This document shows positions 1-64,000 of a stretch of DNA of 64,000 nucleotides, in pieces (within the stretch, counting starts at the first letter, position 1; every line of letters begins with the position of its first letter). A program made the translations under genes and the position numbers. This DNA is from a bacterium (GTDB lineage Bacteria; Patescibacteriota; Minisyncoccia; Phycocordibacterales; UBA5272). The DNA is taken from NCBI GenBank assembly GCA_043765155.1, contig JAYUJP010000027.1, positions 1,349 to 65,348 on the forward strand, in the 5' to 3' direction. The notes beneath the pieces are model-generated. The model was not told where the DNA came from. It saw only the letters and a program-made list of their open reading frames with translations, and ran no database searches.

Positions 1-6
1 CCATCT

Positions 7-675
7 GTGGTAGGAGGTATAGCATTTATACCTGGTCAAAGTGTTAATAATAACCCCATAAAAAATGTATTAGGTCTAAACCCAGAATCTAATCAAAATA
101 CTAATATCAAAAATTGTGAACCACTTTTAACAAAAGATATAATTTTAGGAGGTAATAATGACAGCATACAGGTTAATAATATTATTAGATATTTAAATGA
201 ATACCACCTAGAAAAATTAGCAGTGGATGGTACTTATGACAAAGATGACTTTGATGCGGTTAAGCGTTTTCAGGCAAAGTATATAAAGACAGTAATAAAT
301 GTATGGGGTGGTGAGGCACCAACAGGAATAGTGTCTATATATACAAGGGGACAGATAAATGTACTCAGATGCGCACAGACTACCAGCTGCCCATATTTTA
401 CCGAGTATGTAAAATTAGGCACAGTTAGTCTAGAAGTTTCTAGAATTAAGAATTATCTTAACTTACTTATGGGCGAGTCATTGGTTGTGAATAATACTTT
501 TGATAAAAATCTATTTGAAGCTGTCAAAAAGTATCAAGCAGTATATGGCACAGAAGTTCTAAGTCCATGGGGATTAAAAGAGTCTACAGGTTACTGGTAT
601 AAGACGACGCGTTATGCAGCTAATATTATTGTTAACTGTAAAGAAAAATCTTTTCCAGTTTTAGAGGGGAGATAG
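7..675 (+). CDS. Secreted protein with two peptidoglycan-binding (PG_binding_1-like) repeats. The true start may lie upstream of the window.
   Basis: Two copies of the L..DG.F..xT..AVK.FQ motif (VDGTYDKDDFDAVKRFQAKY and VVNNTFDKNLFEAVKKYQAVYG). The ORF begins at the window edge. Confidence 0.5.
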   Translation: MVGGIAFIPGQSVNNNPIKNVLGLNPESNQNTNIKNCEPLLTKDIILGGNNDSIQVNNIIRYLNEYHLEKLAVDGTYDKDDFDAVKRFQAKYIKTVINVWGGEAPTGIVSIYTRGQINVLRCAQTTSCPYFTEYVKLGTVSLEVSRIKNYLNLLMGESLVVNNTFDKNLFEAVKKYQAVYGTEVLSPWGLKESTGYWYKTTRYAANIIVNCKEKSFPVLEGR

Positions 676-718
676 GATACGAGAGGTGAAATAAATAAGT
701 TAAGATCATAAAAGTCAT

Positions 719-1198
719 ATGCAAAGTAAAAATATAAAAATAAATAAAGTAAATAAAATAAAAACTTTGGAAACTAAAAAATCCAAAGTTACAAAAAGAA
801 GAAAAGTTAGCATGCTAAAACTTTTTGGATTGTTTGCTATTATTTGTATTATATTATTTTGCATATATAAGAGCACTACCTTTATGTACGGTGAGACCAG
901 TAATTATATATCAAGCATAAAAGATAAATATCTCGCAAATAAAAATCAAAACATAATATCTACTAATATCACAAAGCAAGAGGACAAAGACATAATAAAA
1001 GATATATCTGAAAAGATAGATTTGCCGACCGAGGAGATAACTTTATTTGCTCGTATCAAAAACCCAGAAATATTAAGATCCAAGTCGACATTCTACTCAG
1101 CAATAAAAGAAAATGATTACTTGGTAGTGTACCCGTCCCTTGCTATTATATACGACGCCAAGAGTAATACTGTATTAAAATCGTCACCAATAAGATGA
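719..1198 (+). CDS. Hypothetical membrane-anchored protein with a Lys-rich N-terminus and one TM segment
   Basis: ORF track. Hydrophobic segment LKLFGLFAIICIILFCIY. No recognisable domain. Confidence 0.4.
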   Translation: MQSKNIKINKVNKIKTLETKKSKVTKRRKVSMLKLFGLFAIICIILFCIYKSTTFMYGETSNYISSIKDKYLANKNQNIISTNITKQEDKDIIKDISEKIDLPTEEITLFARIKNPEILRSKSTFYSAIKENDYLVVYPSLAIIYDAKSNTVLKSSPIR

Positions 1199-1226
1199 TT
1201 CTAGAATAATAATAAAAATTAACAAA

Positions 1227-4200
1227 ATGAAAACAAATACTCCTCAAAACTCAATACATCTCAAACCATCTCTCACCCAGATATATTTTAAGGTATTTGC
1301 TTTTGTAATCATCGTCTCTACTTTATTCTCTGGAATCTCCCCCGCTTTTGCCGCCCTCCCCCAGTCCCTCTCCTACACCGCCGTCCTCCGCGACTCCACT
1401 GGCACCCCCCTCACCGGCACCAACGACTTTAAAGTGCGCTATTACGACGCTAGTACAGCAGGTATACTAATGTATGAAGAAGAATTCTTAGCAACCACTA
1501 TAAACACAGGAGGTACCTTCTTTCTCCCTCTAGGTACAGGATTACCAATAAGTGGTACCTTCTCTAGTATTAACTTCAATTCTCCTGTATTCATTACTCT
1601 AAATACTAGAATAAACTTAACTCCTACCTATGACGGAGAGATGAACCCTCGTATACCACTAAGATCAGTCCCCTACGCCCTTAACTCACAAAAGCTAGAT
1701 GGTAGAATAGTCGGAGGAGCAAATGGTGTAGTAGCCTATGATGCGTCATCCACCATTAACACTAATGGGCTGAATGCGAGCGGCACCATTAACGCTCTTG
1801 GTAATGTAAACATAGCGGGGACCACAACTGCTAGTAGTATATTTTCTACACTGATTAATTCTATTACAGGGATATTTTCTAATTTGTTTTTGACGAGTGT
1901 AGCGACTGGTACAGCTTCTGACTCAGTACTGGTAAGGGATACAGTAACAGGAGAAGTAAAGCAAGATACATTTGCTAACCTACTATCATCAGCTATTACT
2001 AATACTATATCTTTTGCGACGAGTACTAATGTGCTGACGAGTAATGTGGGAGGGGTGATCTCTACAACAGCTATTCCAGCTGGTGCATCATGTATACCAG
2101 GGGGGTCTTCTCCACTAACCAATGAATGCCAGGGTACTAGTGCCTTACAAGCTAATACAACAGGCGTACGTAATTCTGCTTTTGGAGATCTTACTCTTGC
2201 TTCGAATACAGTAGGAGTTTCAAATACGGCCTTGGGTTATTCTGCGCTCGCTGCTAATGTATCAGGAAGTAACAACGGAGCATTTGGAGGATTCTCATTA
2301 TTTAAAAATGTTAGCGGTAACGGTAACTTGGCTAATGGTATTAGCTCACTTTTTAATAATGTAAGCGGGTCACGTAATACTGGAGTTGGTAATTTTTCGC
2401 TTACTAAACTTGTAACCGGAGTAGAAAATATAGCTATTGGATTCAACGCTGGGTTTAGCCAGCTTGGAGGTGACAGCAATATAATAATAGGTTCAAATCT
2501 TGATGTCCCAGATCTTAATGGATCTAATCAGTTAAATATTGGAGACATAATATATGGTGTTGGTGTATCGACTAGCGGTGGAGGAAATATTGGTATAGGT
2601 ACAACCACACCAAACGCGCAGTTCACAACAACAGGCTCAGTGCAATTTGCGGGAATTGGAAATAGCGCCACCAACACAAATATATTAACCGTTGACGCGG
2701 CTGGTAATGTAGAGACAAGAAGCATAGTCTCTCTGCTTGCTGCTTCAGCCAGCACAACAAATATAGTTAGCTTTGCAACCTCTACTAATATATTTACCAG
2801 TAATGTTAATGGGGTAGTGAGTACTACAAGTTTGGCGGGGTTAGTAAAAAACACAAAATGGTACTCTGAAAACTTAGCTGCACCTATAATTGCACCTGTT
2901 GCCACTGGGCTAGCATCTATCGCGGTTGGAGATGGAGCGGCTGCAACAGGACGAAATATATATGCATTTGGTGATGAGGCAGGTAGAGGTAGTAATAGTT
3001 CATATTCTAACTTTTTTGGATGGAGGGCTGGTAAAAATTCTGGCAATGGTGGTACATCCGAGAATAATTTCTTTGGTATAGCGGCAGGAGAAGGAGCAAC
3101 AAATGTTGCGGGTGGAAACTTTTTTGGAAGTAGGTCTGGAGGAGACGCTATAAATGCCAGCTTCTCAAATTTCTTTGGGGAAAGTGCAGGAGAGCTTGCG
3201 ATAAGGGCCAGCTTCTCAAATTTCTTTGGACGGGCTGCAGGATCTGGAGCAATTAACGCCAACAATTCGAACTTCTTTGGACTTGAAGCTGGTCGTAACG
3301 CGTCAAATGCATATGGTTCAAATTTTTATGGAGTAGGCGCAGGATATGAAGCAATTAATGCCAACAACTCTAATTTCCTTGGTACAGGTGCTGGTAATTT
3401 TGCTACAAATGCCGCTAACTCTATATTTATAGGTACCAATGCTGGAACAAGTGACCTCGTAGATAATACTACTGGTGGTACAAGTATACTCATAGGAAGA
3501 AATACAAACACTGGAGGATTTTCAAACTCTATCGCAATAGGTGAGAGTGCGATAAATGATAGGGTTAATCAATTCTTAGTGGGACCTAATTATTCCGACT
3601 TTTCATTTAGAGGAGTTAACTATGTCTTTCCTGCTAGTCAGGGAGCGACTGGTACAACCCTTGTGAATGATGGCTCAGGAGTATTAAGCTGGGCAGCTGC
3701 TGGAGCTAGCACTTCCACAAATGCCTGGAGTCTACTTGGCAATGCTGGGACTAACCCCGCAGTTAATTTTATAGGAACAACAGATGCGCAAGACTTTATC
3801 ATAAGGACAGATAATGTGCAGACAGGTAAAATAAGTGCAGATGGCACAGTTATATCTTTTGGGATAAATGCTGGAGTCGGCACCACTAATGCACTAAGCT
3901 CAAGTTTTATTGGCGTAAATTCTGGAAGCGGAGCAATAAACGCCTTTTTTTCAAACTTCTTTGGCCAAAATGCTGGTGCTAATGTTATTAACGCTAACAG
4001 ATCAAACTTTATTGGAATAAATGCCGGCAATGGTGCATCTGCTGCTCAGTACTCTAACTTGTTTGGATTTAACGCTGGAGTTGACGCCACTAATGCTATC
4101 CATTCTAACTTTATTGGTACTGGATCTGGACAAGATGCAATCAACTCGCAACGTTCTAACTTTATAGGATTTGATGCTGGTGCAGGAGCTCCAGCTGCAT

Positions 4201-7200
4201 CCAATTCAAACTTCTTTGGATCCAGTGCTGGATTTAATGCTTTTAACGCAAGTAGTTCTAACTTTATTGGTAATAGTGCTGGATTTGCAGCATCTAACGC
4301 TAACGCCTCAAACTTCTTTGGACCTGCTGCTGGATTTGGCGCGACTGGCGCAGATAACTCAAATTTTATCGGTGCTCAATCTGGACAGGACGCAATTAAT
4401 TCAAGATTTTCTAATTTTGTAGGGTATGCAGCCGGCTCGGGAGCTTTGAACGCAGATAATTCCAACTTTTTTGGCCAAAATGCGGGGTCTAATACAAATG
4501 GTGCGGCTAGTTCAAACTTCTTTGGATCCAGTGCTGGATTTGGTGCGACTGGCGCTGCTAATTCTAACTTTTTTGGTACCAATGCTGGAAATAGTTCTGC
4601 TAATGCTGGCAACTCTAACTTCTTTGGTCTGAGTGCTGGATTTTTTGCAATTAACGCAAATAATTCCAATTTCTTTGGTGCAAATGCTGGACTTGCTGCT
4701 GCTGACGCCGCCAACTCGAACTTCTTTGGACTTGAAGCTGGTAGTTACGCATCAAATGCATATGGTTCAAATTTTTATGGAGTAAGCGCAGGATACGGAG
4801 CCGTTAATGCTAATAATTCTAACTTCTTTGGTACTGGTGCTGGTAATATTGCTACAAATGCCGCTAATTCTATATTTATAGGTACCAATGCTGGAGCGAG
4901 TGACATTGTAGATAATACTGCTGGTGGTACAAGCATATTAATAGGTAGTGGCAGTAATACTGGCGGCTTCTCAAACTCTATTGCTCTCGGCGCTAATGCA
5001 GTTAATACCAAAACAAATCAATTCTTAGTCGGACCAGATTATTCTGACTTTTCATTCCGTGGAATTAATTACACTTTTCCAAGTGTTCAAGGAAATGCCG
5101 GTGATACATTGACCAATGATGGTACGGGAGTATTAAGCTGGTCAACTTTAACCGGTGGAGGAAGGCCGATTACCGCATCAAATGGTCTTACATTATTAGG
5201 GGTAGACGTGAAGCTGGGGGGAGCGCTTAGTCAGGATACTTCTATAACACAAGGCGCTTTTGATTTAAGTTTCGCTAGAAATGGTTATGAGCTTCAAAAT
5301 TCTAATGCGGCCCCATATCTTGGTATTGGCGGAGCTATAACTGCTAATAATTTTGTTGGTGCTCGTTATACTGATGCTACTAGCGACGTTCAAAATGGTG
5401 TAATACAATTTGGCGGTCCGCGCCTTGCGAGCTTAAGAAGTTATAATAATAGTTTTGGGTATGAGACCGACTCCTCAATTTATGCTTCTCAGTCTGGTCT
5501 AAATTTACTTTTTAATGATAGTAACTCGGTAAATACAAGCGCAAATGTTGATGTGAATGGTCTGATCGTAAGTACTAGTGATGTTACAAGTAGCAATACG
5601 GGATTTCTTGGTCTTACAAATTCGGGTACAGCAAATTTTACAGTATCTGGTCCTAGCATATCTAGCGGACTATCGCTCAATAATGTCTCCGGCTCAGTGA
5701 GGCTATCTCAGCAGATTTTTGGCACAACACAGTCTATGAACATAGTCTCTGGAGGTATAGAATTTGATACACAGTCTACAAATAGATTTCGTATAGAAAA
5801 TAACGGAGACTTAAAAGCATTTGCATATGGATCTGGCAGAAATGATACAAGTGTCAGTACGCCATTTAACTTTTTATATACTGACTCAACAGGAGTCTTA
5901 TCGTCAGCACCTATTTCACTACTCGGGGGTAATGCCAGCAGCAGTATTATAGCAAGTAACGGACTTAACGCATCTGGCACAAATATAAAACTCGGTGGTG
6001 TGCTAACTCAAAATACAAATATAAACTTTGCTACAAATACTCTCACCTTTGACCAGAGTAACTTAAATTCTCGTTTTAAAATAAAAGGAGCGAGTGGATA
6101 TTCTACCCCATCAAATAGAACCCAATCTCTTTTTGAGGCTGAGCATTATGCAAATGCTGGATTCTCGATAGAAAGTTTTGAAAGTGGCCCACTCCTCGCA
6201 AATAAACATGGGACCAAATTAAATTTTACCAATAATCTATCTAACCCCTCTCTTGATCCTCTGGGCTCGTATATTAGAGGTGATAATCTTACAGGTGACT
6301 TTGAGTTTGGCACTAATGCGGGAGAGTCCGTAACATTAGGATCAGGTGGAGTTAGCGTTAATTCAAATAGTTTTATTTATCTATTTGGTAGTGATATACA
6401 ATTATACTCGCCAATAGTAAATTTTAGTCAATTTGGTAGCACTAGAGATGATAGTGCCTCTACTACACCGTCTAATTTTCTATATACAGATATTAACGGC
6501 TCTTTAAAATCTGCGCCAGTATCACTACTCGGTGGTAACTCGACTAGCTCATGGTCTCTGCTTGGCAATGCTGGCACTAATCCTGCAACTACCTTTTTAG
6601 GTACTACAGATGCACAAGACTTATCTATCAGAACTAATAATACAGAAGTTGCAAGGTTTGGGCAAAATAATAATTTTGCATTTGGTGTTGGTGCTCAGGC
6701 TGTTAACTCAGATAGCATAGCTATGGGAGCAGGAGCAGGAGCAGGAGCAACTAATGCACCATTTTCTAACTTCTTTGGGTCTGGTGCTGGATTTGGAGCT
6801 ATAAATGCAGCTAACTCTATATTTATAGGTACAAATGCTGGTGCAAATGACGCAGTAAATAATACTCTTGGTGCCGATACAAGTATACTCATAGGTAACA
6901 ATACAAACACAGGAGGATTTTCAAATTCTATCGCACTCGGTGAGGGAGCGGTAAACACATCTGCAAATCAGCTTTACATTAGGAACGCGATTACTAATTT
7001 TAATCTAGCTGGAGTAAATTACAGTTTTCCAACTGTGCAAGGCGCTCTTAATACTACTCTGAGTAACGATGGAAATGGAAACTTAACCTGGGTTGCACCC
7101 GGAGCAGGATCTATCACAGCATCAAATGGACTTAACGCTGTCGGAGTAGATGTAAGACTGGGTGGTGCTTTAAACACCCCAACTACAATAAACGCAACTG

Positions 7201-9785
7201 GAACAAACGACTTAACCATTTCCGGTACGTCGTATTCAAATAGTACGGGACTGTTTTCGGTCAACAGATTTGCAGGCACCTCAAACGCTGGAGCTGCAAT
7301 ACAAGCCAATTCTACCGCTGGTGCTGGACTTAATATGCTACAAAATGTAGGAGGTAGATTTGATGCTGTTAGTTTTGCTAATGGAGCGGGTACTAATTAT
7401 GGAACCCTGAACACAGCTAGCTTGGGACAGTCTGATACCTTTGCTACAAATGTGGGATCTAGAAGTGTGGCATCTATGAGTATAGGTGGTGGTAGCGTAG
7501 GCCAGTTACGCGGAGCTGAGAATGTTTCTAGTATCACAAATGGATCCGCTGGTAGAGCTTTTGGATCTTTGAATGAAGTAAATTTACAAAATGGTACAAG
7601 TGTAAATGAAGCATATGGTGTATTTACTGCTCTGAGTAAGCCAAGTGGTGCAACAGTAGGTAGATACTCAGGCTTTATTATGGAGGATAATAATACTGGT
7701 GTCGCTAATAGAGCAGGTCTTGCCTTGGTCTCACTTTCTAGTGTAAATTATACTGGCGAATGGGGTATATATAATGCTCTGAATAGAAATAATGCAATTA
7801 ATGGATCACTGATGGTGGGATCTACCACAGCACCAACAGAAAGACTAGACGTAGCGGGTAATCTCAGACTAAGAGGTGCCTTTATGCCGGGCAATCAGGC
7901 TGGTGGAGTGGGGTCACTACTCATATCTCAGGGTCCTAACGTTGCGCCAATATGGTCCAGTACTTCTACACTCGGATTATTGTCTAGTGCAAATAATGGC
8001 CTAACAGTAAACCCGGCAGGCAATGCGCAGCTTGGTGGTGGTCTATTACAAGACACAACTATTATCAATAATAACTTTGCGCTAGATATTGGTACAGGTA
8101 TAAATGGTCTTAAGGTAGCAGCTAATGGGCAAGTGGGTATTGGAAATAATATTGGAGCTATTCCAGGTGCAACTCTCTTAGTAAAAGATACAGTGGCGGG
8201 ATTTGCCTCACTCAATGTAGTCGGAGGGACTTCTGGAGGAGGAGCAATTACTAGATTTATAAATGACACTGGAGCGACTTACTTAACTGGTCTATCAGGT
8301 TCAAATAATAGTGCGCTTGGACTAGGTAATTATATTATACGCGATCAAAATGCAGGATTAAACAGATTGGTAGTAGCCTCAAATGGTAATGTAGGAATAG
8401 GAGATTTTACAAATGTGAATCCAGTAGAAAAGCTATCTGTAGCTGGAAATATAAACATATCTTCTGGTAGTGCTTATATGCTTAATGGTGTGAATGTGTT
8501 AAGATCACAAACCGCTTTGAATAATATTTATGCTGGTCCAGCTGGAAATCTAACTGGTACAGGTCAATACAATACCGCTATAGGATATGATTCATTTAAT
8601 GTAAACACTACTGGACAGCAAAACACTGCGACCGGTTTTCATTCTATGAATGGTAACACCACAGGTTCATTTAACACTGCAAATGGTCTAAATTCACTGT
8701 ATTTCAACTCTACAGGGAGTAACAATAACGCATTTGGATATAATGCTCTCTTTAGAACAACTTCATCTGGAAATAATGCATTCGGTAATGCTGCTTTGCA
8801 AGAAAATGTAAGTGGGATAGATAATGTGGCTATGGGTAATTCAACATTATCATTTTCATTAGGAAATACTAACTCAGCTTTTGGTTCGGCAGCCGGCGCA
8901 CTTTTAGTAAACGGTAATAATAATACCTTCAGTGGCTACAAAGCTGGTTTTGCTCAAACAGCAGGTAGCAACAACTTGGTGCTTGGCGCAAATACGGATC
9001 TTGCAAACCTTACAGGTTCTAATCAGTTAAATATTGCAAATATTATTTTTGGTACAGGACTCACTGGTTCAGTTAGCGCACCGCTAGGTAATATAGGCCT
9101 CGGCACCACCACCCCCGCCGAGCGCCTTCAAGTCCTCGGCGACATCCGTATAGGTACAAGTGGTGTTAACGGCTGTCTCCAGAACTTTGCAGGTACGGCT
9201 ATAGCTGGTGTATGTAGTTCAGATGAAAACCTAAAGATAAATATACAAGATCTAGCTACTAGCACAATGGACAAATTCTCAAAATTAAGATTCGTCTCAT
9301 ATAACTGGAACAACACAGCAGGTGAATTATACAAAAAGGATACTACTGCCACCAATACGGGTATATTAGCGCAACAAGTAGAAGGTATATTCCCAGAACT
9401 AGTAACTACAGATAATAAAGGATACAAGGTAGTAGATATCTCAACTCTGTTTATGTATAGTATGCAAGTAACCAGAGACCTAATAAATAGATTAGACGCA
9501 GAAGTCATTAATCTTAAGAATATAGTAGCGAGCTCCCTCACCGCTGAGCGTATATATGTAAAGAGGGTAGAGGCGGAGGAGGTAATAACACAAAAGTTAT
9601 GTGTTAAAAGCGCGTGCGTGACCGAAACAGAATTTTTAGAAATTATAAATAATAGAAACAACACAAGCGCTAACAATAATATAAATACAAATACAAATAC
9701 AAATACAAATACAACAACAGATACTATGAGCACAAGTACTCAAGATGTACCAGCAGCTACTAGTACAGAAATAGTAATACCTTAA
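1227..9785 (+). CDS. Giant (2852 aa) secreted glycine-rich repeat fibre protein with a C-terminal intramolecular-chaperone (Peptidase S74 / endosialidase-chaperone-like) domain
   Basis: N-terminal signal peptide. About 30 tandem ~20-aa units of type SNFFGxxAGxxAxNAxx. Tail-fibre-like motifs WSLLGNAGTNPAVNFIGTTDAQD and NIGIGTTTPxxxLxVxG. C-terminal CSSDENLKINIQDL...LRFVSYNWNN...GILAQQVEGIFPELV...GYKVVDISTLFMYSMQ matches the S74 auto-cleaving chaperone (Ser-x4-Lys). Ends in an NTNTNT tail. Confidence 0.8.
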   Translation: MKTNTPQNSIHLKPSLTQIYFKVFAFVIIVSTLFSGISPAFAALPQSLSYTAVLRDSTGTPLTGTNDFKVRYYDASTAGILMYEEEFLATTINTGGTFFLPLGTGLPISGTFSSINFNSPVFITLNTRINLTPTYDGEMNPRIPLRSVPYALNSQKLDGRIVGGANGVVAYDASSTINTNGLNASGTINALGNVNIAGTTTASSIFSTLINSITGIFSNLFLTSVATGTASDSVLVRDTVTGEVKQDTFANLLSSAITNTISFATSTNVLTSNVGGVISTTAIPAGASCIPGGSSPLTNECQGTSALQANTTGVRNSAFGDLTLASNTVGVSNTALGYSALAANVSGSNNGAFGGFSLFKNVSGNGNLANGISSLFNNVSGSRNTGVGNFSLTKLVTGVENIAIGFNAGFSQLGGDSNIIIGSNLDVPDLNGSNQLNIGDIIYGVGVSTSGGGNIGIGTTTPNAQFTTTGSVQFAGIGNSATNTNILTVDAAGNVETRSIVSLLAASASTTNIVSFATSTNIFTSNVNGVVSTTSLAGLVKNTKWYSENLAAPIIAPVATGLASIAVGDGAAATGRNIYAFGDEAGRGSNSSYSNFFGWRAGKNSGNGGTSENNFFGIAAGEGATNVAGGNFFGSRSGGDAINASFSNFFGESAGELAIRASFSNFFGRAAGSGAINANNSNFFGLEAGRNASNAYGSNFYGVGAGYEAINANNSNFLGTGAGNFATNAANSIFIGTNAGTSDLVDNTTGGTSILIGRNTNTGGFSNSIAIGESAINDRVNQFLVGPNYSDFSFRGVNYVFPASQGATGTTLVNDGSGVLSWAAAGASTSTNAWSLLGNAGTNPAVNFIGTTDAQDFIIRTDNVQTGKISADGTVISFGINAGVGTTNALSSSFIGVNSGSGAINAFFSNFFGQNAGANVINANRSNFIGINAGNGASAAQYSNLFGFNAGVDATNAIHSNFIGTGSGQDAINSQRSNFIGFDAGAGAPAASNSNFFGSSAGFNAFNASSSNFIGNSAGFAASNANASNFFGPAAGFGATGADNSNFIGAQSGQDAINSRFSNFVGYAAGSGALNADNSNFFGQNAGSNTNGAASSNFFGSSAGFGATGAANSNFFGTNAGNSSANAGNSNFFGLSAGFFAINANNSNFFGANAGLAAADAANSNFFGLEAGSYASNAYGSNFYGVSAGYGAVNANNSNFFGTGAGNIATNAANSIFIGTNAGASDIVDNTAGGTSILIGSGSNTGGFSNSIALGANAVNTKTNQFLVGPDYSDFSFRGINYTFPSVQGNAGDTLTNDGTGVLSWSTLTGGGRPITASNGLTLLGVDVKLGGALSQDTSITQGAFDLSFARNGYELQNSNAAPYLGIGGAITANNFVGARYTDATSDVQNGVIQFGGPRLASLRSYNNSFGYETDSSIYASQSGLNLLFNDSNSVNTSANVDVNGLIVSTSDVTSSNTGFLGLTNSGTANFTVSGPSISSGLSLNNVSGSVRLSQQIFGTTQSMNIVSGGIEFDTQSTNRFRIENNGDLKAFAYGSGRNDTSVSTPFNFLYTDSTGVLSSAPISLLGGNASSSIIASNGLNASGTNIKLGGVLTQNTNINFATNTLTFDQSNLNSRFKIKGASGYSTPSNRTQSLFEAEHYANAGFSIESFESGPLLANKHGTKLNFTNNLSNPSLDPLGSYIRGDNLTGDFEFGTNAGESVTLGSGGVSVNSNSFIYLFGSDIQLYSPIVNFSQFGSTRDDSASTTPSNFLYTDINGSLKSAPVSLLGGNSTSSWSLLGNAGTNPATTFLGTTDAQDLSIRTNNTEVARFGQNNNFAFGVGAQAVNSDSIAMGAGAGAGATNAPFSNFFGSGAGFGAINAANSIFIGTNAGANDAVNNTLGADTSILIGNNTNTGGFSNSIALGEGAVNTSANQLYIRNAITNFNLAGVNYSFPTVQGALNTTLSNDGNGNLTWVAPGAGSITASNGLNAVGVDVRLGGALNTPTTINATGTNDLTISGTSYSNSTGLFSVNRFAGTSNAGAAIQANSTAGAGLNMLQNVGGRFDAVSFANGAGTNYGTLNTASLGQSDTFATNVGSRSVASMSIGGGSVGQLRGAENVSSITNGSAGRAFGSLNEVNLQNGTSVNEAYGVFTALSKPSGATVGRYSGFIMEDNNTGVANRAGLALVSLSSVNYTGEWGIYNALNRNNAINGSLMVGSTTAPTERLDVAGNLRLRGAFMPGNQAGGVGSLLISQGPNVAPIWSSTSTLGLLSSANNGLTVNPAGNAQLGGGLLQDTTIINNNFALDIGTGINGLKVAANGQVGIGNNIGAIPGATLLVKDTVAGFASLNVVGGTSGGGAITRFINDTGATYLTGLSGSNNSALGLGNYIIRDQNAGLNRLVVASNGNVGIGDFTNVNPVEKLSVAGNINISSGSAYMLNGVNVLRSQTALNNIYAGPAGNLTGTGQYNTAIGYDSFNVNTTGQQNTATGFHSMNGNTTGSFNTANGLNSLYFNSTGSNNNAFGYNALFRTTSSGNNAFGNAALQENVSGIDNVAMGNSTLSFSLGNTNSAFGSAAGALLVNGNNNTFSGYKAGFAQTAGSNNLVLGANTDLANLTGSNQLNIANIIFGTGLTGSVSAPLGNIGLGTTTPAERLQVLGDIRIGTSGVNGCLQNFAGTAIAGVCSSDENLKINIQDLATSTMDKFSKLRFVSYNWNNTAGELYKKDTTATNTGILAQQVEGIFPELVTTDNKGYKVVDISTLFMYSMQVTRDLINRLDAEVINLKNIVASSLTAERIYVKRVEAEEVITQKLCVKSACVTETEFLEIINNRNNTSANNNINTNTNTNTNTTTDTMSTSTQDVPAATSTEIVIP

Positions 9786-9787
9786 AT

Positions 9788-10450
9788 TTATATCATCAAG
9801 CTTTTTGGATCAATAGGTGTGTCATTATAGGCAACGATAGACCAAGGATTTGAGAAAAAGTTAAGAGGATTATATTCGAGTACTGTCAGCCCTGCATTGC
9901 TGGCTGGATTAAATATAGATAGCTTGACGTATTTTTCTACGCTCAGCTCCTTGCCGTATATAAGTACACACAAAAACATTTTTAAAAATATACCGTGAGT
10001 TATACATAGCGTCCTGTCGCTACTATTTTTAGCTAGAAAGTCTTTTAATCTTAAGGCTCTGTCTTTTAGCTCCGCAAAGTTCTCCTCGTCATCCCACCTC
10101 GCATCTTCAGCGTGAAAGCTTTTATCCATAAAGTTTATAGCCTCTGTTGTTATAGGGTCAAAGTATTTGTGTCCTATTATTTTGGTAGGATTTTTGCGTT
10201 CACCTAGTAGCGGTACATACTCGATATTTTTAATATTTAGGCTTTTGTTAACTTCATCACAGGTCTCCACAGCGCGCTGAAATGGACTACAAAATATTTT
10301 CTTTATATTAAAAGAGAGTAGTCTCTCACCTACTTTTTTGGCTTGGGCTATACCATTCACGCTTAGGCCACCAGCCTCACCCTGCCTTATCATGGCGGCA
10401 TTAAGCATAGTCTCACCGTGACGTATTATATAAATATTTCTAGTCAGCAT
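9788..10450 (-). CDS. Histidine phosphatase family protein (phosphoglycerate-mutase-like)
   Basis: N-terminal IIRHGET catalytic motif (RHG) and downstream conserved His. Confidence 0.7.
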   Translation of the reverse strand: MLTRNIYIIRHGETMLNAAMIRQGEAGGLSVNGIAQAKKVGERLLSFNIKKIFCSPFQRAVETCDEVNKSLNIKNIEYVPLLGERKNPTKIIGHKYFDPITTEAINFMDKSFHAEDARWDDEENFAELKDRALRLKDFLAKNSSDRTLCITHGIFLKMFLCVLIYGKELSVEKYVKLSIFNPASNAGLTVLEYNPLNFFSNPWSIVAYNDTPIDPKSLMI

Positions 10451-10624
10451 ATGTATCTATTTTTATAATTATCTCAGATACACTATTTTGCCCCATATGT
10501 AAAGTATAGATAGTATTATTATAATCAGTAGTAGGGCAGAGGAGATGAGTAAGTTTTTATTTTTCATGCTTTTGTTTATATTTGTATTATACTATAAATA
10601 AGACAAAATTAATTTCCTATTATT

Positions 10625-11881
10625 TTGTTCTCATGTGTTTTTGTGGATAAGACAAAGTTTTATATGTCTTTTATAATGTATAATATGAGTATGAATAAAA
10701 GTAAGAAACAGATATCTTTAAATAATTTTTTAAAAGTATTATTTGCTTTTTCAGTCTCTTTTTCTTTTGTATCTTTTGTAACTGCTCAGCAGACTCAGAA
10801 TGTCAATTCTAATTTTATATATTCACCTAGAACTCAGAATCTAAATGTTGTAGATAGTCTAGCCCTCAATATATACTGTAGCCTTTCTAAGGCTATTAGC
10901 CCAGCAAAAAGAGAAAAATGTTTTGTGTCTAATCAGAGTCAAAATACAAATCAAAATTTAAGTCAGCCCAATTCTAATAATCAAAATTTTGATATTTTAA
11001 ATAAAAACTTAGAAAATCAAGCAAGAGAAATACAAGAACTTAAAAACGCGCAAGTTAGTCAAGCAGAAGAGTTAAATAAAAAATTAGTAGAGTCTAATAA
11101 AAATAGTAAGCCCCTTAACTCAGTCGCGGGCAATACTATTATAAGATATGTCACTGATCCAAATTTTTCAAAAATAGGCAGATACAATACGGTAGTAGGA
11201 CAAAATAGCTTTGCTATTGGTAGCTATAATACCATAACAAGAGAGGCGTCTAATTCTGTTGTGATAGGCAGTAATATAATCAACACTACAGCAGGCTCGG
11301 TACAAATAGGAACAAATAATAAGACCAAGCTTTTTATCGGACGTGATGGATTTGTCTCAGTCGCAAATGGCAGCAGTAGCTTAGCCACAACTTCAGTTTC
11401 TGGTGAGCAGTTAAATGTTGCCGGCAAAGTGAGAGCAAGCGGCCTCGATGTATATTCGGCTTACGATATATCAGACACATTCCCAGCTGATGAGGCAGAT
11501 ATATTAGCGGGGCATATAGTGCAGTTTTCAGGCACCTCATATCCTTGGAATGGATATGAGCTTAATGGTATTATCAAGGCGACTAATCCAAAGAAAATAA
11601 TAGGGGTAGTCTCGGCTAGACCGGCGATAAATCTTGGAGTGGAGACAAAGGGGTTACCAGTAGCTTCAGCTGGACGCGCTCCAGTAAAGGTATCAGACGA
11701 AAACGGTAAAGTATTAAGGGGTGACAGAGTTACGTTATCAGCTACTAAGCCTGGACTTGGAGCCAAGCTTATTTCTGCAGGGCAAAGTGTCGGTATAGCG
11801 CTCTCAGATGCGAATGCAGAAGGTAATGTACTTATATTAGTTAAAAGCGAATACATAAATAATCCAGAATTTTATAAATAA
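10625..11881 (+). CDS. Secreted N/Q-rich coiled-coil plus beta-repeat protein (fibre/adhesin-like). The true start is probably the internal Met near 10688.
   Basis: Signal peptide (MSMNKSKKQISLNNFLKVLFAFSVSFSFVSFVTA). Low-complexity Q/N region. Gly/Ser/Thr-rich repeats resembling the neighbouring giant protein. Confidence 0.5.
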   Translation: MFSCVFVDKTKFYMSFIMYNMSMNKSKKQISLNNFLKVLFAFSVSFSFVSFVTAQQTQNVNSNFIYSPRTQNLNVVDSLALNIYCSLSKAISPAKREKCFVSNQSQNTNQNLSQPNSNNQNFDILNKNLENQAREIQELKNAQVSQAEELNKKLVESNKNSKPLNSVAGNTIIRYVTDPNFSKIGRYNTVVGQNSFAIGSYNTITREASNSVVIGSNIINTTAGSVQIGTNNKTKLFIGRDGFVSVANGSSSLATTSVSGEQLNVAGKVRASGLDVYSAYDISDTFPADEADILAGHIVQFSGTSYPWNGYELNGIIKATNPKKIIGVVSARPAINLGVETKGLPVASAGRAPVKVSDENGKVLRGDRVTLSATKPGLGAKLISAGQSVGIALSDANAEGNVLILVKSEYINNPEFYK

Positions 11882-11946
11882 TATATAAGATTTTATATTT
11901 TACAATTTACTCAAATATTTATAATATATTAATTATACAAACCAAT

Positions 11947-12777
11947 ATGAAGCCTATTATCTCAAGTATAATTTCCATCTCACTTTTGACTGGCTTTGTC
12001 TCTGCATTTTTTTCATATAGGGCGTCAGCTATATTTTTCTTATTTATTATCCTTATTAGCATTATTTCTATAATTATTTTTAGAAAGTCTATAAAAGAAA
12101 ATCAAAACAAGAATTTGTATTATCTTATATTTATCTCTATTTTGGCTATTATAATCTTGGCCATGCTTGCAAATATAAAAGCAGACAAAGAAAAAATGTT
12201 AGCGCAGCAAAATTCTCAAGACATAAGTCAGAATACAAATAATAACCAAAATCTAAATCCAAATGTAAACTTAAATATTAGTAGCCAAGATCTAAATGTA
12301 AATAGTAGCAATATAGAAAGTATATTAGTAGCAGATAAAAGCAGGGTAGATATAGATATTTTTATGCGTATACTTAAAAGTAAAATAGATAATAGATCTG
12401 GCAGTGACAAAAATAATAATGAACAAGATATACTCGAATATTTTTTATTAGTAGAAAAGTTAGCAGCCGAAAAAGTTAATGCTCAAAATCCGATAACATA
12501 TATAGATATGGGTAAAATTTATGAGGCAGCTTATGCTGCTGAGCTAACCCAAAATACAAATCTGGCTATTTCTAATTACAAAGAATATATAAAGCTAAAA
12601 CCAAAAGACTCTATGGGATATGCGACTATGGCCAAGTTTTTGGCGCTAGACACAAGCTTTAAATCTTTTAGCAAAAAGGAGGTTACAAACTATGCCCAAA
12701 AAGCTTATGATTTGGCCAGATCTCAAGCAGAAAAAGATGAATACAAAAACTTACTCTCATATATAAAGAGTTTATAG
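11947..12777 (+). CDS. Membrane protein with three N-terminal TM segments and an N/Q-rich linker
   Basis: Hydrophobic N-terminus. No clear domain. Confidence 0.4.
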   Translation: MKPIISSIISISLLTGFVSAFFSYRASAIFFLFIILISIISIIIFRKSIKENQNKNLYYLIFISILAIIILAMLANIKADKEKMLAQQNSQDISQNTNNNQNLNPNVNLNISSQDLNVNSSNIESILVADKSRVDIDIFMRILKSKIDNRSGSDKNNNEQDILEYFLLVEKLAAEKVNAQNPITYIDMGKIYEAAYAAELTQNTNLAISNYKEYIKLKPKDSMGYATMAKFLALDTSFKSFSKKEVTNYAQKAYDLARSQAEKDEYKNLLSYIKSL

Positions 12778-12928
12778 TAGTCTGGGATTATTGCTTTTAC
12801 ATTTTAAATATAAAAAATATGAGTAATAAGTATGTCACAAATAGTATTGCATTCTGTTATATATGCTATAATATAATTATACAAATAAATAAAAAATACC
12901 CAGTAGATAATTCTACTAAATTAAAAAT

Positions 12929-13741
12929 ATGCAAGATTTAAAGTTAAACAAAAATTTAGAAAATCTTTACAAAGTTAGTTCAATACTCGTTATTATATTA
13001 TCAATAGTTGGATTACTATACGCTGTTAATATTTTTAGAGAAGGTAGGCTCATAGGAGCTAATGCTTCTAATACAATATCATTATCAGGTACTGGCAAGG
13101 TCACAGCTAAGCCGGACACAGCAACAATAACTTTTTCTGTGCGTGAACAGACTAAGCAGGCAAAGAAAACTGAATATGCTGATGAGGAAGATACCAAAGA
13201 GGTAAAAGAAAGTAAGGACAGAATTACAAAAAAGATAAATGTAGCATTAACAGATTTAAGCAAAATAGTAGACAAAAAAGATATAACAACCGAGACCTAC
13301 AATTCATACCCAAGATACTTTTATTATACAAATGGAGCGTCTGGCTTAATTGAAGGTTATGATGTATCACAAACAGTAAGTGTAAAAGTTATTGACATAA
13401 AAAACACTTCTAAAATTCTGGATATAATAAATAAAGCCGGTATAAGTGAGGTGTCAGGTCCAGATTACTACATTGAGAAAGACGAAGTTTTTAAAGATAA
13501 AGCAAGAGAAGATGCTATAAGTGAAGCAAAAAGAAAAGCTAATATTTTGGCCAAGCAATTGGGGGTCAGCGTACTGCGTATAGTTAGCTTTACAGAAGAT
13601 TCTAGTTATGCGCCAGTATTATACAGTGTGGAAAAATCAGACATCACAGGGAATGCCCAAGCTGCGTCAACAGAGCCATATTTACCAGAGGGAGAAAATG
13701 AAATCACTTCAAGCGTTACTATAACTTTTGAAATAAAATAA
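12929..13741 (+). CDS. SIMPL-domain (DUF541/BP26-like) periplasmic protein
   Basis: N-terminal TM/signal, then ISLSGTGKVTAKPDTATITFSV typical of SIMPL/BP26. Tandem paralog of the next gene. Confidence 0.65.
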   Translation: MQDLKLNKNLENLYKVSSILVIILSIVGLLYAVNIFREGRLIGANASNTISLSGTGKVTAKPDTATITFSVREQTKQAKKTEYADEEDTKEVKESKDRITKKINVALTDLSKIVDKKDITTETYNSYPRYFYYTNGASGLIEGYDVSQTVSVKVIDIKNTSKILDIINKAGISEVSGPDYYIEKDEVFKDKAREDAISEAKRKANILAKQLGVSVLRIVSFTEDSSYAPVLYSVEKSDITGNAQAASTEPYLPEGENEITSSVTITFEIK

Positions 13742-13764
13742 CCTAAATAATAAATAATAAAAAT

Positions 13765-14526
13765 ATGCAAGAAAAATTAAACAAAAACCTAAGTATAGTA
13801 TATTCAACAGCAGCAATGTTAATGATCACTCTTTGTGTGGTAGGGGTATTATACGCTATCAATCTTTTTAGAGAGGGTAGACTAATAGGGTCAAGTGCTT
13901 CTAACACTATCTCAGTGTCAGGTACTGGTAAGGTCACAGCCAAGCCTGATATTTCAAATATAACATTCACTGTGCGTGAGCAGGCCAAAGATAACAAAGA
14001 GGGACAAGATAAAATAGCCAAGAAAATTAGTATTGCACTCACTGATCTTAAAAAGATAATTGACAAAAAAGATATTAAGACCAATACTTATAATTCTTAT
14101 CCTAGATATTCATATCCTCTTAATGCAGCGGCCAAGCTAGACGGTTATGATGTAACTCAGAACGTAACAGTAAAAGTTAGAAATGTAGATGATGTAGCCA
14201 AAGTTTTGGATATAATAAGCAAAGCTGGTATTAATGAGGTATCAGGACCAGAATATTCTGTTGATAATGATAACAAGTACAAAGATGAAGCTAGAGAAAT
14301 GGCTATCAAGGATGCAAAAAGTAAAGCAGAAAAATTGGCTTCTCAGCTCGGTGTTAATCTTGTTCGTATAGTTAGCTTCTCAGAGAATGCTGGTGGGTAC
14401 GTACAGCCTATGTATATGATGAAGGCAGAGGGTAAAGTTATGTCCGACTCAGCCGTAGCACCTCAGTTACCAGTAGGTGAAAATGAGATAAGTTCAAATA
14501 TTAATATAATATTTGAGATAAAGTAA
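13765..14526 (+). CDS. SIMPL-domain (DUF541/BP26-like) periplasmic protein, paralog
   Basis: ISVSGTGKVTAKPDISNITFTV. Colinear similarity to 12929..13741 throughout. Confidence 0.65.
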   Translation: MQEKLNKNLSIVYSTAAMLMITLCVVGVLYAINLFREGRLIGSSASNTISVSGTGKVTAKPDISNITFTVREQAKDNKEGQDKIAKKISIALTDLKKIIDKKDIKTNTYNSYPRYSYPLNAAAKLDGYDVTQNVTVKVRNVDDVAKVLDIISKAGINEVSGPEYSVDNDNKYKDEAREMAIKDAKSKAEKLASQLGVNLVRIVSFSENAGGYVQPMYMMKAEGKVMSDSAVAPQLPVGENEISSNINIIFEIK

Positions 14527-14574
14527 TAATGTGTTAAAATGGTATTTGTAAATGCTTAAAAAGCAGCTACAAAT

Positions 14575-14656
14575 GCCCAGGTGGCGAAATTGGTAGACGC
14601 ACTACCTTGAGGTGGTAGCGAGGCAACTCGTGCAAGTTCAACTCTTGTCTTGGGCA
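14575..14656 (+). tRNA. tRNA-Leu (anticodon GAG)
   Basis: GCCCAGG acceptor. Anticodon loop TTGAGGT. Long variable arm. T-arm GCAAG-TTCAACT-CTTGT. No encoded CCA. Confidence 0.8.
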
Positions 14657-14844
14657 CACGATACAAAATAAAATCTGTAGCTATGCTGCAGATTTTATTT
14701 TACTTTGTACACTTTTTATGTTATTATGTATATCTAAATAAGTAGTTCACATACTTGTTTACAAATATATTTAGCTTTGTTTTTGATTGTATATTTTATT
14801 TAAATTAAAATATATTTGATCGAGAATCAAAAGTTAAATTAGAC

Positions 14845-14920
14845 GGTGGCTATAGTGTAATGGTTAGCACTAGGGTTTGTGGAACCCTCAGTTCGGGTTC
14901 AAATCCCGATAGCCACACCA
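14845..14920 (+). tRNA. tRNA-His (anticodon GTG) with encoded G-1 and CCA
   Basis: Extra 5' G before GTGGCTA acceptor. Anticodon loop TTGTGGA. T-loop TTCAAAT. 3' end ACCA. Confidence 0.8.
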
Positions 14921-15061
14921 GACGAGAATAGATTTTTATAAGCGTTATGGCCTATTCTTGTGCAAATACATATTGCTTATTTTTTGTTTTCCAAGTATTA
15001 TATAGATATGAGAAATTATTAAATATTAAAAGTATTTTTAATTTAAATAAAAAATAAAATC

Positions 15062-15682
15062 ATGACCATAGAAACAATAAAAGACGTATTAGCGCGCATA
15101 TTAACTATTAATAAAAACTTAACGACTGAGTCATTAAGGACTCTACTTGATGCTAGTGGGTGGGATTCTAACGATATAAAAGAGGGCATGCGCATATATG
15201 CAGATTATGTCTCAGCTGGTAATGACATGACAAAAGTCTCAACTCAGAAATTAACTCAAGATACAAATCAGATTCAAAATGAGTCTATAAGTATAGTTCC
15301 AAAATTTGGAAATGAAAACAAATTAGAAATAGAAGGTAATAAAAAAGCAGACGAAGTAAAAATAACCGACAGTACCGGATCTTTTAATATTTCAAATATA
15401 ATAGACTTAACCCAAGATAAAGAGCAAGCTCAAACTCTAGACCTGACACAAAAAGTACCTGATCTAGAAATTAAAAAAGAGTATGTTATGCCAGCTACAA
15501 TAAGTCCAAGTGTTGGCATGCCTGTGACCCCAATATCAGCGCAAATGCACAAGATGACTATGGAAGAGGAGGTGCATGAGATAGATGAGTACATACATGA
15601 AAAGCCATGGGGACTTATAACATTTAATGTTATATTATTTATGGTTACTTTTTCTCTTCTTGTGTATATCCTTCTTAACTAG
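15062..15682 (+). CDS. Hypothetical C-terminally membrane-anchored protein
   Basis: ORF track. C-terminal TM (LITFNVILFMVTFSLLVYILL). Confidence 0.35.
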   Translation: MTIETIKDVLARILTINKNLTTESLRTLLDASGWDSNDIKEGMRIYADYVSAGNDMTKVSTQKLTQDTNQIQNESISIVPKFGNENKLEIEGNKKADEVKITDSTGSFNISNIIDLTQDKEQAQTLDLTQKVPDLEIKKEYVMPATISPSVGMPVTPISAQMHKMTMEEEVHEIDEYIHEKPWGLITFNVILFMVTFSLLVYILLN

Positions 15683-15705
15683 TAATTATTTTGTGATATA
15701 CTAAT

Positions 15706-17253
15706 ATGTATATGCAAAAGACATTTAATAATATTTCAAGTTACATTTTATTAGCGACCCCAGTACTAGTTAGTAGTTTATTTATTTATAAGTCACAATT
15801 TCCAGCTTGGGCCAATACTTTATTCTTGTCTCTATTGCTAGCTTTTCTAATTTCTGTTTTGAATTTAAAAAATATTAGAAATAAAAAAGAAGTTAACTTA
15901 CTAAGTTTAGCTATTATAGCTTTGGGTGTTATAGCGTCAGCTGTTTTTGTAATTTTAGATTCTCAGAAGATTAGCTTTGCTCTTTTTGGAAAGGGCTTAA
16001 CTGAGTGGACAGGGATAAGTATATTATCCCTTTTCGTATTCGCAGCTTATTTTATAAATATAAAATCTAAAAAAATTATAGCCATAGCAGCAGCCTCTAT
16101 CGCTATAATTTATACAGTTATAAATTTTATTTTTATAAAGTATTTACCAAGCGTGGCTCAGTATACAGGATATCTAAACATACCAATGGTATCTTTTTCA
16201 AAGCTACTTAATTACGCATTTATACTATGTGTCATTATATTAGCCGCCTCGCTTGTTAATTACTTTATGGAGAAAAAGGGTTATGTTTTTGCTAATATAA
16301 AATCTAGCATTTATGTCTTATCTCTATACATAATAGTACCAGTTATTTTATTTGTAGCAATATGTTCTTATACTTTAAGATACATAGCTGCTTATAATTA
16401 TATACAAGCAGGACAAGAGTACTCAGCTGGTAATTATGTAAAAGCCCGAGAGTCTATAAATAGAGCCATAACAATATCACCGTTTGATGTATATTATGCA
16501 GGCCGTATAGAGATGATAAGTACCGAGATACAGACCCTACTTAATTCTACCTCTACTGATAAGCAGGCTCTAGAGAAAAAGTATAAAGAATTAGTCGAGT
16601 ATCAAATCAGCGATGCCAAAAAAGCAGTCGCCTATGACTCTAAGAATCCTTCTAATTATATGGCACTAGGTCTCGCATATGAGAGATCAATGCTACTTAC
16701 AAAAGAAGGTGGATACAAATTAGCAGCAGAAGCCTATGAGCAAGCACGTGCCATTGCTGAGGATAAGGACTATGTTGATGTGGTAAAGGCTAAGCTATCA
16801 TTCTCGGCTGATAAGGAGCAGGATGCTCTGGTATCATTGGATAGAGCTCTTAATTATAATGCATCATCAGCGCCAGCATTATACATATCTTCTCAGTATT
16901 ATGCTCTCAAGAAAAATCTTAAATCAGCTATAGATTATGGTGAGAAAACAGTAGCAGTAGCACCAAATGCGGTAGATGCCAGAATGCATCTAGGATTATT
17001 ATATCTTGAAAATAATAACATAGACGGAGCCATACAGCTATTTGGTTCAGCTTTTGTACTATCTGAGCAGAGAGATAACGCAGCTCTTTATTATTTGGGG
17101 CTAGCTTACAAAGAGAAAAAAGATATTGCTAATCTTAAATTAGTTCTTAGTGAATTAGAAAAGAGAGTAGACCCAAATCTAAAAGAAGTAAAAGATCTTA
17201 GATCTTTTCTGGATTCAAATACAGCAGAAGTAAAAGTTGAAAAGAAAAAGTAA
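15706..17253 (+). CDS. Polytopic membrane protein with C-terminal TPR repeats (possibly a PMT/DUF2723-like glycosyltransferase)
   Basis: About 9 predicted TM helices followed by TPR-like helical repeats. Confidence 0.4.
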   Translation: MYMQKTFNNISSYILLATPVLVSSLFIYKSQFPAWANTLFLSLLLAFLISVLNLKNIRNKKEVNLLSLAIIALGVIASAVFVILDSQKISFALFGKGLTEWTGISILSLFVFAAYFINIKSKKIIAIAAASIAIIYTVINFIFIKYLPSVAQYTGYLNIPMVSFSKLLNYAFILCVIILAASLVNYFMEKKGYVFANIKSSIYVLSLYIIVPVILFVAICSYTLRYIAAYNYIQAGQEYSAGNYVKARESINRAITISPFDVYYAGRIEMISTEIQTLLNSTSTDKQALEKKYKELVEYQISDAKKAVAYDSKNPSNYMALGLAYERSMLLTKEGGYKLAAEAYEQARAIAEDKDYVDVVKAKLSFSADKEQDALVSLDRALNYNASSAPALYISSQYYALKKNLKSAIDYGEKTVAVAPNAVDARMHLGLLYLENNNIDGAIQLFGSAFVLSEQRDNAALYYLGLAYKEKKDIANLKLVLSELEKRVDPNLKEVKDLRSFLDSNTAEVKVEKKK

Positions 17254-17273
17254 ACAGATTATAAATAAATACT

Positions 17274-17303
17274 AAAAGGCGCCCGCGTAGCGGGCGCCTT
17301 TTA
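17274..17303. terminator. Bidirectional rho-independent terminator between convergent genes
   Basis: AAAAGGCGCCCGC-GTA-GCGGGCGCCTTTT, a perfect GC-rich hairpin flanked by an A-run and a T-run. Confidence 0.7.
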
Positions 17304-17352
17304 GTATTTAGACAATGCATTTACACAAATATTTATTCTTATTTTTGTATTA

Positions 17353-18225
17353 TTACTTCTCCAAAATAGCTAACACTTTTTCGTTTATAACTATTTGCTC
17401 AGCGTAGTTTTTAATTCTAGCCTCATCTAGATTATTTTTATTTATCTCTTCTGGGTTCATATACATCATTACGCGCATCATTTCGGCCTCTACCTCTTCT
17501 TTTGTAACTTCTATTTTCTCAGCCCTTGCTATTTCTAATATTATTATCTGGGCTTTGTCTTTTTCTGTAAATCCTTCTGGCCACACTTCTTTTGCTTTTT
17601 CAGCATCAGTTCCTTGTATGCTAGTTATGATATTTTCTAATATGACGCTTCTAATTTTAGATTTTATCATCATTTCTTTTTCTAATTTTAGATTCTCTTT
17701 TATTTTACTTTCTATATCTGGAGTCTCTGTCTTCACTTTTTCATCAAGCTTTTCCATTATTTCCGCTACTTGCTCAGCTTCTGTTTTGATTTCCTTTTCT
17801 TCTCCGATTTTTGCTGCAGCTTCTTTTACGCTAGCGGCACTTATTTTTTTATAATCAGGCATTGTAAATTCTGGATATACAGCAACATGCGCGTGATAGA
17901 CAAAGTCTGCGTCTTTTTCAAGCTTAACTACATGTATATGTGGCTCGGCTATTGGCTTAATATTATTTTTGCTATGCTCCTCTATCATTATCTTTGGATA
18001 TGACTCATTGATGGCCACGTTCGCCATCTCTTCTAATATCGCTGACTGACCATATTTTGCAATCACTGCATCCTCAGGAGCCATACCTTTTCTAAATCCG
18101 CTTATTTCTATTTCGGCCTGTACGGCTTTAAATGCTTTACTCCATAGCTTGGCAAAATCTGCCGCTAATATTGTTACTTCTAATTCTACTTTACTATTTT
18201 TCTCTTTAGTTATTTTGTGTGTCAT
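17353..18225 (-). CDS. tig: Trigger factor, short form lacking a PPIase domain
   Basis: N-terminal ribosome-binding signature GFRKGMAP (GFRxGxxP). N-domain similarity to Tig. Only 290 aa. Confidence 0.65.
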   Translation of the reverse strand: MTHKITKEKNSKVELEVTILAADFAKLWSKAFKAVQAEIEISGFRKGMAPEDAVIAKYGQSAILEEMANVAINESYPKIMIEEHSKNNIKPIAEPHIHVVKLEKDADFVYHAHVAVYPEFTMPDYKKISAASVKEAAAKIGEEKEIKTEAEQVAEIMEKLDEKVKTETPDIESKIKENLKLEKEMMIKSKIRSVILENIITSIQGTDAEKAKEVWPEGFTEKDKAQIIILEIARAEKIEVTKEEVEAEMMRVMMYMNPEEINKNNLDEARIKNYAEQIVINEKVLAILEK

Positions 18226-18271
18226 ATACTTTTTGTTTCTTTGCTTGTCTATTTTAATTTTTGCTATCCCT

Positions 18272-18796
18272 TTAATTACTTTTTGCGAACATCGCTATAC
18301 TTGCCTTTATCGATGCGTGAGCATCAGCTACGTCCAGTATCGCATCTATTTTAACTTCCTTACCTTGTATCATTTTATATGTCTCCATAAAATGTTTAAC
18401 TTCTTTTACAAAGTGAGCTGGGAAAGTCGCGAGGTCCACCATCTCTTTTAATCTTGGGTCATTAACAGCTACGGCTAGTATTTTATCATCAGCTTCGCCT
18501 CCGTCTATCATTTTGATAACTCCAACAGGACGAGCTTGTAGTAGTATGCCAGGCATAAGTGGATAGGTAGTATATAGTACTACGTCTAGCGGGTCACCAT
18601 CCTCGCATAATGTATTAGGTATAAATCCATAGTCAAAAGGGTAGTCTTGACCTGTATGCATAACACGGTCTAGCATTATTAGTCCAGACTCTTTATCCAG
18701 CTCGTATTTATTTTTAGAACCTTTTTGTATTTCTATTATTACATTTATATTATTCTCAGCTGTTAGTGGTTGTATATTTTTTAGTATTTCTTTCAT
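18272..18796 (-). CDS. ppa: Inorganic pyrophosphatase (family I)
   Basis: DYPFDYGFIPNTLCEDGDPLDVVL and other family-I PPase motifs. Confidence 0.85.
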   Translation of the reverse strand: MKEILKNIQPLTAENNINVIIEIQKGSKNKYELDKESGLIMLDRVMHTGQDYPFDYGFIPNTLCEDGDPLDVVLYTTYPLMPGILLQARPVGVIKMIDGGEADDKILAVAVNDPRLKEMVDLATFPAHFVKEVKHFMETYKMIQGKEVKIDAILDVADAHASIKASIAMFAKSN

Positions 18797-18832
18797 ATTC
18801 CTAGTTTTTATTTTTCTAAAATTATTTTACAA

Positions 18833-20062
18833 TTATGATTGTAATTTTATATCAGCTTCGTTAACTGGGTTATTCTCAGCCATAGACTCTGTGTACTCAT
18901 CGGTAGTATCAAAGTCAGAGCTCTCTTCCTTTGATTCGTCGTTACTAGCCATATCGTTTTCACTACCTTCTGAGACTATATCTAATCTGTAGCCTGTTAA
19001 TCTTGCCGCTAGCCTTACATTTTGTCCTCCTTTACCTATGGCTAGTGATTGCTCCTCGGGTAATACTATAACTTTTGCTTTTTTCTCTTCCTCATTTATT
19101 TCTATTGAGATTGGTCTTGCTGGTGAAAGAGCTTTTTTAATAAATTCGCCTGGGTCTGCGTCATATACAATAATATCAATACGTTCGCCGTGCAGCTCCT
19201 GAGTTACTGCGTTTATTCTAGCCCCTCTTTGTCCTACACATGCACCTATTGGGTCTATTTTCTCGTCATTTGTTTTGACAGCTATTTTGGATCTTGATCC
19301 TGGCTCGCGAGCAACATGCACTATTTCGACTATGCCATCCTCTATCTCTGTAGATTCTATTTTAAAAAGTTCAACCAAAAATTGTGGATGTGTTCTAGAT
19401 AGCTTGATATTTAGTCCGCGCATACCGTCTTCTATACTTACAAGATACGCTCTTATACGTGATCCTGGTATTAATCTCTCGCTGCTTATCTGCTCCTCAT
19501 AAGGTAATATGGCGCTACTTTTATTGATCTCAACAAAAGTTAGTCCACGCTCAACACGCTCGACTACGCCGCTCACAACAGTATGTACTTTGTCTGCAAA
19601 TTCAGCACTTGTTATCTCACGCTCTGCCTCACGCACTGACTGCATTATAACCTGCTTAGCAGTTTGGAGTGCTATACGCCCAAAGTCATCTTTGTCATCA
19701 AGGGGGAATGATAACTCCTCACCTATTTCAGCATTCTTTTTAAGTAGTCTGGCATTCTCCACCATGATGTGACGTTCCTCATTATATTTTGGAAGTATAG
19801 CCCTGGGGTCATTATCTTCAAAGTCTCCTTCTTCTTCACCGCGTACACTGTCATTATCAACCACTATTTTGTTCTGTACAAAATGCATACTAGCATCATC
19901 AAAATTGATAGAGCATTTTATAAGTTGCCCCTTCTCACCATATTCTTTCTGATATGCAGCTGCGAGCGCCCGCTCCATAGCCTCAGTCACACGCTCCATA
20001 GGTATGCGTCTTGCTTCTACTAATTCCTCCAGACCCTGCTTCATTAATTTTATATCTATCAT
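18833..20062 (-). CDS. nusA: Transcription termination/antitermination factor NusA
   Basis: S1 and tandem KH domains (IGKGGQNVRLAARLTGYRLDIVS). Acidic C-terminal tail. Confidence 0.85.
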   Translation of the reverse strand: MIDIKLMKQGLEELVEARRIPMERVTEAMERALAAAYQKEYGEKGQLIKCSINFDDASMHFVQNKIVVDNDSVRGEEEGDFEDNDPRAILPKYNEERHIMVENARLLKKNAEIGEELSFPLDDKDDFGRIALQTAKQVIMQSVREAEREITSAEFADKVHTVVSGVVERVERGLTFVEINKSSAILPYEEQISSERLIPGSRIRAYLVSIEDGMRGLNIKLSRTHPQFLVELFKIESTEIEDGIVEIVHVAREPGSRSKIAVKTNDEKIDPIGACVGQRGARINAVTQELHGERIDIIVYDADPGEFIKKALSPARPISIEINEEEKKAKVIVLPEEQSLAIGKGGQNVRLAARLTGYRLDIVSEGSENDMASNDESKEESSDFDTTDEYTESMAENNPVNEADIKLQS

Positions 20063-20271
20063 ATTTTTATTTTTTAATTATCTTTGTAAGACTTATTTGT
20101 TTTTGTAATTTTTTAAAAAAGAAACCCCAGACTTTCGTCTGAGCTAACTACTAACCACTTAACTGTTACTGTGTCAGTAACTTCCTAACTATGATTGTAT
20201 TATAACATAGTTTATATTTTCCGCAAAGTTGTGGTATCATTATAAATAAGAAAAACTAAATCTCTAATTAT

Positions 20272-20790
20272 ATGGTAATAAGAAATGTATATATCGATGG
20301 AGCTAATTTAAAGCAAGGACTTTTGTTGGAAGGTAAAGAGATAGACTATAAAGAGTTATATTTATGGCTTAACAAGAAATATAAAGTCTCTAAAGTTTTT
20401 ATTTTCCTTGGGTATATAAACAAGCTAAAAGATTTTTATACAGAATTAGAGCTAATAGGTTATAAGATTATTTTTAAAGAAACTTTTTTTGAGAATAATA
20501 TATTAAAAGCAAATTGTGACGCTGAGCTAATTTTAAACTGTGTTTCTGATTTTTATTTAAAAGATTATAATGAGTCGATAGTTATAAGCGGTGATGGTGA
20601 CTTCTCTTGTCTTATAAAATTTTTAGAAAAAAATAACTCCTTACACAGATTAATAGCCCCAAATATTAGTAGATGCTCAATATTCTTGAAAAGATCAACA
20701 CAAAAGATAGTTTATCTAAATAGCGTGAGTAGTATTTTAAAAGAAAAAGCCCCTGATGAGGGCGCGCCTGTATCAGGGTCTTTTTCGTAG
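20272..20790 (+). CDS. NYN/LabA-like domain protein (predicted RNase)
   Basis: VYIDGANL near the N-terminus and ISGDGDF, characteristic of NYN/DUF88. Confidence 0.5.
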   Translation: MVIRNVYIDGANLKQGLLLEGKEIDYKELYLWLNKKYKVSKVFIFLGYINKLKDFYTELELIGYKIIFKETFFENNILKANCDAELILNCVSDFYLKDYNESIVISGDGDFSCLIKFLEKNNSLHRLIAPNISRCSIFLKRSTQKIVYLNSVSSILKEKAPDEGAPVSGSFS

Positions 20791-20850
20791 TTATGTTATA
20801 ATTATAACAAAAGTAAAATAAAAGTCAAGCACTCTCACCAAAAGAAAAGT

Positions 20851-21441
20851 ATGAATAATATAGAAAATAAAATTCAAAACGAAAACAAAGAACCTGCTCA
20901 AAGCAAAAGCCAGATTAGGAGTATAGCCCTTTACGTTTTTTCTCTTGGTAATCCTGGAGCAGAGTATCAGCACACCCGTCACAATGCAGGGCGTATAGTT
21001 TGCGATGAGATGGTAAGTAAAAATATTTTTGAAAATATAGAAATAGAAGCAAAAAAAATATTAAATACAAGCCTAAGTATAAAATACTTCGAACCTACAA
21101 CTTTTATGAATAATACTGGTAAGTATATAAGGGATAAGATGCGTAATACAAAAGATGGTAGCGTTGTGGTTATAATTTATGATGACATAGATTTAGAATT
21201 AGCCGAGGTCAAGCTCTCACATGGGCGTAGTAGCGGTGGCCATAACGGAGTGCAAAGTGTTATAGATGAGCTGGGTACAAAAGATTTTTATAGGATTAGA
21301 ATCGGTATTGGTGGCAAGCCGATAAAAGAAATGCTGCTGCAGGATTATGTATTATCTAAATTAAAACAGAGCGAGATAAATCTTTTAAAAGAAAGTGTGG
21401 AAAAGTTGACAGAGAAAATTTTAGAAATAGTAAAGAAGTAA
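20851..21441 (+). CDS. pth: Peptidyl-tRNA hydrolase
   Basis: LGNPGAEYQHTRHNAG signature. Confidence 0.8.
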   Translation: MNNIENKIQNENKEPAQSKSQIRSIALYVFSLGNPGAEYQHTRHNAGRIVCDEMVSKNIFENIEIEAKKILNTSLSIKYFEPTTFMNNTGKYIRDKMRNTKDGSVVVIIYDDIDLELAEVKLSHGRSSGGHNGVQSVIDELGTKDFYRIRIGIGGKPIKEMLLQDYVLSKLKQSEINLLKESVEKLTEKILEIVKK

Positions 21442-21651
21442 TTTTAAAATATAAATAAGCAAAAAATATTTCTAAAATAGTTATAAAATAAAAAAGCATA
21501 AACAAGAAATAAGTGGCTAAAAAGCTTACAAAATAAAGGTTAAATATAGCTTGACAAATGTAATATATTATGTAATAATAGTAGAATCATTAACCCAGAG
21601 CCAAATCGTTGGCCAGTTGGTCAATGAAGCTCGTTCACAAGGAGATTATCC

Positions 21652-21933
21652 GTGAAAAAAACAATTGCTCTAATGCTGGCCGTTTCTGTTATTCTTGCTG
21701 GCTGTGGCAAGCCGATGACAACCAGCAAAAAAGAATATCCAACATACGGCCTATTCAACGAAAGCTCTGCGAAGAGCAAAGACGTGTGCTACGAGATATC
21801 GGTCGGAAACATCGTCTGGTCAATTGTTTTGGTTGAAACTCTCATTGCTCCGATTTATTTTGTCGGATGGAGTTTGTATAACCCTGTGCGTATGAAAAAA
21901 GACGCAAACGATCAATGTACGATTGACAGCTAA
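21652..21933 (+). CDS. Small lipoprotein, YceK/DUF1375-like, on a GC-rich (foreign-looking) island. GTG start.
   Basis: AAGGAG SD 7 nt before GTG. Lipobox LAGC. SIVLVETLIAPIYFVGW resembles YceK SLVFDTLLLPIDI. Local GC about 45-50% versus about 28% in the flanks. Confidence 0.55.
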   Translation: MKKTIALMLAVSVILAGCGKPMTTSKKEYPTYGLFNESSAKSKDVCYEISVGNIVWSIVLVETLIAPIYFVGWSLYNPVRMKKDANDQCTIDS

Positions 21934-21935
21934 AC

Positions 21936-21982
21936 CCCGCCACACTCACGGAAAACCCGTTGCAGTTGTGGCGGGTTTTTTA
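21936..21982 (+). terminator. Rho-independent terminator of the island lipoprotein gene
   Basis: CCCGCCACA...TGTGGCGGG followed by TTTTTTAT. Confidence 0.7.
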
Positions 21983-21997
21983 TTGTAATTTTTATTC

Positions 21998-22051
21998 TAT
22001 AATATATTTAAGAAATTAACTATTATTTTAATATTAATTAATTTAAATTTT
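21998..22051. repeat. 54-bp direct repeat, copy A (partner at 22739..22793). Contains a CTATAAT -10-like box.
   Basis: CTATAATATATTTAAGAAATTAACTATTATTTTAATATTAATTAATTTAAATTTT versus copy B, 2 mismatches. Confidence 0.8.
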
Positions 22052-22178
22052 CATAAATTATTGATGCTTCTCTGTTTGTTTTACAGTTGACTTTTGTGTG
22101 TACAAAATATATACTGTGTATATACAAATTATAAGTATTAAATTAACACTTAATAAATGATTCTACTTAATCAAATAT

Positions 22179-22451
22179 ATGCAAGCAGTTATAAATATAA
22201 AAACAGATTTAAGCTTAAAATTAGAAGCCAAGCAGTTAGCCCAAGATATGGGGTTAACTCTATCCTCTGTGATCAACAACTCATTAAAAGACTTTGTTAG
22301 GGCAAGGGCTATTTCTTTTGACAACAATTATGAACCTACAGAAAGACTTAAAAAATCAATTAGGCAAGCCGAACAAGATTTTGCTAAAAATAAAAACATA
22401 AGTAAGTCCGGTAAAGTCACAGATCTAAAAAAGCATTTGATGAGCCTATAG
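22179..22451 (+). CDS. Type II antitoxin, RelB/DinJ family
   Basis: Small ORF immediately upstream of and nearly abutting a RelE/YafQ-like toxin. DinJ-like N-terminus. Confidence 0.6.
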   Translation: MQAVINIKTDLSLKLEAKQLAQDMGLTLSSVINNSLKDFVRARAISFDNNYEPTERLKKSIRQAEQDFAKNKNISKSGKVTDLKKHLMSL

Positions 22452-22455
22452 GTTT

Positions 22456-22716
22456 ATGTTAATTTTTACAAATAAAAACTTTGACAAAAGTTTTGCTAAG
22501 CTCTCACCAAAAATCAAGGAATCTTTTATTAACAGATTAGATATTTTTGTAGCCGATAATTTTGACCCAGTCCTTAATAATCACTCCTTAAAAGGAGAGT
22601 ATTTTGGATATAGAAGCATAAATGTAACAGGAGATTATCGTGCTGTATATAAAATTGTGGCCACTCACGAAGTCTGCTTTATAGATATAGGTACTCACAG
22701 TCAATTATATAAGTAG
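22456..22716 (+). CDS. Type II toxin, RelE/YafQ-family mRNA interferase
   Basis: 86-aa ORF with a RelE/ParE-fold-like sequence (..GDYRAVYKIVATHEVCFIDIGTHSQLY). 4-nt gap to the antitoxin. Confidence 0.6.
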   Translation: MLIFTNKNFDKSFAKLSPKIKESFINRLDIFVADNFDPVLNNHSLKGEYFGYRSINVTGDYRAVYKIVATHEVCFIDIGTHSQLYK

Positions 22717-22738
22717 TCTCATAGCATGACTTTTTATG

Positions 22739-22793
22739 CTATAATATATTTAAGAAATTAATTATTATTTTAATATTATTTAATTTAAATTTT
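22739..22793. repeat. 54-bp direct repeat, copy B. Contains TGCTATAAT, the probable promoter of the ABC transporter operon.
   Basis: Near-identical to 21998..22051. Confidence 0.8.
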
Positions 22794-22801
22794 AACATAT
22801 A

Positions 22802-24100
22802 ATGAACTCACTTAAACTCGGATTTTTCTTAGCTAAAAAAAGTTTACAACACAGTAGCAAGTGGATATCTGTGTCTACTATTACCATAATATTGCTGCTA
22901 TTTTTGGCGGTGATGGTAATATCAGGTATACTAGTCGGCCTTATACAGGGTAGCGAGGTTGCGTTTAAGGGGAAATATTTTGGTGACGTCATAGTCTCTA
23001 CCTTAGAGAAAAAGAAAAATATACAGAGGGCGGATGAGATCATGGCTACGCTTAACGGTATACCCGAAGTCAAAGGATATGCGCCGCGCTACCTGACTGG
23101 TGGTAGTATAGAGGCTAATTATAAGACTCGTGGTAGTGACGCTATCGCTAACAAAAAGCAAGTTAGCATAAGAGGTATTAGCCCAGAAGATGAAGAGATA
23201 GTCACCACGCTCTCAGATAATATACTTGAGGGTGAATATTTAAAAAGAGAAGATGCGAGTAAGTATATACTTGTCGGTAAGGATATACTTGCCAAGTATA
23301 GTATAGTTGCTGATGTGGACTCATCGGCGCTGCGTGATGTGGAGCCGGGCACAGTAGTTAGGCTACAAGTTAACGGAGTTGAGGCTCTGCGCGGCGAGTC
23401 AGGTATAAAGGCAGCTGACGATAATATAACCCCGACCAATGAGTATATAGTTAAGGGTATAGTTAAAATAAAAGCAGGTGACCTATCTAGCTCAGTATTT
23501 ATGGTGGATAGTCAGCTGCGAAAATTATCAGGTAAAAATATAGCGGATGTGGATGAGATAGCTATTAGGCTTAATCCTGGAGCAGATAGCGCAAAAGTTA
23601 GAGATATTATAAAAGGCAATGGATTCGAAGATAGTGCCAAGATAGAAACCTTTGAGCAGGGGACGCCGGCATTTGTTATCAATCTTAAAAACTTGTTTGG
23701 ATTCCTCGGTAATTTCTTTGGGGCTATACTTATGGTGGTCGCGACTATTGCGCTATTTATAGTTATATTTATTAATGCTCTAACCAAGAGGAGACAAATA
23801 GGAATACTAAAGGGTATAGGCATCAAGAGAGCGACCATACTTTGGAGTTATGTATTTCAGTCGATATTTTACGCTGCTATCGGCGCTGGCCTCGGCCTTG
23901 TGATTGTATTTTTTGGGCTTAAGCCGCTATTTGTAAAGTACCCGATAGACTTTCCATTTTCAGACGGCATACTTGTAGCCGAGCCATTTCCGACTTTTGT
24001 ACGAGTTAGTATATTTATGATAGCTGCTGTATTTGCTGGCCTCGTGCCTGCTTGGATGGTGGTGAGGCGTAATACTCTTAATGCGATACTAGGAAGATAA
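22802..24100 (+). CDS. ABC transporter permease, FtsX/MacB/LolCE-like
   Basis: N-terminal TM, large extracytoplasmic domain and three C-terminal TM helices. Confidence 0.7.
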   Translation: MNSLKLGFFLAKKSLQHSSKWISVSTITIILLLFLAVMVISGILVGLIQGSEVAFKGKYFGDVIVSTLEKKKNIQRADEIMATLNGIPEVKGYAPRYLTGGSIEANYKTRGSDAIANKKQVSIRGISPEDEEIVTTLSDNILEGEYLKREDASKYILVGKDILAKYSIVADVDSSALRDVEPGTVVRLQVNGVEALRGESGIKAADDNITPTNEYIVKGIVKIKAGDLSSSVFMVDSQLRKLSGKNIADVDEIAIRLNPGADSAKVRDIIKGNGFEDSAKIETFEQGTPAFVINLKNLFGFLGNFFGAILMVVATIALFIVIFINALTKRRQIGILKGIGIKRATILWSYVFQSIFYAAIGAGLGLVIVFFGLKPLFVKYPIDFPFSDGILVAEPFPTFVRVSIFMIAAVFAGLVPAWMVVRRNTLNAILGR

Positions 24101-24141
24101 AAATTATAGCACAAATTAATTTGCAAAAATAATATAAAAAT

Positions 24142-24813
24142 ATGACAACAATAATACAAGCCAAAAAGTTAATCAAATCATTCAAAGATGGCGATAAGGA
24201 GACATTTGTGCTAAAAGGTGTCGACCTAGAAGTAAAAGAGGGTGAGTTTATAGCGATAATGGGCAGGTCAGGAGCTGGCAAAAGTACCTGCATGTATCAG
24301 CTGTCATTACTCGACGAGCCAACTGGGGGTGAGATACTTATAGATGGTCATGATACCCACAATATGGACGAATATGCCAGGACAGATTTTAGGCTTAGGA
24401 AATTAGGCTATGTCTTTCAAGACTATTCACTAATACCCGAGTTGTCAGCAGTAGAAAATGTAGCCCTACCGCAAGTGCAACAAGGTATAGATTTTAAAAC
24501 AGCTAGAAAGAATGCAGAAAAGTCACTTGAGTCAGTTGGTCTCGGTAATAAATTTACCAATCTCCCTGGTGAGCTATCGGGAGGTGAGCAGCAGAGAGTA
24601 GCAGTAGCTAGGGCAATATCACATAATCCAAAAATACTATTTGCTGATGAGCCGACAGCTAATCTTGATATAGAGAATAGTACACGCGTAATAGAAATTT
24701 TTAAAAAGCTTAATAAAGAAAGTGGGTTAACCGTAGTCATGGTAACTCATGAAGAAGAATACGGCAAAATGGCTGATAGAGTAATCAGGATGAGCGATGG
24801 GTTGGTGGTGTAA
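24142..24813 (+). CDS. ABC transporter ATP-binding protein (MacB/LolD-like)
   Basis: Walker A GRSGAGKST. Signature LSGGEQQRVAVARA. Walker B ILFADEPT. Confidence 0.85.
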   Translation: MTTIIQAKKLIKSFKDGDKETFVLKGVDLEVKEGEFIAIMGRSGAGKSTCMYQLSLLDEPTGGEILIDGHDTHNMDEYARTDFRLRKLGYVFQDYSLIPELSAVENVALPQVQQGIDFKTARKNAEKSLESVGLGNKFTNLPGELSGGEQQRVAVARAISHNPKILFADEPTANLDIENSTRVIEIFKKLNKESGLTVVMVTHEEEYGKMADRVIRMSDGLVV

Positions 24814-24891
24814 GTGCAAAATTTTCACTATTTTGTTTGTTAAGGGGGTAGGTACATGCTATAATTATATTATTAAAATAATAAAATAAAT

Positions 24892-25746
24892 ATGCTATTA
24901 AAAGAATTTGTGATTAGTATTAAAAATATAGCTGCACCACTATACGAGACCCTATTTCTGGTTGGAGTAGTTTTTATAATAATTGGGCTGTATAAAATAA
25001 TATTTAAAAATACAAATGATATAGATAAAAAAGCGGCCAAGAAATGTATAACCTGCGGCTTAGCTTCATTTTTAGCGATAATTATAATTGTGGGTACTAT
25101 CACATTCATATCGCCTCTTGTTGGTATTGGTTTACTTGGTGATATACCATACGAACCCCCTGTAAAAAAAACGGGGGAGTACAATAAGATTAGCTATAAT
25201 GCTAGCTTAAAAACTAGGGACATGCAAAGTGTTTACGATAAGACTAATAAGCTTGTACTGGTTGCTGGGGGAAGAGTATTTATAGCCAGACAAGCAGAAG
25301 ATTATTCAAGAATTGGTTTTATAGTATCAAGGTCAAATTTTGACAGTTTTAAAAAAGACATAAAGAAACTGGTATCTGAAAAATTATATGCAGAAAACAT
25401 AAATGAAATCAGCTCACCAGATAAAAAAAGATTAGAATTACAGCAGACAGATAATTTAGAAATAGTTATGGGTTATATCGAAATACTGCACCTATCAATG
25501 TGGAATATGGCAATAATATATTTACCTGTACACCCCGCGATAATAATCAGCATATTACTTTTTTCAACAATCGCCTGGTTTATGTATTCTAAGTATAAAA
25601 AAGATAAGCGACATAGAGAAATGCATCCAGAGTCTGCTAATATTACCACTAATTCAACCGGATTTTTTAGGGACATGACAGTGGGATTATTTTTCCTGAT
25701 GCTGTTAATCGCATTTCCAATTTTATTTTTTATTAATAGTTACTAG
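24892..25746 (+). CDS. Hypothetical membrane protein
   Basis: ORF track. Several TM segments. Confidence 0.4.
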   Translation: MLLKEFVISIKNIAAPLYETLFLVGVVFIIIGLYKIIFKNTNDIDKKAAKKCITCGLASFLAIIIIVGTITFISPLVGIGLLGDIPYEPPVKKTGEYNKISYNASLKTRDMQSVYDKTNKLVLVAGGRVFIARQAEDYSRIGFIVSRSNFDSFKKDIKKLVSEKLYAENINEISSPDKKRLELQQTDNLEIVMGYIEILHLSMWNMAIIYLPVHPAIIISILLFSTIAWFMYSKYKKDKRHREMHPESANITTNSTGFFRDMTVGLFFLMLLIAFPILFFINSY

Positions 25747-25836
25747 GAATTATTTATCGGTATTTTTACCTGTTACACTCTAATTCAGAAAACAAAAAAT
25801 CATCTAGTTAAACATTCTAGATAATTTTTGTTTCTT

Positions 25837-25912
25837 TGGTGCGTGATCCAAGATTTGAACTTGGGACCGCTCGAGTATCAGTCGAGTGCTCTACCAGCTG
25901 AGCTAATCACGC
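25837..25912 (-). tRNA. tRNA-Ile (anticodon GAT), CCA encoded
   Basis: The reverse complement gives GCGTGAT acceptor, D-arm GCTCAGCTGGTAGAGC, anticodon loop CTGATAC, T-arm CCAAG-TTCAAAT-CTTGG, and ACCA. Confidence 0.85.
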
Positions 25913-26005
25913 ATATTCACTATATTTTTTACTTCATAATATTAGCATATTTTTGAGTAAAAGTATACGCTTGACATATATATATTATAATGTTAGTATC
26001 TTTGA

Positions 26006-26551
26006 ATGAAAAAGATATTGACAAAAAATATAAAAGTACTTATTATTGTGCTTTTTATATTGTTTTTGATGGGTATAACAAAAACTTTTGCTAACACTAC
26101 GTCTGAATATAATCCCAGCAATAACTGGAGTAATAAAAAGTTTTTAGAAAATATAAATAGCGAAAGATCTAAAAAAAGCTTAACTAAGTTAATAGAAAAC
26201 AAAGAATTAAATAGGTTAGCCCAAGAGAGATTGGGCGATATGATAAAAAGTAATTACTTTTCACACTTCTCACCTAACAAAAAAAGTCTAGATGATATAT
26301 TGCCTGCTAGCGATTACAAGTATGTAGCAAGAGGGGAAAATCTAGCCTACGGTGAATTTGAGGATGAGGCAGATATTATAAATTCTTGGATGCAAAGTGA
26401 AGGTCATAAGTATAATATTTTATACAAAAAGTTCAAAGACATCGGTGTTGCTTATGCAATAGTTGACAATTATCAAGGTGGCAAATACATTGTAGTAGTC
26501 AATGTATTTGGATCGCAAAAAGTTGATAGCAAAATATTAGCCAAAAAATAA
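26006..26551 (+). CDS. Secreted CAP/SCP (YkwD-like) domain protein
   Basis: Signal peptide. GENLAYG...W..SEGHKYNIL...F.DIGVAYA, typical of the CAP domain. Confidence 0.6.
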   Translation: MKKILTKNIKVLIIVLFILFLMGITKTFANTTSEYNPSNNWSNKKFLENINSERSKKSLTKLIENKELNRLAQERLGDMIKSNYFSHFSPNKKSLDDILPASDYKYVARGENLAYGEFEDEADIINSWMQSEGHKYNILYKKFKDIGVAYAIVDNYQGGKYIVVVNVFGSQKVDSKILAKK

Positions 26552-26630
26552 TAAATTGTAGCTGATATAAATTAAAAAACTTAATTTATATCAGGTTGTA
26601 AGTCTCTAAAAATTATTATATAATACATTT

Positions 26631-26798
26631 ATGAACAAAAACATAATAAGAATATTTGCAGTCATAATGTTGCTAAGTCCATGGATATATATTGGGGAGA
26701 CGTTAAGAAGTGTTTTGATTATAGCAGCTAGTATTGTAATATTACTCGCTACTGTAGATATAAGTAACAAAAAGAAAAAAGAAGAGGTGATAAATTAA
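26631..26798 (+). CDS. Small (about 55 aa) membrane protein, not in the ORF track
   Basis: ATG preceded by TATATAAT. Two hydrophobic helices. Followed by a GC-rich terminator hairpin at about 26837..26870. Confidence 0.3.
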   Translation: MNKNIIRIFAVIMLLSPWIYIGETLRSVLIIAASIVILLATVDISNKKKKEEVIN

Positions 26799-26881
26799 TT
26801 TATATTTTTTTTAGAGTATAACTGATGTGCACAGATACAGGGCCGCCCGCAGGGCGGTCCTGTTATTTTTACATATTTTTA

Positions 26882-26890
26882 TGATATAAT
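26882..26890 (+). promoter_or_regulatory. Extended -10 promoter element TGATATAAT, about 16 nt upstream of the ATG (short leader)
   Basis: The same TTTATGATATAATCAT 16-mer recurs at 53427..53435. Related aTGATATAAT boxes are at 33051, 54452 and 62838. Confidence 0.45.
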
Positions 26891-26906
26891 CATTTGTAAG
26901 AAGTAT

Positions 26907-28604
26907 ATGCTAAGCCCACAAGAATTAGAAGACAAAAATAGAATCACATATTTTGGTGTGACTGACTTTCGCGGCATACAGGAAAAATTTGGCATTAAGG
27001 CAGAAGACAGAACGCGTCACATGTACGTGATAGGCAAGACTGGTATGGGTAAAAGTACCATGCTCGAGAATATGGCCATACAAGATATTCAGAACGGCGA
27101 AGGTATATGCTTTATTGATCCGCATGGTACCACCGCCGAAAAACTTTTAAAATATGTACCCGCTGATCGTATACACGATGTAGTCTACTTTGCGCCATTT
27201 GATACAAAGTATCCAATGGGTTTAAATATATTGGAGCATGTTGATGAGGATTATAGGCACCTTGTAGCTTCTGGGCTTATGGATACATTTAAAAAAGTTT
27301 TCGGTGAGGATGTATTTTCAGGGCGTATGGTGTATTTGCTCAATAACGCTATATTGTCACTACTTGAAAATGAAGGCGAGAGTATGATGGGTATTAACAG
27401 AATATATGCGGACAAAGATTATAGAAAAAAGATAATAAGTAATGTTAAGGACCCAGCATTGCTCGCCTTTTGGAATGAAGAGTTCGCAAAGTATGAGGAC
27501 AAATATGTAAAAGAGGCCAGCGCTGCAATACAAAATAAAATAGGGCAATTTATAATGACGCCAATAGTTAGAAATATTGTCGGACAAAAACATACAAGCT
27601 TTGACATACGTAAAATGATGGACGAGAGGAAAATATTAATATGTAACTTTTCAATAGGGCAGACAGGTTCTGAAAATGTTAACCTGATCGGGTCATTACT
27701 AATAACAAAGATATACTTAGCGGCTATGAGTCGGGCTAATTTAAAAGAGGATGAGCTTAAAAATAGCCCGCCGTTCTATTTTTATGTGGACGAATTTCAA
27801 AATTTTGTTAATGATAGCTTTGCCCAGATATTGTCACAGTCAAGAAAGTATAATCTTGGCCTAGTCATAGCTCATCAATATGTCGAGCAGCTGAGCGACA
27901 CTGTAAAGGCGGCTGTATTTGGTAATGTTGGATCTATGATATCTTTTAGAGTTGGCGCTACTGATGCTGAGCTGCTTGAAAAGGAGTATGCGCCGCAGTT
28001 CACAGCTGACGATATTGTTAATCTTGGAGCTAGGCAGATATATCTTAGGTTATCAATTGACGGCGTCGGGTCCAAGCCATTTTCAGGCCGTACTATGCCG
28101 CCAATCGAGAATCCAGAAGATAATTATGTACCAGCTGTTGTCGCTACTAGTAGGGCAATATATGCAAGGTCCAAGCCTGACGTCCAAGAAGAAGTTAAAA
28201 ATTGGTATGAGCCTGTTGTAAAAAGAGTATCGCCAAATGAAAATATAAATAACACAAATACAAACTTTGCAGAAAAAAGAATACAAGATAAAACAGAATT
28301 TAAAAAAAGTGATGTAAGTGAGTACAAGAAAGAGGAATATAAAAAAGAAAGTAAAATAAAAGAAGAAGTAAAAGTCTCTTACCCGCAAACTTTTGTTGAG
28401 AAAAAACAAGATAATAAAAGTAGCCCACTTCGTGAAGCATTGCAGTCAGCTATGAAAGTAGATGTAAAAAAAGAGAAAGAAAACGAAGAAGTAAAAAAAG
28501 TTAAAATTAATATAGACGAAGCCAAGAACACGTATACTGATATATTTGGAGATATAAAATTAGATCAAGAAAAGTTTAAAAAATTACTAGATCTACAAGA
28601 ATAG
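26907..28604 (+). CDS. VirD4/TraG-type (T4SS coupling protein-like, DUF87/TraM-recognition) P-loop ATPase, soluble form with a K/E-rich C-terminal tail
   Basis: Walker A IGKTGMGKST. Walker B FYFYVDEFQNF. Conserved HQ motif (LVIAHQY) downstream of Walker B. No N-terminal TM. Confidence 0.55.
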   Translation: MLSPQELEDKNRITYFGVTDFRGIQEKFGIKAEDRTRHMYVIGKTGMGKSTMLENMAIQDIQNGEGICFIDPHGTTAEKLLKYVPADRIHDVVYFAPFDTKYPMGLNILEHVDEDYRHLVASGLMDTFKKVFGEDVFSGRMVYLLNNAILSLLENEGESMMGINRIYADKDYRKKIISNVKDPALLAFWNEEFAKYEDKYVKEASAAIQNKIGQFIMTPIVRNIVGQKHTSFDIRKMMDERKILICNFSIGQTGSENVNLIGSLLITKIYLAAMSRANLKEDELKNSPPFYFYVDEFQNFVNDSFAQILSQSRKYNLGLVIAHQYVEQLSDTVKAAVFGNVGSMISFRVGATDAELLEKEYAPQFTADDIVNLGARQIYLRLSIDGVGSKPFSGRTMPPIENPEDNYVPAVVATSRAIYARSKPDVQEEVKNWYEPVVKRVSPNENINNTNTNFAEKRIQDKTEFKKSDVSEYKKEEYKKESKIKEEVKVSYPQTFVEKKQDNKSSPLREALQSAMKVDVKKEKENEEVKKVKINIDEAKNTYTDIFGDIKLDQEKFKKLLDLQE

Positions 28605-28665
28605 TATTTAAAAATTATTAGAGAAATTAATCCTCCTGCGCTAAAGCTTCGGAGGATAAGAAATT

Positions 28666-30075
28666 ATGAAAAAGAATTTATTATTTATTTTAGTGGGCAT
28701 ATTTTTTATAAATATTATTTTTGTAAAAAGTATTTTCGCTTTGCAGATTAGCGAGATTATGTATGACCCCGCGGGTAGCGACACCGGTAATGAGTGGATA
28801 GAGTTATATAATGATACGGGTAGCAGTATTAACCTAACCACTTATAAATTTTTTGAAAATAATGTTAATCACGGCATAACTGCAAATCAAGGAGGTAGTA
28901 GTATTAGTGCTGGCGAATATGTAGTGTTAGCTGATAATCCTACTAACTTTCTGGCGCAGCATGCAGGATATGTTGGTAAAATATTTGACAGTGCTTTTTC
29001 ACTTTCAAATAGCGGCGAATATTTAGAGATGCGAGACGCTAGTAATATTAACTTGTTTTCTGTAACCTATATTACAAATAACGACGCAAATGGTACCGGA
29101 GGAACTTTAAATTATATTGCAGGAGCTACCTCGACCTGGCAAGTTTTTATAGAGTCTCCAGGAGTAGTGTCACCGCAAAACGCTGTACAAAATAATTCTG
29201 CTAATGCTACCAGCAGCAACTCTACCTCTACGCCTAGCGCTACAACTACTAGCTCAAGCGCTACAAATACAACAACAAATACAGGTGCTACTAATTTTTA
29301 CAGCTCAGGTTATACAAATAAGACTTATACCCTTGGTGATCTTAATATGCTAACCCCAAAAGAAATATGGACTGTGGCTGGTGCCAATACCTACTTTTTT
29401 GTTAAGCCTATAGATTCAAAAAAGAATACAGTGCCTAGTAATACTTATTGGTCATTTGGTGATGGGGCAGAAGGTCTTGGCTCTACTACCACCCACAGAT
29501 ATTATAATGCGGGGTATTATACTGCTTTTGTCGAGAGTGAGATTAGTAATGCCTATGGTATTGAGCGTATAGCGGTAAATGTAGCAAGTCCGGACATATC
29601 AATAAGTGAAATTGGGGATAATTATATTATTATCAAAAATAATAGTAGCACAGAATTAAATATTGGAGGATTTATTATTGGTAGCGATCAGGGATTTTTT
29701 AAGCTATCGCGTCACCTTATTTTAAAAGAAAATTCTGAGCTAAAAATAGACGGTAGAGTAATGGGATTTACAAATCTTACCAACCCTAAAATATTATCTT
29801 CTGATATGGCTAACATATCTGTATATAAGAATAAAGCTAATATAAATCAAGAAATAAAATCAGAAATCCCTAATGCCACTTCTACCTTACAGATAAATAA
29901 AAAAGTCATATTGTCTAAAAATTATCTTTATAAAAATAATCAGTACAAAAAAGACTTAAACCCAAAAGAAAAATCTACAAGCTCTGTAGCATCACTCGCC
30001 GCTAATATAACTCCACCTGTGGACATTACACCTATCAAAAAGGTGAAAAATTGGTTATACTGGTTATATGAATAA
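28666..30075 (+). CDS. Secreted lamin-tail-domain (LTD) protein with a PKD-like domain
   Basis: Signal peptide. LTD motif ISEIMYDPAGSDTGNEWIELYN, and a second LTD-like copy. PKD-like WSFGDGAEGLGSTTTHRYYNAGYYTAFV. Confidence 0.65.
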   Translation: MKKNLLFILVGIFFINIIFVKSIFALQISEIMYDPAGSDTGNEWIELYNDTGSSINLTTYKFFENNVNHGITANQGGSSISAGEYVVLADNPTNFLAQHAGYVGKIFDSAFSLSNSGEYLEMRDASNINLFSVTYITNNDANGTGGTLNYIAGATSTWQVFIESPGVVSPQNAVQNNSANATSSNSTSTPSATTTSSSATNTTTNTGATNFYSSGYTNKTYTLGDLNMLTPKEIWTVAGANTYFFVKPIDSKKNTVPSNTYWSFGDGAEGLGSTTTHRYYNAGYYTAFVESEISNAYGIERIAVNVASPDISISEIGDNYIIIKNNSSTELNIGGFIIGSDQGFFKLSRHLILKENSELKIDGRVMGFTNLTNPKILSSDMANISVYKNKANINQEIKSEIPNATSTLQINKKVILSKNYLYKNNQYKKDLNPKEKSTSSVASLAANITPPVDITPIKKVKNWLYWLYE

Positions 30076-31480
30076 AATTAAATTAAGCCTATTTTGCTTG
30101 TGTCTTTTTACAGCAGCTTTTTCTTATAATGCGTATGCTGCTAATTGGTGGGATGTTGGATACTCGCAGGGAGTTACTGTGCAGAGTAGTACTCAGAGTC
30201 AAGTTATAATACCTGAGACTAATATATCTACTAATCCTAGCACCTCCAATAATTCAAATACAAATTCTACTACAAATATAAGTACGACCCCTCTAAAAAT
30301 TATAAGTTATGATGTAGAGGGTGACGCTAATGGTAACAATATAAGAGATGAGGTTGATGGTATAATATCAAGTCTAGTATCTCAATATAATTTTGACCTA
30401 AAGCAAAAAAGGTCTTTGGAGCAGATAGCTAGGTCCTATCAGTATGTGCTTATATTTGCTCCTAATAGTGTGAGCTCTGCTTTTCAAGTTAATATAAGAG
30501 ATGTGGCCGCTACAAAGTGTGCTGAGCAGAGGCTACCTGCCAGCACACTTGACCTTGTTGTAGAAAAAATAGAAGCAGCAACCCTTAATACTCCTCAAAA
30601 GAGAGCGGCATACGATGTTTATACAAACTTTTTAGATGAAAATAGTCAGGGAGTTAGCAGCAATTCTTCTTGTGAGGACGAATTTTCTGGGTCTGGTGCA
30701 AACCCTAATAATGGAGGACCTATTACTTTGGGTGAGCAGTCTTTGCCTTGCCTAGTACTGAACCAGTTTATGGAAATAGGTAGCTCAGGTCAGCAAGTTA
30801 TCAAGCTTCAGACCTTTCTAGTATTATCAGGTAATATGTCAGTGTGGCCAACTGGATATTTTGGAGGTAATACAGCCTTTGCTGTCAAAAATTTCCAAAA
30901 CAAATACGGCATAGATAGCAGCAGATCATGGGTTGGTCCTAGTACTAGGGCAAAAGTAGCTGAGACAACCTGTAACGGAGACCCTAGTGCAATAGCTTCA
31001 GCTCGTAATGGTTTTAGTGTTAAAAAGTATGTAGCCCCTAAAAAAGTAGTATACAAAAAGCCAGCAATTAAGACTGTGTCTGAGACTACAACAATAGAGA
31101 TAGCAACTACAACTATTGAGACATCAACTATTTTTGTAGATAATACTAGCCTCGCTGTACTATCTAATACGTCTGGGACTTTTGATACAAGAAGAAACCC
31201 GATCAATGCACTTTACTTTACAGTAAAAGCCGACACAAAAAGAGACGAGTTATATGTATGTACCGAGAGTAAGTTAAATTCAAATTGTTTTGATCAAAGT
31301 TCATATACACTAGTTAGGCAAAAGTATGACAGTACTACCTACGACAGTATAGCTAGCAACGATAGATGGATATTTAATATATATTATAATCAAAATACTT
31401 GGGGTAATACAGGAGGAAAAATATATTTTAAAAATGGCACCGGCGGAGTCCCGAGTGTATATAGTGTGAACGTAAGATAA
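30068..31480 (+). CDS. Secreted protein with a peptidoglycan-binding (PG_binding_1) domain
   Basis: Signal peptide. GQQVIKLQTFLVLSG...GYFGGNTAFAVKNFQNKYGI. 8-nt overlap with the upstream gene. Confidence 0.55.
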   Translation: MNKIKLSLFCLCLFTAAFSYNAYAANWWDVGYSQGVTVQSSTQSQVIIPETNISTNPSTSNNSNTNSTTNISTTPLKIISYDVEGDANGNNIRDEVDGIISSLVSQYNFDLKQKRSLEQIARSYQYVLIFAPNSVSSAFQVNIRDVAATKCAEQRLPASTLDLVVEKIEAATLNTPQKRAAYDVYTNFLDENSQGVSSNSSCEDEFSGSGANPNNGGPITLGEQSLPCLVLNQFMEIGSSGQQVIKLQTFLVLSGNMSVWPTGYFGGNTAFAVKNFQNKYGIDSSRSWVGPSTRAKVAETTCNGDPSAIASARNGFSVKKYVAPKKVVYKKPAIKTVSETTTIEIATTTIETSTIFVDNTSLAVLSNTSGTFDTRRNPINALYFTVKADTKRDELYVCTESKLNSNCFDQSSYTLVRQKYDSTTYDSIASNDRWIFNIYYNQNTWGNTGGKIYFKNGTGGVPSVYSVNVR

Positions 31481-31635
31481 GTCATATTTTTTAAATTTAA
31501 GAAAAAATAACTTAAAAATATATATCTGAAATTTTAAATCAAGAGTTAAATAAACAAGAAATAAATGTTAAAAAATTCTCTTTTTTCAGAAGCTCATATT
31601 TTGTAATCTCCCTACCCTTAATAATATTAACATGT

Positions 31636-31866
31636 TTGATATTTTATAATTATATTATCCATCCTTGTGGCAATGATTGGGGGTGTAACTTGTATTTTGC
31701 TCTTGCTTTCATGCTCACGCTGCCTGTACTTATAGTAACTTCTTTTTTAATACTCTTTAATTTTCTTTTTAGAAGAAGTGTACAGAGTAAGTGGGCCAGA
31801 TTCTTTTTAGTCATATTCCTTTTCACACTAATAGTTTTATTCTTAGTTTCCTATTTTCTATTTTAA
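31636..31866 (+). CDS. Small hypothetical membrane protein
   Basis: ORF track. Two hydrophobic helices. Confidence 0.25.
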   Translation: MIFYNYIIHPCGNDWGCNLYFALAFMLTLPVLIVTSFLILFNFLFRRSVQSKWARFFLVIFLFTLIVLFLVSYFLF

Positions 31867-31949
31867 TGGCTTCCGAGTATTAAAATTGTGTTATTGGTTA
31901 TAGGCCTAAACCACTTTACATTAGACTATGAATAGGTTATAATTAGACC

Positions 31950-33005
31950 ATGTTAAAACCAGTATTTAGCCTAAATACAGAGCTGTTAGATAATATAGTA
32001 AAGATTAAAAATATTGTAAGTGAGTTAAATAATCAAAAGTTTTCAGGCTTGGTATTGTTAGACTTGGAAAAAAATAGTTATGCGCTATCCGCTTTTGCCT
32101 CTACTAGTATAGAAGGAAACCCCCTACCCTTAACAGACGTAAAAAGACTTTTAAAACAAAAGCCAGAAAAAATTAGAGATACAGAAAGAGAGGTGCTAAA
32201 TTATAATAAGGCTCTTGAATTTTTAAATACTGAAACATCCAGAGACCTAAAGGTAAAAGTAAATACAGATAAAAGCAAAAAATTAGAATCAAAAATAAAT
32301 AATGATTTTATTTGCAAGATACAGTCTATTGTAATAGAGGGGCTATTAGATAAAAGTAATATTGGGAAATTTAGGAAAAATCCTGTCATAGTCAACGACC
32401 CTAAAAAAAGAAAAGTAGCATATATACCGGCAGATGCAAAAGACGTAGAAAGACTAATGAGTGAGCTCACGAATTTTATACATTCAGAAGCCAAAAATGT
32501 CGACCCTTTAATTTTGGCTGGGATTTTCCATAAGCAATTTGTTATAATTCATCCGTTTATGGATGGTAACGGTAGGACAACTAGACTGGTGACAAAGTAT
32601 TTATTGGCTAGTATGGGACTAGACACTTTTAAGCTTTTTAGTTTTGAGAATTACTATAATAAAAATGTGACTAATTATTTTTCAAAAGTAGGTGTGCTGG
32701 GTGATTATTATGAGATAAAAGATAAAATTGATTTTACTGACTGGCTAGTTTATTTTACAGGAGGTATTATTGATGAGCTTCTAAGAGTTCAGAAAATACT
32801 TGAGAGCACTAATATAAAAAGAACAGAACCTTATGAGCAGATAATTCTTGATTTTATTAAAAAGAACAAATCTATCTCTAAAAGTGAATATGAAAAAATT
32901 ACAGACAGAAAAAGATCTACCCAAATTTTAGATTTTAAAAGATTGGTAGATAAAGGTATGATAAAAAGAGAAAATAAAGGCAAGGCCACTTATTATACTA
33001 TCTAA
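31950..33005 (+). CDS. Fic family protein (class II, N-terminal inhibitory helix) with a C-terminal winged HTH
   Basis: Fic motif HPFMDGNGRTTRL. Inhibitory motif (S/T)xxxE(G/N) = STSIEGN upstream of the core. C-terminal wHTH. Confidence 0.8.
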   Translation: MLKPVFSLNTELLDNIVKIKNIVSELNNQKFSGLVLLDLEKNSYALSAFASTSIEGNPLPLTDVKRLLKQKPEKIRDTEREVLNYNKALEFLNTETSRDLKVKVNTDKSKKLESKINNDFICKIQSIVIEGLLDKSNIGKFRKNPVIVNDPKKRKVAYIPADAKDVERLMSELTNFIHSEAKNVDPLILAGIFHKQFVIIHPFMDGNGRTTRLVTKYLLASMGLDTFKLFSFENYYNKNVTNYFSKVGVLGDYYEIKDKIDFTDWLVYFTGGIIDELLRVQKILESTNIKRTEPYEQIILDFIKKNKSISKSEYEKITDRKRSTQILDFKRLVDKGMIKRENKGKATYYTI

Positions 33006-33040
33006 AATAGGATATAGTACAAAAGCCTATTGCTTATATA

Positions 33041-33050
33041 GGGGGGGGGG
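33041..33050 (+). repeat. G10 homopolymer directly abutting a TGATATAAT -10 box. Candidate phase-variable promoter.
   Basis: gggggggggg then tgatataat (33051..33059), 31 nt before the ATG at 33090. Confidence 0.6.
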
Positions 33051-33089
33051 TGATATAATTGACTTAGTAAAAATTAAATAATAATAAAA

Positions 33090-34346
33090 ATGCAACAAAA
33101 TAAAATCTTAAAAAAAATTAGCATAAGCATACTAATATTAGTAGGAATATTTAACATAAGTCATGCGCAGATTCCAAGTAATGATGTAGACAGATGCATA
33201 AAAATAAAGAAAAATATCCGCTTTTTAAGTCGTGATAGCAGTAGATCAAATGACGTTACACGGCTTCAGATTTTTCTAAAAAATGAAGGGTATCTAAAAT
33301 CACAGGCGGATGGAGTATTTAGAGTTAGTACTCGCTCAGCTGTGATTACATTCCAGAAAGATAATGGATTTGGCGCGGCTGCCAAAGGTAATGTTGGCCC
33401 AACTACTCGCACAAAAATACAAGAGCTAACTTGCAATAATGCCGATGTTACTGTTAAGCCAGTGAATACTAACATTATCACATCAGGACAAATAAATACT
33501 GCAGTCTCAACAGTAACAGTAAATAAAGTTCAACCATATCTGGAATCATATATAGATTATGTAGACTCTAAGAGAGATGCATTTGTCATGAATTGGAAAG
33601 CCTCTAGTCCCGTTGGTGTTAAGCTTATTGTGGATTGTCGCCCAGGAATTAATATAATATCTGACCAGAGTAATGGTAAAAATATCTGTGATAGTAACGG
33701 CACTGTTGGAGTGTGGGAGAATGTAGACTCTGGTTCTGTTATTATAAGATCGAAAGGCAATGTATCTAGTTTTGGAGTGGGGGCAACTTTAGGAATTCTT
33801 GATAAAAATGGAGAATTCGTAAAGAATAGTAATATTTCTGATGGAAAAGGGAGACTTATGATGCAAAATGAGGTATTTGTTATAACTTTTCCAGCTGATG
33901 CAGCTGCTGTAGCAAGTGCTGCCATTAATACACAAGTTCCGTCAGTATTTTCTAACGGAGTAGAGTCTATTAATGGCATCGCTGTGCCTCCTATGCCAAG
34001 TGCCCCTAATTTGAATATCGCTGGTATAGATACAAATAATAACGGTATGCGCGACGATGTAGACCGAGCATTAGCTAGCCGCACTGGGGCTAATTCAGAG
34101 ATTTATAATTTTGCTGTTAAGTCTGCCAAAAATTTGCAACTAGCCATAACTTCGGTTAGTGCAACTACAGCAAGTAGGGCGATATTTGAAGATACAAATC
34201 AGCAAGCTTGCGGTAGTGCGTCAGCAAAAGAGGGCGCTAAAATTTCTAATGAGGAGACGCTGAATACCAGAGAAAGACAGGGCGCTGCTGTAGCAGCTTA
34301 TTTTAGTGGTCTTACTGCAGAAAATGCTGTTATTAGTTGTCAATAA
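33090..34346 (+). CDS. Secreted protein with an N-terminal peptidoglycan-binding domain
   Basis: Signal peptide. VTRLQIFLKNEGYL...DGVFRVSTRSAVITFQKDNGF. Confidence 0.55.
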   Translation: MQQNKILKKISISILILVGIFNISHAQIPSNDVDRCIKIKKNIRFLSRDSSRSNDVTRLQIFLKNEGYLKSQADGVFRVSTRSAVITFQKDNGFGAAAKGNVGPTTRTKIQELTCNNADVTVKPVNTNIITSGQINTAVSTVTVNKVQPYLESYIDYVDSKRDAFVMNWKASSPVGVKLIVDCRPGINIISDQSNGKNICDSNGTVGVWENVDSGSVIIRSKGNVSSFGVGATLGILDKNGEFVKNSNISDGKGRLMMQNEVFVITFPADAAAVASAAINTQVPSVFSNGVESINGIAVPPMPSAPNLNIAGIDTNNNGMRDDVDRALASRTGANSEIYNFAVKSAKNLQLAITSVSATTASRAIFEDTNQQACGSASAKEGAKISNEETLNTRERQGAAVAAYFSGLTAENAVISCQ

Positions 34347-34372
34347 TAAATTCGCTATAACTTTAACTAAAA

Positions 34373-35431
34373 ATGAAGAAAATCATTACTAAAATATTTA
34401 ATTATTTAAAATATGTTATATGTATAATTATATTTTTAGTTCTATGTTTTTTTCTATATAGCGTATATATAAAGTTTTTTGTTGAAAGTAAAAGTTTAGA
34501 AAATATTAAGCCTCAAAATACAGAAATCATTCAGATTAATATTAACGGTAATCAAGAGGAGGTAGCTTCTCAGGAATATAATAGTAGCTCAGGTGAAGTG
34601 GTTATATTTGTTGGTGGACTATCTGGCTGGGGAGACACATGGTCTAGATCTATTTTAGAATTTAATAAAAATACAAAAAATAGATACAGAGTCATAGTGA
34701 TAGATATACCACCTTTTGGATTTTCAGAAAAGTCAAAAGAAAATAATTATAACAGAGTATCTCAAGCTAAAAGGATAAATACTTTTATAGAAAATAAAAA
34801 CCTTAAAGATGTAATCTTTGTTGCGCATTCTTATGGAGCAGGACTAGCTGCCGAGGCTATTTTGCAAAATAAAAGTTATTATAAAAAGTTTATTATAATT
34901 GACGGAGCCTTGTCTATAAAAAGTCTAGAAATTAAACTTGTTAATAATGTTGATAGCAATAATAATTTCTCTTTAGACGTAAAAGAAAAATATAATTTTT
35001 TAGAAAATATAAAAAAATCACTGTTGTCATCTATAATAAGGGTTGTAGTTCATACAGATTTTATCGCTAAAAATAGATTAGAGTCTTTTGTTAATATAAC
35101 TTCAAATATAGATAAGAGTCTGGTTGATAAATATGTTTTCCCGACTTATAAAAAAGAGTCATCAAATAAGCTAGGCGATTGGGCCAATCAATACGTGTCA
35201 GAAAGTAAGAATAATATGAGTAACAATATTGAGAATTATAAGAGCTTAAGTATACCTGTTCGCTTAATATGGGGTGAAGAAGATACTTTAACTCCAATAA
35301 AAGAAACAGAAATACTTTTGAAAAATGTATCTGACATAAAAATTAGAAAGTTGAAAGGTGTTGGACATATACCAATGATAGAAGATTATAAAAATTTTGA
35401 CGAGGCCCTTATTAATTCAATTAATAATTAA
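34373..35431 (+). CDS. Alpha/beta hydrolase fold protein, membrane-anchored
   Basis: N-terminal TM. Nucleophile elbow AHSYGAG (GxSxG-type). C-terminal GHIPM (catalytic His). Confidence 0.6.
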   Translation: MKKIITKIFNYLKYVICIIIFLVLCFFLYSVYIKFFVESKSLENIKPQNTEIIQININGNQEEVASQEYNSSSGEVVIFVGGLSGWGDTWSRSILEFNKNTKNRYRVIVIDIPPFGFSEKSKENNYNRVSQAKRINTFIENKNLKDVIFVAHSYGAGLAAEAILQNKSYYKKFIIIDGALSIKSLEIKLVNNVDSNNNFSLDVKEKYNFLENIKKSLLSSIIRVVVHTDFIAKNRLESFVNITSNIDKSLVDKYVFPTYKKESSNKLGDWANQYVSESKNNMSNNIENYKSLSIPVRLIWGEEDTLTPIKETEILLKNVSDIKIRKLKGVGHIPMIEDYKNFDEALINSINN

Positions 35432-35506
35432 AAAATGTGCTATAATTATATTAATTAAAATTTAAAAGTATTAAGTAGATAATTCTACAAAATCAAAATC
35501 AAAAAT

Positions 35507-35926
35507 ATGCAAAAAGCAAATAAAATAGTAAAGTTAATAACCCTTTTTCTAACAGTGTTGTTTGTAGGTATAGTGTTAATGGAGCGTATACCAGGAGTGA
35601 TGATAGCTACAGCTGACAAGTATGAGAGTCTTATGTTTGGGTTATTTAAAATATCACTACTTGACGATATAACTCACGGCTTGTCTGGATTGCTGGGGCT
35701 GTATGCACTCATAAAAGGTTATAGATATAGTGTATATTTTTTAATGTTTATTGGCGGGTATTATTCTCTTGATGCCACCTTTTTTATAATAAATGGATTT
35801 ATAACCGGTCAGGGATTTATTGAAAATATAATGTTAAATGGCCCTCATATCGGTATCACTGCACTTATTATCTTTGCGCTATTTAAATCCCTTAAGAAAA
35901 TTGAGCTTAATCAAGACATCAAATAA
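35507..35926 (+). CDS. Small integral membrane protein
   Basis: Four predicted TM helices. Confidence 0.4.
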   Translation: MQKANKIVKLITLFLTVLFVGIVLMERIPGVMIATADKYESLMFGLFKISLLDDITHGLSGLLGLYALIKGYRYSVYFLMFIGGYYSLDATFFIINGFITGQGFIENIMLNGPHIGITALIIFALFKSLKKIELNQDIK

Positions 35927-35961
35927 TATAGAGTATAAATTTATATTTTTAAATAATATAT

Positions 35962-38493
35962 ATGCTTAAGAAAATAAATAAAATTAGTCTTAAAAATATT
36001 AAGCCATTTAAAGTTGCGGTATTTTTATGCGTGCTTACTTTTATTATTTTGATTTTGTCACAGACTATTTATACAAAAAATAACCCAAGGCAAGATAAAC
36101 TTAATAGAGAGCTAGAAAATACTAAAAATAAAATAGTGAATGAAGTAACAGAATTGTACCCTATAAAAGTCGTAGACATAGTGGTGCCGCATAGTACAGA
36201 GGAGATATCTGAGTATGTTAAAAAGTATGACCATATATCGATTGGAGGTGGACGTAATAGTATGGGTGGGCAGACTGCAAGCGAGAAAGCGGTGCAGATA
36301 GACATGCGGGAATTTAATAAAATACTTAACCTATCAACCACTACAAAAGAAATAACCGTACAGACTGGTGCAAGATGGAGAGATGTGCAAGATTATATCG
36401 ACCCATATAACCTCTCTGTAAAAATAATGCAGACTTATTCTAACTTTACTGTAGGGGGGTCACTGTCTGTTAACGTACACGGTAGATACGTAGGACTCGG
36501 GCCTATAATATTATCTGTTAAAAGTATAAAAGTAGTGCTAGCGAGCGGTGAAGTTGTAATAGCGAGCCCAATAGAAAACCAAGAGATATTTTTCTCAGCT
36601 ATTGGTGGTTATGGGGGTATAGGAGTTATAACAGAGGCAACTTTGGAGTTAGCTGATAATGTGAGTGTAGAGCGATCAAGGGTTAAGATGCCAATAGGTG
36701 AGTATGCTAATTATTTTAAAAATATAATAAAAGCTAGTAGTTCAAAAATACTTTTTCATAATGGTGATATATATCCGATGGATTTTGATAGTGTGAGCGG
36801 TGTTAGTTGGATTGTTACTGATAAGACACCTACAACAAAAGATAAATTAATACCAAGATCTCAAGATTATTGGCTTGAGCGTTTTGTCTGGGTGACTATG
36901 AGCGAATGGCCTCTAGGCAAGTGGATACGTGAATATATCTTAGAACCTGTTTTATACAGCGGCACTCAGCCAGTACATACTAGAAATTATGAGGCAAGCT
37001 ATGATATTATGGAGCTAGAGCCAGAAAGCAGAGCGTCTAGTACTTATGTGTTACAAGAATACTTTGTACCTGTGGAAAATTTTGATGTATGGATACCAAA
37101 GATGAAAAAAGTTTTTGTTGATAATAATGTAAATCTTTTGAATGTTTCTATACGTCACGCCCTCCCTGATCCAGGGTCAAAACTTGCTTGGGCAAAAGGT
37201 GAGAGCTTTGCTTTTGTTATATATTATAAACAAGGTACTGATGAAAAATCAAAACAAGAAGTTGCTAATTGGACAAGGCAAATGATAGATCAGGTGTTAA
37301 TGGTTGACGGAGGTTATTATCTACCTTATCAGCCACATGCGACCGACGAGCAATTTTATGCTGCGTATCCAAAGTGGCAAGAGTATTTTGAAATTAAAAA
37401 TAAGTATGACTCTACAGGTAAATTCACAAATAAGCTTTGGGATAAATATTATAATAAAAACAAAATAGAAAATTATAAAAATAAACAAGAAATTATAAGT
37501 ATATCCAGTAGCACAAAAGACTATTTTAGACCCGCTGATAATATGTACTTGTCTATACCTGAGTGGTATATAGTTTATAGTGCAGGCGAATATGCAAGTG
37601 TACTCAAAAATAATATGCCCAGCAGTTTTAATTACTCACAAGCTATAAAAAATTACTGGGAACAATTTGATATAGTAAATAAAAAAGTTGCGACAAGTAC
37701 AACCAGTAACTTAGATTATATTAATATACTAAAAGTTATAGGAGTCAGCTTTACCGCAGAAAATATTGTAAAGGTCCTGTATGAAAATACTATAGGTAGA
37801 GTGTCAGAATATTTAGCTGGAAATGTACAAGTGGCAGAGGATAAATTAGCCTATGAGGGGGCAAAAAGTTACGCAGACTTTATTTATGACTACCCTTGGT
37901 ATGACTTTAACTATGGATTTTATTTTAAAAAAGTGTGGACTGTAAGTGATTATGAAGCTACGCGAGGAGTAGAAAAAAAATATACTATCGGGCAAAATAC
38001 AAGAAGAGTAGAGAGGAAAATGTTCCTGAGTTTAGAGTACGGCATAAAGTATTTGTATGCAAAAGCTATTGCTTATGCTACCCACACAAAGTTTGGAGTT
38101 CAGAATGATATAATAAGCGCAGTAGTCATAAAAAATTATACAGAAAAAGAGAGTAATAAAAATATAAAAGAAATAATTAGTGCTGCGCATTATCAGCCGT
38201 TTACTAAAAAGTTAATAGAAGATTTTGATTACGCATACAAAAATAATTATGAGTATAAAATTTTAGATATAGCTGGAAATAGCCTAATAACTTTTTCTTA
38301 TATAGATAGCGTAGGTGCAATTATCTCAGATAACACAAAAGAGATTTTGCGTGATGAAGAAAACATAGATGTAGATGGAGTACTAATTAAAAAAGATAGA
38401 ATAACTGTTGAGACTGGTGTCAGTAATCTATTTGCAATTTATAAAGAGTTAAAAAATAAAAATATAGTAATAGACCATCTATATGATTACTAG
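35962..38493 (+). CDS. FAD-binding (PCMH-type) oxidase, D-arabinono-1,4-lactone/gulonolactone-oxidase-like, with an N-terminal TM and a long C-terminal extension
   Basis: FAD_binding_4-like VVPHSTEEISEYVKKYDHISIGGGRNSMGGQ. ALO-like middle region. About 350 aa unassigned C-terminal. Confidence 0.55.
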   Translation: MLKKINKISLKNIKPFKVAVFLCVLTFIILILSQTIYTKNNPRQDKLNRELENTKNKIVNEVTELYPIKVVDIVVPHSTEEISEYVKKYDHISIGGGRNSMGGQTASEKAVQIDMREFNKILNLSTTTKEITVQTGARWRDVQDYIDPYNLSVKIMQTYSNFTVGGSLSVNVHGRYVGLGPIILSVKSIKVVLASGEVVIASPIENQEIFFSAIGGYGGIGVITEATLELADNVSVERSRVKMPIGEYANYFKNIIKASSSKILFHNGDIYPMDFDSVSGVSWIVTDKTPTTKDKLIPRSQDYWLERFVWVTMSEWPLGKWIREYILEPVLYSGTQPVHTRNYEASYDIMELEPESRASSTYVLQEYFVPVENFDVWIPKMKKVFVDNNVNLLNVSIRHALPDPGSKLAWAKGESFAFVIYYKQGTDEKSKQEVANWTRQMIDQVLMVDGGYYLPYQPHATDEQFYAAYPKWQEYFEIKNKYDSTGKFTNKLWDKYYNKNKIENYKNKQEIISISSSTKDYFRPADNMYLSIPEWYIVYSAGEYASVLKNNMPSSFNYSQAIKNYWEQFDIVNKKVATSTTSNLDYINILKVIGVSFTAENIVKVLYENTIGRVSEYLAGNVQVAEDKLAYEGAKSYADFIYDYPWYDFNYGFYFKKVWTVSDYEATRGVEKKYTIGQNTRRVERKMFLSLEYGIKYLYAKAIAYATHTKFGVQNDIISAVVIKNYTEKESNKNIKEIISAAHYQPFTKKLIEDFDYAYKNNYEYKILDIAGNSLITFSYIDSVGAIISDNTKEILRDEENIDVDGVLIKKDRITVETGVSNLFAIYKELKNKNIVIDHLYDY

Positions 38494-38532
38494 TCTAAAA
38501 AAATAATATACACAATATATAAATAATTTTTA

Positions 38533-39048
38533 TTATTTCTTCTCAATAACTATACCGTAACCTCTTGGCATTTTTTTGAGTGGCTCGGCTATCTTATATT
38601 CGCAGGGGATGATGGCAAGCACGCGGTTAAGCCTTTCTTTTAAAAAGCTCTCCTCCATAAATTTACCTCTACCTTTTAATTGTAGTTCAAATTTTACTCT
38701 GTGTCCCTCTTTTATCCACTCAGCTGACTGATTAGTTTTGACTGCTATGTCATGATCGCTAATACCAACACTCAGCTGTACATTTTTGGTCTCAGTTGAG
38801 TTAGATTTTGCTTTTACGTCTTTTAACTTTTTAGATAATTCGTATTGATATTTGCCATAATCAGCTATACGCGCTACTGGTATACCCTCACCACCACCTG
38901 AGACCTCGATAAGGTCTAGTCCGGATTTTTTTGCAGCGGCCATAGCATCTTCACGCCTTAGCACTCCTAAGTTAGATCCGTTCTGGTCTATTACGCGTAG
39001 CTCAGGTGAGCGTATCGCGTTGTTTATCATTGTTCTTGGTGGATGCAC
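38533..39048 (-). CDS. infC: Translation initiation factor IF-3. The true start may be internal or non-ATG.
   Basis: INNAIRSPELRVIDQNGSNLGVL...PVARIADYGKYQYE, both IF-3 domains. Confidence 0.8.
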   Translation of the reverse strand: MHPPRTMINNAIRSPELRVIDQNGSNLGVLRREDAMAAAKKSGLDLIEVSGGGEGIPVARIADYGKYQYELSKKLKDVKAKSNSTETKNVQLSVGISDHDIAVKTNQSAEWIKEGHRVKFELQLKGRGKFMEESFLKERLNRVLAIIPCEYKIAEPLKKMPRGYGIVIEKK

Positions 39049-39180
39049 AGTTGTATATTTAAATTATTATATTAAGTTAGAATTTTGTAATTTCTTATAT
39101 ATATAATAACATATATTTTTATTTTTACAAATTATAAATATAGTGGTATAATTAAAATAATAAAAATACAGTAAAATATC

Positions 39181-40257
39181 ATGAACAAAATAATAAATTA
39201 TAGGATAACCAATGACTCAATTATAAGAATAATATTATGGGCCGGACTCGCTTATTGCATGTTCTATTTTAGAGACTTGATACTTACTCTCCTCGTTGGT
39301 CTTGTCTTAGCTTCTACTATTGACCCAGTGGCTAAATTTTTTAAAAAATATAAAATACCAAGAGTGGTTACCGTTTCCAGCATATTTATTATTATGACGG
39401 CTATTGTCGCTGTGTCTATATCTTTTGTTATACCAGCTCTTGCTGATGACTTTGTTAGACTTATCGCCAAGCTCCCAATACTTTTAAATGAGATAAATAT
39501 TTTTGGAAAAGATTTAGGATTAAAAGAATTATCTGTTTATGTCACTGACTTGTCACGCGATATTTCAAAAGGTCAGATATTAACAGTACTCAAGAATTCT
39601 GTTATTGGTGCAGGCTCAGCACTTAATGCGACTGGCGCTGTGATTTCTAGTGTGGTTAATTTTTTGCTTACATTAGTATTTACCTTTTATTTGGCGGCTC
39701 AAGAAGATGGTATTAAGAAATTTCTCAAGCTCATTACACCCAAATTTTACGAGTTATATATTTTAGATCTATGGAATAGAAGTGAGAGGAAAATAGGGTC
39801 TTGGGCTGAAGGTCAGATACTGGCTGGTATTATTATGGGTGTACTCGTATATATACCTCTAAAGTTTATAGATATGCCGTACGCTTCTACATTTGCATTT
39901 TTATCATTTTTGGGTGAGATGATACCGATGGTAGGATTATTATTATCGTCTATACCAGCTATATTAGTTGCTTATTTTACTCATGATATGACTTATGCCC
40001 TCATAGTTGCGGCCATATTTGTCGTACTTGCTCAGCTTGAAAATTATGTTATATACCCAAAGATTATGAATAAGGTTATCGGTGTACCGGCCATAATAAT
40101 ACTTATATCTTTTATTGTAGGAGCAAAAGTCGCGGGTTTTTGGGGGGTAGTATTAGCTGTACCACTTGCAGCTATAATGATGGAGTTTGTTAATGACGTA
40201 TTACAAGAAAAGATACCCTCCAGACATAAAGAGCTAGAGACTATTGTGTATGAGTAA
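39181..40257 (+). CDS. AI-2E family (PerM/UPF0118) transporter
   Basis: Eight TM helices and the family-typical C-terminal region. Confidence 0.6.
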   Translation: MNKIINYRITNDSIIRIILWAGLAYCMFYFRDLILTLLVGLVLASTIDPVAKFFKKYKIPRVVTVSSIFIIMTAIVAVSISFVIPALADDFVRLIAKLPILLNEINIFGKDLGLKELSVYVTDLSRDISKGQILTVLKNSVIGAGSALNATGAVISSVVNFLLTLVFTFYLAAQEDGIKKFLKLITPKFYELYILDLWNRSERKIGSWAEGQILAGIIMGVLVYIPLKFIDMPYASTFAFLSFLGEMIPMVGLLLSSIPAILVAYFTHDMTYALIVAAIFVVLAQLENYVIYPKIMNKVIGVPAIIILISFIVGAKVAGFWGVVLAVPLAAIMMEFVNDVLQEKIPSRHKELETIVYE

Positions 40258-40290
40258 AAACTAAATGATCAAGTAAGACAGAATTTATAT

Positions 40291-41862
40291 ATGCAAAAAG
40301 AAGATAAATTAAATAAGCCAAAATTTTATATAACCACTACGCTGCCATACGTTAACGCTGACCCGCATATTGGATTTGCTATGGAGATAATTAGGGCTGA
40401 CGTGATAGCGCGCGCGAAGCGCGCGCTAGGGTATGAAGTATTTTTTAATACGGGTACTGATGAGCATGGTAGCAAAATTCACGAAGGAGGAGTAAAAGAA
40501 AACCTAACTACTCAGGAGTATGTAGATAAGTATTCAAATAGATTTAGGGACTTTTTAAAATTAGCCAATATTTCTAATAATGCTTTTATCAGAACTACAG
40601 ATAATAATCATAAATTAGCAGCCCAGAAAATGTGGAATATCTGCCTAGCAAAAGGTGATATATACAAAGCTAAACAGGTTATAAAATACTGCATCGGCTG
40701 CGAGATGGAAAAGACAGACAGTGAGCTGGACGATAATGGTAAATGCGGAGATCATCCAGGTAGAGATATAGTAATAAGTGAGGAGGAGAATTATTTTTTT
40801 AGATTTTCAAAATACGAAAAAGATTTACTCGCTCTGTATGATGCTGGATTAGTTAAGCCTGACTTTAGGGGTAAAGAGATATATAACTTTGTCGCTGGGG
40901 GTTTGCATGATTTTTCAGTATCAAGGCTTAAGAGCAAAATGCCATGGGGCGTAGACGTGCCAGGTGATGATGAGCATGTTATGTATGTGTGGTTTGATGC
41001 GCTAACTAGTTATATTTCAACTCTTGGCTGGGGAGTAGAAAAAAAAGATGAAAACAAAAGAGAAGATAGTGTAGAAAATAATTTTGAAAAATTCTGGCAG
41101 CAGAGCAGTCAAGAAAAAAGAGAAGTGGTGCAGTATTGTGGTAAGGACAATAACAAGGCGCAGTCAGCAATATGGCAGGCGATGTTACTCTCGGCTGAAA
41201 TCAAAAATACAACTACTATAAATATCAATGGACACATAATAAGTAATGGGGTAAAAATGAGTAAGAGTATTGGTAATGTGATTAGCCCATTTGACGTGAT
41301 AGAAAAGTATAAAGATGTTACAGATTATGCAGAAGAGGTGTTAAGATTTGTGCTTTGTCACGAGGTATCCACTTATGAGGATAGTGATGTTACCAATGAA
41401 AGTATAGAGATAGCCTATAAGTCATATTTACAGAATGGTATTGGTAATCAAGTTAACAGAATATTAAAGCTCTCAAGTACGCACTTAACGCTAGATGATA
41501 TAAAAAATATTTTGACAAAAGCAGAAGAGGGTAAGCTTGATCAAGACTATATAGAATATCTAAATAATTTTAAAATTAATGAAGCCATACATTTGGTAAC
41601 AGATAAAATAAAATCTTTGGACGAATATATACAAAGTAGCGAACCATTTAAACTTATCAAAAGTGATGGGGGCGGCAATAATGTAAAGGCAACAGAGGAT
41701 AGGCAAAAAGGTATAGAAATAATAAAAGAGTCTATCTTAAAATTATGCGAAATAGGGCATCACCTCTATTTCTTTATGCCTCGCCTTTCTATAGATATTT
41801 ATAATCACATAAAAGAAAACAAAATGCCAGAGAAACCTTTCTTTGCGAGGTTAGAAAAGTGA
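40291..41862 (+). CDS. metG: Methionyl-tRNA synthetase
   Basis: PYVNADPHIGFA (HIGH region), NTGTDEHGSKI, zinc knuckle CIGC...CGDH, and VKMSKSIGN (KMSKS). Confidence 0.8.
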   Translation: MQKEDKLNKPKFYITTTLPYVNADPHIGFAMEIIRADVIARAKRALGYEVFFNTGTDEHGSKIHEGGVKENLTTQEYVDKYSNRFRDFLKLANISNNAFIRTTDNNHKLAAQKMWNICLAKGDIYKAKQVIKYCIGCEMEKTDSELDDNGKCGDHPGRDIVISEEENYFFRFSKYEKDLLALYDAGLVKPDFRGKEIYNFVAGGLHDFSVSRLKSKMPWGVDVPGDDEHVMYVWFDALTSYISTLGWGVEKKDENKREDSVENNFEKFWQQSSQEKREVVQYCGKDNNKAQSAIWQAMLLSAEIKNTTTININGHIISNGVKMSKSIGNVISPFDVIEKYKDVTDYAEEVLRFVLCHEVSTYEDSDVTNESIEIAYKSYLQNGIGNQVNRILKLSSTHLTLDDIKNILTKAEEGKLDQDYIEYLNNFKINEAIHLVTDKIKSLDEYIQSSEPFKLIKSDGGGNNVKATEDRQKGIEIIKESILKLCEIGHHLYFFMPRLSIDIYNHIKENKMPEKPFFARLEK

Positions 41863-41999
41863 CAAACTAGAGAAGTAGATAAGATAAAAAATAGTACAGA
41901 GAACATAATAGCGCCGCCCGGAGGGCGGCGCTATTATGTTTACACAAAAGATATTCAAGTTTTACCCTTCATTTTTTATTCTATCAGTTTAGTTAGTAT

Positions 42000-42434
42000 T
42001 TACTTCCACACACCTAGCCATATTCCGATATACTCTACTACGCCGTATAAGAATATTATATAAAATATTATGCCGGCTATTAGTGCTAGCGCTAGCTTGT
42101 TTATGATTTCATTTCTACGCTTTTTGACATCGTCTAGGGTGCATACCCCAGCTCTTTTCATATAAAAGTAAAAAGCTACAAGCAATGCTATTAGTCCCAA
42201 AGCGCGGAATGCCCACTTATAAGTCCCGTAAAATATATTAGCAATATCACCGGCAATGCTAACACTAACTAACCCGAGAGAAAGTAGTATTATTGGTGAC
42301 AGGCAGCATAGCGAGGCTATAACTGCAGGTACGCTTGCTATCTTAAAAGCTTCTTTTAATTTTACAGATATTGGCCTAGTATCTTTAATTTGATCAGCTC
42401 TTATTATATTATATTTTGGTTTTGTTTTTTGCAT
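42000..42434 (-). CDS. Small membrane protein with an intramembrane CC motif, last gene of the msrAB operon
   Basis: SLCCLSPIILL in the first TM. Four TM helices. Function unknown, possibly thiol/redox- or metal-related. Confidence 0.35.
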   Translation of the reverse strand: MQKTKPKYNIIRADQIKDTRPISVKLKEAFKIASVPAVIASLCCLSPIILLSLGLVSVSIAGDIANIFYGTYKWAFRALGLIALLVAFYFYMKRAGVCTLDDVKKRRNEIINKLALALIAGIIFYIIFLYGVVEYIGIWLGVWK

Positions 42435-42476
42435 ACTTTTGATTAAGTGTAATCACCACTTAAGTATTTTTTTGTA

Positions 42477-43724
42477 TTATTTTAATAAGCTAGTATACTC
42501 ACCATAAGCCCCCTTCTCCATATCAGTTAAAGGTATAAATTTCATCGCAGCTCCGTTCATACAATATCTTTTGCCTCCTCTATCACTTGGTCCATCTTCA
42601 AATACATGACCTAGATGTGAGTCGGCTATCTTACTTCTAACCTCTGTTCTGGTTGAGAATATTCCATCATCAACGTGAAATGTCACAGCGTATTCAGATA
42701 TAGGCTTTACAAAGCTTGGCCAGCCTGTGCCGCTATTATATTTATCTTTTGATAAAAATAGTGGCTCACCAGAAACTATGTCTACGTATAGGCCCACCTC
42801 TTTGTTATCATTATAATTACCATTTGAAAATGGTTTTTCGGTACCACTATCTTGAGTTACTTTTAGGCTAATAGCGCTCAAAGTTTTTAATTTTTCATTT
42901 TTAATTTGCGGAGCAAAATTCTCCCAGCTTTTTACATTTTTGTTTTCGTTCAAATTGCTTGATACATTCTCGACTCTATTTACTTTTGTAGTAGATCCAT
43001 CTTGCCAGTGTAATTTGATAAAGTCATTACGCCCCGAGCCGTCACGATACAGCTCATATCTGACTGGATTCTTATCCTTATAATCTTGATGATACTCCTC
43101 GGCAGGATAAAAATTATTATAGGGTAATATTTCGGTTACTATTTTTTTAGTTAAAAATTTTGGATTATTATCTATATAATCTTGCGTTTCTAGTTTTGAT
43201 TTTTCTATTGCCAGCTTTTGCTCATCATTTGTATAGTATATAGCAGTAGTATATTGATAACCCTGATCTGCAAATTGCCCATACGCATCGGTCGGGTCTA
43301 TATGACGCCAGTATTTTGCAAGTAGATTATTAAGAGTGGTACTAGCACTATTATAATATACAAGTACCGCCTCACGCGCCCTCACATCACCACTACCAAC
43401 TTCAGCGTAGCTTGGATTTTCTTTTGCGCTATCAGCATATCCAGATATAGCAGTTACTACGCCTTCAAGATGATTAAATTCTGACTCGGTGCACCAGAAA
43501 CACCCACCAGCAAAAACTATTTTGCTATAATTTTTCTCTAATTCTTCTTGTGTTAAGTTTTCTTTGTTCATACTTTTGTTTTGTTTAAGATTTATAGCTT
43601 GCTCTAGTGTTAGATTTTTGGATGTATATTTTTGATATATTATAGTTGATAAATAGATGGCTATTACTAGTATTATACTATATATTATTGGAGTTGGTAT
43701 TTTTAGATTTAAGATTTTTTGCAT
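42477..43724 (-). CDS. msrAB: Membrane-anchored bifunctional peptide-methionine (S)/(R)-sulfoxide reductase MsrA-MsrB
   Basis: N-terminal TM anchor. MsrA GCFWCTE. MsrB HLGHVFEDGP...RYCMN. Confidence 0.85.
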   Translation of the reverse strand: MQKILNLKIPTPIIYSIILVIAIYLSTIIYQKYTSKNLTLEQAINLKQNKSMNKENLTQEELEKNYSKIVFAGGCFWCTESEFNHLEGVVTAISGYADSAKENPSYAEVGSGDVRAREAVLVYYNSASTTLNNLLAKYWRHIDPTDAYGQFADQGYQYTTAIYYTNDEQKLAIEKSKLETQDYIDNNPKFLTKKIVTEILPYNNFYPAEEYHQDYKDKNPVRYELYRDGSGRNDFIKLHWQDGSTTKVNRVENVSSNLNENKNVKSWENFAPQIKNEKLKTLSAISLKVTQDSGTEKPFSNGNYNDNKEVGLYVDIVSGEPLFLSKDKYNSGTGWPSFVKPISEYAVTFHVDDGIFSTRTEVRSKIADSHLGHVFEDGPSDRGGKRYCMNGAAMKFIPLTDMEKGAYGEYTSLLK

Positions 43725-43733
43725 ACTTTTTTG

Positions 43734-44117
43734 TTAATGTGTACTCTTTATTATTTTAGACAAAATAATTTTACCTATAGATAGGACACAAAGTATAAGC
43801 ATATTACTTATATAACTCGTGTGCGTAAAAGTTTTGTACACTATGTCTACAGTAAGCACAAGTATAGTTATGATATACAAGTATCTGTCCACTTTTGATC
43901 TTATATATTCGTCACGCTCATCATATATCTTTTCTTGCCATATGAGGAGGGCATACATAGCAGCTATTAAAGTTATAAATCCAGACACCATCATGCCATC
44001 ATTTAGTACATCAAAATAGTAGACAAAAAATAGAGTAACCAAAGATAACCCTAGGATCAATTCTTTTACTTTGTTTGAGATGCCCTGCAAAGCTTTTACT
44101 AATTTTAACTTTTTCAT
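43734..44117 (-). CDS. Small membrane protein partnered with the YozG-like regulator
   Basis: Four TM helices. Starts 39 nt after the HTH gene, which is the typical regulator-membrane protein pair. Confidence 0.4.
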   Translation of the reverse strand: MKKLKLVKALQGISNKVKELILGLSLVTLFFVYYFDVLNDGMMVSGFITLIAAMYALLIWQEKIYDERDEYIRSKVDRYLYIITILVLTVDIVYKTFTHTSYISNMLILCVLSIGKIILSKIIKSTH

Positions 44118-44155
44118 ATTATATTTTTTTATTTATAAGTTGATAATTTTATGTT

Positions 44156-44356
44156 TTATTTTTCTAAATAAAACAAATCTTCTACTTGCATCTTTAAAAA
44201 CTTAGCCAGCTTTAGAGCAAGAGTAATTGATGGCTGATATACAGACTTTTCTATTGATATAATAGTCTGCCTACTAACAGAAACACTCTCGGCAAGTTGT
44301 TCTTGTGAGAGCGATTTCTGCAACCTGTATTCTTTTAGATTATTTTTAAGAGTCAC
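44156..44356 (-). CDS. XRE-family HTH transcriptional regulator (YozG-like)
   Basis: 66 aa. LSQEQLAESVSVSRQTIISIEKSVYQPSITLALKLAKFL aligns with YozG-type Cro/CI HTH. Confidence 0.75.
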   Translation of the reverse strand: MTLKNNLKEYRLQKSLSQEQLAESVSVSRQTIISIEKSVYQPSITLALKLAKFLKMQVEDLFYLEK

Positions 44357-44389
44357 TATTATAAATGTTTATTTTTTAATAATATGAAA

Positions 44390-44842
44390 TTAGTTCTGTT
44401 TGATCATCTTATCGTCTTTCATCATAGTTCCAGATGCCATAGTATCTTTTTTCATCTCGTCCTTCATCATCATTTTTGCAGCCTTATATTTCATTACTGC
44501 CTTTTTAGTAAGATTACCATAATAACCTTTAGTTGAACCTTTTGGCATTTTAAGATATCCTTTTTCAATTAGCATCATTTGCAATTTCTCTATATCAGCT
44601 TTTTTAGATTTAGAATTTGTAGACTCGTACATCATTTCCATCTTCATAGCCTCCTCAGTCATTTTCATTTTATCATCCATTTTCTTGTCCATCATCTTAT
44701 CGTCTTTCATCATAGTTACAGATGCCATAGTATCTTTTTTCATCTCGTCTCTCATCATTGTTGTTGTAGGGGTCATTTCCATAGCGCTAGTAAGTGTTAT
44801 CGCTAGAGCAGCTGCTCCTAAAGTTGTTATTATTTTATTCAT
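44390..44842 (-). CDS. Secreted methionine-rich (about 20% Met) protein with a central PG-binding-like domain
   Basis: Signal peptide. 30 Met in 150 aa. Duplicated MMKDEMKKDTMAS-TMMKDDKM modules flanking ADIEKLQMMLIEKGYL...GYYGNLTKKAVMKYK. Confidence 0.6.
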   Translation of the reverse strand: MNKIITTLGAAALAITLTSAMEMTPTTTMMRDEMKKDTMASVTMMKDDKMMDKKMDDKMKMTEEAMKMEMMYESTNSKSKKADIEKLQMMLIEKGYLKMPKGSTKGYYGNLTKKAVMKYKAAKMMMKDEMKKDTMASGTMMKDDKMIKQN

Positions 44843-45344
44843 ATTTTTTTATTTTCTAAAGCCTTAGCCTTAAAGAGTTAATTTATTTTGTAATTTGTAT
44901 GCAAAGCCATCTTCACATATGTAAAGTATACTTTACTTTAATTTAAAAGTCAACAAGTTATTTCTAACAAATAGAAATGATGGGGATAAGTCTTGTGTAT
45001 AGTAAATTAAAACTAATAAATATAAAGTAGATATTAAGTACTTTACTTTTATATATATATGTGCTATAATATTATGATCTTTAAATTATCATTTGTATTA
45101 TTTCAATTTTTCGAGCTAACGATTTCTATAGCAGTAAGGTCTTATAAATACAATTGGGTACTGGCAAAAATAAAATAATTTTTAAAATTTACAAATTTTA
45201 CTTAATTTATTTTTGTAGCAACGAGTACGTGGTGATGATTATGAGATTAGAAATAATTAACAAATAATAATTATAAAATATTTTTTATTAATTCTCTATT
45301 TATTATATATAGAGATATTTTAAATATTTTTACAAAAACAAAAT

Positions 45345-46676
45345 ATGTATAACAGCAGAAATGGTGGAGGTAGAGACGGGGGTAGTCGTGAAGGGGGAAG
45401 TAGAGAGGGCGGATCAAGAGGAGGATTTTCTTCTGGATCACGTGGCGGCTTTGGAGGTGGACGCGGATCTTTTGGTGGTAGTCGCGGCGGTTCACGCGGA
45501 GGATCAAGAGGTGGCAATGGAGGTGGCTTTGCTCGCCCATTTGATCCAAAGAGAAGTTTTAAAAAAGACAATATAGACACAAAATTATTTATAAATAAGG
45601 CGGTAGTAGTAAAGGATGTTGACGTATACATACCAAAACATTCTTATGCTGATTTTGACCTTTCAGAAAAGTTACAGGCAAATGTAGCTCATATGGGTAT
45701 CAATCACCCAAGCCCAATCCAGGATCAGGCTATACCAGTAGTTATGACTGGTAAGGACGTGATAGGTATAGCATCGACTGGTACTGGTAAGACTGCAGCA
45801 TTTTTGGTCCCAATGATCAAAAATCTAGAAGCTAATTACAAAGACAAAGTGATGGTCATGTGTCCAACACGTGAGCTTGCTGAGCAGGTTGAGGGTCACT
45901 TTAGAAAAATGACAAAAGATATGAAGCTATATTCATTTCCAATTGTTGGTGGATCGCCAATATTTAAGCAAATTCATGAGCTTAAAAATGGACTAGATAT
46001 GGTCATAGGAACTCCAGGTCGTATCAAGGATCTTATCGAGAGAGGTAAGATAGACATGGGAGACTTTAAATATGTAATCCTAGACGAGGCTGACAGAATG
46101 TTAGATATGGGATTCATCGGGGACATGCGTGAGATACTAGGTAAGATGCGCGCTGACAAGCAGGCATTATTCTTCTCAGCGACATTTTCAGATGACATAA
46201 AGAGACTCTGTAAAGACTTTCTAAAAGATCCTACAACCATTACTATCAAGTCAAGAGATACAAGTGCCAATGTGAATCAAGACGTTATCAAGTTCTCAGG
46301 ACGTGATGACAAGCTAAGGAAACTGCGTGAGTTACTAGATAGAAAAGATGTTAGCAAAGTTATAATATTCCGCGAGACTAAGCGTGATACTGACGGACTT
46401 GCTGATGATCTTCGTGATGCTGGATATGCTGCGAATGCAATACATGGTGACATGCGTAATAGCGAGCGTAAAAGAGCGCTAGCTGACCTTGCATCTGGCA
46501 AGGCTCAAGTAGTTATTGCTACTGACGTCGCAGCGCGTGGTATAGATATTAGTGATATTACTCACGTTATCAATTATGATATCCCAAATAATTATGAGAC
46601 ATATGTACATCGTATCGGTCGTACAGGACGCGCTGGTAAAACCGGCGAGGCTTATACTTTTATCGGAGGTAGATAA
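45345..46676 (+). CDS. DEAD-box ATP-dependent RNA helicase with an N-terminal RGG/Gly-Arg-rich region
   Basis: Q-motif. Walker A ASTGTGKT. VILDEADRMLDMGF. SAT-like and HRIGRTGRAG. About 60 aa of (S/G)RGG repeats at the N-terminus. Confidence 0.85.
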   Translation: MYNSRNGGGRDGGSREGGSREGGSRGGFSSGSRGGFGGGRGSFGGSRGGSRGGSRGGNGGGFARPFDPKRSFKKDNIDTKLFINKAVVVKDVDVYIPKHSYADFDLSEKLQANVAHMGINHPSPIQDQAIPVVMTGKDVIGIASTGTGKTAAFLVPMIKNLEANYKDKVMVMCPTRELAEQVEGHFRKMTKDMKLYSFPIVGGSPIFKQIHELKNGLDMVIGTPGRIKDLIERGKIDMGDFKYVILDEADRMLDMGFIGDMREILGKMRADKQALFFSATFSDDIKRLCKDFLKDPTTITIKSRDTSANVNQDVIKFSGRDDKLRKLRELLDRKDVSKVIIFRETKRDTDGLADDLRDAGYAANAIHGDMRNSERKRALADLASGKAQVVIATDVAARGIDISDITHVINYDIPNNYETYVHRIGRTGRAGKTGEAYTFIGGR

Positions 46677-46741
46677 TCTATAATACTCTAAGTAATAATT
46701 TTAAAAATTTGCAGTTAATGGTAACTACAAAATAAATAAAA

Positions 46742-46778
46742 CAATAGCGCCGGCGTAGCCGGCGCTATTGTTTTATTT
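46742..46778 (+). terminator. Rho-independent terminator of the GCGCCGGC-GTA-GCCGGCGC family
   Basis: CAATAGCGCCGGCGTAGCCGGCGCTATTGTTTTATTT. Confidence 0.7.
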
Positions 46779-46810
46779 AACACATTTTGCAAAAAGTCGC
46801 AAAATGTGTT
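46779..46810 (+). promoter_or_regulatory. 12-bp perfect inverted repeat (AACACATTTTGC-N8-GCAAAATGTGTT) overlapping the rpsF promoter/leader. Candidate operator or leader hairpin.
   Basis: Read directly. Immediately upstream of TTAATATATAAATCT-ATG of rpsF. Confidence 0.4.
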
Positions 46811-47306
46811 AATATATAAATCTATGAACAAAGAAAATGAAACCATAGTAGATTCAGAAGAGTCTATTAAAAGAGTATATGAAGTATCGTACATTTTAGT
46901 ACCTACGATCTCAGAAGACTCTGCGACTGCAAAAGCAGAAGCATTTAAAAAATCTATTGCTGACCTTGATGCCAGCTTCATTTCTGAGGAGACTCCATAC
47001 ATGAGAGATCTCGCTTACGAAATGGTGCGTGTTATCAAGAATGCCAACAACAGATTTGACACAGGATATTTTGGCTGGGTAAAATTTGAAATAGATCCAA
47101 AGAATTTGGCATCTTTTGAAAAGGCTATCAAGCTGGATGAAGAGGTGATAAGATACCTTGTAGTAAAAGCCGACCGCGATATAAATGTATATACCAAAAA
47201 GTCTATGCAAGCAAAATCAATAGAAAGCGATGAGGCAAATATCGACACAGCTAATCAAGACGCTAAGACTGAAGTAAAATCAGACGCAGTAGAAGTAGTA
47301 GCATAA
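46806..47306 (+). CDS. rpsF: 30S ribosomal protein S6 with an acidic C-terminal extension
   Basis: S6 fold sequence (YEVSYILVP...GYFGWVKFEIDP...IRYLVVKAD). rpsF-ssb-rpsR synteny. Confidence 0.75.
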   Translation: MLIYKSMNKENETIVDSEESIKRVYEVSYILVPTISEDSATAKAEAFKKSIADLDASFISEETPYMRDLAYEMVRVIKNANNRFDTGYFGWVKFEIDPKNLASFEKAIKLDEEVIRYLVVKADRDINVYTKKSMQAKSIESDEANIDTANQDAKTEVKSDAVEVVA

Positions 47307-47408
47307 TACTAGCGATAGTAGTACCTAAAAGTATTCGCAACTTTTGCCTTAATATAGTATAATGTATTTATTAAAAATAAATTAAATTTAAATTTTCAAA
47401 TATAATAT

Positions 47409-47882
47409 ATGTATCTTAACAAAGTTGTGATAATAGGTAATCTTACCAAGGACCCAGAGTTAAAGTCTCTTCCAAATGGAAACAAAGTGTGCTCATTTTC
47501 AGTTGCTACCAACAGAACATTTAAAGATGCTGCAGGTAACAAAAAAGAGGAGGTAGAGTATCACAATGTAGTAGTATTTGGGCGAGTTGCTGAGACATCA
47601 GGACAATATCTTAAAAAAGGTCAGCAAGCAATGATAGAGGGACGCATAGTTACAAGGTCTTGGGATGATGCTAATGGAGGCGGTAAAAAATATCGCACCG
47701 AGATAGTCGCAGACAGTGTACAATTTGGTCCAAAAGCTGGAGGTATGAGTAGTGGAAATAGCTCAGACTCAAGTAATATGAGTAACAGCTCAGCTCCGTC
47801 ATCAGCTAGCAACAAAGACTCTTCAGAGCTAGATACAATAGACTACGGAGAGGTGATAAACCCAGACGATATACCATTTTAA
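47409..47882 (+). CDS. ssb: Single-stranded DNA-binding protein
   Basis: OB-fold N-terminus. Gly/Ser-rich linker. C-terminal DDIPF tip. Confidence 0.85.
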   Translation: MYLNKVVIIGNLTKDPELKSLPNGNKVCSFSVATNRTFKDAAGNKKEEVEYHNVVVFGRVAETSGQYLKKGQQAMIEGRIVTRSWDDANGGGKKYRTEIVADSVQFGPKAGGMSSGNSSDSSNMSNSSAPSSASNKDSSELDTIDYGEVINPDDIPF

Positions 47883-47955
47883 TTAATTAAAATGATAGCT
47901 AAAAATAAATTAATTACTAATTAAAACTTAGAAAATAATTTATAAAAATATTAAT

Positions 47956-48144
47956 ATGAAAAACAAACAAGTAATTAAAAATATAGACTACAAGGACATA
48001 GATACTTTGAAAAAAGCTATCAATCCAAATGCACGTATATTAGGTAGACGCAAGACTAGTCTTTCTGCTAATCAGCAAAAGACTCTTGCAGCAGCTATCA
48101 AGCGCGCTAGATTCATGGGTCTACTTCCATATATCGCAAGATAA
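47956..48144 (+). CDS. rpsR: 30S ribosomal protein S18
   Basis: IDYKDIDTLKKAI...RILGRRKT..S...QKTLAAAIKRARFMGLLPY. Confidence 0.8.
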   Translation: MKNKQVIKNIDYKDIDTLKKAINPNARILGRRKTSLSANQQKTLAAAIKRARFMGLLPYIAR

Positions 48145-48145
48145 C

Positions 48146-48176
48146 AAAAAAGCGCCGGCGTAGCCGGCGCTTTTTT
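48146..48176 (+). terminator. Rho-independent terminator of the GCGCCGGC-GTA-GCCGGCGC family
   Basis: AAAAAGCGCCGGCGTAGCCGGCGCTTTTTT. Confidence 0.75.
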
Positions 48177-48283
48177 GTTATCTGTGATATTTTGTGTTAC
48201 AATGTAAAAGTTAAAAATAATCTAAACAACTAAAAATTTTAAATAAAATAATACCCAGTAGGTAATTCTACTGAATCAAATAT

Positions 48284-48895
48284 ATGCATCCAAAAAAAGA
48301 AAAAACATTTGTAATATTAAAGCCTGACGCAGTACAGCGCGGACTGGTCGGAGAAGTGACAACAAGATTTGAGCGTATTGGCCTCAAAATAGCTGCTATG
48401 AAAATGGTAGTACCAACCGAGGAGCAATGCTGGAGCCATTATCAAAAAGATGATGCTTGGTATCTTAAAAAGGGTACAAAGCTTATCGAGAACAAGGGTA
48501 AACTAGGACTACCTGTAGAAAAAGAGGCGCTAGAATATGGTAAGGATATTATCCGCGCAGTAGTGAGCTACATGACTGCAGGACCAGTAGTATGTATGGT
48601 GATAGAGGGTAATTACTCAGGCGCAGTAGTCAAAAGATTAGTAGGTAGTACTGAGCCGGCTACTGCTGATACTGGTACTATACGCGGCGACTATGCACTG
48701 GACTCATACTTCCTTTGTGACGCTGACGGGTCACGTGGTATGCGTAACCTAGTGCATTGTACTGATCCAGAAGACGGAGCAGAGGCGTACGGGCGTGAAG
48801 TTGCTATCTGGTTCACAGAGTCTGAGATTATAAATTATAGGCTAGTTAGCGAGGCCATGATGTATGATGTTAACCTTGATGGGATATTAGAATAA
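48284..48895 (+). CDS. ndk: Nucleoside diphosphate kinase, long form with insertions
   Basis: TFVILKPDAVQRGLVGEV..RFERIGLKI, NLVHCTDP (active-site His), and EVAIWF. Confidence 0.7.
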   Translation: MHPKKEKTFVILKPDAVQRGLVGEVTTRFERIGLKIAAMKMVVPTEEQCWSHYQKDDAWYLKKGTKLIENKGKLGLPVEKEALEYGKDIIRAVVSYMTAGPVVCMVIEGNYSGAVVKRLVGSTEPATADTGTIRGDYALDSYFLCDADGSRGMRNLVHCTDPEDGAEAYGREVAIWFTESEIINYRLVSEAMMYDVNLDGILE

Positions 48896-48926
48896 TTTGC
48901 AAAAAGTAAATTAAAAAATAAAACTT

Positions 48927-49445
48927 ATGAACATGAGTCAAACACTAACAAATAATAGTTCTACTTTAGAGACCAATAAACATAATGAGACTAATCCTGG
49001 AGTATCAGAACCGGCAGTAGTTAAAAATTTTGACCTACCAAAGATGGTAAGTTCTGCCCCAGAAAAGATTGTATCAGTAAGTGATTTTCCAGAATTACAA
49101 AAATCGCGAGACGCAGCAGCTGCTGTAATAAAAAGACAGCAAGAGGACTCTTTGAAAATAGCTTTACCGCCACAAAAATTTAGAGCTAGTTGGAGCGAGT
49201 ATCAATCGGGATTAGAAACAAAATCAGTTGGAACTAGAAATGCTCTGGTGTCTACTGCTATTCTTATGGGAACCGGATTAGCAACAGCGGGTCTTGTTAC
49301 TTCAGGATTAGTTGCAGCTACTTCAGGCTTTTTGGCTCTACCTGTTCTGGCTGGGGGTGTAGGTGTTTATGCTCTTTATAAAGCTTTTAAAAAGAGAAGA
49401 GAGGGTAAAAAAATAACAGAGGAATACGAGAGTTATGACAAGTAA
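48927..49445 (+). CDS. Hypothetical protein with C-terminal Gly/Ala-rich TM segments
   Basis: ORF track only. Confidence 0.35.
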   Translation: MNMSQTLTNNSSTLETNKHNETNPGVSEPAVVKNFDLPKMVSSAPEKIVSVSDFPELQKSRDAAAAVIKRQQEDSLKIALPPQKFRASWSEYQSGLETKSVGTRNALVSTAILMGTGLATAGLVTSGLVAATSGFLALPVLAGGVGVYALYKAFKKRREGKKITEEYESYDK

Positions 49446-49550
49446 AATGTATTTAAATTAGTAAAACAAAAAGTGTATAGAAATATACGCTTTTTGTTTT
49501 CATAAATAATTTGCAAAAAATAAAATGGAGTAGTATACTATAAGTAGATT

Positions 49551-49663
49551 TGAGGCATATTATCTGAATATTAATTTTTAGGGTTATGACGTTATTGTGA
49601 GATATTCCGAGGAACTTCTCTTACGCTACCCACTTTACTGAAAGGTAAAGGTAATATGCCTCA
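49551..49663 (+). ncRNA. Candidate structured small RNA or leader element upstream of secY
   Basis: 12-bp closing helix TGAGGCATATTA / TAATATGCCTCA enclosing about 88 nt, with internal helices (CTTTAC-TGAAAG-GTAAAG). Preceded by a TATACT -10-like box. Followed by the hairpin at 49672..49724. Confidence 0.3.
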
Positions 49664-49671
49664 GTCTAAAT

Positions 49672-49724
49672 AAAAACCCTATTTTATAACAAGCTTTGCT
49701 TGTTTTGGAAATAGGGTTTTTATG
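49672..49724 (+). terminator. Hairpin plus T-run (terminator/attenuator) between the candidate sRNA and secY
   Basis: AAACCCTATTT ... AAATAGGGTTTTTATG. Confidence 0.4.
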
Positions 49725-49754
49725 TTATAATATGTAGCATAATAATATAAATAC

Positions 49755-51017
49755 ATGTTTAAATATATAAAAAATGTTTTTTCTGAAAAGACAATAAGAG
49801 ACAGAATCTTTTTTGTAATAGCGATGCTAGCGCTGACCCGCGTGCTGTCAGTTATACCAATACCATCTATTAGCGGCGAGCAGGTAGCCAAATTTGTTAA
49901 TGATAATCAGTTCCTCGGCCTACTTAACATATTTGCTGGAGGAGGATTATCGACACTGTCTATAGTGATGCTAGGTGTGCAGCCATATATTACAGCTAGT
50001 ATTATAACTCAGCTTATGACTGTGCTTTTCCCAAAGCTTAAAAAGATGCAAAAGGAAGAAGGTGAAGCAGGTAGGAGAAAATTTGCTCAGTATACAAGAT
50101 GGTTAACTCCGCCGCTTGCTGTACTACAGGCATTTGGACTACTTACTCTTTTTGTAAAGCAGAATATTATACCGGCAATGTCTAGCTCACAGATGCTCAT
50201 GAATATACTTATAATAACAGCTGGATCTATGCTTATGATGTGGATCGGTGAAGTAATAAATGAAAAGGGTGTAGGTAATGGTATATCACTTGTTATATTT
50301 TCAGGTATTATAGCGACATTACCTTCTACTCTTGTTAACTTGGTTAAAACTGTAGACCCATCTCAATATCCACTTTACGGCGCCCTGTTTGTAACATTCA
50401 TACTTGTACTTATGGGCATAGTAGCAGTAACCGAGGCTGAGAGGCCGCTCGAGGTTACTTATGCAAAGCAGTCACGCGGCTACGCAGATCAGACCATGGT
50501 AACTAGTTATATACCTATGCGCCTAACTATGGCTGGGGTTGTACCTGTTATATTTGCGGTGTCATTACTTATGTTCCCACAATTAATGTCGCAGCTATTA
50601 GCGAGTAGCTCATCATCAATAGGTCAGCTCATAGCGAGTAAGATAAGTCTATTCTTGGGTAATACTTGGATATATTCTCTTGTCTACTTTTCACTTATAG
50701 TTATGTTCACATTCTTTTATACAGTTGTTACTTTTGACCCGATCAAAACTGCTGAGGATCTTCAAAAAGGAGGAGCATTTATACCAGGACATAGACCGGG
50801 CGAGGATACCACTAACTACATGTCAGACGTACTTACGCGTGTAACCACAGTAGGTGCTATATTCTTAGGACTTGTCGCCCTGCTCCCAATTATACTCGGA
50901 GGTATAACAGGCATACAGACACTTTCAGTTGGAGGCACCTCATTACTTATCGCGGTATCAGTAGTCATAGATCTACTCAAAAAGATCGACGCTCAGATGA
51001 CAATGAGGGAGTATTAG
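49755..51017 (+). CDS. secY: Preprotein translocase subunit SecY
   Basis: Ten TM helices. Conserved SecY motifs (GISLVIFSGI, plug/hinge regions). Confidence 0.85.
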   Translation: MFKYIKNVFSEKTIRDRIFFVIAMLALTRVLSVIPIPSISGEQVAKFVNDNQFLGLLNIFAGGGLSTLSIVMLGVQPYITASIITQLMTVLFPKLKKMQKEEGEAGRRKFAQYTRWLTPPLAVLQAFGLLTLFVKQNIIPAMSSSQMLMNILIITAGSMLMMWIGEVINEKGVGNGISLVIFSGIIATLPSTLVNLVKTVDPSQYPLYGALFVTFILVLMGIVAVTEAERPLEVTYAKQSRGYADQTMVTSYIPMRLTMAGVVPVIFAVSLLMFPQLMSQLLASSSSSIGQLIASKISLFLGNTWIYSLVYFSLIVMFTFFYTVVTFDPIKTAEDLQKGGAFIPGHRPGEDTTNYMSDVLTRVTTVGAIFLGLVALLPIILGGITGIQTLSVGGTSLLIAVSVVIDLLKKIDAQMTMREY

Positions 51018-51065
51018 GATAAAAATTATTTTAGCTTAATTTTTAAATAAAAACTTAATATAACT

Positions 51066-51094
51066 AAAAACACTTTTAACTAGAAAGTGTTTTT
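51066..51094 (+). terminator. Rho-independent terminator after secY
   Basis: AAAAACACTTT-TAACTAG-AAAGTGTTTTT. Confidence 0.65.
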
Positions 51095-51145
51095 AGTTTA
51101 TGTATTTTATGCTATAATTACTTTAAGATAATTTTAAATTAAAAT

Positions 51146-52255
51146 ATGGAAAATAGCTTTGTATTATATGGACTTTTTGGGGTAATTGTTTTGGTTTTAT
51201 TTGTGGTTTTATTCTTTCTTCTTAAAATTTTAAATAAAAATAGCGGAGAAGAAATGTCGACTATGATGGATGAGATATATGTTTATAATGAAAAGTTAAA
51301 AGAGGAGATAAAATACTTAAAAGATGAAATGCGTCACAGTCATAAGAGCATAGATCAAAAGGTCTCGGACAATGCACGTGACATGACTGAGAATATCAAG
51401 TATCAGATGAACAAATCTCAAGAGCTTATAAGCGATATCACTCGTGAGCTAACCGAGGTAAAGGAGGGCAATAAGCAAGTATTTAGTATGACTGAGCAGC
51501 TGAGTAACCTAGAAAAAGTTTTGACCAATCAAAAACAGAGAGGTAATTGGGGTGAGTCATCACTTGAATTAATTTTGTCTAATATTATTGGCGGTAATTA
51601 TAGCATGCAGTACAGATTTGAAAATGGTGAGGCTGTGGATGCTGTGGTTAACATCAAAGACAAAGTCCTGCCCATAGACTCAAAGTTTTCACTTGAAAAT
51701 TATCAGCGCTGTATAGATGCTGAGAGTGATGAGGATAGAAAATTTTACGCAGAAGAATTTAAAAAAGACCTAAAAGTACGTATCACCGAGACTGCAAAGT
51801 ACATAAGGGAAAAAGAAAATACGCTACCTATCGCTTTTATGTTTATACCTAGCGAGGCTATATATTATGACTTACTCGCTGGTGAAAATAGTAGAATCAA
51901 GGTGAATACTCAAAAACTTATCGAGTACGCACAGAGTCAAAAGGTGTTTATAGTGTCGCCAACTAGTATACTCGCTTATCTGCACCTCGTGTTATCAGGC
52001 ATCAAAGCTTTTACAATAGAAGAGGGGGCAAAGCAAATACAAAAGAAAGTTGAGGAGTTGGGTAAGCATATAAATGCCTATGAGGATTATTATAAAAAGC
52101 TAGGCAATACGCTCAGCACGACAGTTAATCATTATAATGCCGGCTACAAAGAATTAAAGAAAATAGACAAGGATGTATACAAGATAACCGAGGGGGTGAG
52201 CGGCGGTGATATGGAGGTCCTGAGCATAGACAAGCCAAAAGCAGATGAGGAGTAG
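51146..52255 (+). CDS. rmuC: DNA recombination protein RmuC
   Basis: N-terminal TM. Coiled coil. QRGNWGE motif and RmuC C-terminal nuclease-like region. Confidence 0.75.
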   Translation: MENSFVLYGLFGVIVLVLFVVLFFLLKILNKNSGEEMSTMMDEIYVYNEKLKEEIKYLKDEMRHSHKSIDQKVSDNARDMTENIKYQMNKSQELISDITRELTEVKEGNKQVFSMTEQLSNLEKVLTNQKQRGNWGESSLELILSNIIGGNYSMQYRFENGEAVDAVVNIKDKVLPIDSKFSLENYQRCIDAESDEDRKFYAEEFKKDLKVRITETAKYIREKENTLPIAFMFIPSEAIYYDLLAGENSRIKVNTQKLIEYAQSQKVFIVSPTSILAYLHLVLSGIKAFTIEEGAKQIQKKVEELGKHINAYEDYYKKLGNTLSTTVNHYNAGYKELKKIDKDVYKITEGVSGGDMEVLSIDKPKADEE

Positions 52256-52256
52256 G

Positions 52257-52739
52257 TTAACTTTTATTTAAAATGTCTTTTATCCATAATTCTACCTTAT
52301 CCATGACGTTAGATATATCAGAAGGACTAGATTCAGCTATGTAAATAGTCATGTTGGCGGTTTCTCTAAATAGATTAATTTTGGTGTATATATCAACAGC
52401 ATTTTTAGTCTCATATGATTGGTATATCGCTAAAAGTGTTATAAATATCTGCGCCCCAGTTCTTTTATTTCCGTTACTAAGAAAATGAGACTTTACTATT
52501 GTGTATAAAATAAACGATAGCTTGTTGGCTACCTCTTTATATAAATATTTATCAGAACACACAGTAACAGATCTTTGAAGCACACCAGTTAGATCACCCA
52601 ACTCTTTTTCATTTAATAAGTCCAGAGGTTCCTCGTCTTTGTAGTTTTCAACCAAATTTTTATTTATAGTTTTTATAAAAAATTCTAAATCAAACTCCTC
52701 TACAAATAAAGTAAGATTATCTTTTCTTATCATATTCAA
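52257..52739 (-). CDS. Doc (death-on-curing)/Fic-family toxin-like protein. No convincing Phd antitoxin.
   Basis: HFLSNGNKRTG matches the Doc motif HxFx(D/N)GNKR. Confidence 0.55.
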   Translation of the reverse strand: MNMIRKDNLTLFVEEFDLEFFIKTINKNLVENYKDEEPLDLLNEKELGDLTGVLQRSVTVCSDKYLYKEVANKLSFILYTIVKSHFLSNGNKRTGAQIFITLLAIYQSYETKNAVDIYTKINLFRETANMTIYIAESSPSDISNVMDKVELWIKDILNKS

Positions 52740-52970
52740 ATAAGATGGTATTCATTTCTTTTACGCCTTTAATAAACAATGGGTTATTATTTATGTTATT
52801 GAACTGTCTCATCTTATTATTTTTTGTAAAAAGACTTATTATTTTTTTCATATTTTTATTATACCACCTTTTTTGTAATAGTTGCAACTGTTTAGCTAAT
52901 AAGTGAAAATATTGCAAAATGTTAGAAAATGTAGTATAATAGCAGGACTTTAAATATAAAACATAAATAT

Positions 52971-53372
52971 ATGGCAGACAATACAGAAGAAATCAAAACA
53001 GTAGAGACAAAAGCAAAAACAGTAAAGGCTAAAGTTGTAGTAGAAAAAGCTGAAGAAAAGCTTACTGATTATAGCGTTATCAAAACTGGAGGCAAGCAAT
53101 ATGTAGCAACAAAAGGCATCAAGCTAAGAATAGAGAAGCTAATAGGTGAGCACAAAGAGGGAGATACTATTTCATTTGACGAGGTATTACTTACTTGTGT
53201 TGGCGGCAAATACACAATAGGTGCGCCATTTGTAGCAGGAGCCAAAGTATCTGCAAAGATCATAGATATTACTCGTGATCCAAAGCTTATAGTACTCAGA
53301 TACAGAGCTAAGAGTAGATATCACAAAAAGAATGGTCACAAGCAACCAAAGTTTATAGTTGAGATATTATAA
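52971..53372 (+). CDS. rplU: 50S ribosomal protein L21 with an N-terminal extension
   Basis: YSVIKTGGKQYVATKG...VGGKY...KIIDITRDPKLIVLRYRAKSRYHKK. Confidence 0.8.
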   Translation: MADNTEEIKTVETKAKTVKAKVVVEKAEEKLTDYSVIKTGGKQYVATKGIKLRIEKLIGEHKEGDTISFDEVLLTCVGGKYTIGAPFVAGAKVSAKIIDITRDPKLIVLRYRAKSRYHKKNGHKQPKFIVEIL

Positions 53373-53382
53373 TAAAAATCTA

Positions 53383-53412
53383 AAAGTGCGCACCGCAGGT
53401 GCGCACTTTTAA
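53383..53412 (+). terminator. Rho-independent terminator after rplU
   Basis: AAAAGTGCGCAC-CGCAG-GTGCGCACTTTTAATTT. Confidence 0.75.
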
Positions 53413-53553
53413 TTTGTCATTATTTATGATATAATCATGCTTAAGATAAAGTATAGATATAGCTTAAAACCCTAAAAAGTTGAGCTATGTTGAAAATCCG
53501 TTCTGTGCTGATTAGGTAGGAATAGGAAATGGACCCGACTTTATTTTCTTTAA

Positions 53554-53590
53554 GCCCAGGTGGTGCCAAGTTCAGTAGAGGTAGACACGC
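53554..53590 (+). pseudogene. Degenerate 5' fragment of tRNA-Leu (duplicate of the first about 28-37 nt of the downstream tRNA-Leu)
   Basis: TTTAAGCCCAGGTGGTG and GGTAGACACGC shared with 53631..53660. No T-arm or acceptor 3' half follows. Confidence 0.5.
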
Positions 53591-53633
53591 TTTGTGTTAA
53601 CTAAAACTTTATTAGCAGCATTTGGCAATTTAA

Positions 53634-53718
53634 GCCCAGGTGGTGAAATTGGTAGACACGCTTGCCTTAGGAGCATGTGGAGCAATCCGTGAAGGTTCAA
53701 GTCCTTTCCTGGGCACCA
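53634..53718 (+). tRNA. tRNA-Leu (anticodon TAG), CCA encoded
   Basis: GCCCAGG acceptor. D-arm GTG-AAATTGGTAGA-CAC. Anticodon loop CTTAGGA. Long variable arm. T-arm GAAGG-TTCAAGT-CCTTT. There is one T:T mismatch in the anticodon stem. Confidence 0.7.
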
Positions 53719-53775
53719 AGTCGCGACAGTACGAGGTTCGTCAAAATACCTAATATTACATTAAATTAAAAAATT

Positions 53776-54111
53776 ATGACACCAGATTATATAGATTACG
53801 AAGAAATGTTAGAAATTGATGATTCAAGTGATTTTATTAATTTATTGACTGAGAGAACGTCAACCTTTGGAAAATTATTTGATCTGCTAGATGAAATGAT
53901 TTCTTGGGAAGAAATAAACACTACTATCTCAATTTCTGACTCTGAAGATGGATCAGGAGCAATGATAAAAAGACTGTTTTCAGATAAAACAAAAGCTTTT
54001 GAAATATTATCTTTCATGAAAAAACTCGATAAGATTACTGGATCAAGTACTTTACAAGAAGCAATAATTGCTAAAACTGCAATGGATAGAGTTTACCTTG
54101 GTAAAATTTAA
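53776..54111 (+). CDS. Small acidic hypothetical protein, sole cargo of the tRNA-Leu-flanked segment
   Basis: ORF track. pI strongly acidic. No recognisable domain. Confidence 0.35.
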   Translation: MTPDYIDYEEMLEIDDSSDFINLLTERTSTFGKLFDLLDEMISWEEINTTISISDSEDGSGAMIKRLFSDKTKAFEILSFMKKLDKITGSSTLQEAIIAKTAMDRVYLGKI

Positions 54112-54359
54112 TCAAATAAATCAGAGATGTATTAAAATCTTTGTATATTGTAATTAGATAAAAATATGATGGATACTTTACTTAATAGTGAGTTTTTATG
54201 GTTCTGTTACGATGTGGGGAACATAAAAAAATATAACCCATACGCGAAGAGCGTGTGGGTTTTATTTTTCTGACCAAGAAAGGATCTTGAATACGGGGTC
54301 GAGGAGCAATGTTTTATTGGAGTGCGATAGCACGAACAAGAAAATATGTGCGAGGTGAC

Positions 54360-54378
54360 CAAGTCCTTTCCTGGGCAC
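54360..54378 (+). repeat. Direct repeat of the tRNA-Leu 3' end (CAAGTCCTTTCCTGGGCAC), attR-like
   Basis: 19/19 identity with 53696..53714. No 5' half of a tRNA upstream of it. Confidence 0.6.
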
Positions 54379-54460
54379 ATCAAAATAATGAACGCGATAC
54401 GATAAGTATCGCGTGATTTATTTCTGGCGATACTTTAAACATCATATTATATGATATAAT

Positions 54461-54883
54461 GTGGTTATGAAAATAAAGGTAGAAACAAACATAAATGTAG
54501 CTGTAGAAAAAGCTTGGGAGCACTGGAGCTCACCAGAAAGCATCAAAGGCTGGGCATTTGCAAGTGATGATTGGGAATGTCCTTATGCAGAGAACGACTT
54601 GAGGGTTGGGGGTAGATTTTTAACTAGAATGTCAGCGAAAGATAAATCTATGAGTTTTGACTTTACCGGGATTTATCTCGAAATAGAAGAATACAAATAT
54701 ATCAAATATATTTGTGACGGCGACGATAAAAGGTTAGTTCAAATTACCTTTGAAAAAATAAGCGAAGATGAGACTAAAGTTGTTGAAGAATTTGACCCTG
54801 AAAATATAAACCCAAGTGAGATGCAAAAAGCTGGTTGGCAATCTATTCTAGATAATTTTAAAAAGTGCGTAGAAAATAATTAA
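54461..54883 (+). CDS. SRPBCC (AHSA1/activator-of-Hsp90-ATPase-like) domain protein. The annotated GTG start may be replaced by the ATG at 54467 (possibly leaderless).
   Basis: WEHWSSPESIKGW...RVGGRF...F.G.YLEIEE, AHSA1-like. TGATATAAT -10 ends at 54460. Confidence 0.5.
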   Translation: MVMKIKVETNINVAVEKAWEHWSSPESIKGWAFASDDWECPYAENDLRVGGRFLTRMSAKDKSMSFDFTGIYLEIEEYKYIKYICDGDDKRLVQITFEKISEDETKVVEEFDPENINPSEMQKAGWQSILDNFKKCVENN

Positions 54884-54905
54884 AAATACCAAAATAAACA
54901 ATAAT

Positions 54906-55118
54906 ATGAAAACCTTAAAATGTGACATGTGTGACTTTGTAGAAAAAGGAGACACTTTTGAAAATTGGATGAGTAATCTGAAATCTCATTATGGAGAAAA
55001 ACATATGGATTTTATGATGCAAAAGTCTAACCTAACAGACGAAGAAAAAATGGCAGGTATGCAAAAATGGATGTCAGACAACAGAGCGAGATTTGAATCT
55101 GAACCAGGTAAGAATTAA
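54906..55118 (+). CDS. Small DUF1059-like C-x2-C/His protein
   Basis: MKTLKCDMCDF...HYGEKH pattern. Confidence 0.35.
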   Translation: MKTLKCDMCDFVEKGDTFENWMSNLKSHYGEKHMDFMMQKSNLTDEEKMAGMQKWMSDNRARFESEPGKN

Positions 55119-55128
55119 AGCATAAGAT

Positions 55129-55716
55129 ATGACAATCTTTTACAAGTCACCGATAGGACATTTAAAAATAGAGTTAGAGGAAAACATAAAACAAGAACTC
55201 AAAATAATTTCTTGTATTTTTGTTGATGAAAAAAATGAAAACAAAAACATAGAAGAAGAATTAAAATTAGAAAAACAGAACGATAAAAAAGAATTAGCTA
55301 AAAATATAAGTTTAGAAAAACAAAAAGAAATTTTTGCAGAATTAGATAATTACTTTTTACACAAAAAAGATTTTTCAAAAAAATTTTTAAAAAAGTACAT
55401 CAACATGAGTGAACTATTAAATGCAGACGGTAAAAAAGCGACAGATTTTCAAAAAGATATTTGGGGCGTTATAAATAAAGTTAAAATAGGTCAGGTCATA
55501 AACTATACAGAAATGTCTGAAAGGGCGGGTAGGCCGCACGCTACGCGTGCGGCTGGTAGCGCTTGCGGTCAGAACCCTCTCGCCCTACTTATACCATGTC
55601 ACAGAGTGCTACGTAAAGATGGTGAGATTAATTATAAAGATAGGGGTTATAGCTGGGGACCAGAGAGGAAAACCTGGCTACTAGAACACGAAGGTCACGT
55701 GTTTAAGAAGCTTTAA
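55129..55716 (+). CDS. ogt: Methylated-DNA-protein-cysteine methyltransferase with a K/E-rich N-terminal extension
   Basis: Active site LIPCHRVL (PCHRV). HTH-like ...TEMSERAGRPHATRAAGSACGQNP. Confidence 0.8.
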   Translation: MTIFYKSPIGHLKIELEENIKQELKIISCIFVDEKNENKNIEEELKLEKQNDKKELAKNISLEKQKEIFAELDNYFLHKKDFSKKFLKKYINMSELLNADGKKATDFQKDIWGVINKVKIGQVINYTEMSERAGRPHATRAAGSACGQNPLALLIPCHRVLRKDGEINYKDRGYSWGPERKTWLLEHEGHVFKKL

Positions 55717-55743
55717 AAATGTTATAATTATCCTAAATAAATT

Positions 55744-56463
55744 ATGTCAGAAGAATCAAGAATCAAGAATCAAGATTTTAATAATCTAAATCATAAGCTT
55801 AATGATGCTAATTTCCTTTTAGAATATAAAAGTAAATATGATAACTATCAAGTGTCGCTAGTACCCAAAATATTAGGAGGATTTTTAGTCTGGAGCGGCA
55901 ATATATTTTACGGCGCTGCGCCGTCATATTTAAAGTTTAGAGCGATAGAGGTGATAGCGCGCGTACCTTATCAGTCTTGGGTCTCGGGCGCATATACGTT
56001 ACTCACATTATTTTATACTGATGAGAAAAAGGCGATAGACCTAGCTGACGCAAAATTATTTGCTAGGCATGCTAATGATAATGAGACAATGCATGTCGTT
56101 GTCATATCACATATTGTGAACGTAGAGCATAAAAATATAAATATATTTACTCACAGCATAATACCGATAATATTCTCTTTCTTTTACTTTTGGGTCTCAT
56201 ATCTATTATTTTTGATAAATAGAAAGTGGAGCTATGAGCTCAATTATCTTTTTGAAGATCATTCGTATCATCAGTATAATACCTTTATAAATAGATATGA
56301 GGAAAAGCTAAAAGCCAAAGAGGTATGCAGTGAATTTCTCAATTGGTATGGTCGGGGATGCAGTAACCAGTACGAATTCTTCTTATCGGTCCGTAATGAT
56401 GAGCTTATACATAGAAATTACAGTATCGAGGAATTAGAAAAATTTGAGAGAAATAATAAATAA
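55744..56463 (+). CDS. Alternative-oxidase-like membrane-bound di-iron carboxylate protein
   Basis: All four AOX iron-ligand motifs are present in order: IEVIARVP (cf. LETVAGVP), NDNETMHVV (NERMHL), LFEDHSYHQY (LEEEAIHSY), RNDELIHRN (RADEAHHRD). Hydrophobic membrane-binding segment between motifs 2 and 3. Confidence 0.55.
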   Translation: MSEESRIKNQDFNNLNHKLNDANFLLEYKSKYDNYQVSLVPKILGGFLVWSGNIFYGAAPSYLKFRAIEVIARVPYQSWVSGAYTLLTLFYTDEKKAIDLADAKLFARHANDNETMHVVVISHIVNVEHKNINIFTHSIIPIIFSFFYFWVSYLLFLINRKWSYELNYLFEDHSYHQYNTFINRYEEKLKAKEVCSEFLNWYGRGCSNQYEFFLSVRNDELIHRNYSIEELEKFERNNK

Positions 56464-56469
56464 AAAGAA

Positions 56470-56508
56470 AACCCGCCAAAACGAATTTTCTTCGTTGGCG
56501 GGTTTATT
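56470..56508. terminator. Bidirectional rho-independent terminator (AOX-like gene and island lipoprotein)
   Basis: AAAACCCGCCAA...TTGGCGGGTTTATTT. Confidence 0.7.
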
Positions 56509-56734
56509 TGCTACAGGTAGCAATTTGACCGTCGTTCCGGTACCTTACGCTTGCTCCTCCATTTGGGAACATAAGGTAAGCTATGCCGTCTATACAAATC
56601 GGTTTTGTCATAGGAACAATTTTCTGCTTTTCTGCTTCGTTGCTTACAACGGGAACGCTTTTTTGTCCTAATAAGTCGCAACCAGCGAGTGCGATAAACG
56701 TTACAAATACAGCGGTAATTTTAATAACTTTCAT
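56504..56734 (-). CDS. Small lipoprotein on the second GC-rich (foreign-looking) island
   Basis: AGGAGG SD 6 nt before ATG. Lipobox LAGC. Local GC about 45-50%. No close family recognised by eye. Confidence 0.5.
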   Translation of the reverse strand: MKVIKITAVFVTFIALAGCDLLGQKSVPVVSNEAEKQKIVPMTKPICIDGIAYLMFPNGGASVRYRNDGQIATCSK

Positions 56735-56897
56735 TTTGGCCTCCTTAGCCTGAATCTGGATTGACGAATATCAATCTCTGTGTTTTATTATATCAGATAT
56801 AAATAATTTTGTCAATAGCTATAAAGTCTTTTGTTTTCTTGACTTTGAGTACTACTTTTGCTATAAATAATAGTAAGAAAAATACTAATTTAAAAAT

Positions 56898-57542
56898 ATG
56901 AAAAATAAAGAAATAAATGAGATAGATATAGAAGATTTGGAAAGTCCAGAAGTAAATAGTGGAAGTTCAGCTGACGCTAATAGTAATAGCGATAGTGCAG
57001 AATCAGAATTTGTAGAGCTGGGTGATGATGGTGAGGAGTTGTCAGGAAAAGATGTGACAAAGAAATTAAGAGAGAGAATTAAAAAATTAGAAAGTGAAAA
57101 GCAGGACTATTTAAATAGTTGGCAGCGCGCTCTGGCTGATTATAAAAATAGGGAGATGCAGATTGAGAAAGAAAAGAAGGAGTGGGGGGGTTATGCTGTC
57201 AAAAGATTCACAGAAGAATTATTGGTAGTCATGGACACTTATGATGCTGCGAAAAGCAATAAGGCAGCCTGGGAGAAAGTTGATCAGAACTGGAGAGTAG
57301 GTATAGAATATATATTTATGACTTTTGAGAGTAAGCTAGCCGAGCAAGGTTTTGAAAAATTTGGAAAAGTTGGGGAGACCTATAATCCAGAACTTCATGA
57401 GGCATTAGCGACAGAAACTGCAACAGAAAATACAACAGCAAGTGAGAGCCAAAAATCAGACACAATTTCTCAAATAATAATGAGCGGTTATAATCATAAA
57501 GGTAAGCTATTCCGCGCTGCCAAGGTCAAGGTGTGGGGGTAA
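56898..57542 (+). CDS. grpE: Nucleotide exchange factor GrpE
   Basis: Coiled-coil N-terminus with ...QRALADYKNRE... (GrpE AE(F/Y)xNxRKR-like). C-terminal beta-domain. Confidence 0.75.
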   Translation: MKNKEINEIDIEDLESPEVNSGSSADANSNSDSAESEFVELGDDGEELSGKDVTKKLRERIKKLESEKQDYLNSWQRALADYKNREMQIEKEKKEWGGYAVKRFTEELLVVMDTYDAAKSNKAAWEKVDQNWRVGIEYIFMTFESKLAEQGFEKFGKVGETYNPELHEALATETATENTTASESQKSDTISQIIMSGYNHKGKLFRAAKVKVWG

Positions 57543-57638
57543 TCAAGAGGCAGAAAAAGCCTAAGCCCTACTTGCATTAAAAAATTATTTGTGGTACAAA
57601 TAATCTAGATGGTAAGATAAAAAAAACTTGATAAAATT

Positions 57639-57941
57639 ATGCAAATAACAATACAAAAAAAGTTTTTAATATTGTACGAAATAGCAGAAAATGTATATGC
57701 TATGTTTTTGGTTATAGTTAACTTTGTATTTGAATTTGCTAGTCAAAGTGTAGAAGTGGTAAAAAGAGAGTTTAATAATTTTGTAGAAAAAACACATAAT
57801 TTTATACGCGCGCTATTTGGATTTAATATTTATAAGCTAAAATCTATAAAAATAGAAACGAAAACAAATAGTAAAAATATTAGCTTTAAAAATAATGACT
57901 TTTTGATATATTCTAACCTGTTAGCCCCACCAGTCTTATAA
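57639..57941 (+). CDS. Hypothetical protein (possibly spurious)
   Basis: ORF track only, between grpE and dnaK. Confidence 0.2.
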   Translation: MQITIQKKFLILYEIAENVYAMFLVIVNFVFEFASQSVEVVKREFNNFVEKTHNFIRALFGFNIYKLKSIKIETKTNSKNISFKNNDFLIYSNLLAPPVL

Positions 57942-58112
57942 AATATAAAATTTATTAAAACACAATTTTTATATTCTGCGGAACCCGGCTAACGCCTCAA
58001 ACAGTCCTCAAAAATAAAAATAGTTTTTGTTAAATTTTACCTGTAACACTTTTAAAAATATAAAACTAACAACCCAGTAGGTGATTCTACTGAGTCAAAC
58101 AAAAACAAATAT

Positions 58113-60011
58113 ATGGCGAAAATAATAGGAATAGACTTGGGTACTACTAACTCAGCGGTTGCGATTATGGAGGGAGGTGTACCAAAAATTATCGAAAATC
58201 TAGAAGGTGCCCGCACTACACCATCAGTAGTGAGCGTATCTAAAAATGGAGACAGGACAGTAGGCGCTGTCGCAAAAAGACAGGCTGTGATGAATCCAAA
58301 AGATACAATATATGGAGTAAAGAGATATATGGGTCATGACTTTACAGACAAAGAAGTTGCTGATGACATTGGTAAGGTCTCATACGGAGTTAAGAAAAGC
58401 GAGACTGGCGGAGTGCTGGTAAATATCGGAGGCAAAGATATGCGACCTGAAGAAATATCAGCAATGATATTACAAAAGATAAAAGCTGATGTCGAAGCTA
58501 AGACTGGTGAGAAAATAACTGAGGCGGTTATCACTGTGCCTGCTTATTTTAATGACGCGCAAAGGCAAGCAACCAAGGACGCAGGAGCAATTGCTGGCCT
58601 AGACGTAAAACGTATTATCAATGAGCCGACAGCGGCAGCGCTCGCTTACGGTTTTGATAAAAAGACTAATGAAAAATTAGCGGTGTATGACTTTGGAGGG
58701 GGAACATTTGATATATCTATACTCGAAGTCGGTGATGGTGTTGTCGAGGTAAAGTCAACAGGAGGTGACTCACATCTTGGTGGACGTGATATTGATAATG
58801 AGATAGTTAGATATATCGCCGGAGAATTTAAAAAGGAGACTGGCCTAGATCTATCAAGTGACTCACTAGCTATGCAAAGACTAGACGAAGCCGCAGAAAA
58901 AGCTAAGCATGAATTATCAACCCAAGTTGAGAGTAAAATATTTTTACCTTATATCTCAGTCGGAGCTGAGGGTCCAAAGAATTTGGATGTTACGCTAACT
59001 CGCGCGCAACTAGAAAATATTGCGAGATCATTTGTCGAGAGGTCAATCAAGATAACAGAGCAGACCCTCAAAGATAGTGGATTTGCAAAGTCAGATATAT
59101 CAGAAATAATAATGGTAGGAGGACAGACAAGAATGCCGATGATAGTCGAAGCTGTCAAAAACTTATTTGGCAAGGAGCCAAATAGATCTGTGAACCCTGA
59201 TGAGGTGGTAGCGCTTGGCGCCGCTGTGCAGGCTGGTGTACTTCAAGGTGATGTAAAAGATCTGCTGCTACTAGACGTTATACCATTATCACTTGGTATT
59301 GAGACTATGGGCGGAGTACTGACTCACTTGGTCGAAAAGAATACAACAATACCAACACAAAGGTCACAGGTGTTCTCAACCGCTGCTGATAATCAGACTA
59401 GCGTCGAGATACATATAGCCCAAGGTGAGAGACCAATGGCAGCTGATAATAAGTCACTGGGCAGATTTATCCTAGATGGTATACCGCCATCACCAAGAGG
59501 AGTACCACAAGTTGAGGTGACTTTTGACGTGGACGCTAATGGTATACTTAATGTAAAAGCAAAGGATAAGACTAGCGGCAAAGAGCAATCTATAAGAATA
59601 GAAGCAAGCTCAGGACTAAGCAAAGAAGAGATAGCTAAAATGCAAGCCGATGCGGAGGCTAATGCCGGTGAAGATGCTAAGAAAAAGGAACTCGCCGAAG
59701 TTAAAAATCACGCAGACCAGACTATTGCTACCGCCGAAAAGTCACTCACTGATGCAGGTGATAAAGTTACCCCTGATCTTAAAAAAGAAATAATGGATAA
59801 GGTAGCTGATGTAAAATCTGCAAAAGATTCTAATGACTTAGAAAAATTAACCAAAGCAAATAGTGAGCTAAATACTGCGATGTATAAAATCGGTGAAGCT
59901 ATGAAAACTGGAAATGACGCAGCAGCTAGTCAAGAAGCGGGCCAAGAAAATAACCAAGACTCTTCTGAGCAAAACGAAAACAAAACAGAAGATGCTCCAG
60001 AAAATAAATAA
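58113..60011 (+). CDS. dnaK: Molecular chaperone DnaK (Hsp70)
   Basis: [18 protein letters not shown], and full-length Hsp70 architecture. Confidence 0.95.
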
Positions 60012-60050
60012 CTATTAATTAAAAACTAAATTAATAAAAAGTATAAAATT

Positions 60051-62750
60051 ATGAATCCTTCATTTAATAACTTTACCACTAAATCAAAAGAAGCAATCAG
60101 AAGGGCGCATGAGCTAGCTGTTGAGGCTGGGCAGTCAAATGTTAGTCCTGTGCATATGATGGGGGCGTTACTTTCTGACGAAGAGAGTATTGTATACTCT
60201 ATACTTGAAAAGTTACAAATAGATACCATACTATTTTCAGATACAATATCAGAGGCGATACATGTGTCAGGTAGTGGTAGTACTATGGCGCCAAGTTATC
60301 AGATGTATCTGACGGCTGAGCTTGCTGGCGCCCTAGAAAAATGCGGACAAGTGGCGCAAATGCTACATGATGAATTCATAGCGCCTGAGCATATATTTAT
60401 ATCATTACTCGACGTAGCGGGTCAGCTACGTGAGATTATTAATAGGTTCAGAATTGACCGTGATCAGGTTACCCGCGTATTATCACAAGCCAGGACTCAG
60501 GTCTATACTCAAAATGGAGCTGCTAAGAAAAACAAAACCTTGCTCAAGTATACTAGGAGCTTTACTCAGATGGCGCGCGAGGACAAGCTTGATCCAGTTA
60601 TTGGCCGTGACACCGAGATAATGCGCTTGATGCAGATAATCTCAAGACGTAGCAAAAATAATCCGATACTAATCGGAGAGGCTGGTGTGGGTAAGACTGC
60701 GGTAGTGGAGGGGTTAGCTTCACGCATAGCCAAAGGGGATGTACCTGACTCACTCAAAGATAAGGAGTTAGTCTCACTCGACCTGGGTATGCTTATAGCG
60801 GGTACAAAGTATAGAGGAGAATTTGAAGAGAGGCTTAAGAACATTATGAAAGAGATAACCGAGAGTCAAGGTAAGATAATACTATTCATAGATGAGCTGC
60901 ATACCATAGTTGGAGCTGGCGCTGCTGAGGGGGCTGCTGATGCGGCTAATCTTCTCAAGCCTGCGCTCGCTCGTGGTGAGGTACGCGTAATAGGGGCGAC
61001 GACATTAAAAGAATATCAAAAGCATATAGAAAAAGATCCGGCATTATCAAGAAGATTCCAGCCGGTATATGTAGAGGAGCCGTCAACTGATGACGCTATA
61101 ACTATATTACGCGGCCTCAAAGAAAAATATGAAGTCTTTCATGGGGTGCGTATTACTGACGAGGCGATACTTGCAAGCGTTAACCTATCAAGTAGGTATA
61201 TAACTTCAAGATATTTACCAGACAAAGCTGTAGACCTTATTGATGAGGCTGCTTCATCACTACGTATATCACTTGAAAATAAACCTCAAGAATTAGATAT
61301 AGCTCATAGGAAAATTCAAAGATTAGAAATAGAAAGATCTGCTATGGATACAGAGCTAATATCTAGCGTAGCCACATCAGACATTAATATCAAAAACAAT
61401 CTTACCAAAAGATTAACAGAAATAGATATAGAAATAGCAGATATAAAAGATAGTATACGAGACCTAGAAGTTAGATACAATAATGAAAAGGACTTGGTTG
61501 CCAAAATGCGCGACTATAAGAAAACTCTTGAGTCGCTTCGCCTAGAAGCTGACAATGCGCAGTTAAGGTCAGACCTAGCAAAAGTGGCTGAGATCAGATA
61601 TGTGAATATACCAAAGCTAGAATTAGACTTGGCTGAAGTTAACACAAGACTTGAAAAACTTCAGAAAAATAGAAGAGTGTTAAAAGAAGAAATAACTGAA
61701 GAGGACATAGCCAAAGTTGTATCGGGCTGGACAGGTATACCATTGCATAAAATGATGGCTGAGGAAAAAGAAAAGTTAGCAAGTATGGAGTCTTACTTAA
61801 AAGAGAGGGTAATAGGTCAAGATGACGCTATCAAAAGAATCTCGGACGCAGTACGTAGGTCGAGAATTGGAATCTCAGATCCAAATAGACCAATAGGATC
61901 ATTCTTATTTTTAGGCCCAACAGGTGTGGGTAAGACTGAGCTGACCAAGGCGCTAGCTGAGTTTATGTTTAACGATGAGAAGGCTCTGATTAAAATAGAC
62001 ATGAGCGAGTATATGGAAAAGCATAGTAGTAGTAAGCTTATAGGGTCGCCAGCTGGATACGTAGGTTATGATGAGAGTGGTATGCTGACTGAGGCAGTGC
62101 GTCACAGGCCATACGCGGTGATACTGCTCGACGAAGTCGAGAAGGCGCATCCGGACGTGTTTAACCTTATGCTCCAAGTCTTGGACGAGGGTAAGCTAAC
62201 CGATAATAAGGGGCGCGTTGCTAACTTTAAAAATACTATTATTATAATGACTAGTAATATAGGTAGTAATCATATACAAAAGATGCAGAGCTATGGATTC
62301 TCATCGGGACTACCCGGCGATGAGTATGCAAATGTAAAAGAAAAAGTTCAGGACTCGCTCAAAGAATTCTTTCGTCCAGAATTTCTAAATAGGCTAGATG
62401 ATATTATTATTTTTGATATCTTATCAAAACAAAATATAGAAAAGATAGTAAGATTATCACTGATAGAAATAGAAAAGAGATTAGTAGAAAAAGATATAAA
62501 TCTAAACGTGAGTGATGAGGCAGTTACGCATATAGCCGAAAAGTCTTATGATCCAAAATATGGAGCAAGGCCAATACGCAGATATTTGCAGAGCAATATA
62601 CTTAACAAAGTCGCGAGCATGATGATAGACAAAGTCTTTGACAAAGGTGGAATGGTATCTGTAGATATTAAAAAGGGGGAATTGATAGTAGAGAGTAAAA
62701 AGAAAGTAAGATTAAGCCTAGACAAAGCATTACTTAATTCTTCTTTATAA
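60051..62750 (+). CDS. clpB: ATP-dependent chaperone ClpB
   Basis: Clp N-domain. Two AAA modules ([18 protein letters not shown]). Long coiled-coil middle domain. Confidence 0.9.
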
Positions 62751-62788
62751 GATTAAAAATAACTTTAAAGTTAGACAATAACTAAAAC

Positions 62789-62816
62789 AAAAGCGCCGGC
62801 GTAGCCGGCGCTTTTG
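62789..62816 (+). terminator. Rho-independent terminator of the GCGCCGGC-GTA-GCCGGCGC family
   Basis: AAAAGCGCCGGCGTAGCCGGCGCTTTTGTT. Confidence 0.75.
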
Positions 62817-62937
62817 TTGCGAGTAACTCAGAAATGTGATATAATAATTCTCCAGGAGAAGCCTAGCATTAAGACGGAGCTCATAGCTTACAAGCGAAAG
62901 ATGCAGACTTATTGGCAAAGCTTTTTCTGGAACTTTT

Positions 62938-63024
62938 GCGTCGGTGGTAGAGTGGTCAATTACAACAGACTGTAAATCTGTCGCGCTTCGCGCTTCGCTG
63001 GTTCAAATCCAGCCCGACGCACCA
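62938..63024 (+). tRNA. tRNA-Tyr (anticodon GTA), long variable arm, CCA encoded
   Basis: GCGTCGG acceptor. Anticodon stem-loop ACAGA-CTGTAAA-TCTGT. T-arm GCTGG-TTCAAAT-CCAGC. The hairpin AATACTCGC-TAA-GCGAGTATTTTT follows. Confidence 0.8.
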
Positions 63025-63065
63025 AAATAAAAATACTCGCTAAGCGAGTATTTTTGATTATAAAT

Positions 63066-63410
63066 CTATTTTTTAATATATAAATTAAATAGCTGATCTA
63101 TATTAGCGTCTGATGAAGCAATCAACTTAATCTTTTCTTTAAAAAATTTTCTAGCTTCAGCGTCTGATGTATAACCATATAAAAGAGCGGGAATTGCCTC
63201 TAGACTTATTAACACTTCTGGCTGTGTGTTTTTGACGGCAACGGTAACTAGTTCTGATGATTTTATAATATTCTCTATTGAGTGTGGGAGCTTAGATTCT
63301 GGGAATTGCCCACCAAACAAAACATATTCAATACTAGATTTTTTATTTTGTAGCTCTACTCCAAAATCCTGGATGACCTTAAATGCTTCAGCGAATAAAT
63401 CTTCTTTCAT
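63066..63410 (-). CDS. Hypothetical protein
   Basis: ORF track only. Confidence 0.35.
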   Translation of the reverse strand: MKEDLFAEAFKVIQDFGVELQNKKSSIEYVLFGGQFPESKLPHSIENIIKSSELVTVAVKNTQPEVLISLEAIPALLYGYTSDAEARKFFKEKIKLIASSDANIDQLFNLYIKK

Positions 63411-63411
63411 A

Positions 63412-63585
63412 TTATTTAAGTTTACAGTAAGATCTATGGCAGTGATATTGACCAGTAGTTAGTCCATGTTTTGAACATTTTTTTCTACAATAATGACCCC
63501 CATTTTGATCCAAGCCACCAGAATGGGCTGAAGCCAAGCTAAGAGTAAAGAGTGTTATTATTAATATTGATAAAGTTTTTTTCAT
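63412..63585 (-). CDS. Small secreted YHYH-motif protein (about 57 aa, not in the ORF track)
   Basis: The reverse strand encodes MKKTLSILIITLFTLSLASA-HSGGLDQNGGHYCRKKCSKHGLTTGQYHCHRSYCKLK. Signal peptide plus GGH..C...G.YHCH. Confidence 0.35.
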   Translation of the reverse strand: MKKTLSILIITLFTLSLASAHSGGLDQNGGHYCRKKCSKHGLTTGQYHCHRSYCKLK

Positions 63586-63663
63586 ATTTTAATATCCTGT
63601 TTGTTTGGCTACTTGTTATCTGTATATTATATTACCATAAAAATATTTTTGTGGCAAGTTAAG

Positions 63664-64000
63664 CTACAACTTCATATTTGGCTCTGCCCTTATGCTTTCT
63701 ATATTTTTAGCTTGCTCATTTTTGTGATTTTTAAGATCTGGATACATGGGAGCATGTCCAGCTTGCACCTTTGCAAAAGCTATAGCCGCTATCATGAGTG
63801 CATTGTCAGTACTATTTTTCTTGTCACCTAGATAAATATCAACACTGTCAGTCTCGCATATTTTAGAGAGAGAGTTTCTTATATTATTATTAGCGCTGAC
63901 GCCGCCGCCGACTATTAAGGAGGCGGCGTTATAGAGATACATAGCTTCACGAGTCTTTTTACTCAAGACATCAGTAACGGCATTCTCAAACTCCATACAA
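63664..64000 (-). CDS. tsaD: tRNA N6-adenosine threonylcarbamoyltransferase TsaD, C-terminal part. The N-terminus lies beyond the window end.
   Basis: LIVGGGVSANNNIRNSL...DNALMIAAIAF matches the TsaD/Kae1 C-terminal region. Confidence 0.65.
   Translation of the reverse strand, partial: CMEFENAVTDVLSKKTREAMYLYNAASLIVGGGVSANNNIRNSLSKICETDSVDIYLGDKKNSTDNALMIAAIAFAKVQAGHAPMYPDLKNHKNEQAKNIESIRAEPNMKL

Follow-up and report, generated by a model that had tools for sequence, protein, structure and literature searches.

A predicted cell-surface methionine redox-cycling operon with a putative MerT-like reductant relay in a Patescibacteria-type bacterium

Sacrificial oxidation of surface methionines followed by their enzymatic repair is described for the MrpX-YedYZ (MsrPQ) system of Azospira suillum, in which MrpX, a protein with a signal peptide, 20% Met, and 44% charged residues, is regenerated by a periplasmic methionine sulfoxide reductase (Melnyk et al. 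2015, PMC4436054). Exported MsrAB enzymes form a second group for comparison, and those with a tabulated redox partner use thioredoxin together with CcdA or DsbD (PMC13488963). The examples considered here are MsrAB2-Etrx-CcdA of S. pneumoniae, PilB-DsbD of Neisseria, and MsrAB-Trx-CcdA of F. nucleatum and H. influenzae (PMC13488963, PMC9239216, PMC3914529). Two further families supplied useful comparisons for individual genes, namely the MerT/MerTP proteins (PF02411; NF010314, NF033556) and the YoaS-YozG modules (bioRxiv 10.64898/2026.09.15.751765). We found no description in the searchable literature of an operon or a relay such as the one proposed below.

The window examined here is a 64-kb (64,000-nucleotide) stretch of DNA, and an earlier note made from its sequence had proposed that five co-directional, tightly spaced minus-strand genes within it constitute a periplasmic methionine-scavenger system. 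All five ORFs (g1 to g5) were found at 42000-44842 on the minus strand, with intergenic gaps of 33, 38, 9, and 42 nt (Table 1), and comparative genomics supports the prediction that they form one operon or functional unit. The reading that we favor, which we consider probable but far from secure, is that this operon encodes a cell-surface methionine redox-cycling defense equipped with a MerT-like reductant relay; its function is inferred and no experiment stands behind any of the steps. The term periplasmic used in the earlier proposal is doubtful because the host, an uncultivated and ultra-small bacterium, appears to be Patescibacteria-type and is thus probably monoderm; extracytoplasmic, or cell wall, is the safer description.

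Table 1. Features of the operon and its flanks (positions within the window)
Feature	Position	Strand	Details
g1, exported Met-rich protein, 150 aa	44390..44842	-	signal peptide aa 1-20; MMKD-type arms around a PG_binding_1-like helical core
Direct repeat copy, C-terminal Met-rich module of g1	44394..44481		88 nt, family D2, 88% identity to the other copy
Direct repeat copy, N-terminal Met-rich module of g1	44682..44769		88 nt, family D2
Sigma-70-like promoter TTGACT-17 nt-TATACT	44925..44953	-	10/12 consensus matches; ~80 nt upstream of the g1 start codon
Predicted g2 operator, perfect palindrome GTAAAGTATACTTTAC	44921..44936		-10 hexamer TATACT at its center
g2, Cro/C1 (XRE) helix-turn-helix regulator, 66 aa	44156..44356	-	Pfam HTH_3 (PF01381) 2.3e-14, 53.6 bits
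g3, 4-TM protein, 127 aa	43734..44117	-	from hydropathy; partner of the regulator
g4, signal-anchored bifunctional MsrA-MsrB, 415 aa	42477..43724	-	Pfam PMSR + SelR; TM helix aa 11-29
g5, MerT-superfamily 3-TM protein, 144 aa	42000..42434	-	C43-C44 in TM1 (ASLCCLSP); C98 in a basic cytoplasmic loop (GVCTLDD)
18-bp perfect GC-rich hairpin	41902..41940		between convergent g5 and metG; region MFE -38.8 kcal/mol, z = -8.7

The first gene had been described as encoding a secreted product with 30 methionines in 150 residues, and exactly 30 (20%) were counted, compared with a median Met content of 2.3% for the 58 window ORFs of ≥100 aa and 5.4% for the next highest after g1. The duplicated module is also present as claimed, with MMRDEMKKDTMASVTMMKDDKM at aa 29-50 and MMKDEMKKDTMASGTMMKDDKM at aa 125-146, both encoded by the direct repeat of family D2. 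Charged residues (K+R+D+E) make up 51 of the 150 positions, and the protein contains neither His nor Cys. Judged by eye, its Sec-type signal peptide comprises MNK, a hydrophobic core, and TSA/ME, with the cut predicted after TSA. Lack of conservation would have placed the proposal at risk; we found 21 homologues with a common layout of signal peptide, Met-rich arm, PG-binding-like core, and Met-rich arm, in which positions A20 and M21 show no or almost no variation and core residues are invariant. An AF2 model assigned pLDDT values of 76-88 to aa ~65-128 and <50 to aa 14-58 and 134-150, suggesting an ordered core with disordered Met-rich arms. The PG-binding-like assignment of this core is supported only in part: its match to PG_binding_1 (PF01471) exceeds the Pfam gathering cutoff (24.2 vs. 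23 bits), but it is marginal and covers only profile positions 3-37 of 57. Several longer homologues (P0012, P0015-16, P0018-19, and P0021) have a precomputed PF01471 match, and fold searches were uninformative. It should be noted that g1 is not a member of the TIGR02953 MXKDX repeat family (10.8 bits, E = 0.35, against an NCBIfam cutoff of 41 bits), even though it contains six M-x-[KR]-[DE]-x pentapeptides.

These features resemble those of MrpX, which is likewise exported, largely disordered, ~20% Met, and highly charged, and whose gene similarly shares both a locus and co-regulation with an extracytoplasmic methionine sulfoxide reductase, a dedicated stress regulator, and a membrane sensor. 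The presumed logic, sacrificial methionine oxidation followed by enzymatic regeneration, would be the same. However, g1 has no sequence homology to the MrpX type and belongs to a conserved family with an ordered PG-binding-like core, whereas MrpX was described as lacking sequence conservation (PMC4436054). The hosts also differ (Patescibacteria-type here, a proteobacterium for MrpX), as do the reductases, g4 being a thiol-based MsrA-MsrB rather than the molybdoenzyme MsrP with its heme/flavin partner MsrQ, and the regulators, an XRE repressor with a 4-TM protein in place of the Azospira SigF/NrsF sigma/anti-sigma pair.

Homologues of g1 (38-58% identity) were examined in eight divergent genomic contexts, all of which contain both the regulator and the 4-TM gene. 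Met-rich ORFs beside msrAB had been suggested as a check across related genomes, and MsrAB indeed lies in the same cluster in 7/8 contexts, while the eighth contig breaks off inside the gene that comes before MsrAB in other contexts. Neither the location of MsrAB nor its set of companion genes is constant among these contexts, and g1-g2-g3 are contiguous in all but one (L092), where g1 stands apart with its own operator copies. The palindrome TGTAAAG-N4-CTTTACA overlaps the -10 box of the operon, and the exact form GTAAAG-N4-CTTTAC occurs only once in the window, at this site; the promoter itself is merely a consensus match, but its equivalent position is conserved in related loci. Across 880 kb of related loci, the palindrome yielded 15 non-redundant exact matches, every one intergenic, located upstream of Met-rich exported (9), HTH (3), Met-rich-linker-thioredoxin (2), and other TM protein (1) genes. 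Both in L092 and in L014/L015, the Met-rich gene has a palindrome distinct from the copy preceding the regulator. The constant association of g1, g2, and g3 in 8/8 contexts, set against a variably placed MsrAB, could also indicate a primarily signaling role, in which g1 serves as a redox bait or ligand rather than a bulk sink, with its oxidation state read by g3 and the signal reset by MsrAB; the conserved outer-face site of g3 described below would be compatible with this. We consider such a role improbable, since a Met-rich gene separated from g2-g3 and supplied with its own operator, as in L092, L014, and L015, is better explained as a regulon target, and since a promoter so close to consensus and a chain with 30 Met would suit a stoichiometric sink, although neither point is decisive.

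Based upon its sequence, g2 is predicted to be an autorepressor of the operon, and orthologues with 50-79% identity were present in all g1 loci. It is YozG-like by architecture only, in that it has an HTH_3 domain, a small size, an adjacent multi-TM partner, and an upstream inverted repeat. YoaS-YozG modules similarly pair a ~66-aa HTH gene with a small multi-TM gene downstream of an inverted-repeat putative operator, but g3 is not a DUF2975 protein, the gene order here is HTH followed by membrane protein, and the regulon to which g2-g3 are tied is a defined one, comprising Met-rich proteins and Msr, and provides a candidate physiological signal, even if the regulation is inferred. By tblastn, g3 lies directly 3' of g2 in all seven related loci in which both genes were detected. 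An alignment of 10 orthologues revealed invariant Met42 (and Met43) and His99 on predicted outer loops, together with an invariant DERDE motif in a predicted cytoplasmic loop. Membership in DUF6773 (PF20563) was rejected for g3, as the match is partial and below the gathering threshold (20.7 vs. 27 bits, E = 4e-4); some orthologues show weak precomputed matches to this family. The earlier description of g3 and g5 as two membrane proteins of unknown function is superseded, as g3 appears as the partner of the regulator and g5 as a distant MerT homologue.

The description of g4 as a membrane-anchored MsrAB fusion was borne out by its Pfam matches (PMSR, 4.9e-50; SelR, 3e-41) and a single N-terminal hydrophobic helix. 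Both domains exceed their family cutoffs (MsrA: PF01625, 170.2 bits, and TIGR00401, 163.2 bits; MsrB: PF01641, 140.4 bits, and TIGR00357, 176.3 bits), and the catalytic Cys motifs are intact (GGCFWC in MsrA and RYCMN in MsrB). MsrB is of the 1-Cys type, with Thr replacing the resolving Cys in GTGWPSF. Whether the catalytic domains face outward, as had also been claimed, is less certain. The anchor resembles a signal anchor, with a short positively charged n-region preceding the hydrophobic helix, but the positive-inside rule alone is ambiguous. Indirect support for the predicted outward orientation comes from relatives in which MsrAB follows, as a C-terminal (outer) fusion, a MerT-like 3-TM domain or a 6-TM CcdA domain.

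As the earlier note had stated, the terminal gene g5 has a CC motif (aa 43-44) within its first TM helix. Comparison with Tn501 MerT gave an hhalign probability of 95.8%, and homology to MerT is supported at the superfamily level. The shared features are three TM helices, a TM1 Cys-Cys followed by xxP, and a Cys in the TM2-TM3 loop. Assignment to the MerT family proper failed, with scores of 27.9 vs. 32.9 bits for PF02411 and 32.5 vs. 150 bits for NF010314. The single loop Cys of g5 (C98) aligns with C76 of MerT, which has a loop Cys pair, and all three Cys are retained in 77/77 members of the g5 family. An N-in, C-out topology is predicted from the strongly basic character of the N-tail and the TM2-TM3 loop, and where MerT-like proteins are fused to Msr, Trx, or HMA domains, it is the C-out end that carries them. 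A further feature shared with MerT/MerTP is the fusion of an external CxxC domain to the C terminus, which is HMA for MerTP and either Trx or MsrA for the g5 family. As for CcdA and DsbD, g5 has no Pfam match to PF02683, and hhalign of the g5 family against the CcdA domains of related loci detected no homology (probability 0.5%). The resemblance is therefore functional and architectural only, resting upon fusions to Trx and Msr, and is analogous rather than homologous. What the operon shares with CcdA/DsbD-type systems is an anchored or exported MsrA-MsrB beside a presumed reductant-supplying membrane protein and a stress regulator; it differs in having a MerT homologue with 3 TM helices and three Cys as the membrane partner and an MsrB of the 1-Cys type.

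The g5 family was found in 265 stretches from genome_contigs (GTDB species-representative), and its genomic associations were examined in the 80 loci kept, which are from MAGs labelled Patescibacteria-type or unassigned. The MerT-like gene directly adjoins Msr genes in 50 of these 80 loci, in all orders and orientations, leaving 30 without an Msr neighbor. In an Msr-centered metagenome sample, it was adjacent in 5/13 close MsrAB relatives and 0/67 distant ones. Natural MerT-like-MsrA-MsrB fusions form at least 23 protein clusters (421-502 aa, 56-100% identical), and those examined stand alone, with no CcdA or Trx nearby. A MerT-like-thioredoxin fusion was found on 7 contigs, and, in parallel, CcdA is fused to MsrAB or to Redoxin in related loci. 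In 6 of the closest loci, thioredoxin reductase is encoded within ~6 kb of the MerT-like gene, and its gene directly adjoins the latter in L010 and L018. Neither CcdA nor thioredoxin is encoded in the operon or elsewhere in the 64-kb window. The g1-type clusters have either a MerT-like gene or CcdA-Redoxin, but never both together. Six loci, however, combine a MerT-like gene with a complete CcdA, Trx, and MsrAB set, so the MerT-like protein is not simply a CcdA substitute and may do something else. It had been suggested that the CC protein could be an electron or metal relay, and the adjacency with Msr and the fusions to MsrAB and Trx lend strong genomic support to the electron option, while the biochemical function remains inferred. 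Thus, g5 may represent a previously unrecognized way to send reducing power across the membrane, for which the proposed cargo would be a disulfide (reducing equivalents) rather than the Hg(II) of MerT.

The metal option nonetheless deserves consideration. Cu(I) and Ag(I) are classically bound by Met-rich motifs, and SilE/PcoE-type proteins are themselves Met-rich. The operon could also be read as a soft-metal system, with g1 as a SilE/PcoE-like Cu(I)/Ag(I)/Hg sponge, g3 as a metal sensor acting through its invariant outer Met and His, g5 as a thiophilic-metal transporter, and MsrAB merely co-located or protecting Met ligands; g5 is a genuine MerT homologue, and its more distant family members include MerT-HMA fusions of the MerTP type. 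However, merR, merP, and merA are absent from the operon and from the window genes examined, and the window contains no MerR/ArsR/CsoR-type regulator, MerA, MerP, or HMA protein, nor was a P-type ATPase found among the window genes examined. Moreover, g5 has only one of the two cytoplasmic Cys found in MerT and falls short of the MerT cutoffs, its conserved associations, some of them physical fusions, are with Msr, thioredoxin, and thioredoxin reductase, the absence of His and Cys from g1 is unfavorable, and the Met-rich linkers of related loci are fused to WCPxC thioredoxins rather than to metal-binding domains. A metal function thus seems quite unlikely.

Met-richness was also found beyond the g1 family, as 8 Msr loci encode unrelated Met-rich exported proteins and TM-anchored Met-rich-linker fusions to Trx (WCPxC). 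None of the 30 loci that lack Msr has a credible ORF for a Met-rich exported protein, and the low-threshold matches there look spurious. Most loci with MsrAB and a MerT-like gene lack a Met-rich gene, indicating that only some lineages carry the sink, as an accessory. This absence would likewise be expected if the operon served only generic surface-protein repair, with g1 as a low-complexity wall protein, g5 as a non-redox Msr accessory (a scaffold, an insertion/stability factor, or a sensor), and reductant derived from CcdA/Trx encoded elsewhere. With no more than 64 kb of the genome in view, a distant CcdA cannot be excluded, and the co-occurrence of MerT-like genes with CcdA and Trx in 6 loci is also consistent with this explanation. 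We still view it as the minority case, although less remote than the signaling and metal alternatives, because three invariant Cys and a thioredoxin fusion with the architecture of CcdA-Trx and DsbD are hard to reconcile with a non-redox scaffold. In addition, Met-rich genes are specifically marked by the operator, and a high Met content reappears in proteins with unrelated scaffolds in Msr loci only, an argument that the methionines as such are what matters.

According to the redox-cycling reading, the repressor g2 would occupy the palindrome over the -10 box in unstressed cells, and g3 would detect oxidant at its outer-face Met-Met/His site and relieve repression via the cytoplasmic DERDE loop. 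Exported g1 would lodge in the cell wall, where its exposed methionines would be sacrificially oxidized by HOCl, H2O2, or similar oxidants, and the outward-facing MsrA and MsrB would reduce the S- and R-sulfoxides of g1 and other surface proteins. The oxidized reductases, i.e. the MsrA C75-C78 disulfide and the 1-Cys MsrB sulfenate, would then be re-reduced through thiol-disulfide exchange with the TM1 Cys-Cys of g5, from which the disulfide would pass to the cytoplasmic-loop Cys98 and on to cytoplasmic thioredoxin/thioredoxin reductase. Such a relay would employ the chemistry that MerT uses for Hg(II) to perform the function that CcdA/DsbD serve elsewhere. Its weak point is the route from the TM1 Cys pair to the external Msr, which is unclear, as sequence position and analogy with MerF/MerT structural models place this pair nearer the cytoplasmic face. 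Downstream of g5, the GC-rich hairpin was not called by a T-run-based terminator scan; it is likely a bidirectional terminator.

The five minus-strand ORFs named in the earlier note lie exactly where it placed them, with intergenic gaps of 33, 38, 9, and 42 nt. The first product, the exported Met-rich protein, contains 30 Met in 150 residues, as had been claimed, while the window ORFs of ≥100 aa have a median Met content of 2.3% and the highest value after this protein is 5.4%. Its duplicated module consists of two copies of MM[KR]DEMKKDTMAS.TMMKDDKM arising from an 88-nt direct repeat whose copies are 88% identical, and the PG-binding-like domain proposed for it has a Pfam PG_binding_1 match, albeit a marginal and partial one. 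The second ORF gives a clear HTH_3 match (Pfam; NCBIfam agrees) and the third has four helices by hydropathy with a weak match to DUF6773 as its sole Pfam match. The fourth is the expected MsrA-MsrB fusion (MsrAB), having PMSR and SelR domains (Pfam; NCBIfam agrees) and one N-terminal helix by hydropathy; its MsrA carries a GCFWC motif, its MsrB is of the 1-Cys type (GTGWPSF/RYCMN), and the orientation of its anchor is ambiguous by the positive-inside rule alone. The fifth contains a Cys43-Cys44 pair in the first of three helices predicted by hydropathy, consistent with the CC motif previously noted; its function had been called unknown, whereas its family can now be identified as the MerT superfamily, with a MerT match that is sub-threshold in Pfam (NCBIfam agrees). 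Both flanks consist of housekeeping genes, with metG and an AI-2E transporter past the MerT-like gene and a DEAD-box helicase, S6, SSB, and S18 past the Met-rich gene. The operon has the same base composition as its surroundings, so it is not an obvious island. The divergent helicase has a ~70-aa N-terminal low-complexity tail that is G/R/S-rich (RGG-like). No riboswitch or sRNA was found in the 500 nt upstream of the Met-rich gene, the Rfam matches in the window being tRNAs only, and no CcdA, thioredoxin (Trx), glutaredoxin, or thioredoxin reductase (TrxR) was found elsewhere in the 64-kb window, which leaves the rest of the genome uncovered. Gracilibacteria code 25 was rejected, because table 11 leaves the long ORFs uninterrupted (stops: 37 TAA, 9 TAG, and 2 TGA).

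The family of the fifth protein is large, with >402 clusters at 90% identity, 326 representatives at 50% identity (E up to 1e-3), and 265 matching stretches in genome_contigs, a collection holding one genome per GTDB species, of which 80 loci were kept for context counts. These loci come from MAGs labeled as Patescibacteria-type groups, as unassigned "bacterium", or with Saccharibacteria/Bdellovibrionales-like names, and the Saccharibacteria and Bdellovibrionales labels were taken to be automatic. Placing the host among Patescibacteria relies on how the MAGs with the closest homologs are labeled. The motifs ASLCCLSP (TM1), YGxYKWxFR (outer loop), and FLY (TM3) are invariant, as is a single Cys in the strongly basic loop between TM2 and TM3 (GVCTLDD..RRNEI); the three Cys are present in 77/77 members. 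Judged by profile comparison, the protein is homologous to MerT: hhalign gave a probability of 95.8%, aligning the TM1 Cys pair with that of MerT and Cys98 with MerT C76, with Tn501 MerT as the reference. Unlike MerT, it scores below the MerT family cut-offs and lacks both the second loop Cys and a mer context. No homology to CcdA was detectable, the profile-profile probability against the CcdA domains of related loci being 0.5%, and any likeness to CcdA is thus one of analogy.

Among the 80 loci, the MerT-like gene directly adjoins MsrAB, MsrB, or MsrBA in 50, with upstream, downstream, and divergent arrangements all seen, and nearly all of the adjoining Msr proteins carry a TM anchor at the N terminus. 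In an Msr-centered metagenome sample, a MerT-like gene follows MsrAB in 5/13 close relatives vs 0/67 distant ones. At least 23 protein clusters (421-502 aa, 56-100% identical, on contigs of up to 371 kb) are fusions of the 3-TM MerT-like module to MsrA-MsrB, and neither CcdA nor Trx was found near the fusions examined. A further fusion with a C-terminal thioredoxin (WCPTC; family member P0160) occurs on 7 contigs, while CcdA-Redoxin and CcdA-MsrAB provide parallel architectures and distant family members are of the MerT-HMA, true MerTP type. In the fusions, the CxxC-type external domain is always at the C-out end of the 3-TM module. Among the loci nearest the window, six have a TrxR gene no more than ~6 kb from the MerT-like gene, directly adjacent to it in L010 and L018. 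From the genomic data alone, the coupling of this putative relay to anchored Msr and thioredoxin is among the strongest neighborhood and fusion signals obtainable. The clusters containing the Met-rich gene have either a MerT-like or a CcdA-Redoxin gene, not both, and in six Moranbacteria-type loci MerT-like and CcdA both flank MsrAB. We also considered the 1-Cys MsrB as a mark of MerT-linked vs CcdA-linked loci and rejected it, because GTGWPSF/RYCMN is present in all MsrBs of both. The remaining 30/80 MerT-like genes have no Msr neighbor, and no consistent partner was found among their neighbors; in 6 of these loci a DEAD-box helicase is the +1 neighbor, which is probably coincidental synteny. 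At the P0160 loci, Msr is absent within 5 kb and the convergent neighbor is an RND efflux pair, and in P0165 (598 aa; no Pfam match) the MerT-like module is C-terminal on a large polytopic membrane protein. Several loci encode anchored MsrB-only proteins with a CG(I/V)(N/S)GC motif conserved just past the anchor; their genes are directly upstream of the MerT-like gene or overlap it by 4 nt, and L083 and L088 have an apparently cytoplasmic MsrA encoded between the two.

A total of 21 homologs of the Met-rich protein were found, down to ~38% identity. Every one has a signal peptide ending in xSA with ME following, an N-terminal Met-rich arm, a core, and a C-terminal Met-rich arm; the core is conserved as LQxxLIEKGYL...GYYGxLTKKA, and the longer homologs contain a full PG_binding_1 domain. 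The Met-rich ORF is a real, conserved gene. Its AlphaFold model has pLDDT values of 76-88 for the core and <50 for both arms, which fits a predicted structure of disordered Met-rich arms on a small folded anchor. In eight independent contexts of divergent homologs (L005, L006, L008, L018, and L090-L093), the Met-rich, HTH, and 4-TM genes occur together in 8/8 and MsrAB is within the same co-directional cluster in 7/8, while the eighth contig stops inside a CcdA-Redoxin gene, which precedes MsrAB in the closest relative. Depending upon the lineage, genes inserted between the 4-TM gene and MsrAB encode CcdA-Redoxin fusions, glutaredoxin-like proteins, or FAD-dependent disulfide reductases, and in some lineages a dual-specificity phosphatase or a DedA/VTT membrane protein; their common theme is thiol redox. 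In four loci, a gene for a TM-anchored DM13 protein diverges from the Met-rich gene, the operator-containing intergenic region being common to both, and MsrA-DM13-MsrB fusions of ~531-537 aa also exist (P0326, P0348, P0354, P0377, and P0396 are listed with this observation). The surface Msr system may include DM13 as a further component.

Genuine Met-rich exported proteins were present in eight Msr-containing loci among the 80 retrieved with the MerT-like protein, and comprised the type encoded here, a different Cys-containing PG-binding-like type, and Met-rich-linker-thioredoxin fusions. None was found in the 30 of these loci lacking Msr, and neither a Met-rich gene nor the operator was found in 67 distant MsrAB loci of other phyla. 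Met-richness therefore recurs on unrelated scaffolds, and only beside Msr. The majority of MsrAB plus MerT-like loci have no Met-rich gene, indicating that the core is the more widespread part and that the sink was added in particular lineages. In five loci, anchored proteins carry a 60-100-aa Met-rich (MMK/MEK) linker ahead of a WCPxC thioredoxin domain; their genes are just upstream of CcdA(-Redoxin)-MsrAB-MerT-like genes and are preceded by the operator palindrome in L033 and L080. L015 encodes a second exported Met-rich type with 16% Met; its HHQGAVEM motif resembles one of DUF305-type metal-binding proteins, and an HTH/4-TM/MerT-like/MsrAB cluster lies in that locus as well.

The palindrome (T)GTAAAG-N4-CTTTAC(A) is found upstream of the Met-rich gene in every locus, usually as two copies overlapping the -35 and -10 elements. 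The window has a single exact copy in 64 kb, with the -10 hexamer at its center, and 880 kb of non-redundant related loci contain 15, all intergenic: 9 precede Met-rich exported protein genes, 3 the HTH gene, 2 TM-anchored Met-rich-linker plus WCPxC thioredoxin genes, and 1 another TM protein gene. Where the Met-rich gene is apart from the regulator gene (L092, L014, and L015), both carry a copy of their own. Such a distribution is characteristic of a small regulon under the adjacent XRE protein, with the palindrome as predicted operator and exported Met-rich proteins as the typical targets. An imperfect half-site pair (GTAAAGTA...TACTTTA, spaced by 13 nt instead of 4 nt) also lies ~100 nt upstream of the window promoter, in the 500-nt divergent region that the operon shares with the DEAD-box helicase gene; in its place, related loci have a complete second palindrome over the -35 element. 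In the 4-TM protein, Met42 (invariant) and Met43 (nearly invariant) lie in the first predicted outer loop, invariant His99 in the second, and an invariant DERDE motif in a predicted cytoplasmic loop, from which we infer a putative sensing site (Met42/Met43/His99) and a putative regulator-contact site (DERDE). Modules of a small XRE repressor and a small membrane protein are very widespread and of obscure function, and this locus offers a testable operator and regulon for one of them, together with a candidate physiological signal, Met oxidation at the outer face. The same general arrangement has been reported for YoaS-YozG modules, in which a small Cro/C1 repressor and a small membrane protein are accompanied by inverted repeats upstream (2026 preprint, bioRxiv 10.64898/2026.09.15.751765).

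The mechanism that we propose is wholly inferred, without experimental evidence of any kind. Stress would act through the 4-TM protein to relieve repression by the XRE protein, and the Met-rich protein would be exported and retained in the wall, where its methionines would take up oxidant. Outward-facing MsrA and 1-Cys MsrB would regenerate it and repair other surface proteins, and their oxidized cysteines would be re-reduced by cytoplasmic Trx/TrxR via the Cys43/44 pair and Cys98 of the MerT-like protein. This last step would be the disulfide counterpart of the MerP-to-MerT-to-MerA Hg(II) hand-over and functionally CcdA/DsbD-like. The weak points of such a relay are that the TM1 Cys pair is nearer the inner face, that CcdA co-occurs in some loci, and that 30/80 MerT-like genes lack an Msr neighbor. 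Every in silico test available supports the overall interpretation of the earlier note, except that the system, predicted to be extracytoplasmic, is not strictly periplasmic. A Met-rich sink with its reductase and an exported MsrAB with a membrane relay are known kinds of system, and one component of the operon could prove to represent a transmembrane reductant carrier of a new class. It is a serious possibility, which we rate slightly below even, that this protein and its several hundred Patescibacteria-type relatives form a new class of transmembrane thiol-disulfide transporter, non-homologous to CcdA/DsbD, that feeds exported MsrAB and Trx domains from cytoplasmic Trx by MerT-style Cys-to-Cys hand-over and that, with the Met-rich wall protein and the XRE/4-TM sensor, makes up a minimal self-contained surface antioxidant system of ultra-small bacteria.

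Patescibacteria lack a respiratory chain, have very small genomes, and live attached to surfaces, a lifestyle in which envelope oxidation should matter. The operon suggests that the sacrificial Met strategy arose independently in this group, with a thiol-based MsrAB. Experiments have established extracytoplasmic sacrificial Met cycling for the proteobacterial MrpX-MsrPQ system, in which MrpX (20% Met, 44% charged residues, signal peptide) is co-regulated with a periplasmic reductase (PMC4436054). That system is a functional precedent for the sink, but its reductase, regulator, host, and sequences differ from those here. For the exported MsrAB systems that have a redox partner tabulated, this partner is Trx with CcdA or DsbD (2026 review PMC13488963; PMC9239216), with no MerT-like entry. 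We found no description of a MerT-like protein linked to Msr or a thiol relay, nor of Met-rich/Msr systems in Patescibacteria, in a literature coverage that was incomplete and left out many subscription journals. The operon may offer a second, non-CcdA answer to the old problem of how extracytoplasmic thiol enzymes receive reducing power from across the membrane. Should the MerT-like relay prove real, the evolutionary origin of mercury transporters would also be recast: either they derive from a disulfide-relay scaffold, or such a scaffold derives from them.

Positions of the features discussed, in the window and in related loci (L-numbers)
Feature	Locus	Position	Strand
Met-rich exported protein gene	window	44390-44842	-
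Near-consensus promoter, TTGACT-17-TATACT	window	~80 nt upstream of Met-rich gene	
Exact palindrome	window	44921-44936	
Imperfect half-site pair	window	45015-45055	-
18-bp GC-rich hairpin	window	between MerT-like gene and convergent metG	
DEAD-box helicase	window	45345-46676	+
AOX-like protein	window	55744-56463	+
DnaK	window	58113-60011	
ClpB	window	60051-62750	
2852-aa ORF	window	1227-9785	+
AOX-like orthologue	L005	8737-9492	
DM13 protein	L008	5383-5931	
DM13 protein	L090	4240-4839	
DM13 protein	L091	4309-4896	
DM13 protein	L092	103-663	
Met-rich-linker-Trx	L033	2575-	
Met-rich-linker-Trx	L053	2201-2809	
Met-rich-linker-Trx	L058	2818-3390	
Met-rich-linker-Trx	L080	7021-7626	
Met-rich-linker-Trx	L087	3525-4154	
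Second exported Met-rich type	L015	1249-1698	
MsrB-only	L050	5193-5765	
MsrB-only	L063	4155-4697	
MsrB-only	L081	1618-2124	
MsrB-only	L088	4003-4506	
MerT-like-Trx fusion (P0160)	L094-L096	5001-5777	

Two other genes of the window were also of interest. An alternative-oxidase-like di-iron protein (Pfam AOX, 30.9 bits) is encoded 12 kb from the operon, and in L005 a 71%-identical orthologue is directly downstream of the MerT-like gene and is followed by GrpE and DnaK. Inferring from the L005 gene order, the window copy is just upstream of a probable GrpE gene, with DnaK and ClpB beyond, and the AOX-like protein may belong to the same stress set as the operon. The second is the 2852-aa ORF, whose sole Pfam match is a C-terminal Peptidase_S74 (an endosialidase/tail-fibre-type intramolecular chaperone), which suggests a giant self-cleaving surface fibre.

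What the first reader, a model, noticed from the sequence alone, without database searches (positions are those of the whole stretch)
53554..54378. tRNA-Leu(TAG) locus with duplicated tRNA fragments: a 5' pseudo-copy upstream and a 3'-end direct repeat 640 bp downstream (att-like scars)
The intact tRNA-Leu (53634-53718) is preceded by a decayed copy of its first about 30-37 nt (53554-53590). Its last 19 nt (CAAGTCCTTTCCTGGGCAC) are repeated at 54360-54378 with no tRNA 5' half upstream of the repeat.

By established knowledge, integrative elements targeting tRNA 3' ends regenerate the tRNA and leave such a direct repeat (attL/attR). The enclosed segment holds only a 111-aa acidic ORF and two terminators. 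So this is probably a remnant of a decayed integrative element, or a miniature element.

The adjacent block (SRPBCC protein, DUF1059-like protein, ogt, AOX-like gene, foreign lipoprotein) may be residual cargo.
Basis: partly seen in the sequence, partly recalled or inferred. Interest (0 to 1): 0.55.

Follow-up and report, generated by a model that had tools for sequence, protein, structure and literature searches.

The report
Layered insertion scars at tRNA-Leu gene
In this tiny-genome (Patescibacteria) bacterium, the tRNA-Leu(TAG) gene is a recombination hot spot: an exact 19-base copy of its 3' end marks a roughly 0.65-kb inserted segment with no integrase, an ordinary kind of scar except that the tRNA-derived hairpin pieces on both sides are unusually well conserved.

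Summary
tRNA-Leu(TAG) lies at 53634-53718. The exact 19-mer CAAGTCCTTTCCTGGGCAC occurs only at 53698-53716 and 54360-54378. A 5' pseudo-copy lies at 53549-53592.

Comparison with relatives supports an insertion between the tRNA and its old 3' end:
- The downstream 19-mer plus its terminator (54360-54423) is collinear with "tRNA 3' end + terminator" in L019 and L034.
- One sister species has strains with (L019) and without (L024) a 71-bp insert bounded by the same 19-mer.
- No integrase was found in this window or in any relative's island. It therefore resembles a decayed, integrase-less att-flanked islet (CIME-like) in a hypervariable slot between tRNA-Leu and a conserved AOX-like/GrpE anchor.

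- The AOX-like gene is conserved synteny, not cargo.
- The 111-aa ORF is not an orphan. Homologues sit directly after tRNA-Leu(TAG) in two other lineages.
- The tRNA fragments are not freely decaying. The 5' piece is a plus-strand-specific hairpin. The 3' piece is one arm of an imperfect palindrome of about 108 nt whose other arm is an inverted copy of the core. Its arms are 100% identical in a sister species, where third-codon identity is about 55-62%.

Verdict: a new member of a known kind, of moderate interest.

The parts
53427..53435 (+). Extended -10 promoter (TGATATAAT) of the tRNA-Leu transcription unit.
   Evidence: Read directly from the sequence. The TGnTAtAaT box aligns in all five relatives (alignment A1).
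53549..53565 (+). Upstream copy of the 17-nt direct repeat TTTAAGCCCAGGTGGTG. It comprises 5 nt of flank plus tRNA positions 1-12. The second copy is at 53629-53645.
   Evidence: (repeat D15).
53554..53628 (+). P5 unit. It consists of a 5' pseudo-copy of the tRNA (positions 1-12 and 18-30, with the D-loop replaced; 53554-53592) followed by a degenerate inverted complement. Together they form a plus-strand-specific hairpin in the pre-tRNA leader.
   Evidence: - The alignment to the tRNA is significant.
- It is conserved at 61/72 with L034.
- RNAalifold predicts 25 pairs, with 5 one-sided GU<->GC changes and none broken.
- Plus-strand z-scores are -2.1 and -4.0, against -0.9 and -0.5 on the minus strand.
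- It is absent from L019, L024, L025, L001 and L029.
53634..53718 (+). Intact tRNA-Leu(TAG) with encoded CCA.
   Evidence: Through position 83 the sequence is identical in L001, L019, L024, L025, L029 and L034.
53698..53716 (+). Core copy c1 (attL-like), running from T-loop C56 to C74.
53717..53737 (+). Left junction of the inserted segment (CAAGTCGCGACAGTACGAGGT). It is shared with relative L029 directly after that relative's tRNA.
   Evidence: window 53630-53737 matches L029 6504-6611 at 97% over 108 nt.
53776..54111 (+). The 111-aa acidic, all-helical ORF. It belongs to a small family that recurs immediately downstream of tRNA-Leu(TAG). It has no promoter of its own and is presumably co-transcribed with the tRNA.
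   Evidence: -.
- Homologues P0112 (62% identity) and P0113 (71%) were found.
- Their loci L039/L040 and L044 are shown.
- AlphaFold2 gives mean pLDDT 70.8 with six helices.
- There are no Pfam, PHROGs or PDB-fold matches.
54200..54222 (+). c0, a possible strongly decayed older copy of the tRNA 3' end (13/23 identical), directly in front of terminator term2. It is weak on its own.
   Evidence: The inference is positional. Contig L043 reads tRNA core | ATCAAAAAATAAAACCCATACG, which matches 54223-54244 uniquely with 2 mismatches. The copy is not significant by alignment score alone.
54235..54261 (+). term2, an intrinsic terminator hairpin followed by a T-tract. It ends the ORF111 unit.
   Evidence: (11 pairs, 6 of them GC, then TTATTTTT).
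54271..54291 (-). c_inv, an inverted degenerate copy of the tRNA 3' end (TTCAAGaTCCTTTCtTGGtCA on the minus strand). It forms the 5' arm of palindrome H.
   Evidence: 0 of 300 shuffles reach its score. One search shows an 88% match over 25 nt to the L025 tRNA end plus flank, in inverted orientation.
54270..54378 (.). H module, an imperfect palindrome of about 108 nt: c_inv, then a conserved internal stem (GGUCG/UGACC), then a variable apex, then core c2.
   Evidence: - Fold energies are -36.3 kcal/mol with z -2.9 on the plus strand and z -3.4 on the minus strand.
- L034 gives the same fold.
- The arms are 36/36 and 31/31 identical to L034, with an apex indel of 23 nt.
- L019 carries a deletion derivative.
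- The module is single-copy.
54360..54378 (+). Core copy c2 (attR-like). This is the displaced tRNA 3' end, and no tRNA body lies upstream of it.
   Evidence: no tRNA-like hit there at E<=10.
54379..54430 (+). T module, a bidirectional terminator hairpin (54392-54414) with flanking A and T tracts. In L019 and L034 this module directly follows the intact tRNA.
   Evidence: - Window 54360-54423 matches L019 2809-2872 at 90.6% over 64 nt.
- Alignment A4.
- All 9 pairs are kept and 2 are compensatory.
- The terminator scan detects it.
54461..55716 (+). Lineage-specific block (SRPBCC/AHSA1-like, a 70-aa ORF, and Ogt). It fills the rest of the hypervariable slot between tRNA-Leu and the AOX-like gene.
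   Evidence: Pfam results. Relatives carry different content in the same slot.
55744..56463 (+). AOX-like gene. Together with GrpE and DnaK it forms the conserved right-hand anchor of the slot, and it is not cargo.

Best explanation
The 3' end of the tRNA-Leu(TAG) gene is a recombination core (19 bp, from T-loop C56 to C74). DNA has repeatedly been inserted and lost at this core in this Patescibacteria clade.

In the window, a Campbell-type (attP x attB-like) insertion placed about 643 bp between the tRNA body and its former 3' end. The inserted DNA comprises the left junction, the ORF111 gene, terminator term2 and the palindrome arm Hs. The incoming DNA supplied a new 3' end with CCA, giving attL at 53698-53716. 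The old 3' end, still attached to its native terminator T, was displaced to 54360-54430 and became attR.

The segment carries no recombinase. It is therefore a decayed or non-autonomous element (CIME-like) that could move only with an enzyme supplied in trans, or by recombination between the repeats.

The SRPBCC-to-ogt block is further lineage-specific filling of the same hypervariable slot, which ends at the conserved AOX-like/GrpE anchor.

The 5' pseudo-copy is a separate, older rearrangement on the other side of the gene, analogous to D-loop/5'-side attachment sites. It has been retained as a leader hairpin.

What is shown: the repeats, the collinearity with relatives, the indel polymorphism, the absence of an integrase from the ORFs tested, and the conservation of the modules. 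What is inferred: the recombination mechanism and the order of events.
For: 1. The exact 19-mer occurs twice only.
2. The c2+T region of the window (54360-54423) is 90.6% identical over 64 nt to the intact tRNA end plus T in L019, and aligns likewise with L034. 'tRNA|T' is therefore the unoccupied configuration.
3. L019-L023 and L024 share an identical L21 protein, and L019 and L024 have 99.5% identical RmuC. L019 and L020 (scanned) carry T plus a second core copy with one mismatch that continues into CCA and the L024 flank, while L024 has the bare site. The difference is a 71-bp indel bounded by the core.
4. L034 carries tRNA-T-Hs-core, and L019 looks like the same structure with Hs deleted between two GACCAAG repeats.
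5. The repeat begins in the T-loop and runs to the 3' end. This is the classical T-loop sublocation of tRNA-targeting integrases, and the length falls in the usual range of 15-221 bp, mode 20-25 (bioRxiv 10.1101/2020.11.02.365908, read). The regenerated gene plus displaced fragment is the standard mark of an island (abstract of PMC4383910).
6. The interval between the tRNA and the AOX-like gene holds unrelated content of about 1 to 6.5 kb in every relative sampled.
7. ORF111 homologues sit directly after tRNA-Leu(TAG) in two more distant lineages but are missing from the closer relatives. This patchy, target-linked distribution is shown.
8. L029 shares the first 21 nt of the insert directly after its tRNA.
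9. Contig L043 is 100% identical to the window for 1596 nt up to the last base of the core and then switches to a term2-like flank.
Against: - No integrase, excisionase or phage/plasmid gene was found in the insert, in the ORFs downstream to 64 kb, in 20 further window ORFs, or in the islands of L001, L019, L025 and L034.
- Viral contigs have no match to the core, the left junction, the tRNA body or Hs.
- The inserts are tiny (71 bp, about 134 bp and 643 bp), far below any autonomous element.
- The ORF111 / tRNA-Leu adjacency in L039 and L044 shows no second core copy in the sequence held (scanned for L039/L040; L044 is a short contig read by eye). ORF111 could therefore be ancestral next to the tRNA, which would reverse the polarity of the event.
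- The order T-Hs-core in L034 against Hs-core-T in the window needs at least two events, or unequal crossing-over.
- Perfect conservation of the H arms and the strand-specific P5 hairpin are not explained by 'scar' alone.
- L043 may be a chimeric short-read contig, because the tRNA is identical among co-occurring relatives.
Confidence: 0.55

Rival explanations
1. There is no mobile element. The tRNA-end fragments arose by local replication errors: snap-back or template-switch inverted duplications at the terminator and tRNA hairpins, and slippage or unequal crossing-over between the resulting short repeats. The different layouts in relatives are then deletion or duplication derivatives of one ancestral palindromic locus, with ORF111 being an ancestral neighbour of the tRNA.
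For: - Both fragments are arms of palindromes. P5 consists of the 5' fragment plus its inverted complement. In the H region, c_inv plus its A-rich flank mirrors 'tRNA end + terminator A-tract'.
- L019 looks like L034 with a deletion between two GACCAAG repeats.
- The flank just upstream of P5 equals the flank upstream of the tRNA within each genome, but differs between genomes: 5 nt in the window and 18 nt in L034. This fits tandem duplication or gene conversion.
- ORF111 follows tRNA-Leu(TAG) without a second core copy in L039 (scanned) and in L044 (short contig, read by eye).
- No recombinase was found anywhere.
Against: - It does not explain why c2 carries the native terminator T of the relatives on its right-hand side.
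- It does not explain why c' in L019 continues exactly into the CCA and flank of the empty L024 site.
- It does not explain the patchy distribution of ORF111, which is absent from the five closest lineages.
- It does not explain the 100% identity of the H arms between species whose silent sites are near saturation.
Confidence: 0.22
2. P5 and H are functional cis-acting RNA elements of the tRNA-Leu transcription unit. They are hairpins that each sequester a sequence complementary to one end of the tRNA (an 'anti' arm) with a decoy copy of that end. This would influence precursor folding, processing or stability. On this view the 19-nt repeat is maintained by selection and is not a recombination footprint.
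For: - Non-coding modules are far better conserved than silent sites between the window and L034: P5 61/72, T 43/51, H arms 67/67, against 54-62% at third codon positions.
- The P5 hairpin is specific to the sense strand, and all five substitutions in paired columns keep the pair.
- The layout is symmetric: decoy-anti-tRNA-...-anti-decoy.
Against: - In both genomes H lies immediately downstream of a strong intrinsic terminator and has no promoter of its own.
- H folds equally well on both strands.
- H is deleted in L019 and absent from L024, L029, L025 and L001. P5 is absent from all but two lineages.
- No Rfam family matches.
- With two sequences there is no true covariation, since no pair changes on both sides.
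Confidence: 0.13
3. Assembly artefact: the duplicated tRNA pieces result from mis-joining reads of several co-occurring relatives that share an identical tRNA.
For: Many short contigs of this clade break at or in the tRNA: L017, L030, L031 and L043, and L035-L038 end within about 170 nt after L21. The tRNA is identical among relatives.
Against: The full arrangement, from P5 through T, is reproduced base for base in five further contigs (L012-L016) from five different sample or run accessions, from ENA scaffold-type and k141-type assemblies and from Logan. These include a 124-kb scaffold. L034 independently carries P5 and H.
Confidence: 0.02

Closest known systems
tRNA-targeted genomic islands / integrative elements of tyrosine integrases with a T-loop sublocation, as catalogued by Islander
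   Same: - An intact, regenerated tRNA gene plus a displaced 3' fragment in direct orientation.
- The identity block starts in the T-loop and runs to the 3' end, and is 19 bp long.
- An empty-site configuration is seen in relatives.
- The variable cargo slot is anchored by conserved genes.
   Different: - No integrase or any mobility gene.
- The insert is only about 0.65 kb (71-134 bp in relatives), whereas the smallest integrase-bearing islands are about 3.5 kb (bioRxiv 10.1101/2020.11.02.365908).
- The element-side arm next to attR is a palindrome containing an inverted copy of the core.
CIMEs (cis-mobilizable elements) and tandem accretion at att sites (Streptococcus ICESt1/ICESt3 system; review PMC5704250)
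   Same: [quoted passage not shown]
- An internal att-like junction (Hs-core-T), as expected from successive insertions at the same site.
- Strain-level presence/absence.
   Different: - No parent ICE or IME is known for this clade.
- Conjugation is not documented in Patescibacteria here.
- Mobility is untested.
- The sizes are one to two orders of magnitude smaller.
5'-side (D-loop sublocation) integration upstream of tRNA genes, as described for the arg2 islands of Klebsiella (bioRxiv 10.1101/2020.11.02.365908)
   Same: A duplicated 5' acceptor-strand/D-stem fragment lies upstream of the intact gene, and exact identity ends at the D-loop.
   Different: - Only about 40 nt separate the fragment from the gene.
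- The upstream flank is duplicated as well.
- The unit forms a conserved, sense-strand hairpin.
MITE-like or palindromic repeat elements (REP, Correia, PATE types)
   Same: Small, non-coding, hairpin-forming modules with presence/absence polymorphism.
   Different: - Single copy in 64 kb and in all loci fetched.
- No terminal inverted repeats at the ends of the 53717-54359 segment.
- A 19-bp repeat identical to a tRNA end rather than a short fixed target duplication.

Membership tests
tRNA-targeted integrative genomic island (Islander criteria) | Intact target tRNA gene plus a displaced fragment of its 3' end in direct orientation, bounding the island. | tested here: met
   tRNA at 53634-53718. 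The exact 19-mer is at 53698-53716 and 54360-54378, with no tRNA body upstream of the second copy.
tRNA-targeted integrative genomic island (Islander criteria) | The identity block starts at a recognised sublocation (anticodon loop, T-loop or 3' end). | tested here: met
   The block starts at C56 of the T-loop (TTCAAGT) and ends at C74. This is read from the cmscan alignment and compared with the classes described in bioRxiv 10.1101/2020.11.02.365908.
tRNA-targeted integrative genomic island (Islander criteria) | An integrase gene inside the island, usually next to one end. | tested here: not met
   The only ORF of at least 100 aa in 53719-54359 is the 111-aa protein, which has no Pfam or PHROGs match. 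The ORFs from 54.4 to 64 kb, by Pfam match or by reading the translations, are AHSA1-like, Ogt, AOX-like, GrpE, DnaK, ClpB and TsaD, plus small ORFs with no match. Twenty further window ORFs include no recombinase.
tRNA-targeted integrative genomic island (Islander criteria) | An unoccupied site in related genomes. | tested here: met
   tRNA|T is contiguous in L019 and L034 and collinear with the window's c2|T. L024 against L019 shows the empty and occupied states for the T module.
CIME (cis-mobilizable element) | Retains attL and attR but lacks integration and transfer genes. | tested here: met
   Both core copies are exact, and there are no mobility genes.
CIME (cis-mobilizable element) | Derived by decay from an ICE or IME, and mobilisable in cis after accretion with an incoming element. 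| not testable with these tools
   No parent element was found in viral contigs or in the loci fetched. Mobility requires experiments or read-level data.
MITE / transposon | Terminal inverted repeats, a fixed-length target-site duplication and multiple genomic copies. | tested here: not met
   Self-comparison finds no inverted repeats at the two ends of the insert. Hs, X, P5 and T are single-copy in the window and in the loci. The flank duplications differ in length between genomes: 17 nt against about 30 nt for P5.
Known structured RNA families (Rfam 15), including tRNA-like elements and tmRNA | A covariance-model match for the P5 or H region. | tested here: not met
   In 53300-54500, only the genuine tRNA reaches its family's gathering score. 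ARAGORN finds no tmRNA.

The most novel reading that the evidence does not exclude
The tRNA-Leu(TAG) gene of this Patescibacteria clade may be served by a previously undescribed family of miniature, recombinase-less insertion modules. Each module is a terminator hairpin plus a palindrome of about 90-110 nt, whose arms are an inverted and a direct copy of the 19-bp tRNA core, sometimes carrying the small ORF111 gene. The modules would be moved in trans by a host or helper recombinase. The palindrome (H) and the mirror-image leader hairpin (P5) would be the functional recognition or folding elements, which would explain their perfect conservation between species. A related reading is that P5 and H are 'decoy/anti-tRNA' RNA hairpins that modulate maturation of this one tRNA.
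Probability: 0.15. Interest if true: 0.6.

Novelty: new member of a known kind. Interest (0 to 1): 0.35.

Why it matters
Patescibacteria (CPR) have tiny genomes, and little is known about how they acquire genes. This locus shows a tRNA gene acting as a hot spot for gene turnover without any visible integrase. Closely related populations carry empty, minimal and layered occupancy states.

If the conserved palindrome and leader hairpin prove to be functional recombination or RNA elements, they would define a minimal att-type module. They would also identify a small conserved protein (the ORF111 family) that is tied to tRNA-Leu(TAG).

If they do not, the locus is an ordinary decayed islet. Its main use would then be as a marker of strain variation, and as a warning that metagenome contigs of this clade break at this tRNA and may be chimeric across it.

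Tried and rejected
- **Known RNA in 53.3-54.5 kb.** Rfam at E<=10 gave only the tRNA. A sub-threshold trpB-motif hit (29 bits against a gathering score of 59) is just terminator term2.
- **tmRNA or split tRNA.** ARAGORN finds none. The acceptor stem lacks G3:U70 (read from the sequence).
- **Extension of the 5' pseudo-copy into the anticodon and variable arm** (TTAGCAGCATTTGGCAA against TTAGGAGCATGTGGAGCAA), and a matching GGAGCAA in H. This would make P5 plus H the halves of an old, split tRNA gene. By my own hand scoring the second piece reaches about 17 under the scoring scheme, against a shuffle mean of 14.9 (sd 2.1), and it is weaker in L034. Not claimed.
- **A small ORF in H.** The reading frames differ between the window and L034 because of a 1-nt indel. 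Rejected (read from the sequences).
- **Integron attC.** There is no GTTRRRY/RYYYAAC motif in H (read from the sequence), and no IntI was seen among the ORFs tested.
- **Phage or plasmid origin.** Four viral-contig scans (core, left junction, tRNA body, Hs) found nothing. PHROGs gave nothing for ORF111.
- **Function of ORF111.** The AlphaFold2 model (pLDDT 70.8) has no PDB fold match with E<=0.001.
- **Metagenome scan with the tRNA 5' 58-mer.** It returned a single 1.2-kb contig. Three context look-ups (P0008, P0013, P0011) returned contigs that end before the tRNA.
- **Remnant core copies at the right edge of the variable slot, in front of the AOX-like gene.** None in the window, L019, L025 or L001.
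- **An invertible segment between c1 and c_inv.** The L043 tail matches the forward orientation (CCCATACG) rather than the inverted one. Not supported.
Full report
**1. What is there**

The window comes from a Patescibacteria (CPR) genome. The closest public records are metagenome-assembled genomes labelled Patescibacteria or Parcubacteria.

- ARAGORN and Rfam place tRNA-Leu(TAG) at 53634-53718, with the CCA encoded.
- The 19-mer CAAGTCCTTTCCTGGGCAC is found only at 53698-53716 and 54360-54378, even with three mismatches allowed, and none is expected by chance.
- The 5' pseudo-copy is also real. An exact 17-mer (5 nt of flank plus tRNA positions 1-12) lies at 53549 and 53629. tRNA positions 1-30 align to 53554-53592, with the D-loop replaced; the score is 31 against a shuffle maximum of 25.
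It is an inverted, degenerate copy of the tRNA 3' end at 54271-54291, and none of 300 shuffles reach its score.
- The arrangement is reproduced base for base in five further contigs, including a 124-kb scaffold. It is not an assembly artefact.
- No other tRNA in the window has fragment copies.

**2. Relatives**

Using L21 and its homologues, I fetched the same locus from several related populations. RmuC identity gives the best ordering:

| Locus | RmuC identity to the window |
|---|---|
| L034 | 94% |
| L029 | 93.5% |
| L019 / L024 | 88% |
| L001 | 74% |
| L025 | 68% |

- L001, L019-L029 and L034 keep RmuC-L21-tRNA-Leu(TAG), with an identical tRNA in those compared.
- Those long enough to show it (L001, L019, L025) end the interval with AOX-like, GrpE and DnaK.
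- Between the tRNA and the AOX-like gene, the content is unrelated in each lineage:
  - about 1 kb with two small ORFs in L025;
  - about 5 kb in L001;
  - about 6.5 kb in L019, with a two-component system, MsrAB and others;
  - DUF2461, glyoxalase and OmdA in L034;
  - ORF111, SRPBCC, a 70-aa ORF and Ogt in the window.
- The interval is therefore a hypervariable slot, and the AOX-like gene is its conserved right-hand anchor, not cargo.

**3. The key comparisons**

I use these module names:

| Name | Module |
|---|---|
| c | the 19-bp core |
| T | the terminator module at 54379-54430 |
| Hs | the sequence 54270-54359 |
| X | the sequence 53717-54269 |
| P5 | the 5' pseudo-unit |

The layouts are as follows.

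| Locus | Layout |
|---|---|
| Window | P5-tRNA(c1)-X-Hs-c2-T-SRPBCC... |
| L034 | P5-tRNA(c)-T-Hs-c-DUF2461... |
| L019-L023 | tRNA(c)-T-c'(one mismatch)-CCA-ATTTATC... |
| L024 (same L21 protein as L019, RmuC 99.5%) | tRNA(c)-CCA-ATTTATC..., with neither T nor c' |
| L029 | tRNA(c) followed by the first 21 nt of X |

- The window's c2+T (54360-54423) is 90.6% identical over 64 nt to the intact tRNA end plus T of L019 (alignment A4).
- The downstream 19-mer therefore sits exactly where the real 3' end of the tRNA sits in the nearest relatives. Everything between c1 and c2 is extra.
- In the L019/L024 pair, one species has both the occupied and the empty state of a 71-bp insert bounded by the same core. 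The displaced copy c' continues into the CCA and the flank of the empty site.
- L019 looks like L034 with Hs removed between two GACCAAG repeats.
- This is the signature described for islands in tRNA genes: a regenerated target plus a displaced fragment (abstract of PMC4383910).
- The identity block starts in the T-loop, which is one of the classical integrase sublocations. Its length is typical; direct repeats of 15-221 bp with a mode of 20-25 are reported in bioRxiv 10.1101/2020.11.02.365908.

**4. What is missing**

- There is no integrase, excisionase, or phage or plasmid gene in the insert, in the ORFs downstream to 64 kb, in twenty further window ORFs, or in any relative's island.
- Viral contigs have no match to the core, the left junction, the tRNA body or Hs.
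- The inserts are tiny.
- The window's internal junction Hs-c2-T is what accretion, or unequal crossing-over between core copies, would produce from an L034-like c-T-Hs-c unit. I cannot order the events.

**5. ORF111 is not an orphan**

- The word-based search found only the protein itself.
- A full HMMER scan of 1.84 billion representative proteins found two homologues, at 62% and 71% identity.
- Both lie directly downstream of a tRNA-Leu(TAG) gene, 17 nt away in L039/L040 and 42 nt away in L044.
- Those lineages have tRNA-Leu sequences that differ from the window's. Their neighbours also differ: tRNA-Lys and RbfA in one, and DUF192 in the other.
- No second core copy was found there. L039 and L040 were scanned; L044 is a short contig that I read by eye.
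- The closer relatives L034, L019, L025, L001 and L002 lack the gene.
- Two readings follow. Either ORF111 travels with DNA that targets this tRNA, or it is an ancient neighbour lost several times and re-acquired here by recombination through the tRNA.
- The protein is predicted to be all-helical (pLDDT 70.8). It has no Pfam, PHROGs or PDB-fold relative.
- It has no promoter of its own, and no terminator separates it from the tRNA. I infer that it is co-transcribed with the tRNA.

**6. The fragments are not freely decaying**

- Between the window and L034, third codon positions of RmuC and L21 are only 54-62% identical. Against that, P5 is 61/72 identical, T is 43/51, and the two arms of H are 36/36 and 31/31. 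Only the apex of H varies, with a 23-nt indel.
- T is a genuine hairpin. All nine pairs are kept in three lineages, and two changes are compensatory. The terminator scan also detects it, together with term2.
- H is an imperfect palindrome of about 108 nt in which c_inv pairs with c2. It gives the same fold in L034 and folds equally well on both strands. In both genomes it lies immediately after an intrinsic terminator. This favours a DNA-level role, or recent spread, over an RNA role.
- P5 is different. It is a long hairpin only on the sense strand, with z-scores of -2.1 and -4.0 against -0.9 and -0.5 on the minus strand. All five substitutions in paired columns preserve pairing as GU<->GC changes. 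It therefore looks like a retained leader hairpin of the pre-tRNA.
- With only two sequences, this is suggestive and not proof.
- 5'-side (D-loop) attachment sites with islands upstream of a tRNA gene are known. They are the nearest analogue for the origin of P5.
- However, within each genome the flank upstream of P5 equals the flank upstream of the tRNA, while these flanks differ between genomes. That points to duplication or gene conversion.

**7. A possible allele, with a caveat**

- Contig L043 is 100% identical to the window for 1596 nt, up to the last base of c1. It then reads ATCAAAAAATAAAACCCATACG.
- That tail matches only 54223-54244, the start of term2, with two mismatches.
- This suggests a 'tRNA-term2' arrangement without ORF111 in the same sample.
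- It also makes 54200-54222 a candidate for a much-decayed older core copy (13/23 identical, not significant alone).
- Because the tRNA is identical in co-occurring relatives, and many contigs break there, L043 may be chimeric. I use it only as supporting evidence.

**8. Verdict**

- The att-scar reading is supported in its essentials, with about 0.55 confidence in a Campbell-type insertion at the T-loop-to-3'-end core, now lacking a recombinase.
- The main rivals are purely local palindrome-driven rearrangement (0.22) and functional RNA hairpins (0.13).
- The locus is a new member of a known kind. The unusually well-conserved hairpin modules derived from both tRNA ends, and the recurrent tRNA-Leu(TAG)-ORF111 pairing, remain unexplained and are worth a targeted follow-up.

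Noticed in passing
window 56464-56897 (76-aa ORF at 56504-56734, minus strand): A small lipoprotein-like gene (phrog_7772, E 6.9e-9) sits in a 434-bp spacer between the AOX-like gene and GrpE. In L019, L025 and L001 these two genes are about 20 bp apart, so this is a separate small lineage-specific insertion on the opposite strand.
   Followed up: partly
L039 6479-6896, L040 358-775, L044 1-421: Homologues of the 111-aa ORF lie 17-42 nt downstream of tRNA-Leu(TAG) genes of different sequence in two other Patescibacteria lineages. The L044 copy appears frameshifted. L039 and L040 differ from each other only upstream of the tRNA, so the 5' flank is variable there too.
   Followed up: partly
L017, L030, L031, L043 (ends of contigs); L035-L038 end shortly after L21: Short-read contigs of this clade repeatedly stop at or inside the tRNA-Leu gene (L017, L030, L031, L043) or within about 170 nt after L21 (L035-L038). 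The tRNA is identical among co-occurring relatives. Contigs spanning it can therefore be chimeric, and strain variation right after the tRNA is hard to assemble.
   Followed up: partly
window 53427-53435 and 54452-54460; aligned positions in L001, L019, L025, L029, L034: Transcription units here start with extended -10 boxes (TGnTATAAT) without a recognisable -35 element. The simple sigma-70 scan misses them.
   Followed up: no
L001 8530-8862 and 11049-11315 (minus strand); L001 about 12500-12760: The 5-kb island of L001 contains two paralogous small ORFs (shared motif AEILAWI.N...L.KNQLV.AWR) with no family match. Next to a VanW-domain gene there is a tandem duplication of about 100 bp.
   Followed up: no
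window 52257-52739 (minus strand) and 31950-33005: There are two Fic/DOC-family genes in the window. The one between RmuC and L021 is missing at that position in L019, L025 and L001. This is another small lineage-specific gene next to the tRNA-Leu locus.
   Followed up: no
window 42477-43724 (minus strand) and L019 7819-9006: A fused MsrA-MsrB gene lies elsewhere in the window, while L019 carries such a gene inside its tRNA-Leu island. I did not test whether these are orthologues that moved.
   Followed up: no

Follow-up and report, generated by a model that had tools for sequence, protein, structure and literature searches.

The window, by which we mean the whole 64,000-nucleotide stretch of DNA analysed here, encodes a di-iron carboxylate protein of the AOX/PTOX family (PF01786) that belongs to a clade specific to the Patescibacteria. 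We lean towards reading the product as a functional, membrane-associated oxidase that would act, by analogy with characterised members of the family, as a non-pumping quinol:O2 oxidoreductase on scavenged quinone. Family membership, the ligand set, the fold, selection and distribution make up the established part of this explanation. The organism, an ultra-small symbiont, is one of the Patescibacteria/CPR, in line with the CPR-type host supposed by the first-pass annotation, and the gene and its flanking signals are located as follows:

55744-56463, + strand: ORF of the AOX/PTOX-family di-iron carboxylate oxidase, 239 aa, ATG start; supported by Pfam, fold and dN/dS
55720-55728, + strand: TGTTATAAT, an extended -10-like element 16 nt 5' of the ATG, a candidate only, from reading the sequence
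56469-56505, strand not assigned: GC-rich hairpin and then UUUAUUU; candidate for an intrinsic terminator working in both directions, from RNA folding

The AOX-like identity proposed for the product was borne out by the profile search, in which the 239-aa protein matched PF01786 with 30.9 bits (gathering score 22.7; E 2.6e-7). The alignment spans profile positions 58-210 of 216, and PF01786 was the sole Pfam family matched, with no competing ferritin-like family; a scan of the same protein against NCBIfam returned no family. Upstream of the ORF, the -10-like element was not flagged by a consensus promoter scan because it has no -35 match, and no obvious Shine-Dalgarno sequence precedes the ATG, implying a very short leader. 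Downstream, the candidate terminator (RNA fold -21 kcal/mol, z -5.3, with a minus-strand site flagged as terminator-like) separates the oxidase gene from a convergent 76-aa lipoprotein ORF.

The four iron-ligand motifs quoted in the first-pass annotation are present in the order claimed, at aa 68-75, 111-119, 169-178 and 217-225:

55945-55968, + strand: motif 1, IEVIARVP, with E69 as iron ligand 1; invariant, aligned to TAO E123
56074-56100, + strand: motif 2, NDNETMHVV, with ligands E114 and H117 (ExxH); invariant together with N113
56248-56277, + strand: motif 3, LFEDHSYHQY, with ligand E171 and the catalytic Tyr, Y178, at +7; E171, H173 and Y178 invariant
56392-56418, + strand: motif 4, RNDELIHRN, with ligands E220 and H223 (ExxH); invariant together with D219

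None of the E/ExxH/E/ExxH residues varies among 44 clade members or among 25 sequences drawn from three clades, and Y178 is invariant across all clades aligned. When chains of the PDB were searched by sequence with the single protein or with the Patescibacteria clade profile, no chain of the trypanosome AOX (TAO) was found at E<=10. TAO was reached by sequence solely with a broader profile built from the Patescibacteria, Acidimicrobiales and algal PTOX-like clades (E 8e-8), which placed all six ligands together with Y220, N161, D265 and R118 in register. N113, E114 and H117 align to TAO N161, E162 and H165, E171 and Y178 to E213 and Y220, and D219, E220 and H223 to D265, E266 and H269, while K64, shortly before motif 1, is in register with R118. 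H173, a His of the PTOX type, is aligned to TAO E215, and Q177 to TAO T219; both of these changes at aligned pocket positions, E215 to His and T219 to Gln, are invariant in the clade. As T219, a contact of the bound inhibitor or quinol in the TAO structure, is replaced by Gln in the Patescibacteria clade, the quinol pocket may differ there.

The fold is that of the family. In a Foldseek search of the PDB with the AF2 model (pLDDT 90.7, pTM 0.89), the top 13 matches were all TAO chains (probability 0.97-1.0, TM 0.50-0.55), the best having a probability of 1.0 and a TM of 0.54; the RMSD of the TAO superposition is high (~9 A), so that the agreement holds at the fold level only. In the viral library the best match was H8ZJQ8 (E 1.4e-5, 23% identity), followed by the PTOX of Synechococcus phage S-N03, and significant fold matches were restricted to AOX (TAO) and cyanophage PTOX. 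Two hydrophobic helices of the model are located where AOX has its membrane-binding helices:

55858-55911, + strand: hydrophobic/amphipathic helix, aa 39-56 (LVPKILGGFLVWSGNIFY); AF2 helix, mean hydropathy 1.18
56143-56217, + strand: strongly hydrophobic, aromatic-rich helix, aa 134-158 (IFTHSIIPIIFSFFYFWVSYLLFLI); AF2 helix, candidate for membrane insertion

The first of these is a candidate for the first membrane-docking helix and may be the equivalent of TAO helix alpha1. The second aligns with the hydrophobic TAO segment SIIITQAIMYLFLLVAYVISPRF, which lies between the TAO ExxH and third-Glu motifs, and averages 2.15 on the Kyte-Doolittle scale at residues 139-158 (19 residues); the hydrophobic segment that had been noted between motifs 2 and 3 is therefore present. 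The oxidase is predicted to be membrane-associated and may be monotopic, with the second helix either docking on the membrane or spanning it. Some members of the clade (P0027 and P0114) carry an added C-terminal hydrophobic tail.

Rather than an oddity of one genome, the gene proved to be a conserved gene of many Paceibacteria. Close homologues number more than 1,100 (>1,168 clusters) and occur in at least 218 species-level genomes, nearly all of them Patescibacteria (Paceibacteria) MAGs, whose names in most cases indicate oxic waters, groundwater or activated sludge. Identity among clade members is 55-70%, and annotation pipelines have already labelled the homologues "alternative oxidase/ubiquinol oxidase". 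One ortholog (L079) is carried by Parcubacteria C7867-001. No study of the Patescibacteria clade came up in a literature search on AOX and PTOX that covered CPR, Patescibacteria, Parcubacteria and Acidimicrobiia, and a eukaryote-centred AOX survey contains a single CPR match, ascribed to transfer from Proteobacteria. What was known is an auto-annotated AOX clade in the lineage; the window adds one further member to this unstudied clade.

The Patescibacteria clade is monophyletic. In a neighbour-joining tree (capped distances, unrooted bipartition tests), a clade from the Acidimicrobiales was its sister in 99 of 100 bootstraps, and a grouping with PTOX appeared in 1 of 100. The Acidimicrobiales are free-living bacteria with a menaquinone pool of their own. 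Identity of the oxidase is ~26% to the Acidimicrobiales clade, ~23% to PTOX and ~16% to mitochondrial AOX/TAO. The AOX label thus holds for the family but not for the mitochondrial type, PTOX and the Acidimicrobiales clade being closer. Neither the full motif set of mitochondrial-type AOX sensu stricto (LET/NERMHL/LEEEA/RADEAHH) nor that of PTOX sensu stricto (the insertion with NE[LM]HH) is found in the protein.

The oxidase gene is under strong purifying selection, with a dN/dS of 0.046 relative to a relative whose surrounding DNA is ~93% identical. Synteny around the gene is common to the window and a relative with 72% SecY identity, which indicates vertical inheritance; judging from these sequences, the gene has probably been inherited vertically in Paceibacteria. 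A phage-borne origin, as for cyanophage PTOX, was considered but found no support, as a search of viral contigs gave no relative.

The neighbours named in the first-pass annotation, Ogt (PF01035) and an AHSA1/SRPBCC protein, were confirmed. Its placement of the gene near a tRNA-Leu scar stood only in part: the tRNA-Leu(tag) at 53634-53718 and the repetition of its 3' 19 nt at 54360-54378 are real, but the oxidase lies outside the segment that they bracket. An island at this tRNA carrying the oxidase was rejected, as the repeat brackets only 53698-54378 and the GC content is flat. The oxidase recurrently adjoins stress and repair genes, with ogt nearby in the window and in three related loci (L083, L012 and L042), grpE-dnaK-clpB in the window and L004, and clpB directly 5' of the oxidase in L005 and L078.

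No conserved redox partner was found within 10 kb of the oxidase in ~80 related loci, in which ORFs were called and clustered. The shared neighbours consist of lineage-specific housekeeping synteny only, namely PilM/N/O-like, RuvX, PolA, Mur ligase, RuvA, riboflavin-kinase-like, EamA and PduO-type adenosyltransferase genes, with names partly assigned by reading representative sequences. The neighbourhood of the C7867-001 ortholog held no respiratory genes, and two Acidimicrobiales loci held no partner gene. A membrane-anchored DprE1/lactone-oxidase-like flavoprotein is encoded 17 kb from the oxidase in the window and 5 kb from it in one relative (L001), and is a possible electron donor, a lead from these two loci. 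The same relative carries a DHODH-like gene near the oxidase; no assignment of its product to the quinone-dependent class was possible, every match being far below the cutoff. In the 82 kb of scaffold annotated, from a genome likely to measure 0.6-1 Mb, we found no genes for quinone biosynthesis, the respiratory chain or quinone-reducing dehydrogenases, and within this scope the respiration-poor context described earlier was upheld.

The inspected 82 kb being a part of that likely 0.6-1 Mb, the genes for a quinone pathway, or for a short but complete respiratory chain, might lie elsewhere in the genome, and the oxidase would then be an alternative terminal oxidase of the ordinary kind. NDH-2-like proteins and cytochrome oxidases have been published for some CPR lineages, and the DHODH-like gene and DprE1-like flavoprotein near the oxidase in one relative point in the same direction. 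However, published surveys report no quinone biosynthesis in Parcubacteria genomes, one ortholog carrier included, and a general absence of electron-transport chains from the phylum, and the DHODH-like protein could not be placed in the quinone-dependent class; we therefore regard this explanation as distinctly improbable.

A somewhat stronger, if still unlikely, alternative keeps the fold and the metal centre and changes the substrate, the protein being a di-iron oxidase or oxygenase whose substrate is a lipid, or a lipophilic reductant other than a respiratory quinol. Such a substrate would suit an organism without a quinone pool, and both quinone synthesis and most of the respiratory chain are reportedly missing from Patescibacteria; quinone-linked genes are absent both from the 82 kb annotated and from beside the oxidase in the ~80 loci. 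The clade-specific invariant Gln and His at the pocket positions aligned to TAO T219 and E215, and the distance of the sequence from both characterised subfamilies, are also in its favour, and the failure of the clade profile to reach TAO, the ~16% TAO identity and the absence of the PTOX-specific insertion all count against the quinol reading. On the other hand, there is no variation in the catalytic Tyr, in the basic residue matching R118, in the ligands or in the second shell (N113 and D219), in agreement with proven quinol oxidases, and the His at E+2 is shared between the oxidase clade and PTOX, a proven plastoquinol oxidase. Furthermore, the hosts of the sister clade possess a menaquinone pool, and CPR genomes that lack quinone synthesis are already known to carry other orphan quinol oxidases, of the cytochrome bo3 and bd types.

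We thus prefer the quinol oxidase, for which we infer the quinol substrate, O2 reduction, the origin of the quinone and the physiological role from analogy with AOX and PTOX. On this model, the two hydrophobic helices would dock the four-helix bundle on the cytoplasmic face of the membrane, and quinol would enter by a hydrophobic channel lined with K64 (TAO R118), A174, Q177 and Y178 (TAO Y220). The di-iron centre (E69, E114, H117, E171, E220 and H223) would turn O2 into water with no proton pumping. As Patescibacteria are generally unable to make quinones, the quinone would be scavenged, presumably with host or community lipids, and a flavoprotein dehydrogenase may then reduce it again. In oxic habitats the enzyme would serve to scavenge O2 and to dispose of surplus reductant, and not to conserve energy. 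A host supply of quinone has been proposed for C7867-001, which has cytochrome bd and no quinone synthesis (PMC4508563).

More tentatively, the Patescibacteria clade and its Acidimicrobiales sister might form a functional branch of their own in the AOX/PTOX family, the third after ubiquinol-AOX and plastoquinol-PTOX, perhaps tuned originally to menaquinol, with the Paceibacteria version working on quinone of host or neighbour membranes. We hold this extension to be doubtful; if it is true, O2 consumption in a quinone-auxotrophic symbiont would fall mainly to the oxidase, whose gene would be a marker for quinone piracy and aerotolerance in the radiation.

The 5' end of the ORF carries a further feature:

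55751-55775, + strand: perfect heptanucleotide tandem repeat (AAGAATC / GAATCAA register), 3.6 copies; TRF, period 7, 100% match

TRF confirmed this repeat, which had been noted on first reading together with its capacity to shift the reading frame. It falls in codons 3-11, encodes E-S-R-I-K-N-Q and is statistically unusual, the window holding three perfect repeats of such kind against 0.2 expected under a first-order Markov model. Its unit is not a multiple of three, and the gain or loss of one unit leads to a stop at codon 15 or 13. These properties resemble those of phase-variable SSR contingency loci, in which the 5' part of an ORF contains a non-triplet tandem repeat, and would fit a locus that toggles the oxidase via slipped-strand mispairing, with the frameshift described in the first-pass annotation. 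However, six independent contigs, from five samples, carry the repeat unchanged, and ten further variants with at least 90% identity all keep the N-terminal length (10/10); in nine of the ten the repeat is broken (Thr5, EETRIKNQ), and the remaining one has a different N-terminus. The relative with ~93% identical surrounding DNA has only about two heptamer units. Three to four repeat units are at the low end for efficient slippage. Unlike phase-variable SSR loci, the present repeat has 3.6 units only, does not vary in length over the 16 alleles or contigs sampled and lacks conservation in near relatives, and a switch is hardly credible. Judging from the alleles compared, the heptamer is an incidental, strain-specific coding repeat.

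Patescibacteria are usually portrayed as fermenters without electron-transport chains, and accounts of how they deal with oxygen have dwelt on the rare cytochrome bo3 and bd oxidases. As a conserved and strongly selected oxidase present in at least 218 Paceibacteria species-level genomes, the protein is a candidate for a common, overlooked O2-reducing enzyme of these bacteria. If it is a quinol oxidase, the cells would obtain quinones and the means of reducing them from outside, and the enzyme would offer a testable handle on host dependence and aerotolerance. For the window itself the result is modest, being one more member of the clade, rightly guessed from sequence.

Compared with TAO and mitochondrial AOX (PDB 3VV9/3VVA), the oxidase belongs to the same Pfam family and shares the E/ExxH/E/ExxH ligands, the Tyr at +7 from the third Glu, the shapes of the N-E-x-M-H and R-x-D-E-x-x-H-R motifs, a basic residue at -5 from the first Glu and a four-helix-bundle fold with hydrophobic membrane helices. 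It differs in its low identity (~16%), in the Gln at the position of TAO T219 and in motif 3, which is F-E-D-H-A in the clade (FEDHS in the window protein, FE-x-HA over the clade) and L-E-E-E-A in AOX. Moreover, the host of the clade is a bacterium presumed unable to make quinones.

The likeness to PTOX/IMMUTANS and the cyanophage PTOX is closer, with ARVPY after ligand 1, a third motif of the form E-x-H-A-[YF]-x-x-Y, an identity (~23%) above that to AOX and the best fold match in the viral library. However, the insertion between motifs 3 and 4 of algal PTOX-like sequences is missing from the clade, motif 2 is NETMH instead of NE[LM]HH, the clade branches with the Acidimicrobiales and apart from the PTOX-like group, and the present gene has no photosynthetic or plastoquinone context. 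The uncharacterised 'alternative oxidase' clade of Acidimicrobiales/Ilumatobacteraceae (Actinomycetota) has a similar length (~235-250 aa), ARVPYQxW and FEDHA, no PTOX insertion and a stand-alone gene without a conserved partner, and differs in identity (~26%) and in motif 2, which is NEQWH.

The orphan cytochrome bo3 and bd oxidases of CPR/Parcubacteria provide a functional parallel, as they are quinol-dependent O2 reductases encoded by genomes that have neither quinone synthesis nor a complete chain, and have been interpreted as scavenging or detoxifying O2 with host-derived quinone; one such genome, C7867-001, carries an ortholog of the oxidase as well. These are unrelated haem-copper and bd enzymes, multi-subunit and electrogenic, whereas the oxidase of the window is a single-subunit, non-haem di-iron enzyme that is predicted to be non-pumping.

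The window encodes, at 55744-56463 on the forward strand, a 239-aa protein with an ATG start that carries the four motifs of the alternative oxidase (AOX) family in the correct order: IEVIARVP (aa 68-75), NDNETMHVV (aa 111-119), LFEDHSYHQY (aa 169-178) and RNDELIHRN (aa 217-225). The first-pass annotation had proposed this family from the motifs, and the profile search agrees: PF01786 (AOX) is the sole Pfam match (30.9 bits versus a gathering score of 22.7), the protein is not placed in another ferritin-like family, and no NCBIfam model matches it. Neither the window sequence alone nor a 44-member clade profile reached any solved AOX chain; a broader profile, covering the three nearest clades, matched at E 8e-8 the alternative oxidase of trypanosomes (TAO), with the following residues aligned (window = TAO).

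E69=E123, E114=E162, H117=H165, E171=E213, E220=E266, H223=H269: di-iron ligands
Y178=Y220, N113=N161, D219=D265, K64=R118: further aligned residues

All of these window residues are invariant in the 44 clade members and, with the exception of K64, in 25 sequences from the three clades. The AlphaFold2 model, built from the 44-sequence clade alignment, was confident (pLDDT 90.7, pTM 0.89), and its only meaningful fold matches among solved structures were 13 TAO chains (probability 0.97-1.0, TM 0.50-0.55). In a viral library, the top fold match was H8ZJQ8 (E 1.4e-5, 23% identity; the tables give it no name), and the Synechococcus phage S-N03 plastoquinol terminal oxidase came second. The hydrophobic segment noted at first pass between motifs 2 and 3 is also borne out, with a mean hydropathy of 2.15 at residues 139-158 and an alignment to a hydrophobic TAO segment. 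Taken together, the protein has an AOX/PTOX-type di-iron site (PTOX, plastid terminal oxidase) with its catalytic Tyr intact and under selection, the modelled fold is AOX-like, and hydrophobic helices lie at the positions used by AOX for membrane docking. The dN/dS of the gene is 0.046 versus the homologous locus L083, where the surrounding DNA is about 93% identical.

A profile search over 1.84 billion representative proteins returned 448 matches at E<=1e-3, and the best 150 of these fell into three motif groups, listed here with the mean identity of the window protein to each over 207 aligned columns.

NETMH: the clade of the window protein, 55%
NEQWH: a high-GC bacterial clade, 26%
NE[LM]HH: eukaryotic PTOX-like sequences, 23%

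The corresponding value for TAO is 16%. The PTOX-type third motif, E-x-H-A-x-x-x-Y, is common to all three groups, and the mitochondrial NERMH/LEEEA pattern occurs in none of the best 150 of the 448 matches. Between motifs 3 and 4, algal PTOX-like sequences have an insertion that is missing from both bacterial clades. In a neighbour-joining tree (100 bootstraps), the window clade is monophyletic (100) with the high-GC clade as its sister (99), a placement that is indicative rather than definitive because the tree is distance-based and has only one outgroup fragment. On these sequence comparisons (motif groups, identities, tree and missing insertion), the window protein therefore belongs to the AOX/PTOX family but falls outside both mitochondrial-type AOX and PTOX sensu stricto. 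The high-GC proteins, annotated as 'alternative oxidase', come from Acidimicrobiales/Ilumatobacteraceae MAGs; 4,680 proteins match this clade at E<=1e-10, and a literature search found no paper discussing it. Its hosts are aquatic (loci L094 and L095; proteins P0439, P0477 and P0486).

The oxidase is widespread among relatives of the host. A word-indexed search of clusters at 90% identity gave 1,168 homologues at E<=1e-3; the best 120 of these are 55-73% identical, save one 98% variant, and those that have names are labelled 'alternative oxidase/ubiquinol oxidase', with the host given as Patescibacteria, Paceibacterota, Kaiserbacteria or Minisyncoccota. With one genome scanned per GTDB species, 218 loci were found; among the 80 listed, all but two belong to Patescibacteria-type MAGs (Paceibacterota, Kaiserbacteria, Yonathbacteria, Nomurabacteria, Adlerbacteria and Parcubacteria), and isolate names suggest river, lake, glacier-fed stream, groundwater and activated-sludge sources for many of them. 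Automatic annotation has already labelled the gene 'alternative oxidase' in many MAGs, its family membership is well supported, and the individual window copy is ordinary for its lineage.

The window sits within a 124.5-kb ENA scaffold, and the best relatives of its SecY among named proteins are from Patescibacteria. The related locus L004, with proteins 72% (SecY), 85% (DnaK) and 59% (oxidase) identical to those of the window, keeps the gene order secY-rmuC-L21 ... oxidase-grpE-dnaK-clpB, which argues for vertical inheritance of the oxidase gene rather than recent transfer. None of the viral contigs searched carried it. A survey of AOX reported a single CPR match and attributed it to transfer from Proteobacteria (PMC9540462); this account does not fit the Patescibacteria clade described here, whose sister is the Acidimicrobiales clade. 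No study of the Patescibacteria clade was found in the literature searched.

In the window, the oxidase is preceded by SecY, RmuC, Fic, L21, tRNA-Leu, a 111-aa ORF, AHSA1/SRPBCC, a 70-aa ORF and Ogt, and followed by a 76-aa ORF on the other strand, GrpE, DnaK and ClpB. The features flanking it are as follows.

53549-53565 and 53629-53645: first 17 nt of tRNA-Leu(tag), duplicated 80 nt upstream
53634-53718: tRNA-Leu(tag)
53698-53716 and 54360-54378: last 19 nt of tRNA-Leu(tag), perfectly duplicated 662 nt downstream
53776-54111: 111-aa ORF
56469-56505: strong hairpin followed by UUUAUUU (-21 kcal/mol, z -5.3), between the oxidase gene and the convergent ORF
56504-56734, -: 76-aa ORF convergent with the oxidase gene, lipoprotein-like N-terminus (…FIALAGC…)

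The tRNA-Leu duplications appear to be what is left of a small integration event at this tRNA; they bracket the 111-aa ORF, and the oxidase gene lies outside them. Family searches matched neither the 111-aa nor the 76-aa ORF, and all assemblies of the window's population have a gene call for the latter. A TGTTATAAT element, read by eye and not picked up by a consensus promoter scan, lies 16 nt 5' of the oxidase ATG within the 27-nt ogt-oxidase gap; given this element and the downstream hairpin, the oxidase gene looks like a stand-alone transcription unit.

Elsewhere in the window, a giant 2,852-aa ORF (1227-9785, +) without a Pfam match carries 51/102-nt tandem repeats at 4515-4730; before it on the parent scaffold are a 1,751-aa ORF (no Pfam match) and a 686-aa ORF (faint PG_binding_1 match only), and all three probably encode large surface proteins of a type characteristic of CPR. 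A gene run at ~26907-34346 (+) encodes a TrwB-like coupling protein, a lamin-tail-domain protein, proteins with peptidoglycan-binding domains and a Fic protein, and may form a surface module related to secretion or conjugation.

The heptamer noted at first pass in the 5' end of the ORF is real (3.6 perfect copies at 55751-55775 by TRF; three perfect repeats of such kind in 64 kb versus 0.2 expected), and a one-unit change would indeed frameshift the gene, with a stop at codon 13 after loss and at codon 15 after gain. However, the repeat is exactly alike in six contigs from five samples, N-terminal length is unchanged in all ten other members of the 90% cluster, nine of these read MSEETRIKNQ with the first unit broken (the tenth reads MENTKDKNQ), and a 93% relative has about two units. 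The perfect repeat is thus a by-product of the coding sequence that arose recently and is specific to the strain; at the level of assembled sequence, the six contigs and ten cluster members give no sign of an on/off switch.

No conserved redox partner was found in about 80 related loci, taken with up to 10 kb of flanking DNA, which show only lineage-specific housekeeping synteny, nor at the locus of the Parcubacteria genome C7867-001 or at two Acidimicrobiales loci. Across different Paceibacteria lineages the oxidase is repeatedly found immediately downstream of clpB or ogt, or ahead of grpE-dnaK-clpB: Ogt is directly upstream in L083, L012 (9471-9971) and L042 (602-1102), and ClpB in L005 (7322-9994) and L078 (7309-9984). 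This adjacency is a weak recurring theme, a hint that the oxidase may be co-regulated with genes for stress response or repair. As a further oxidative-damage repair module, the window encodes a fused MsrA/MsrB methionine-sulfoxide reductase (42000-43724, -) adjoining a MerT-like small membrane protein.

Quinone-biosynthesis, NADH-dehydrogenase and cytochrome-oxidase genes were absent from the 82 kb of scaffold annotated. The same 82 kb contains a flavoprotein-like gene:

35962-38493, +: 843-aa protein, hydrophobic stretch in its N-terminal part

The first ~500 residues are similar, though far below family cutoffs, to the VAO-type FAD domain of sugar-1,4-lactone oxidase/DprE1, and are joined to a domain of ~350 aa whose function is unknown. 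Since enzymes of that kind often pass electrons to quinones or cytochrome c, this flavoprotein is, by analogy, a possible electron donor for the oxidase. Such a protein is near the oxidase in only one genome besides that of the window, the Patescibacteria locus L001, where its halves are separate adjacent genes (15909-17501 and 14287-15402) 5 kb from the oxidase; a DHODH-like gene in L001 could not be assigned to the quinone-dependent class.

We infer that the enzyme would oxidise quinol, drawing on quinone acquired from outside the cell, and reduce O2 by four electrons without proton pumping, in a role that may be O2 scavenging or reductant disposal. An unstudied O2-reducing enzyme that is lineage-wide in supposedly non-respiring, quinone-auxotrophic bacteria poses a worthwhile and directly testable question. 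The invariant Gln177 occupies the position of TAO T219, which contacts bound ligand in the TAO structure, and the head-group pocket may therefore differ from that of TAO; His173, at the position of TAO E215, is shared with PTOX. Actinomycetota, the hosts of the sister clade, use menaquinone, and thus menaquinol is, speculatively, a plausible ancestral substrate. A published parallel for the proposed role is provided by Parcubacteria genomes that lack quinone synthesis and carry orphan cytochrome bo3 and bd quinol oxidases, which have been read as O2 scavengers possibly acting on host quinones (PMC4508563; PMC9938205); one of these genomes, C7867-001, also carries the oxidase gene (locus L079).
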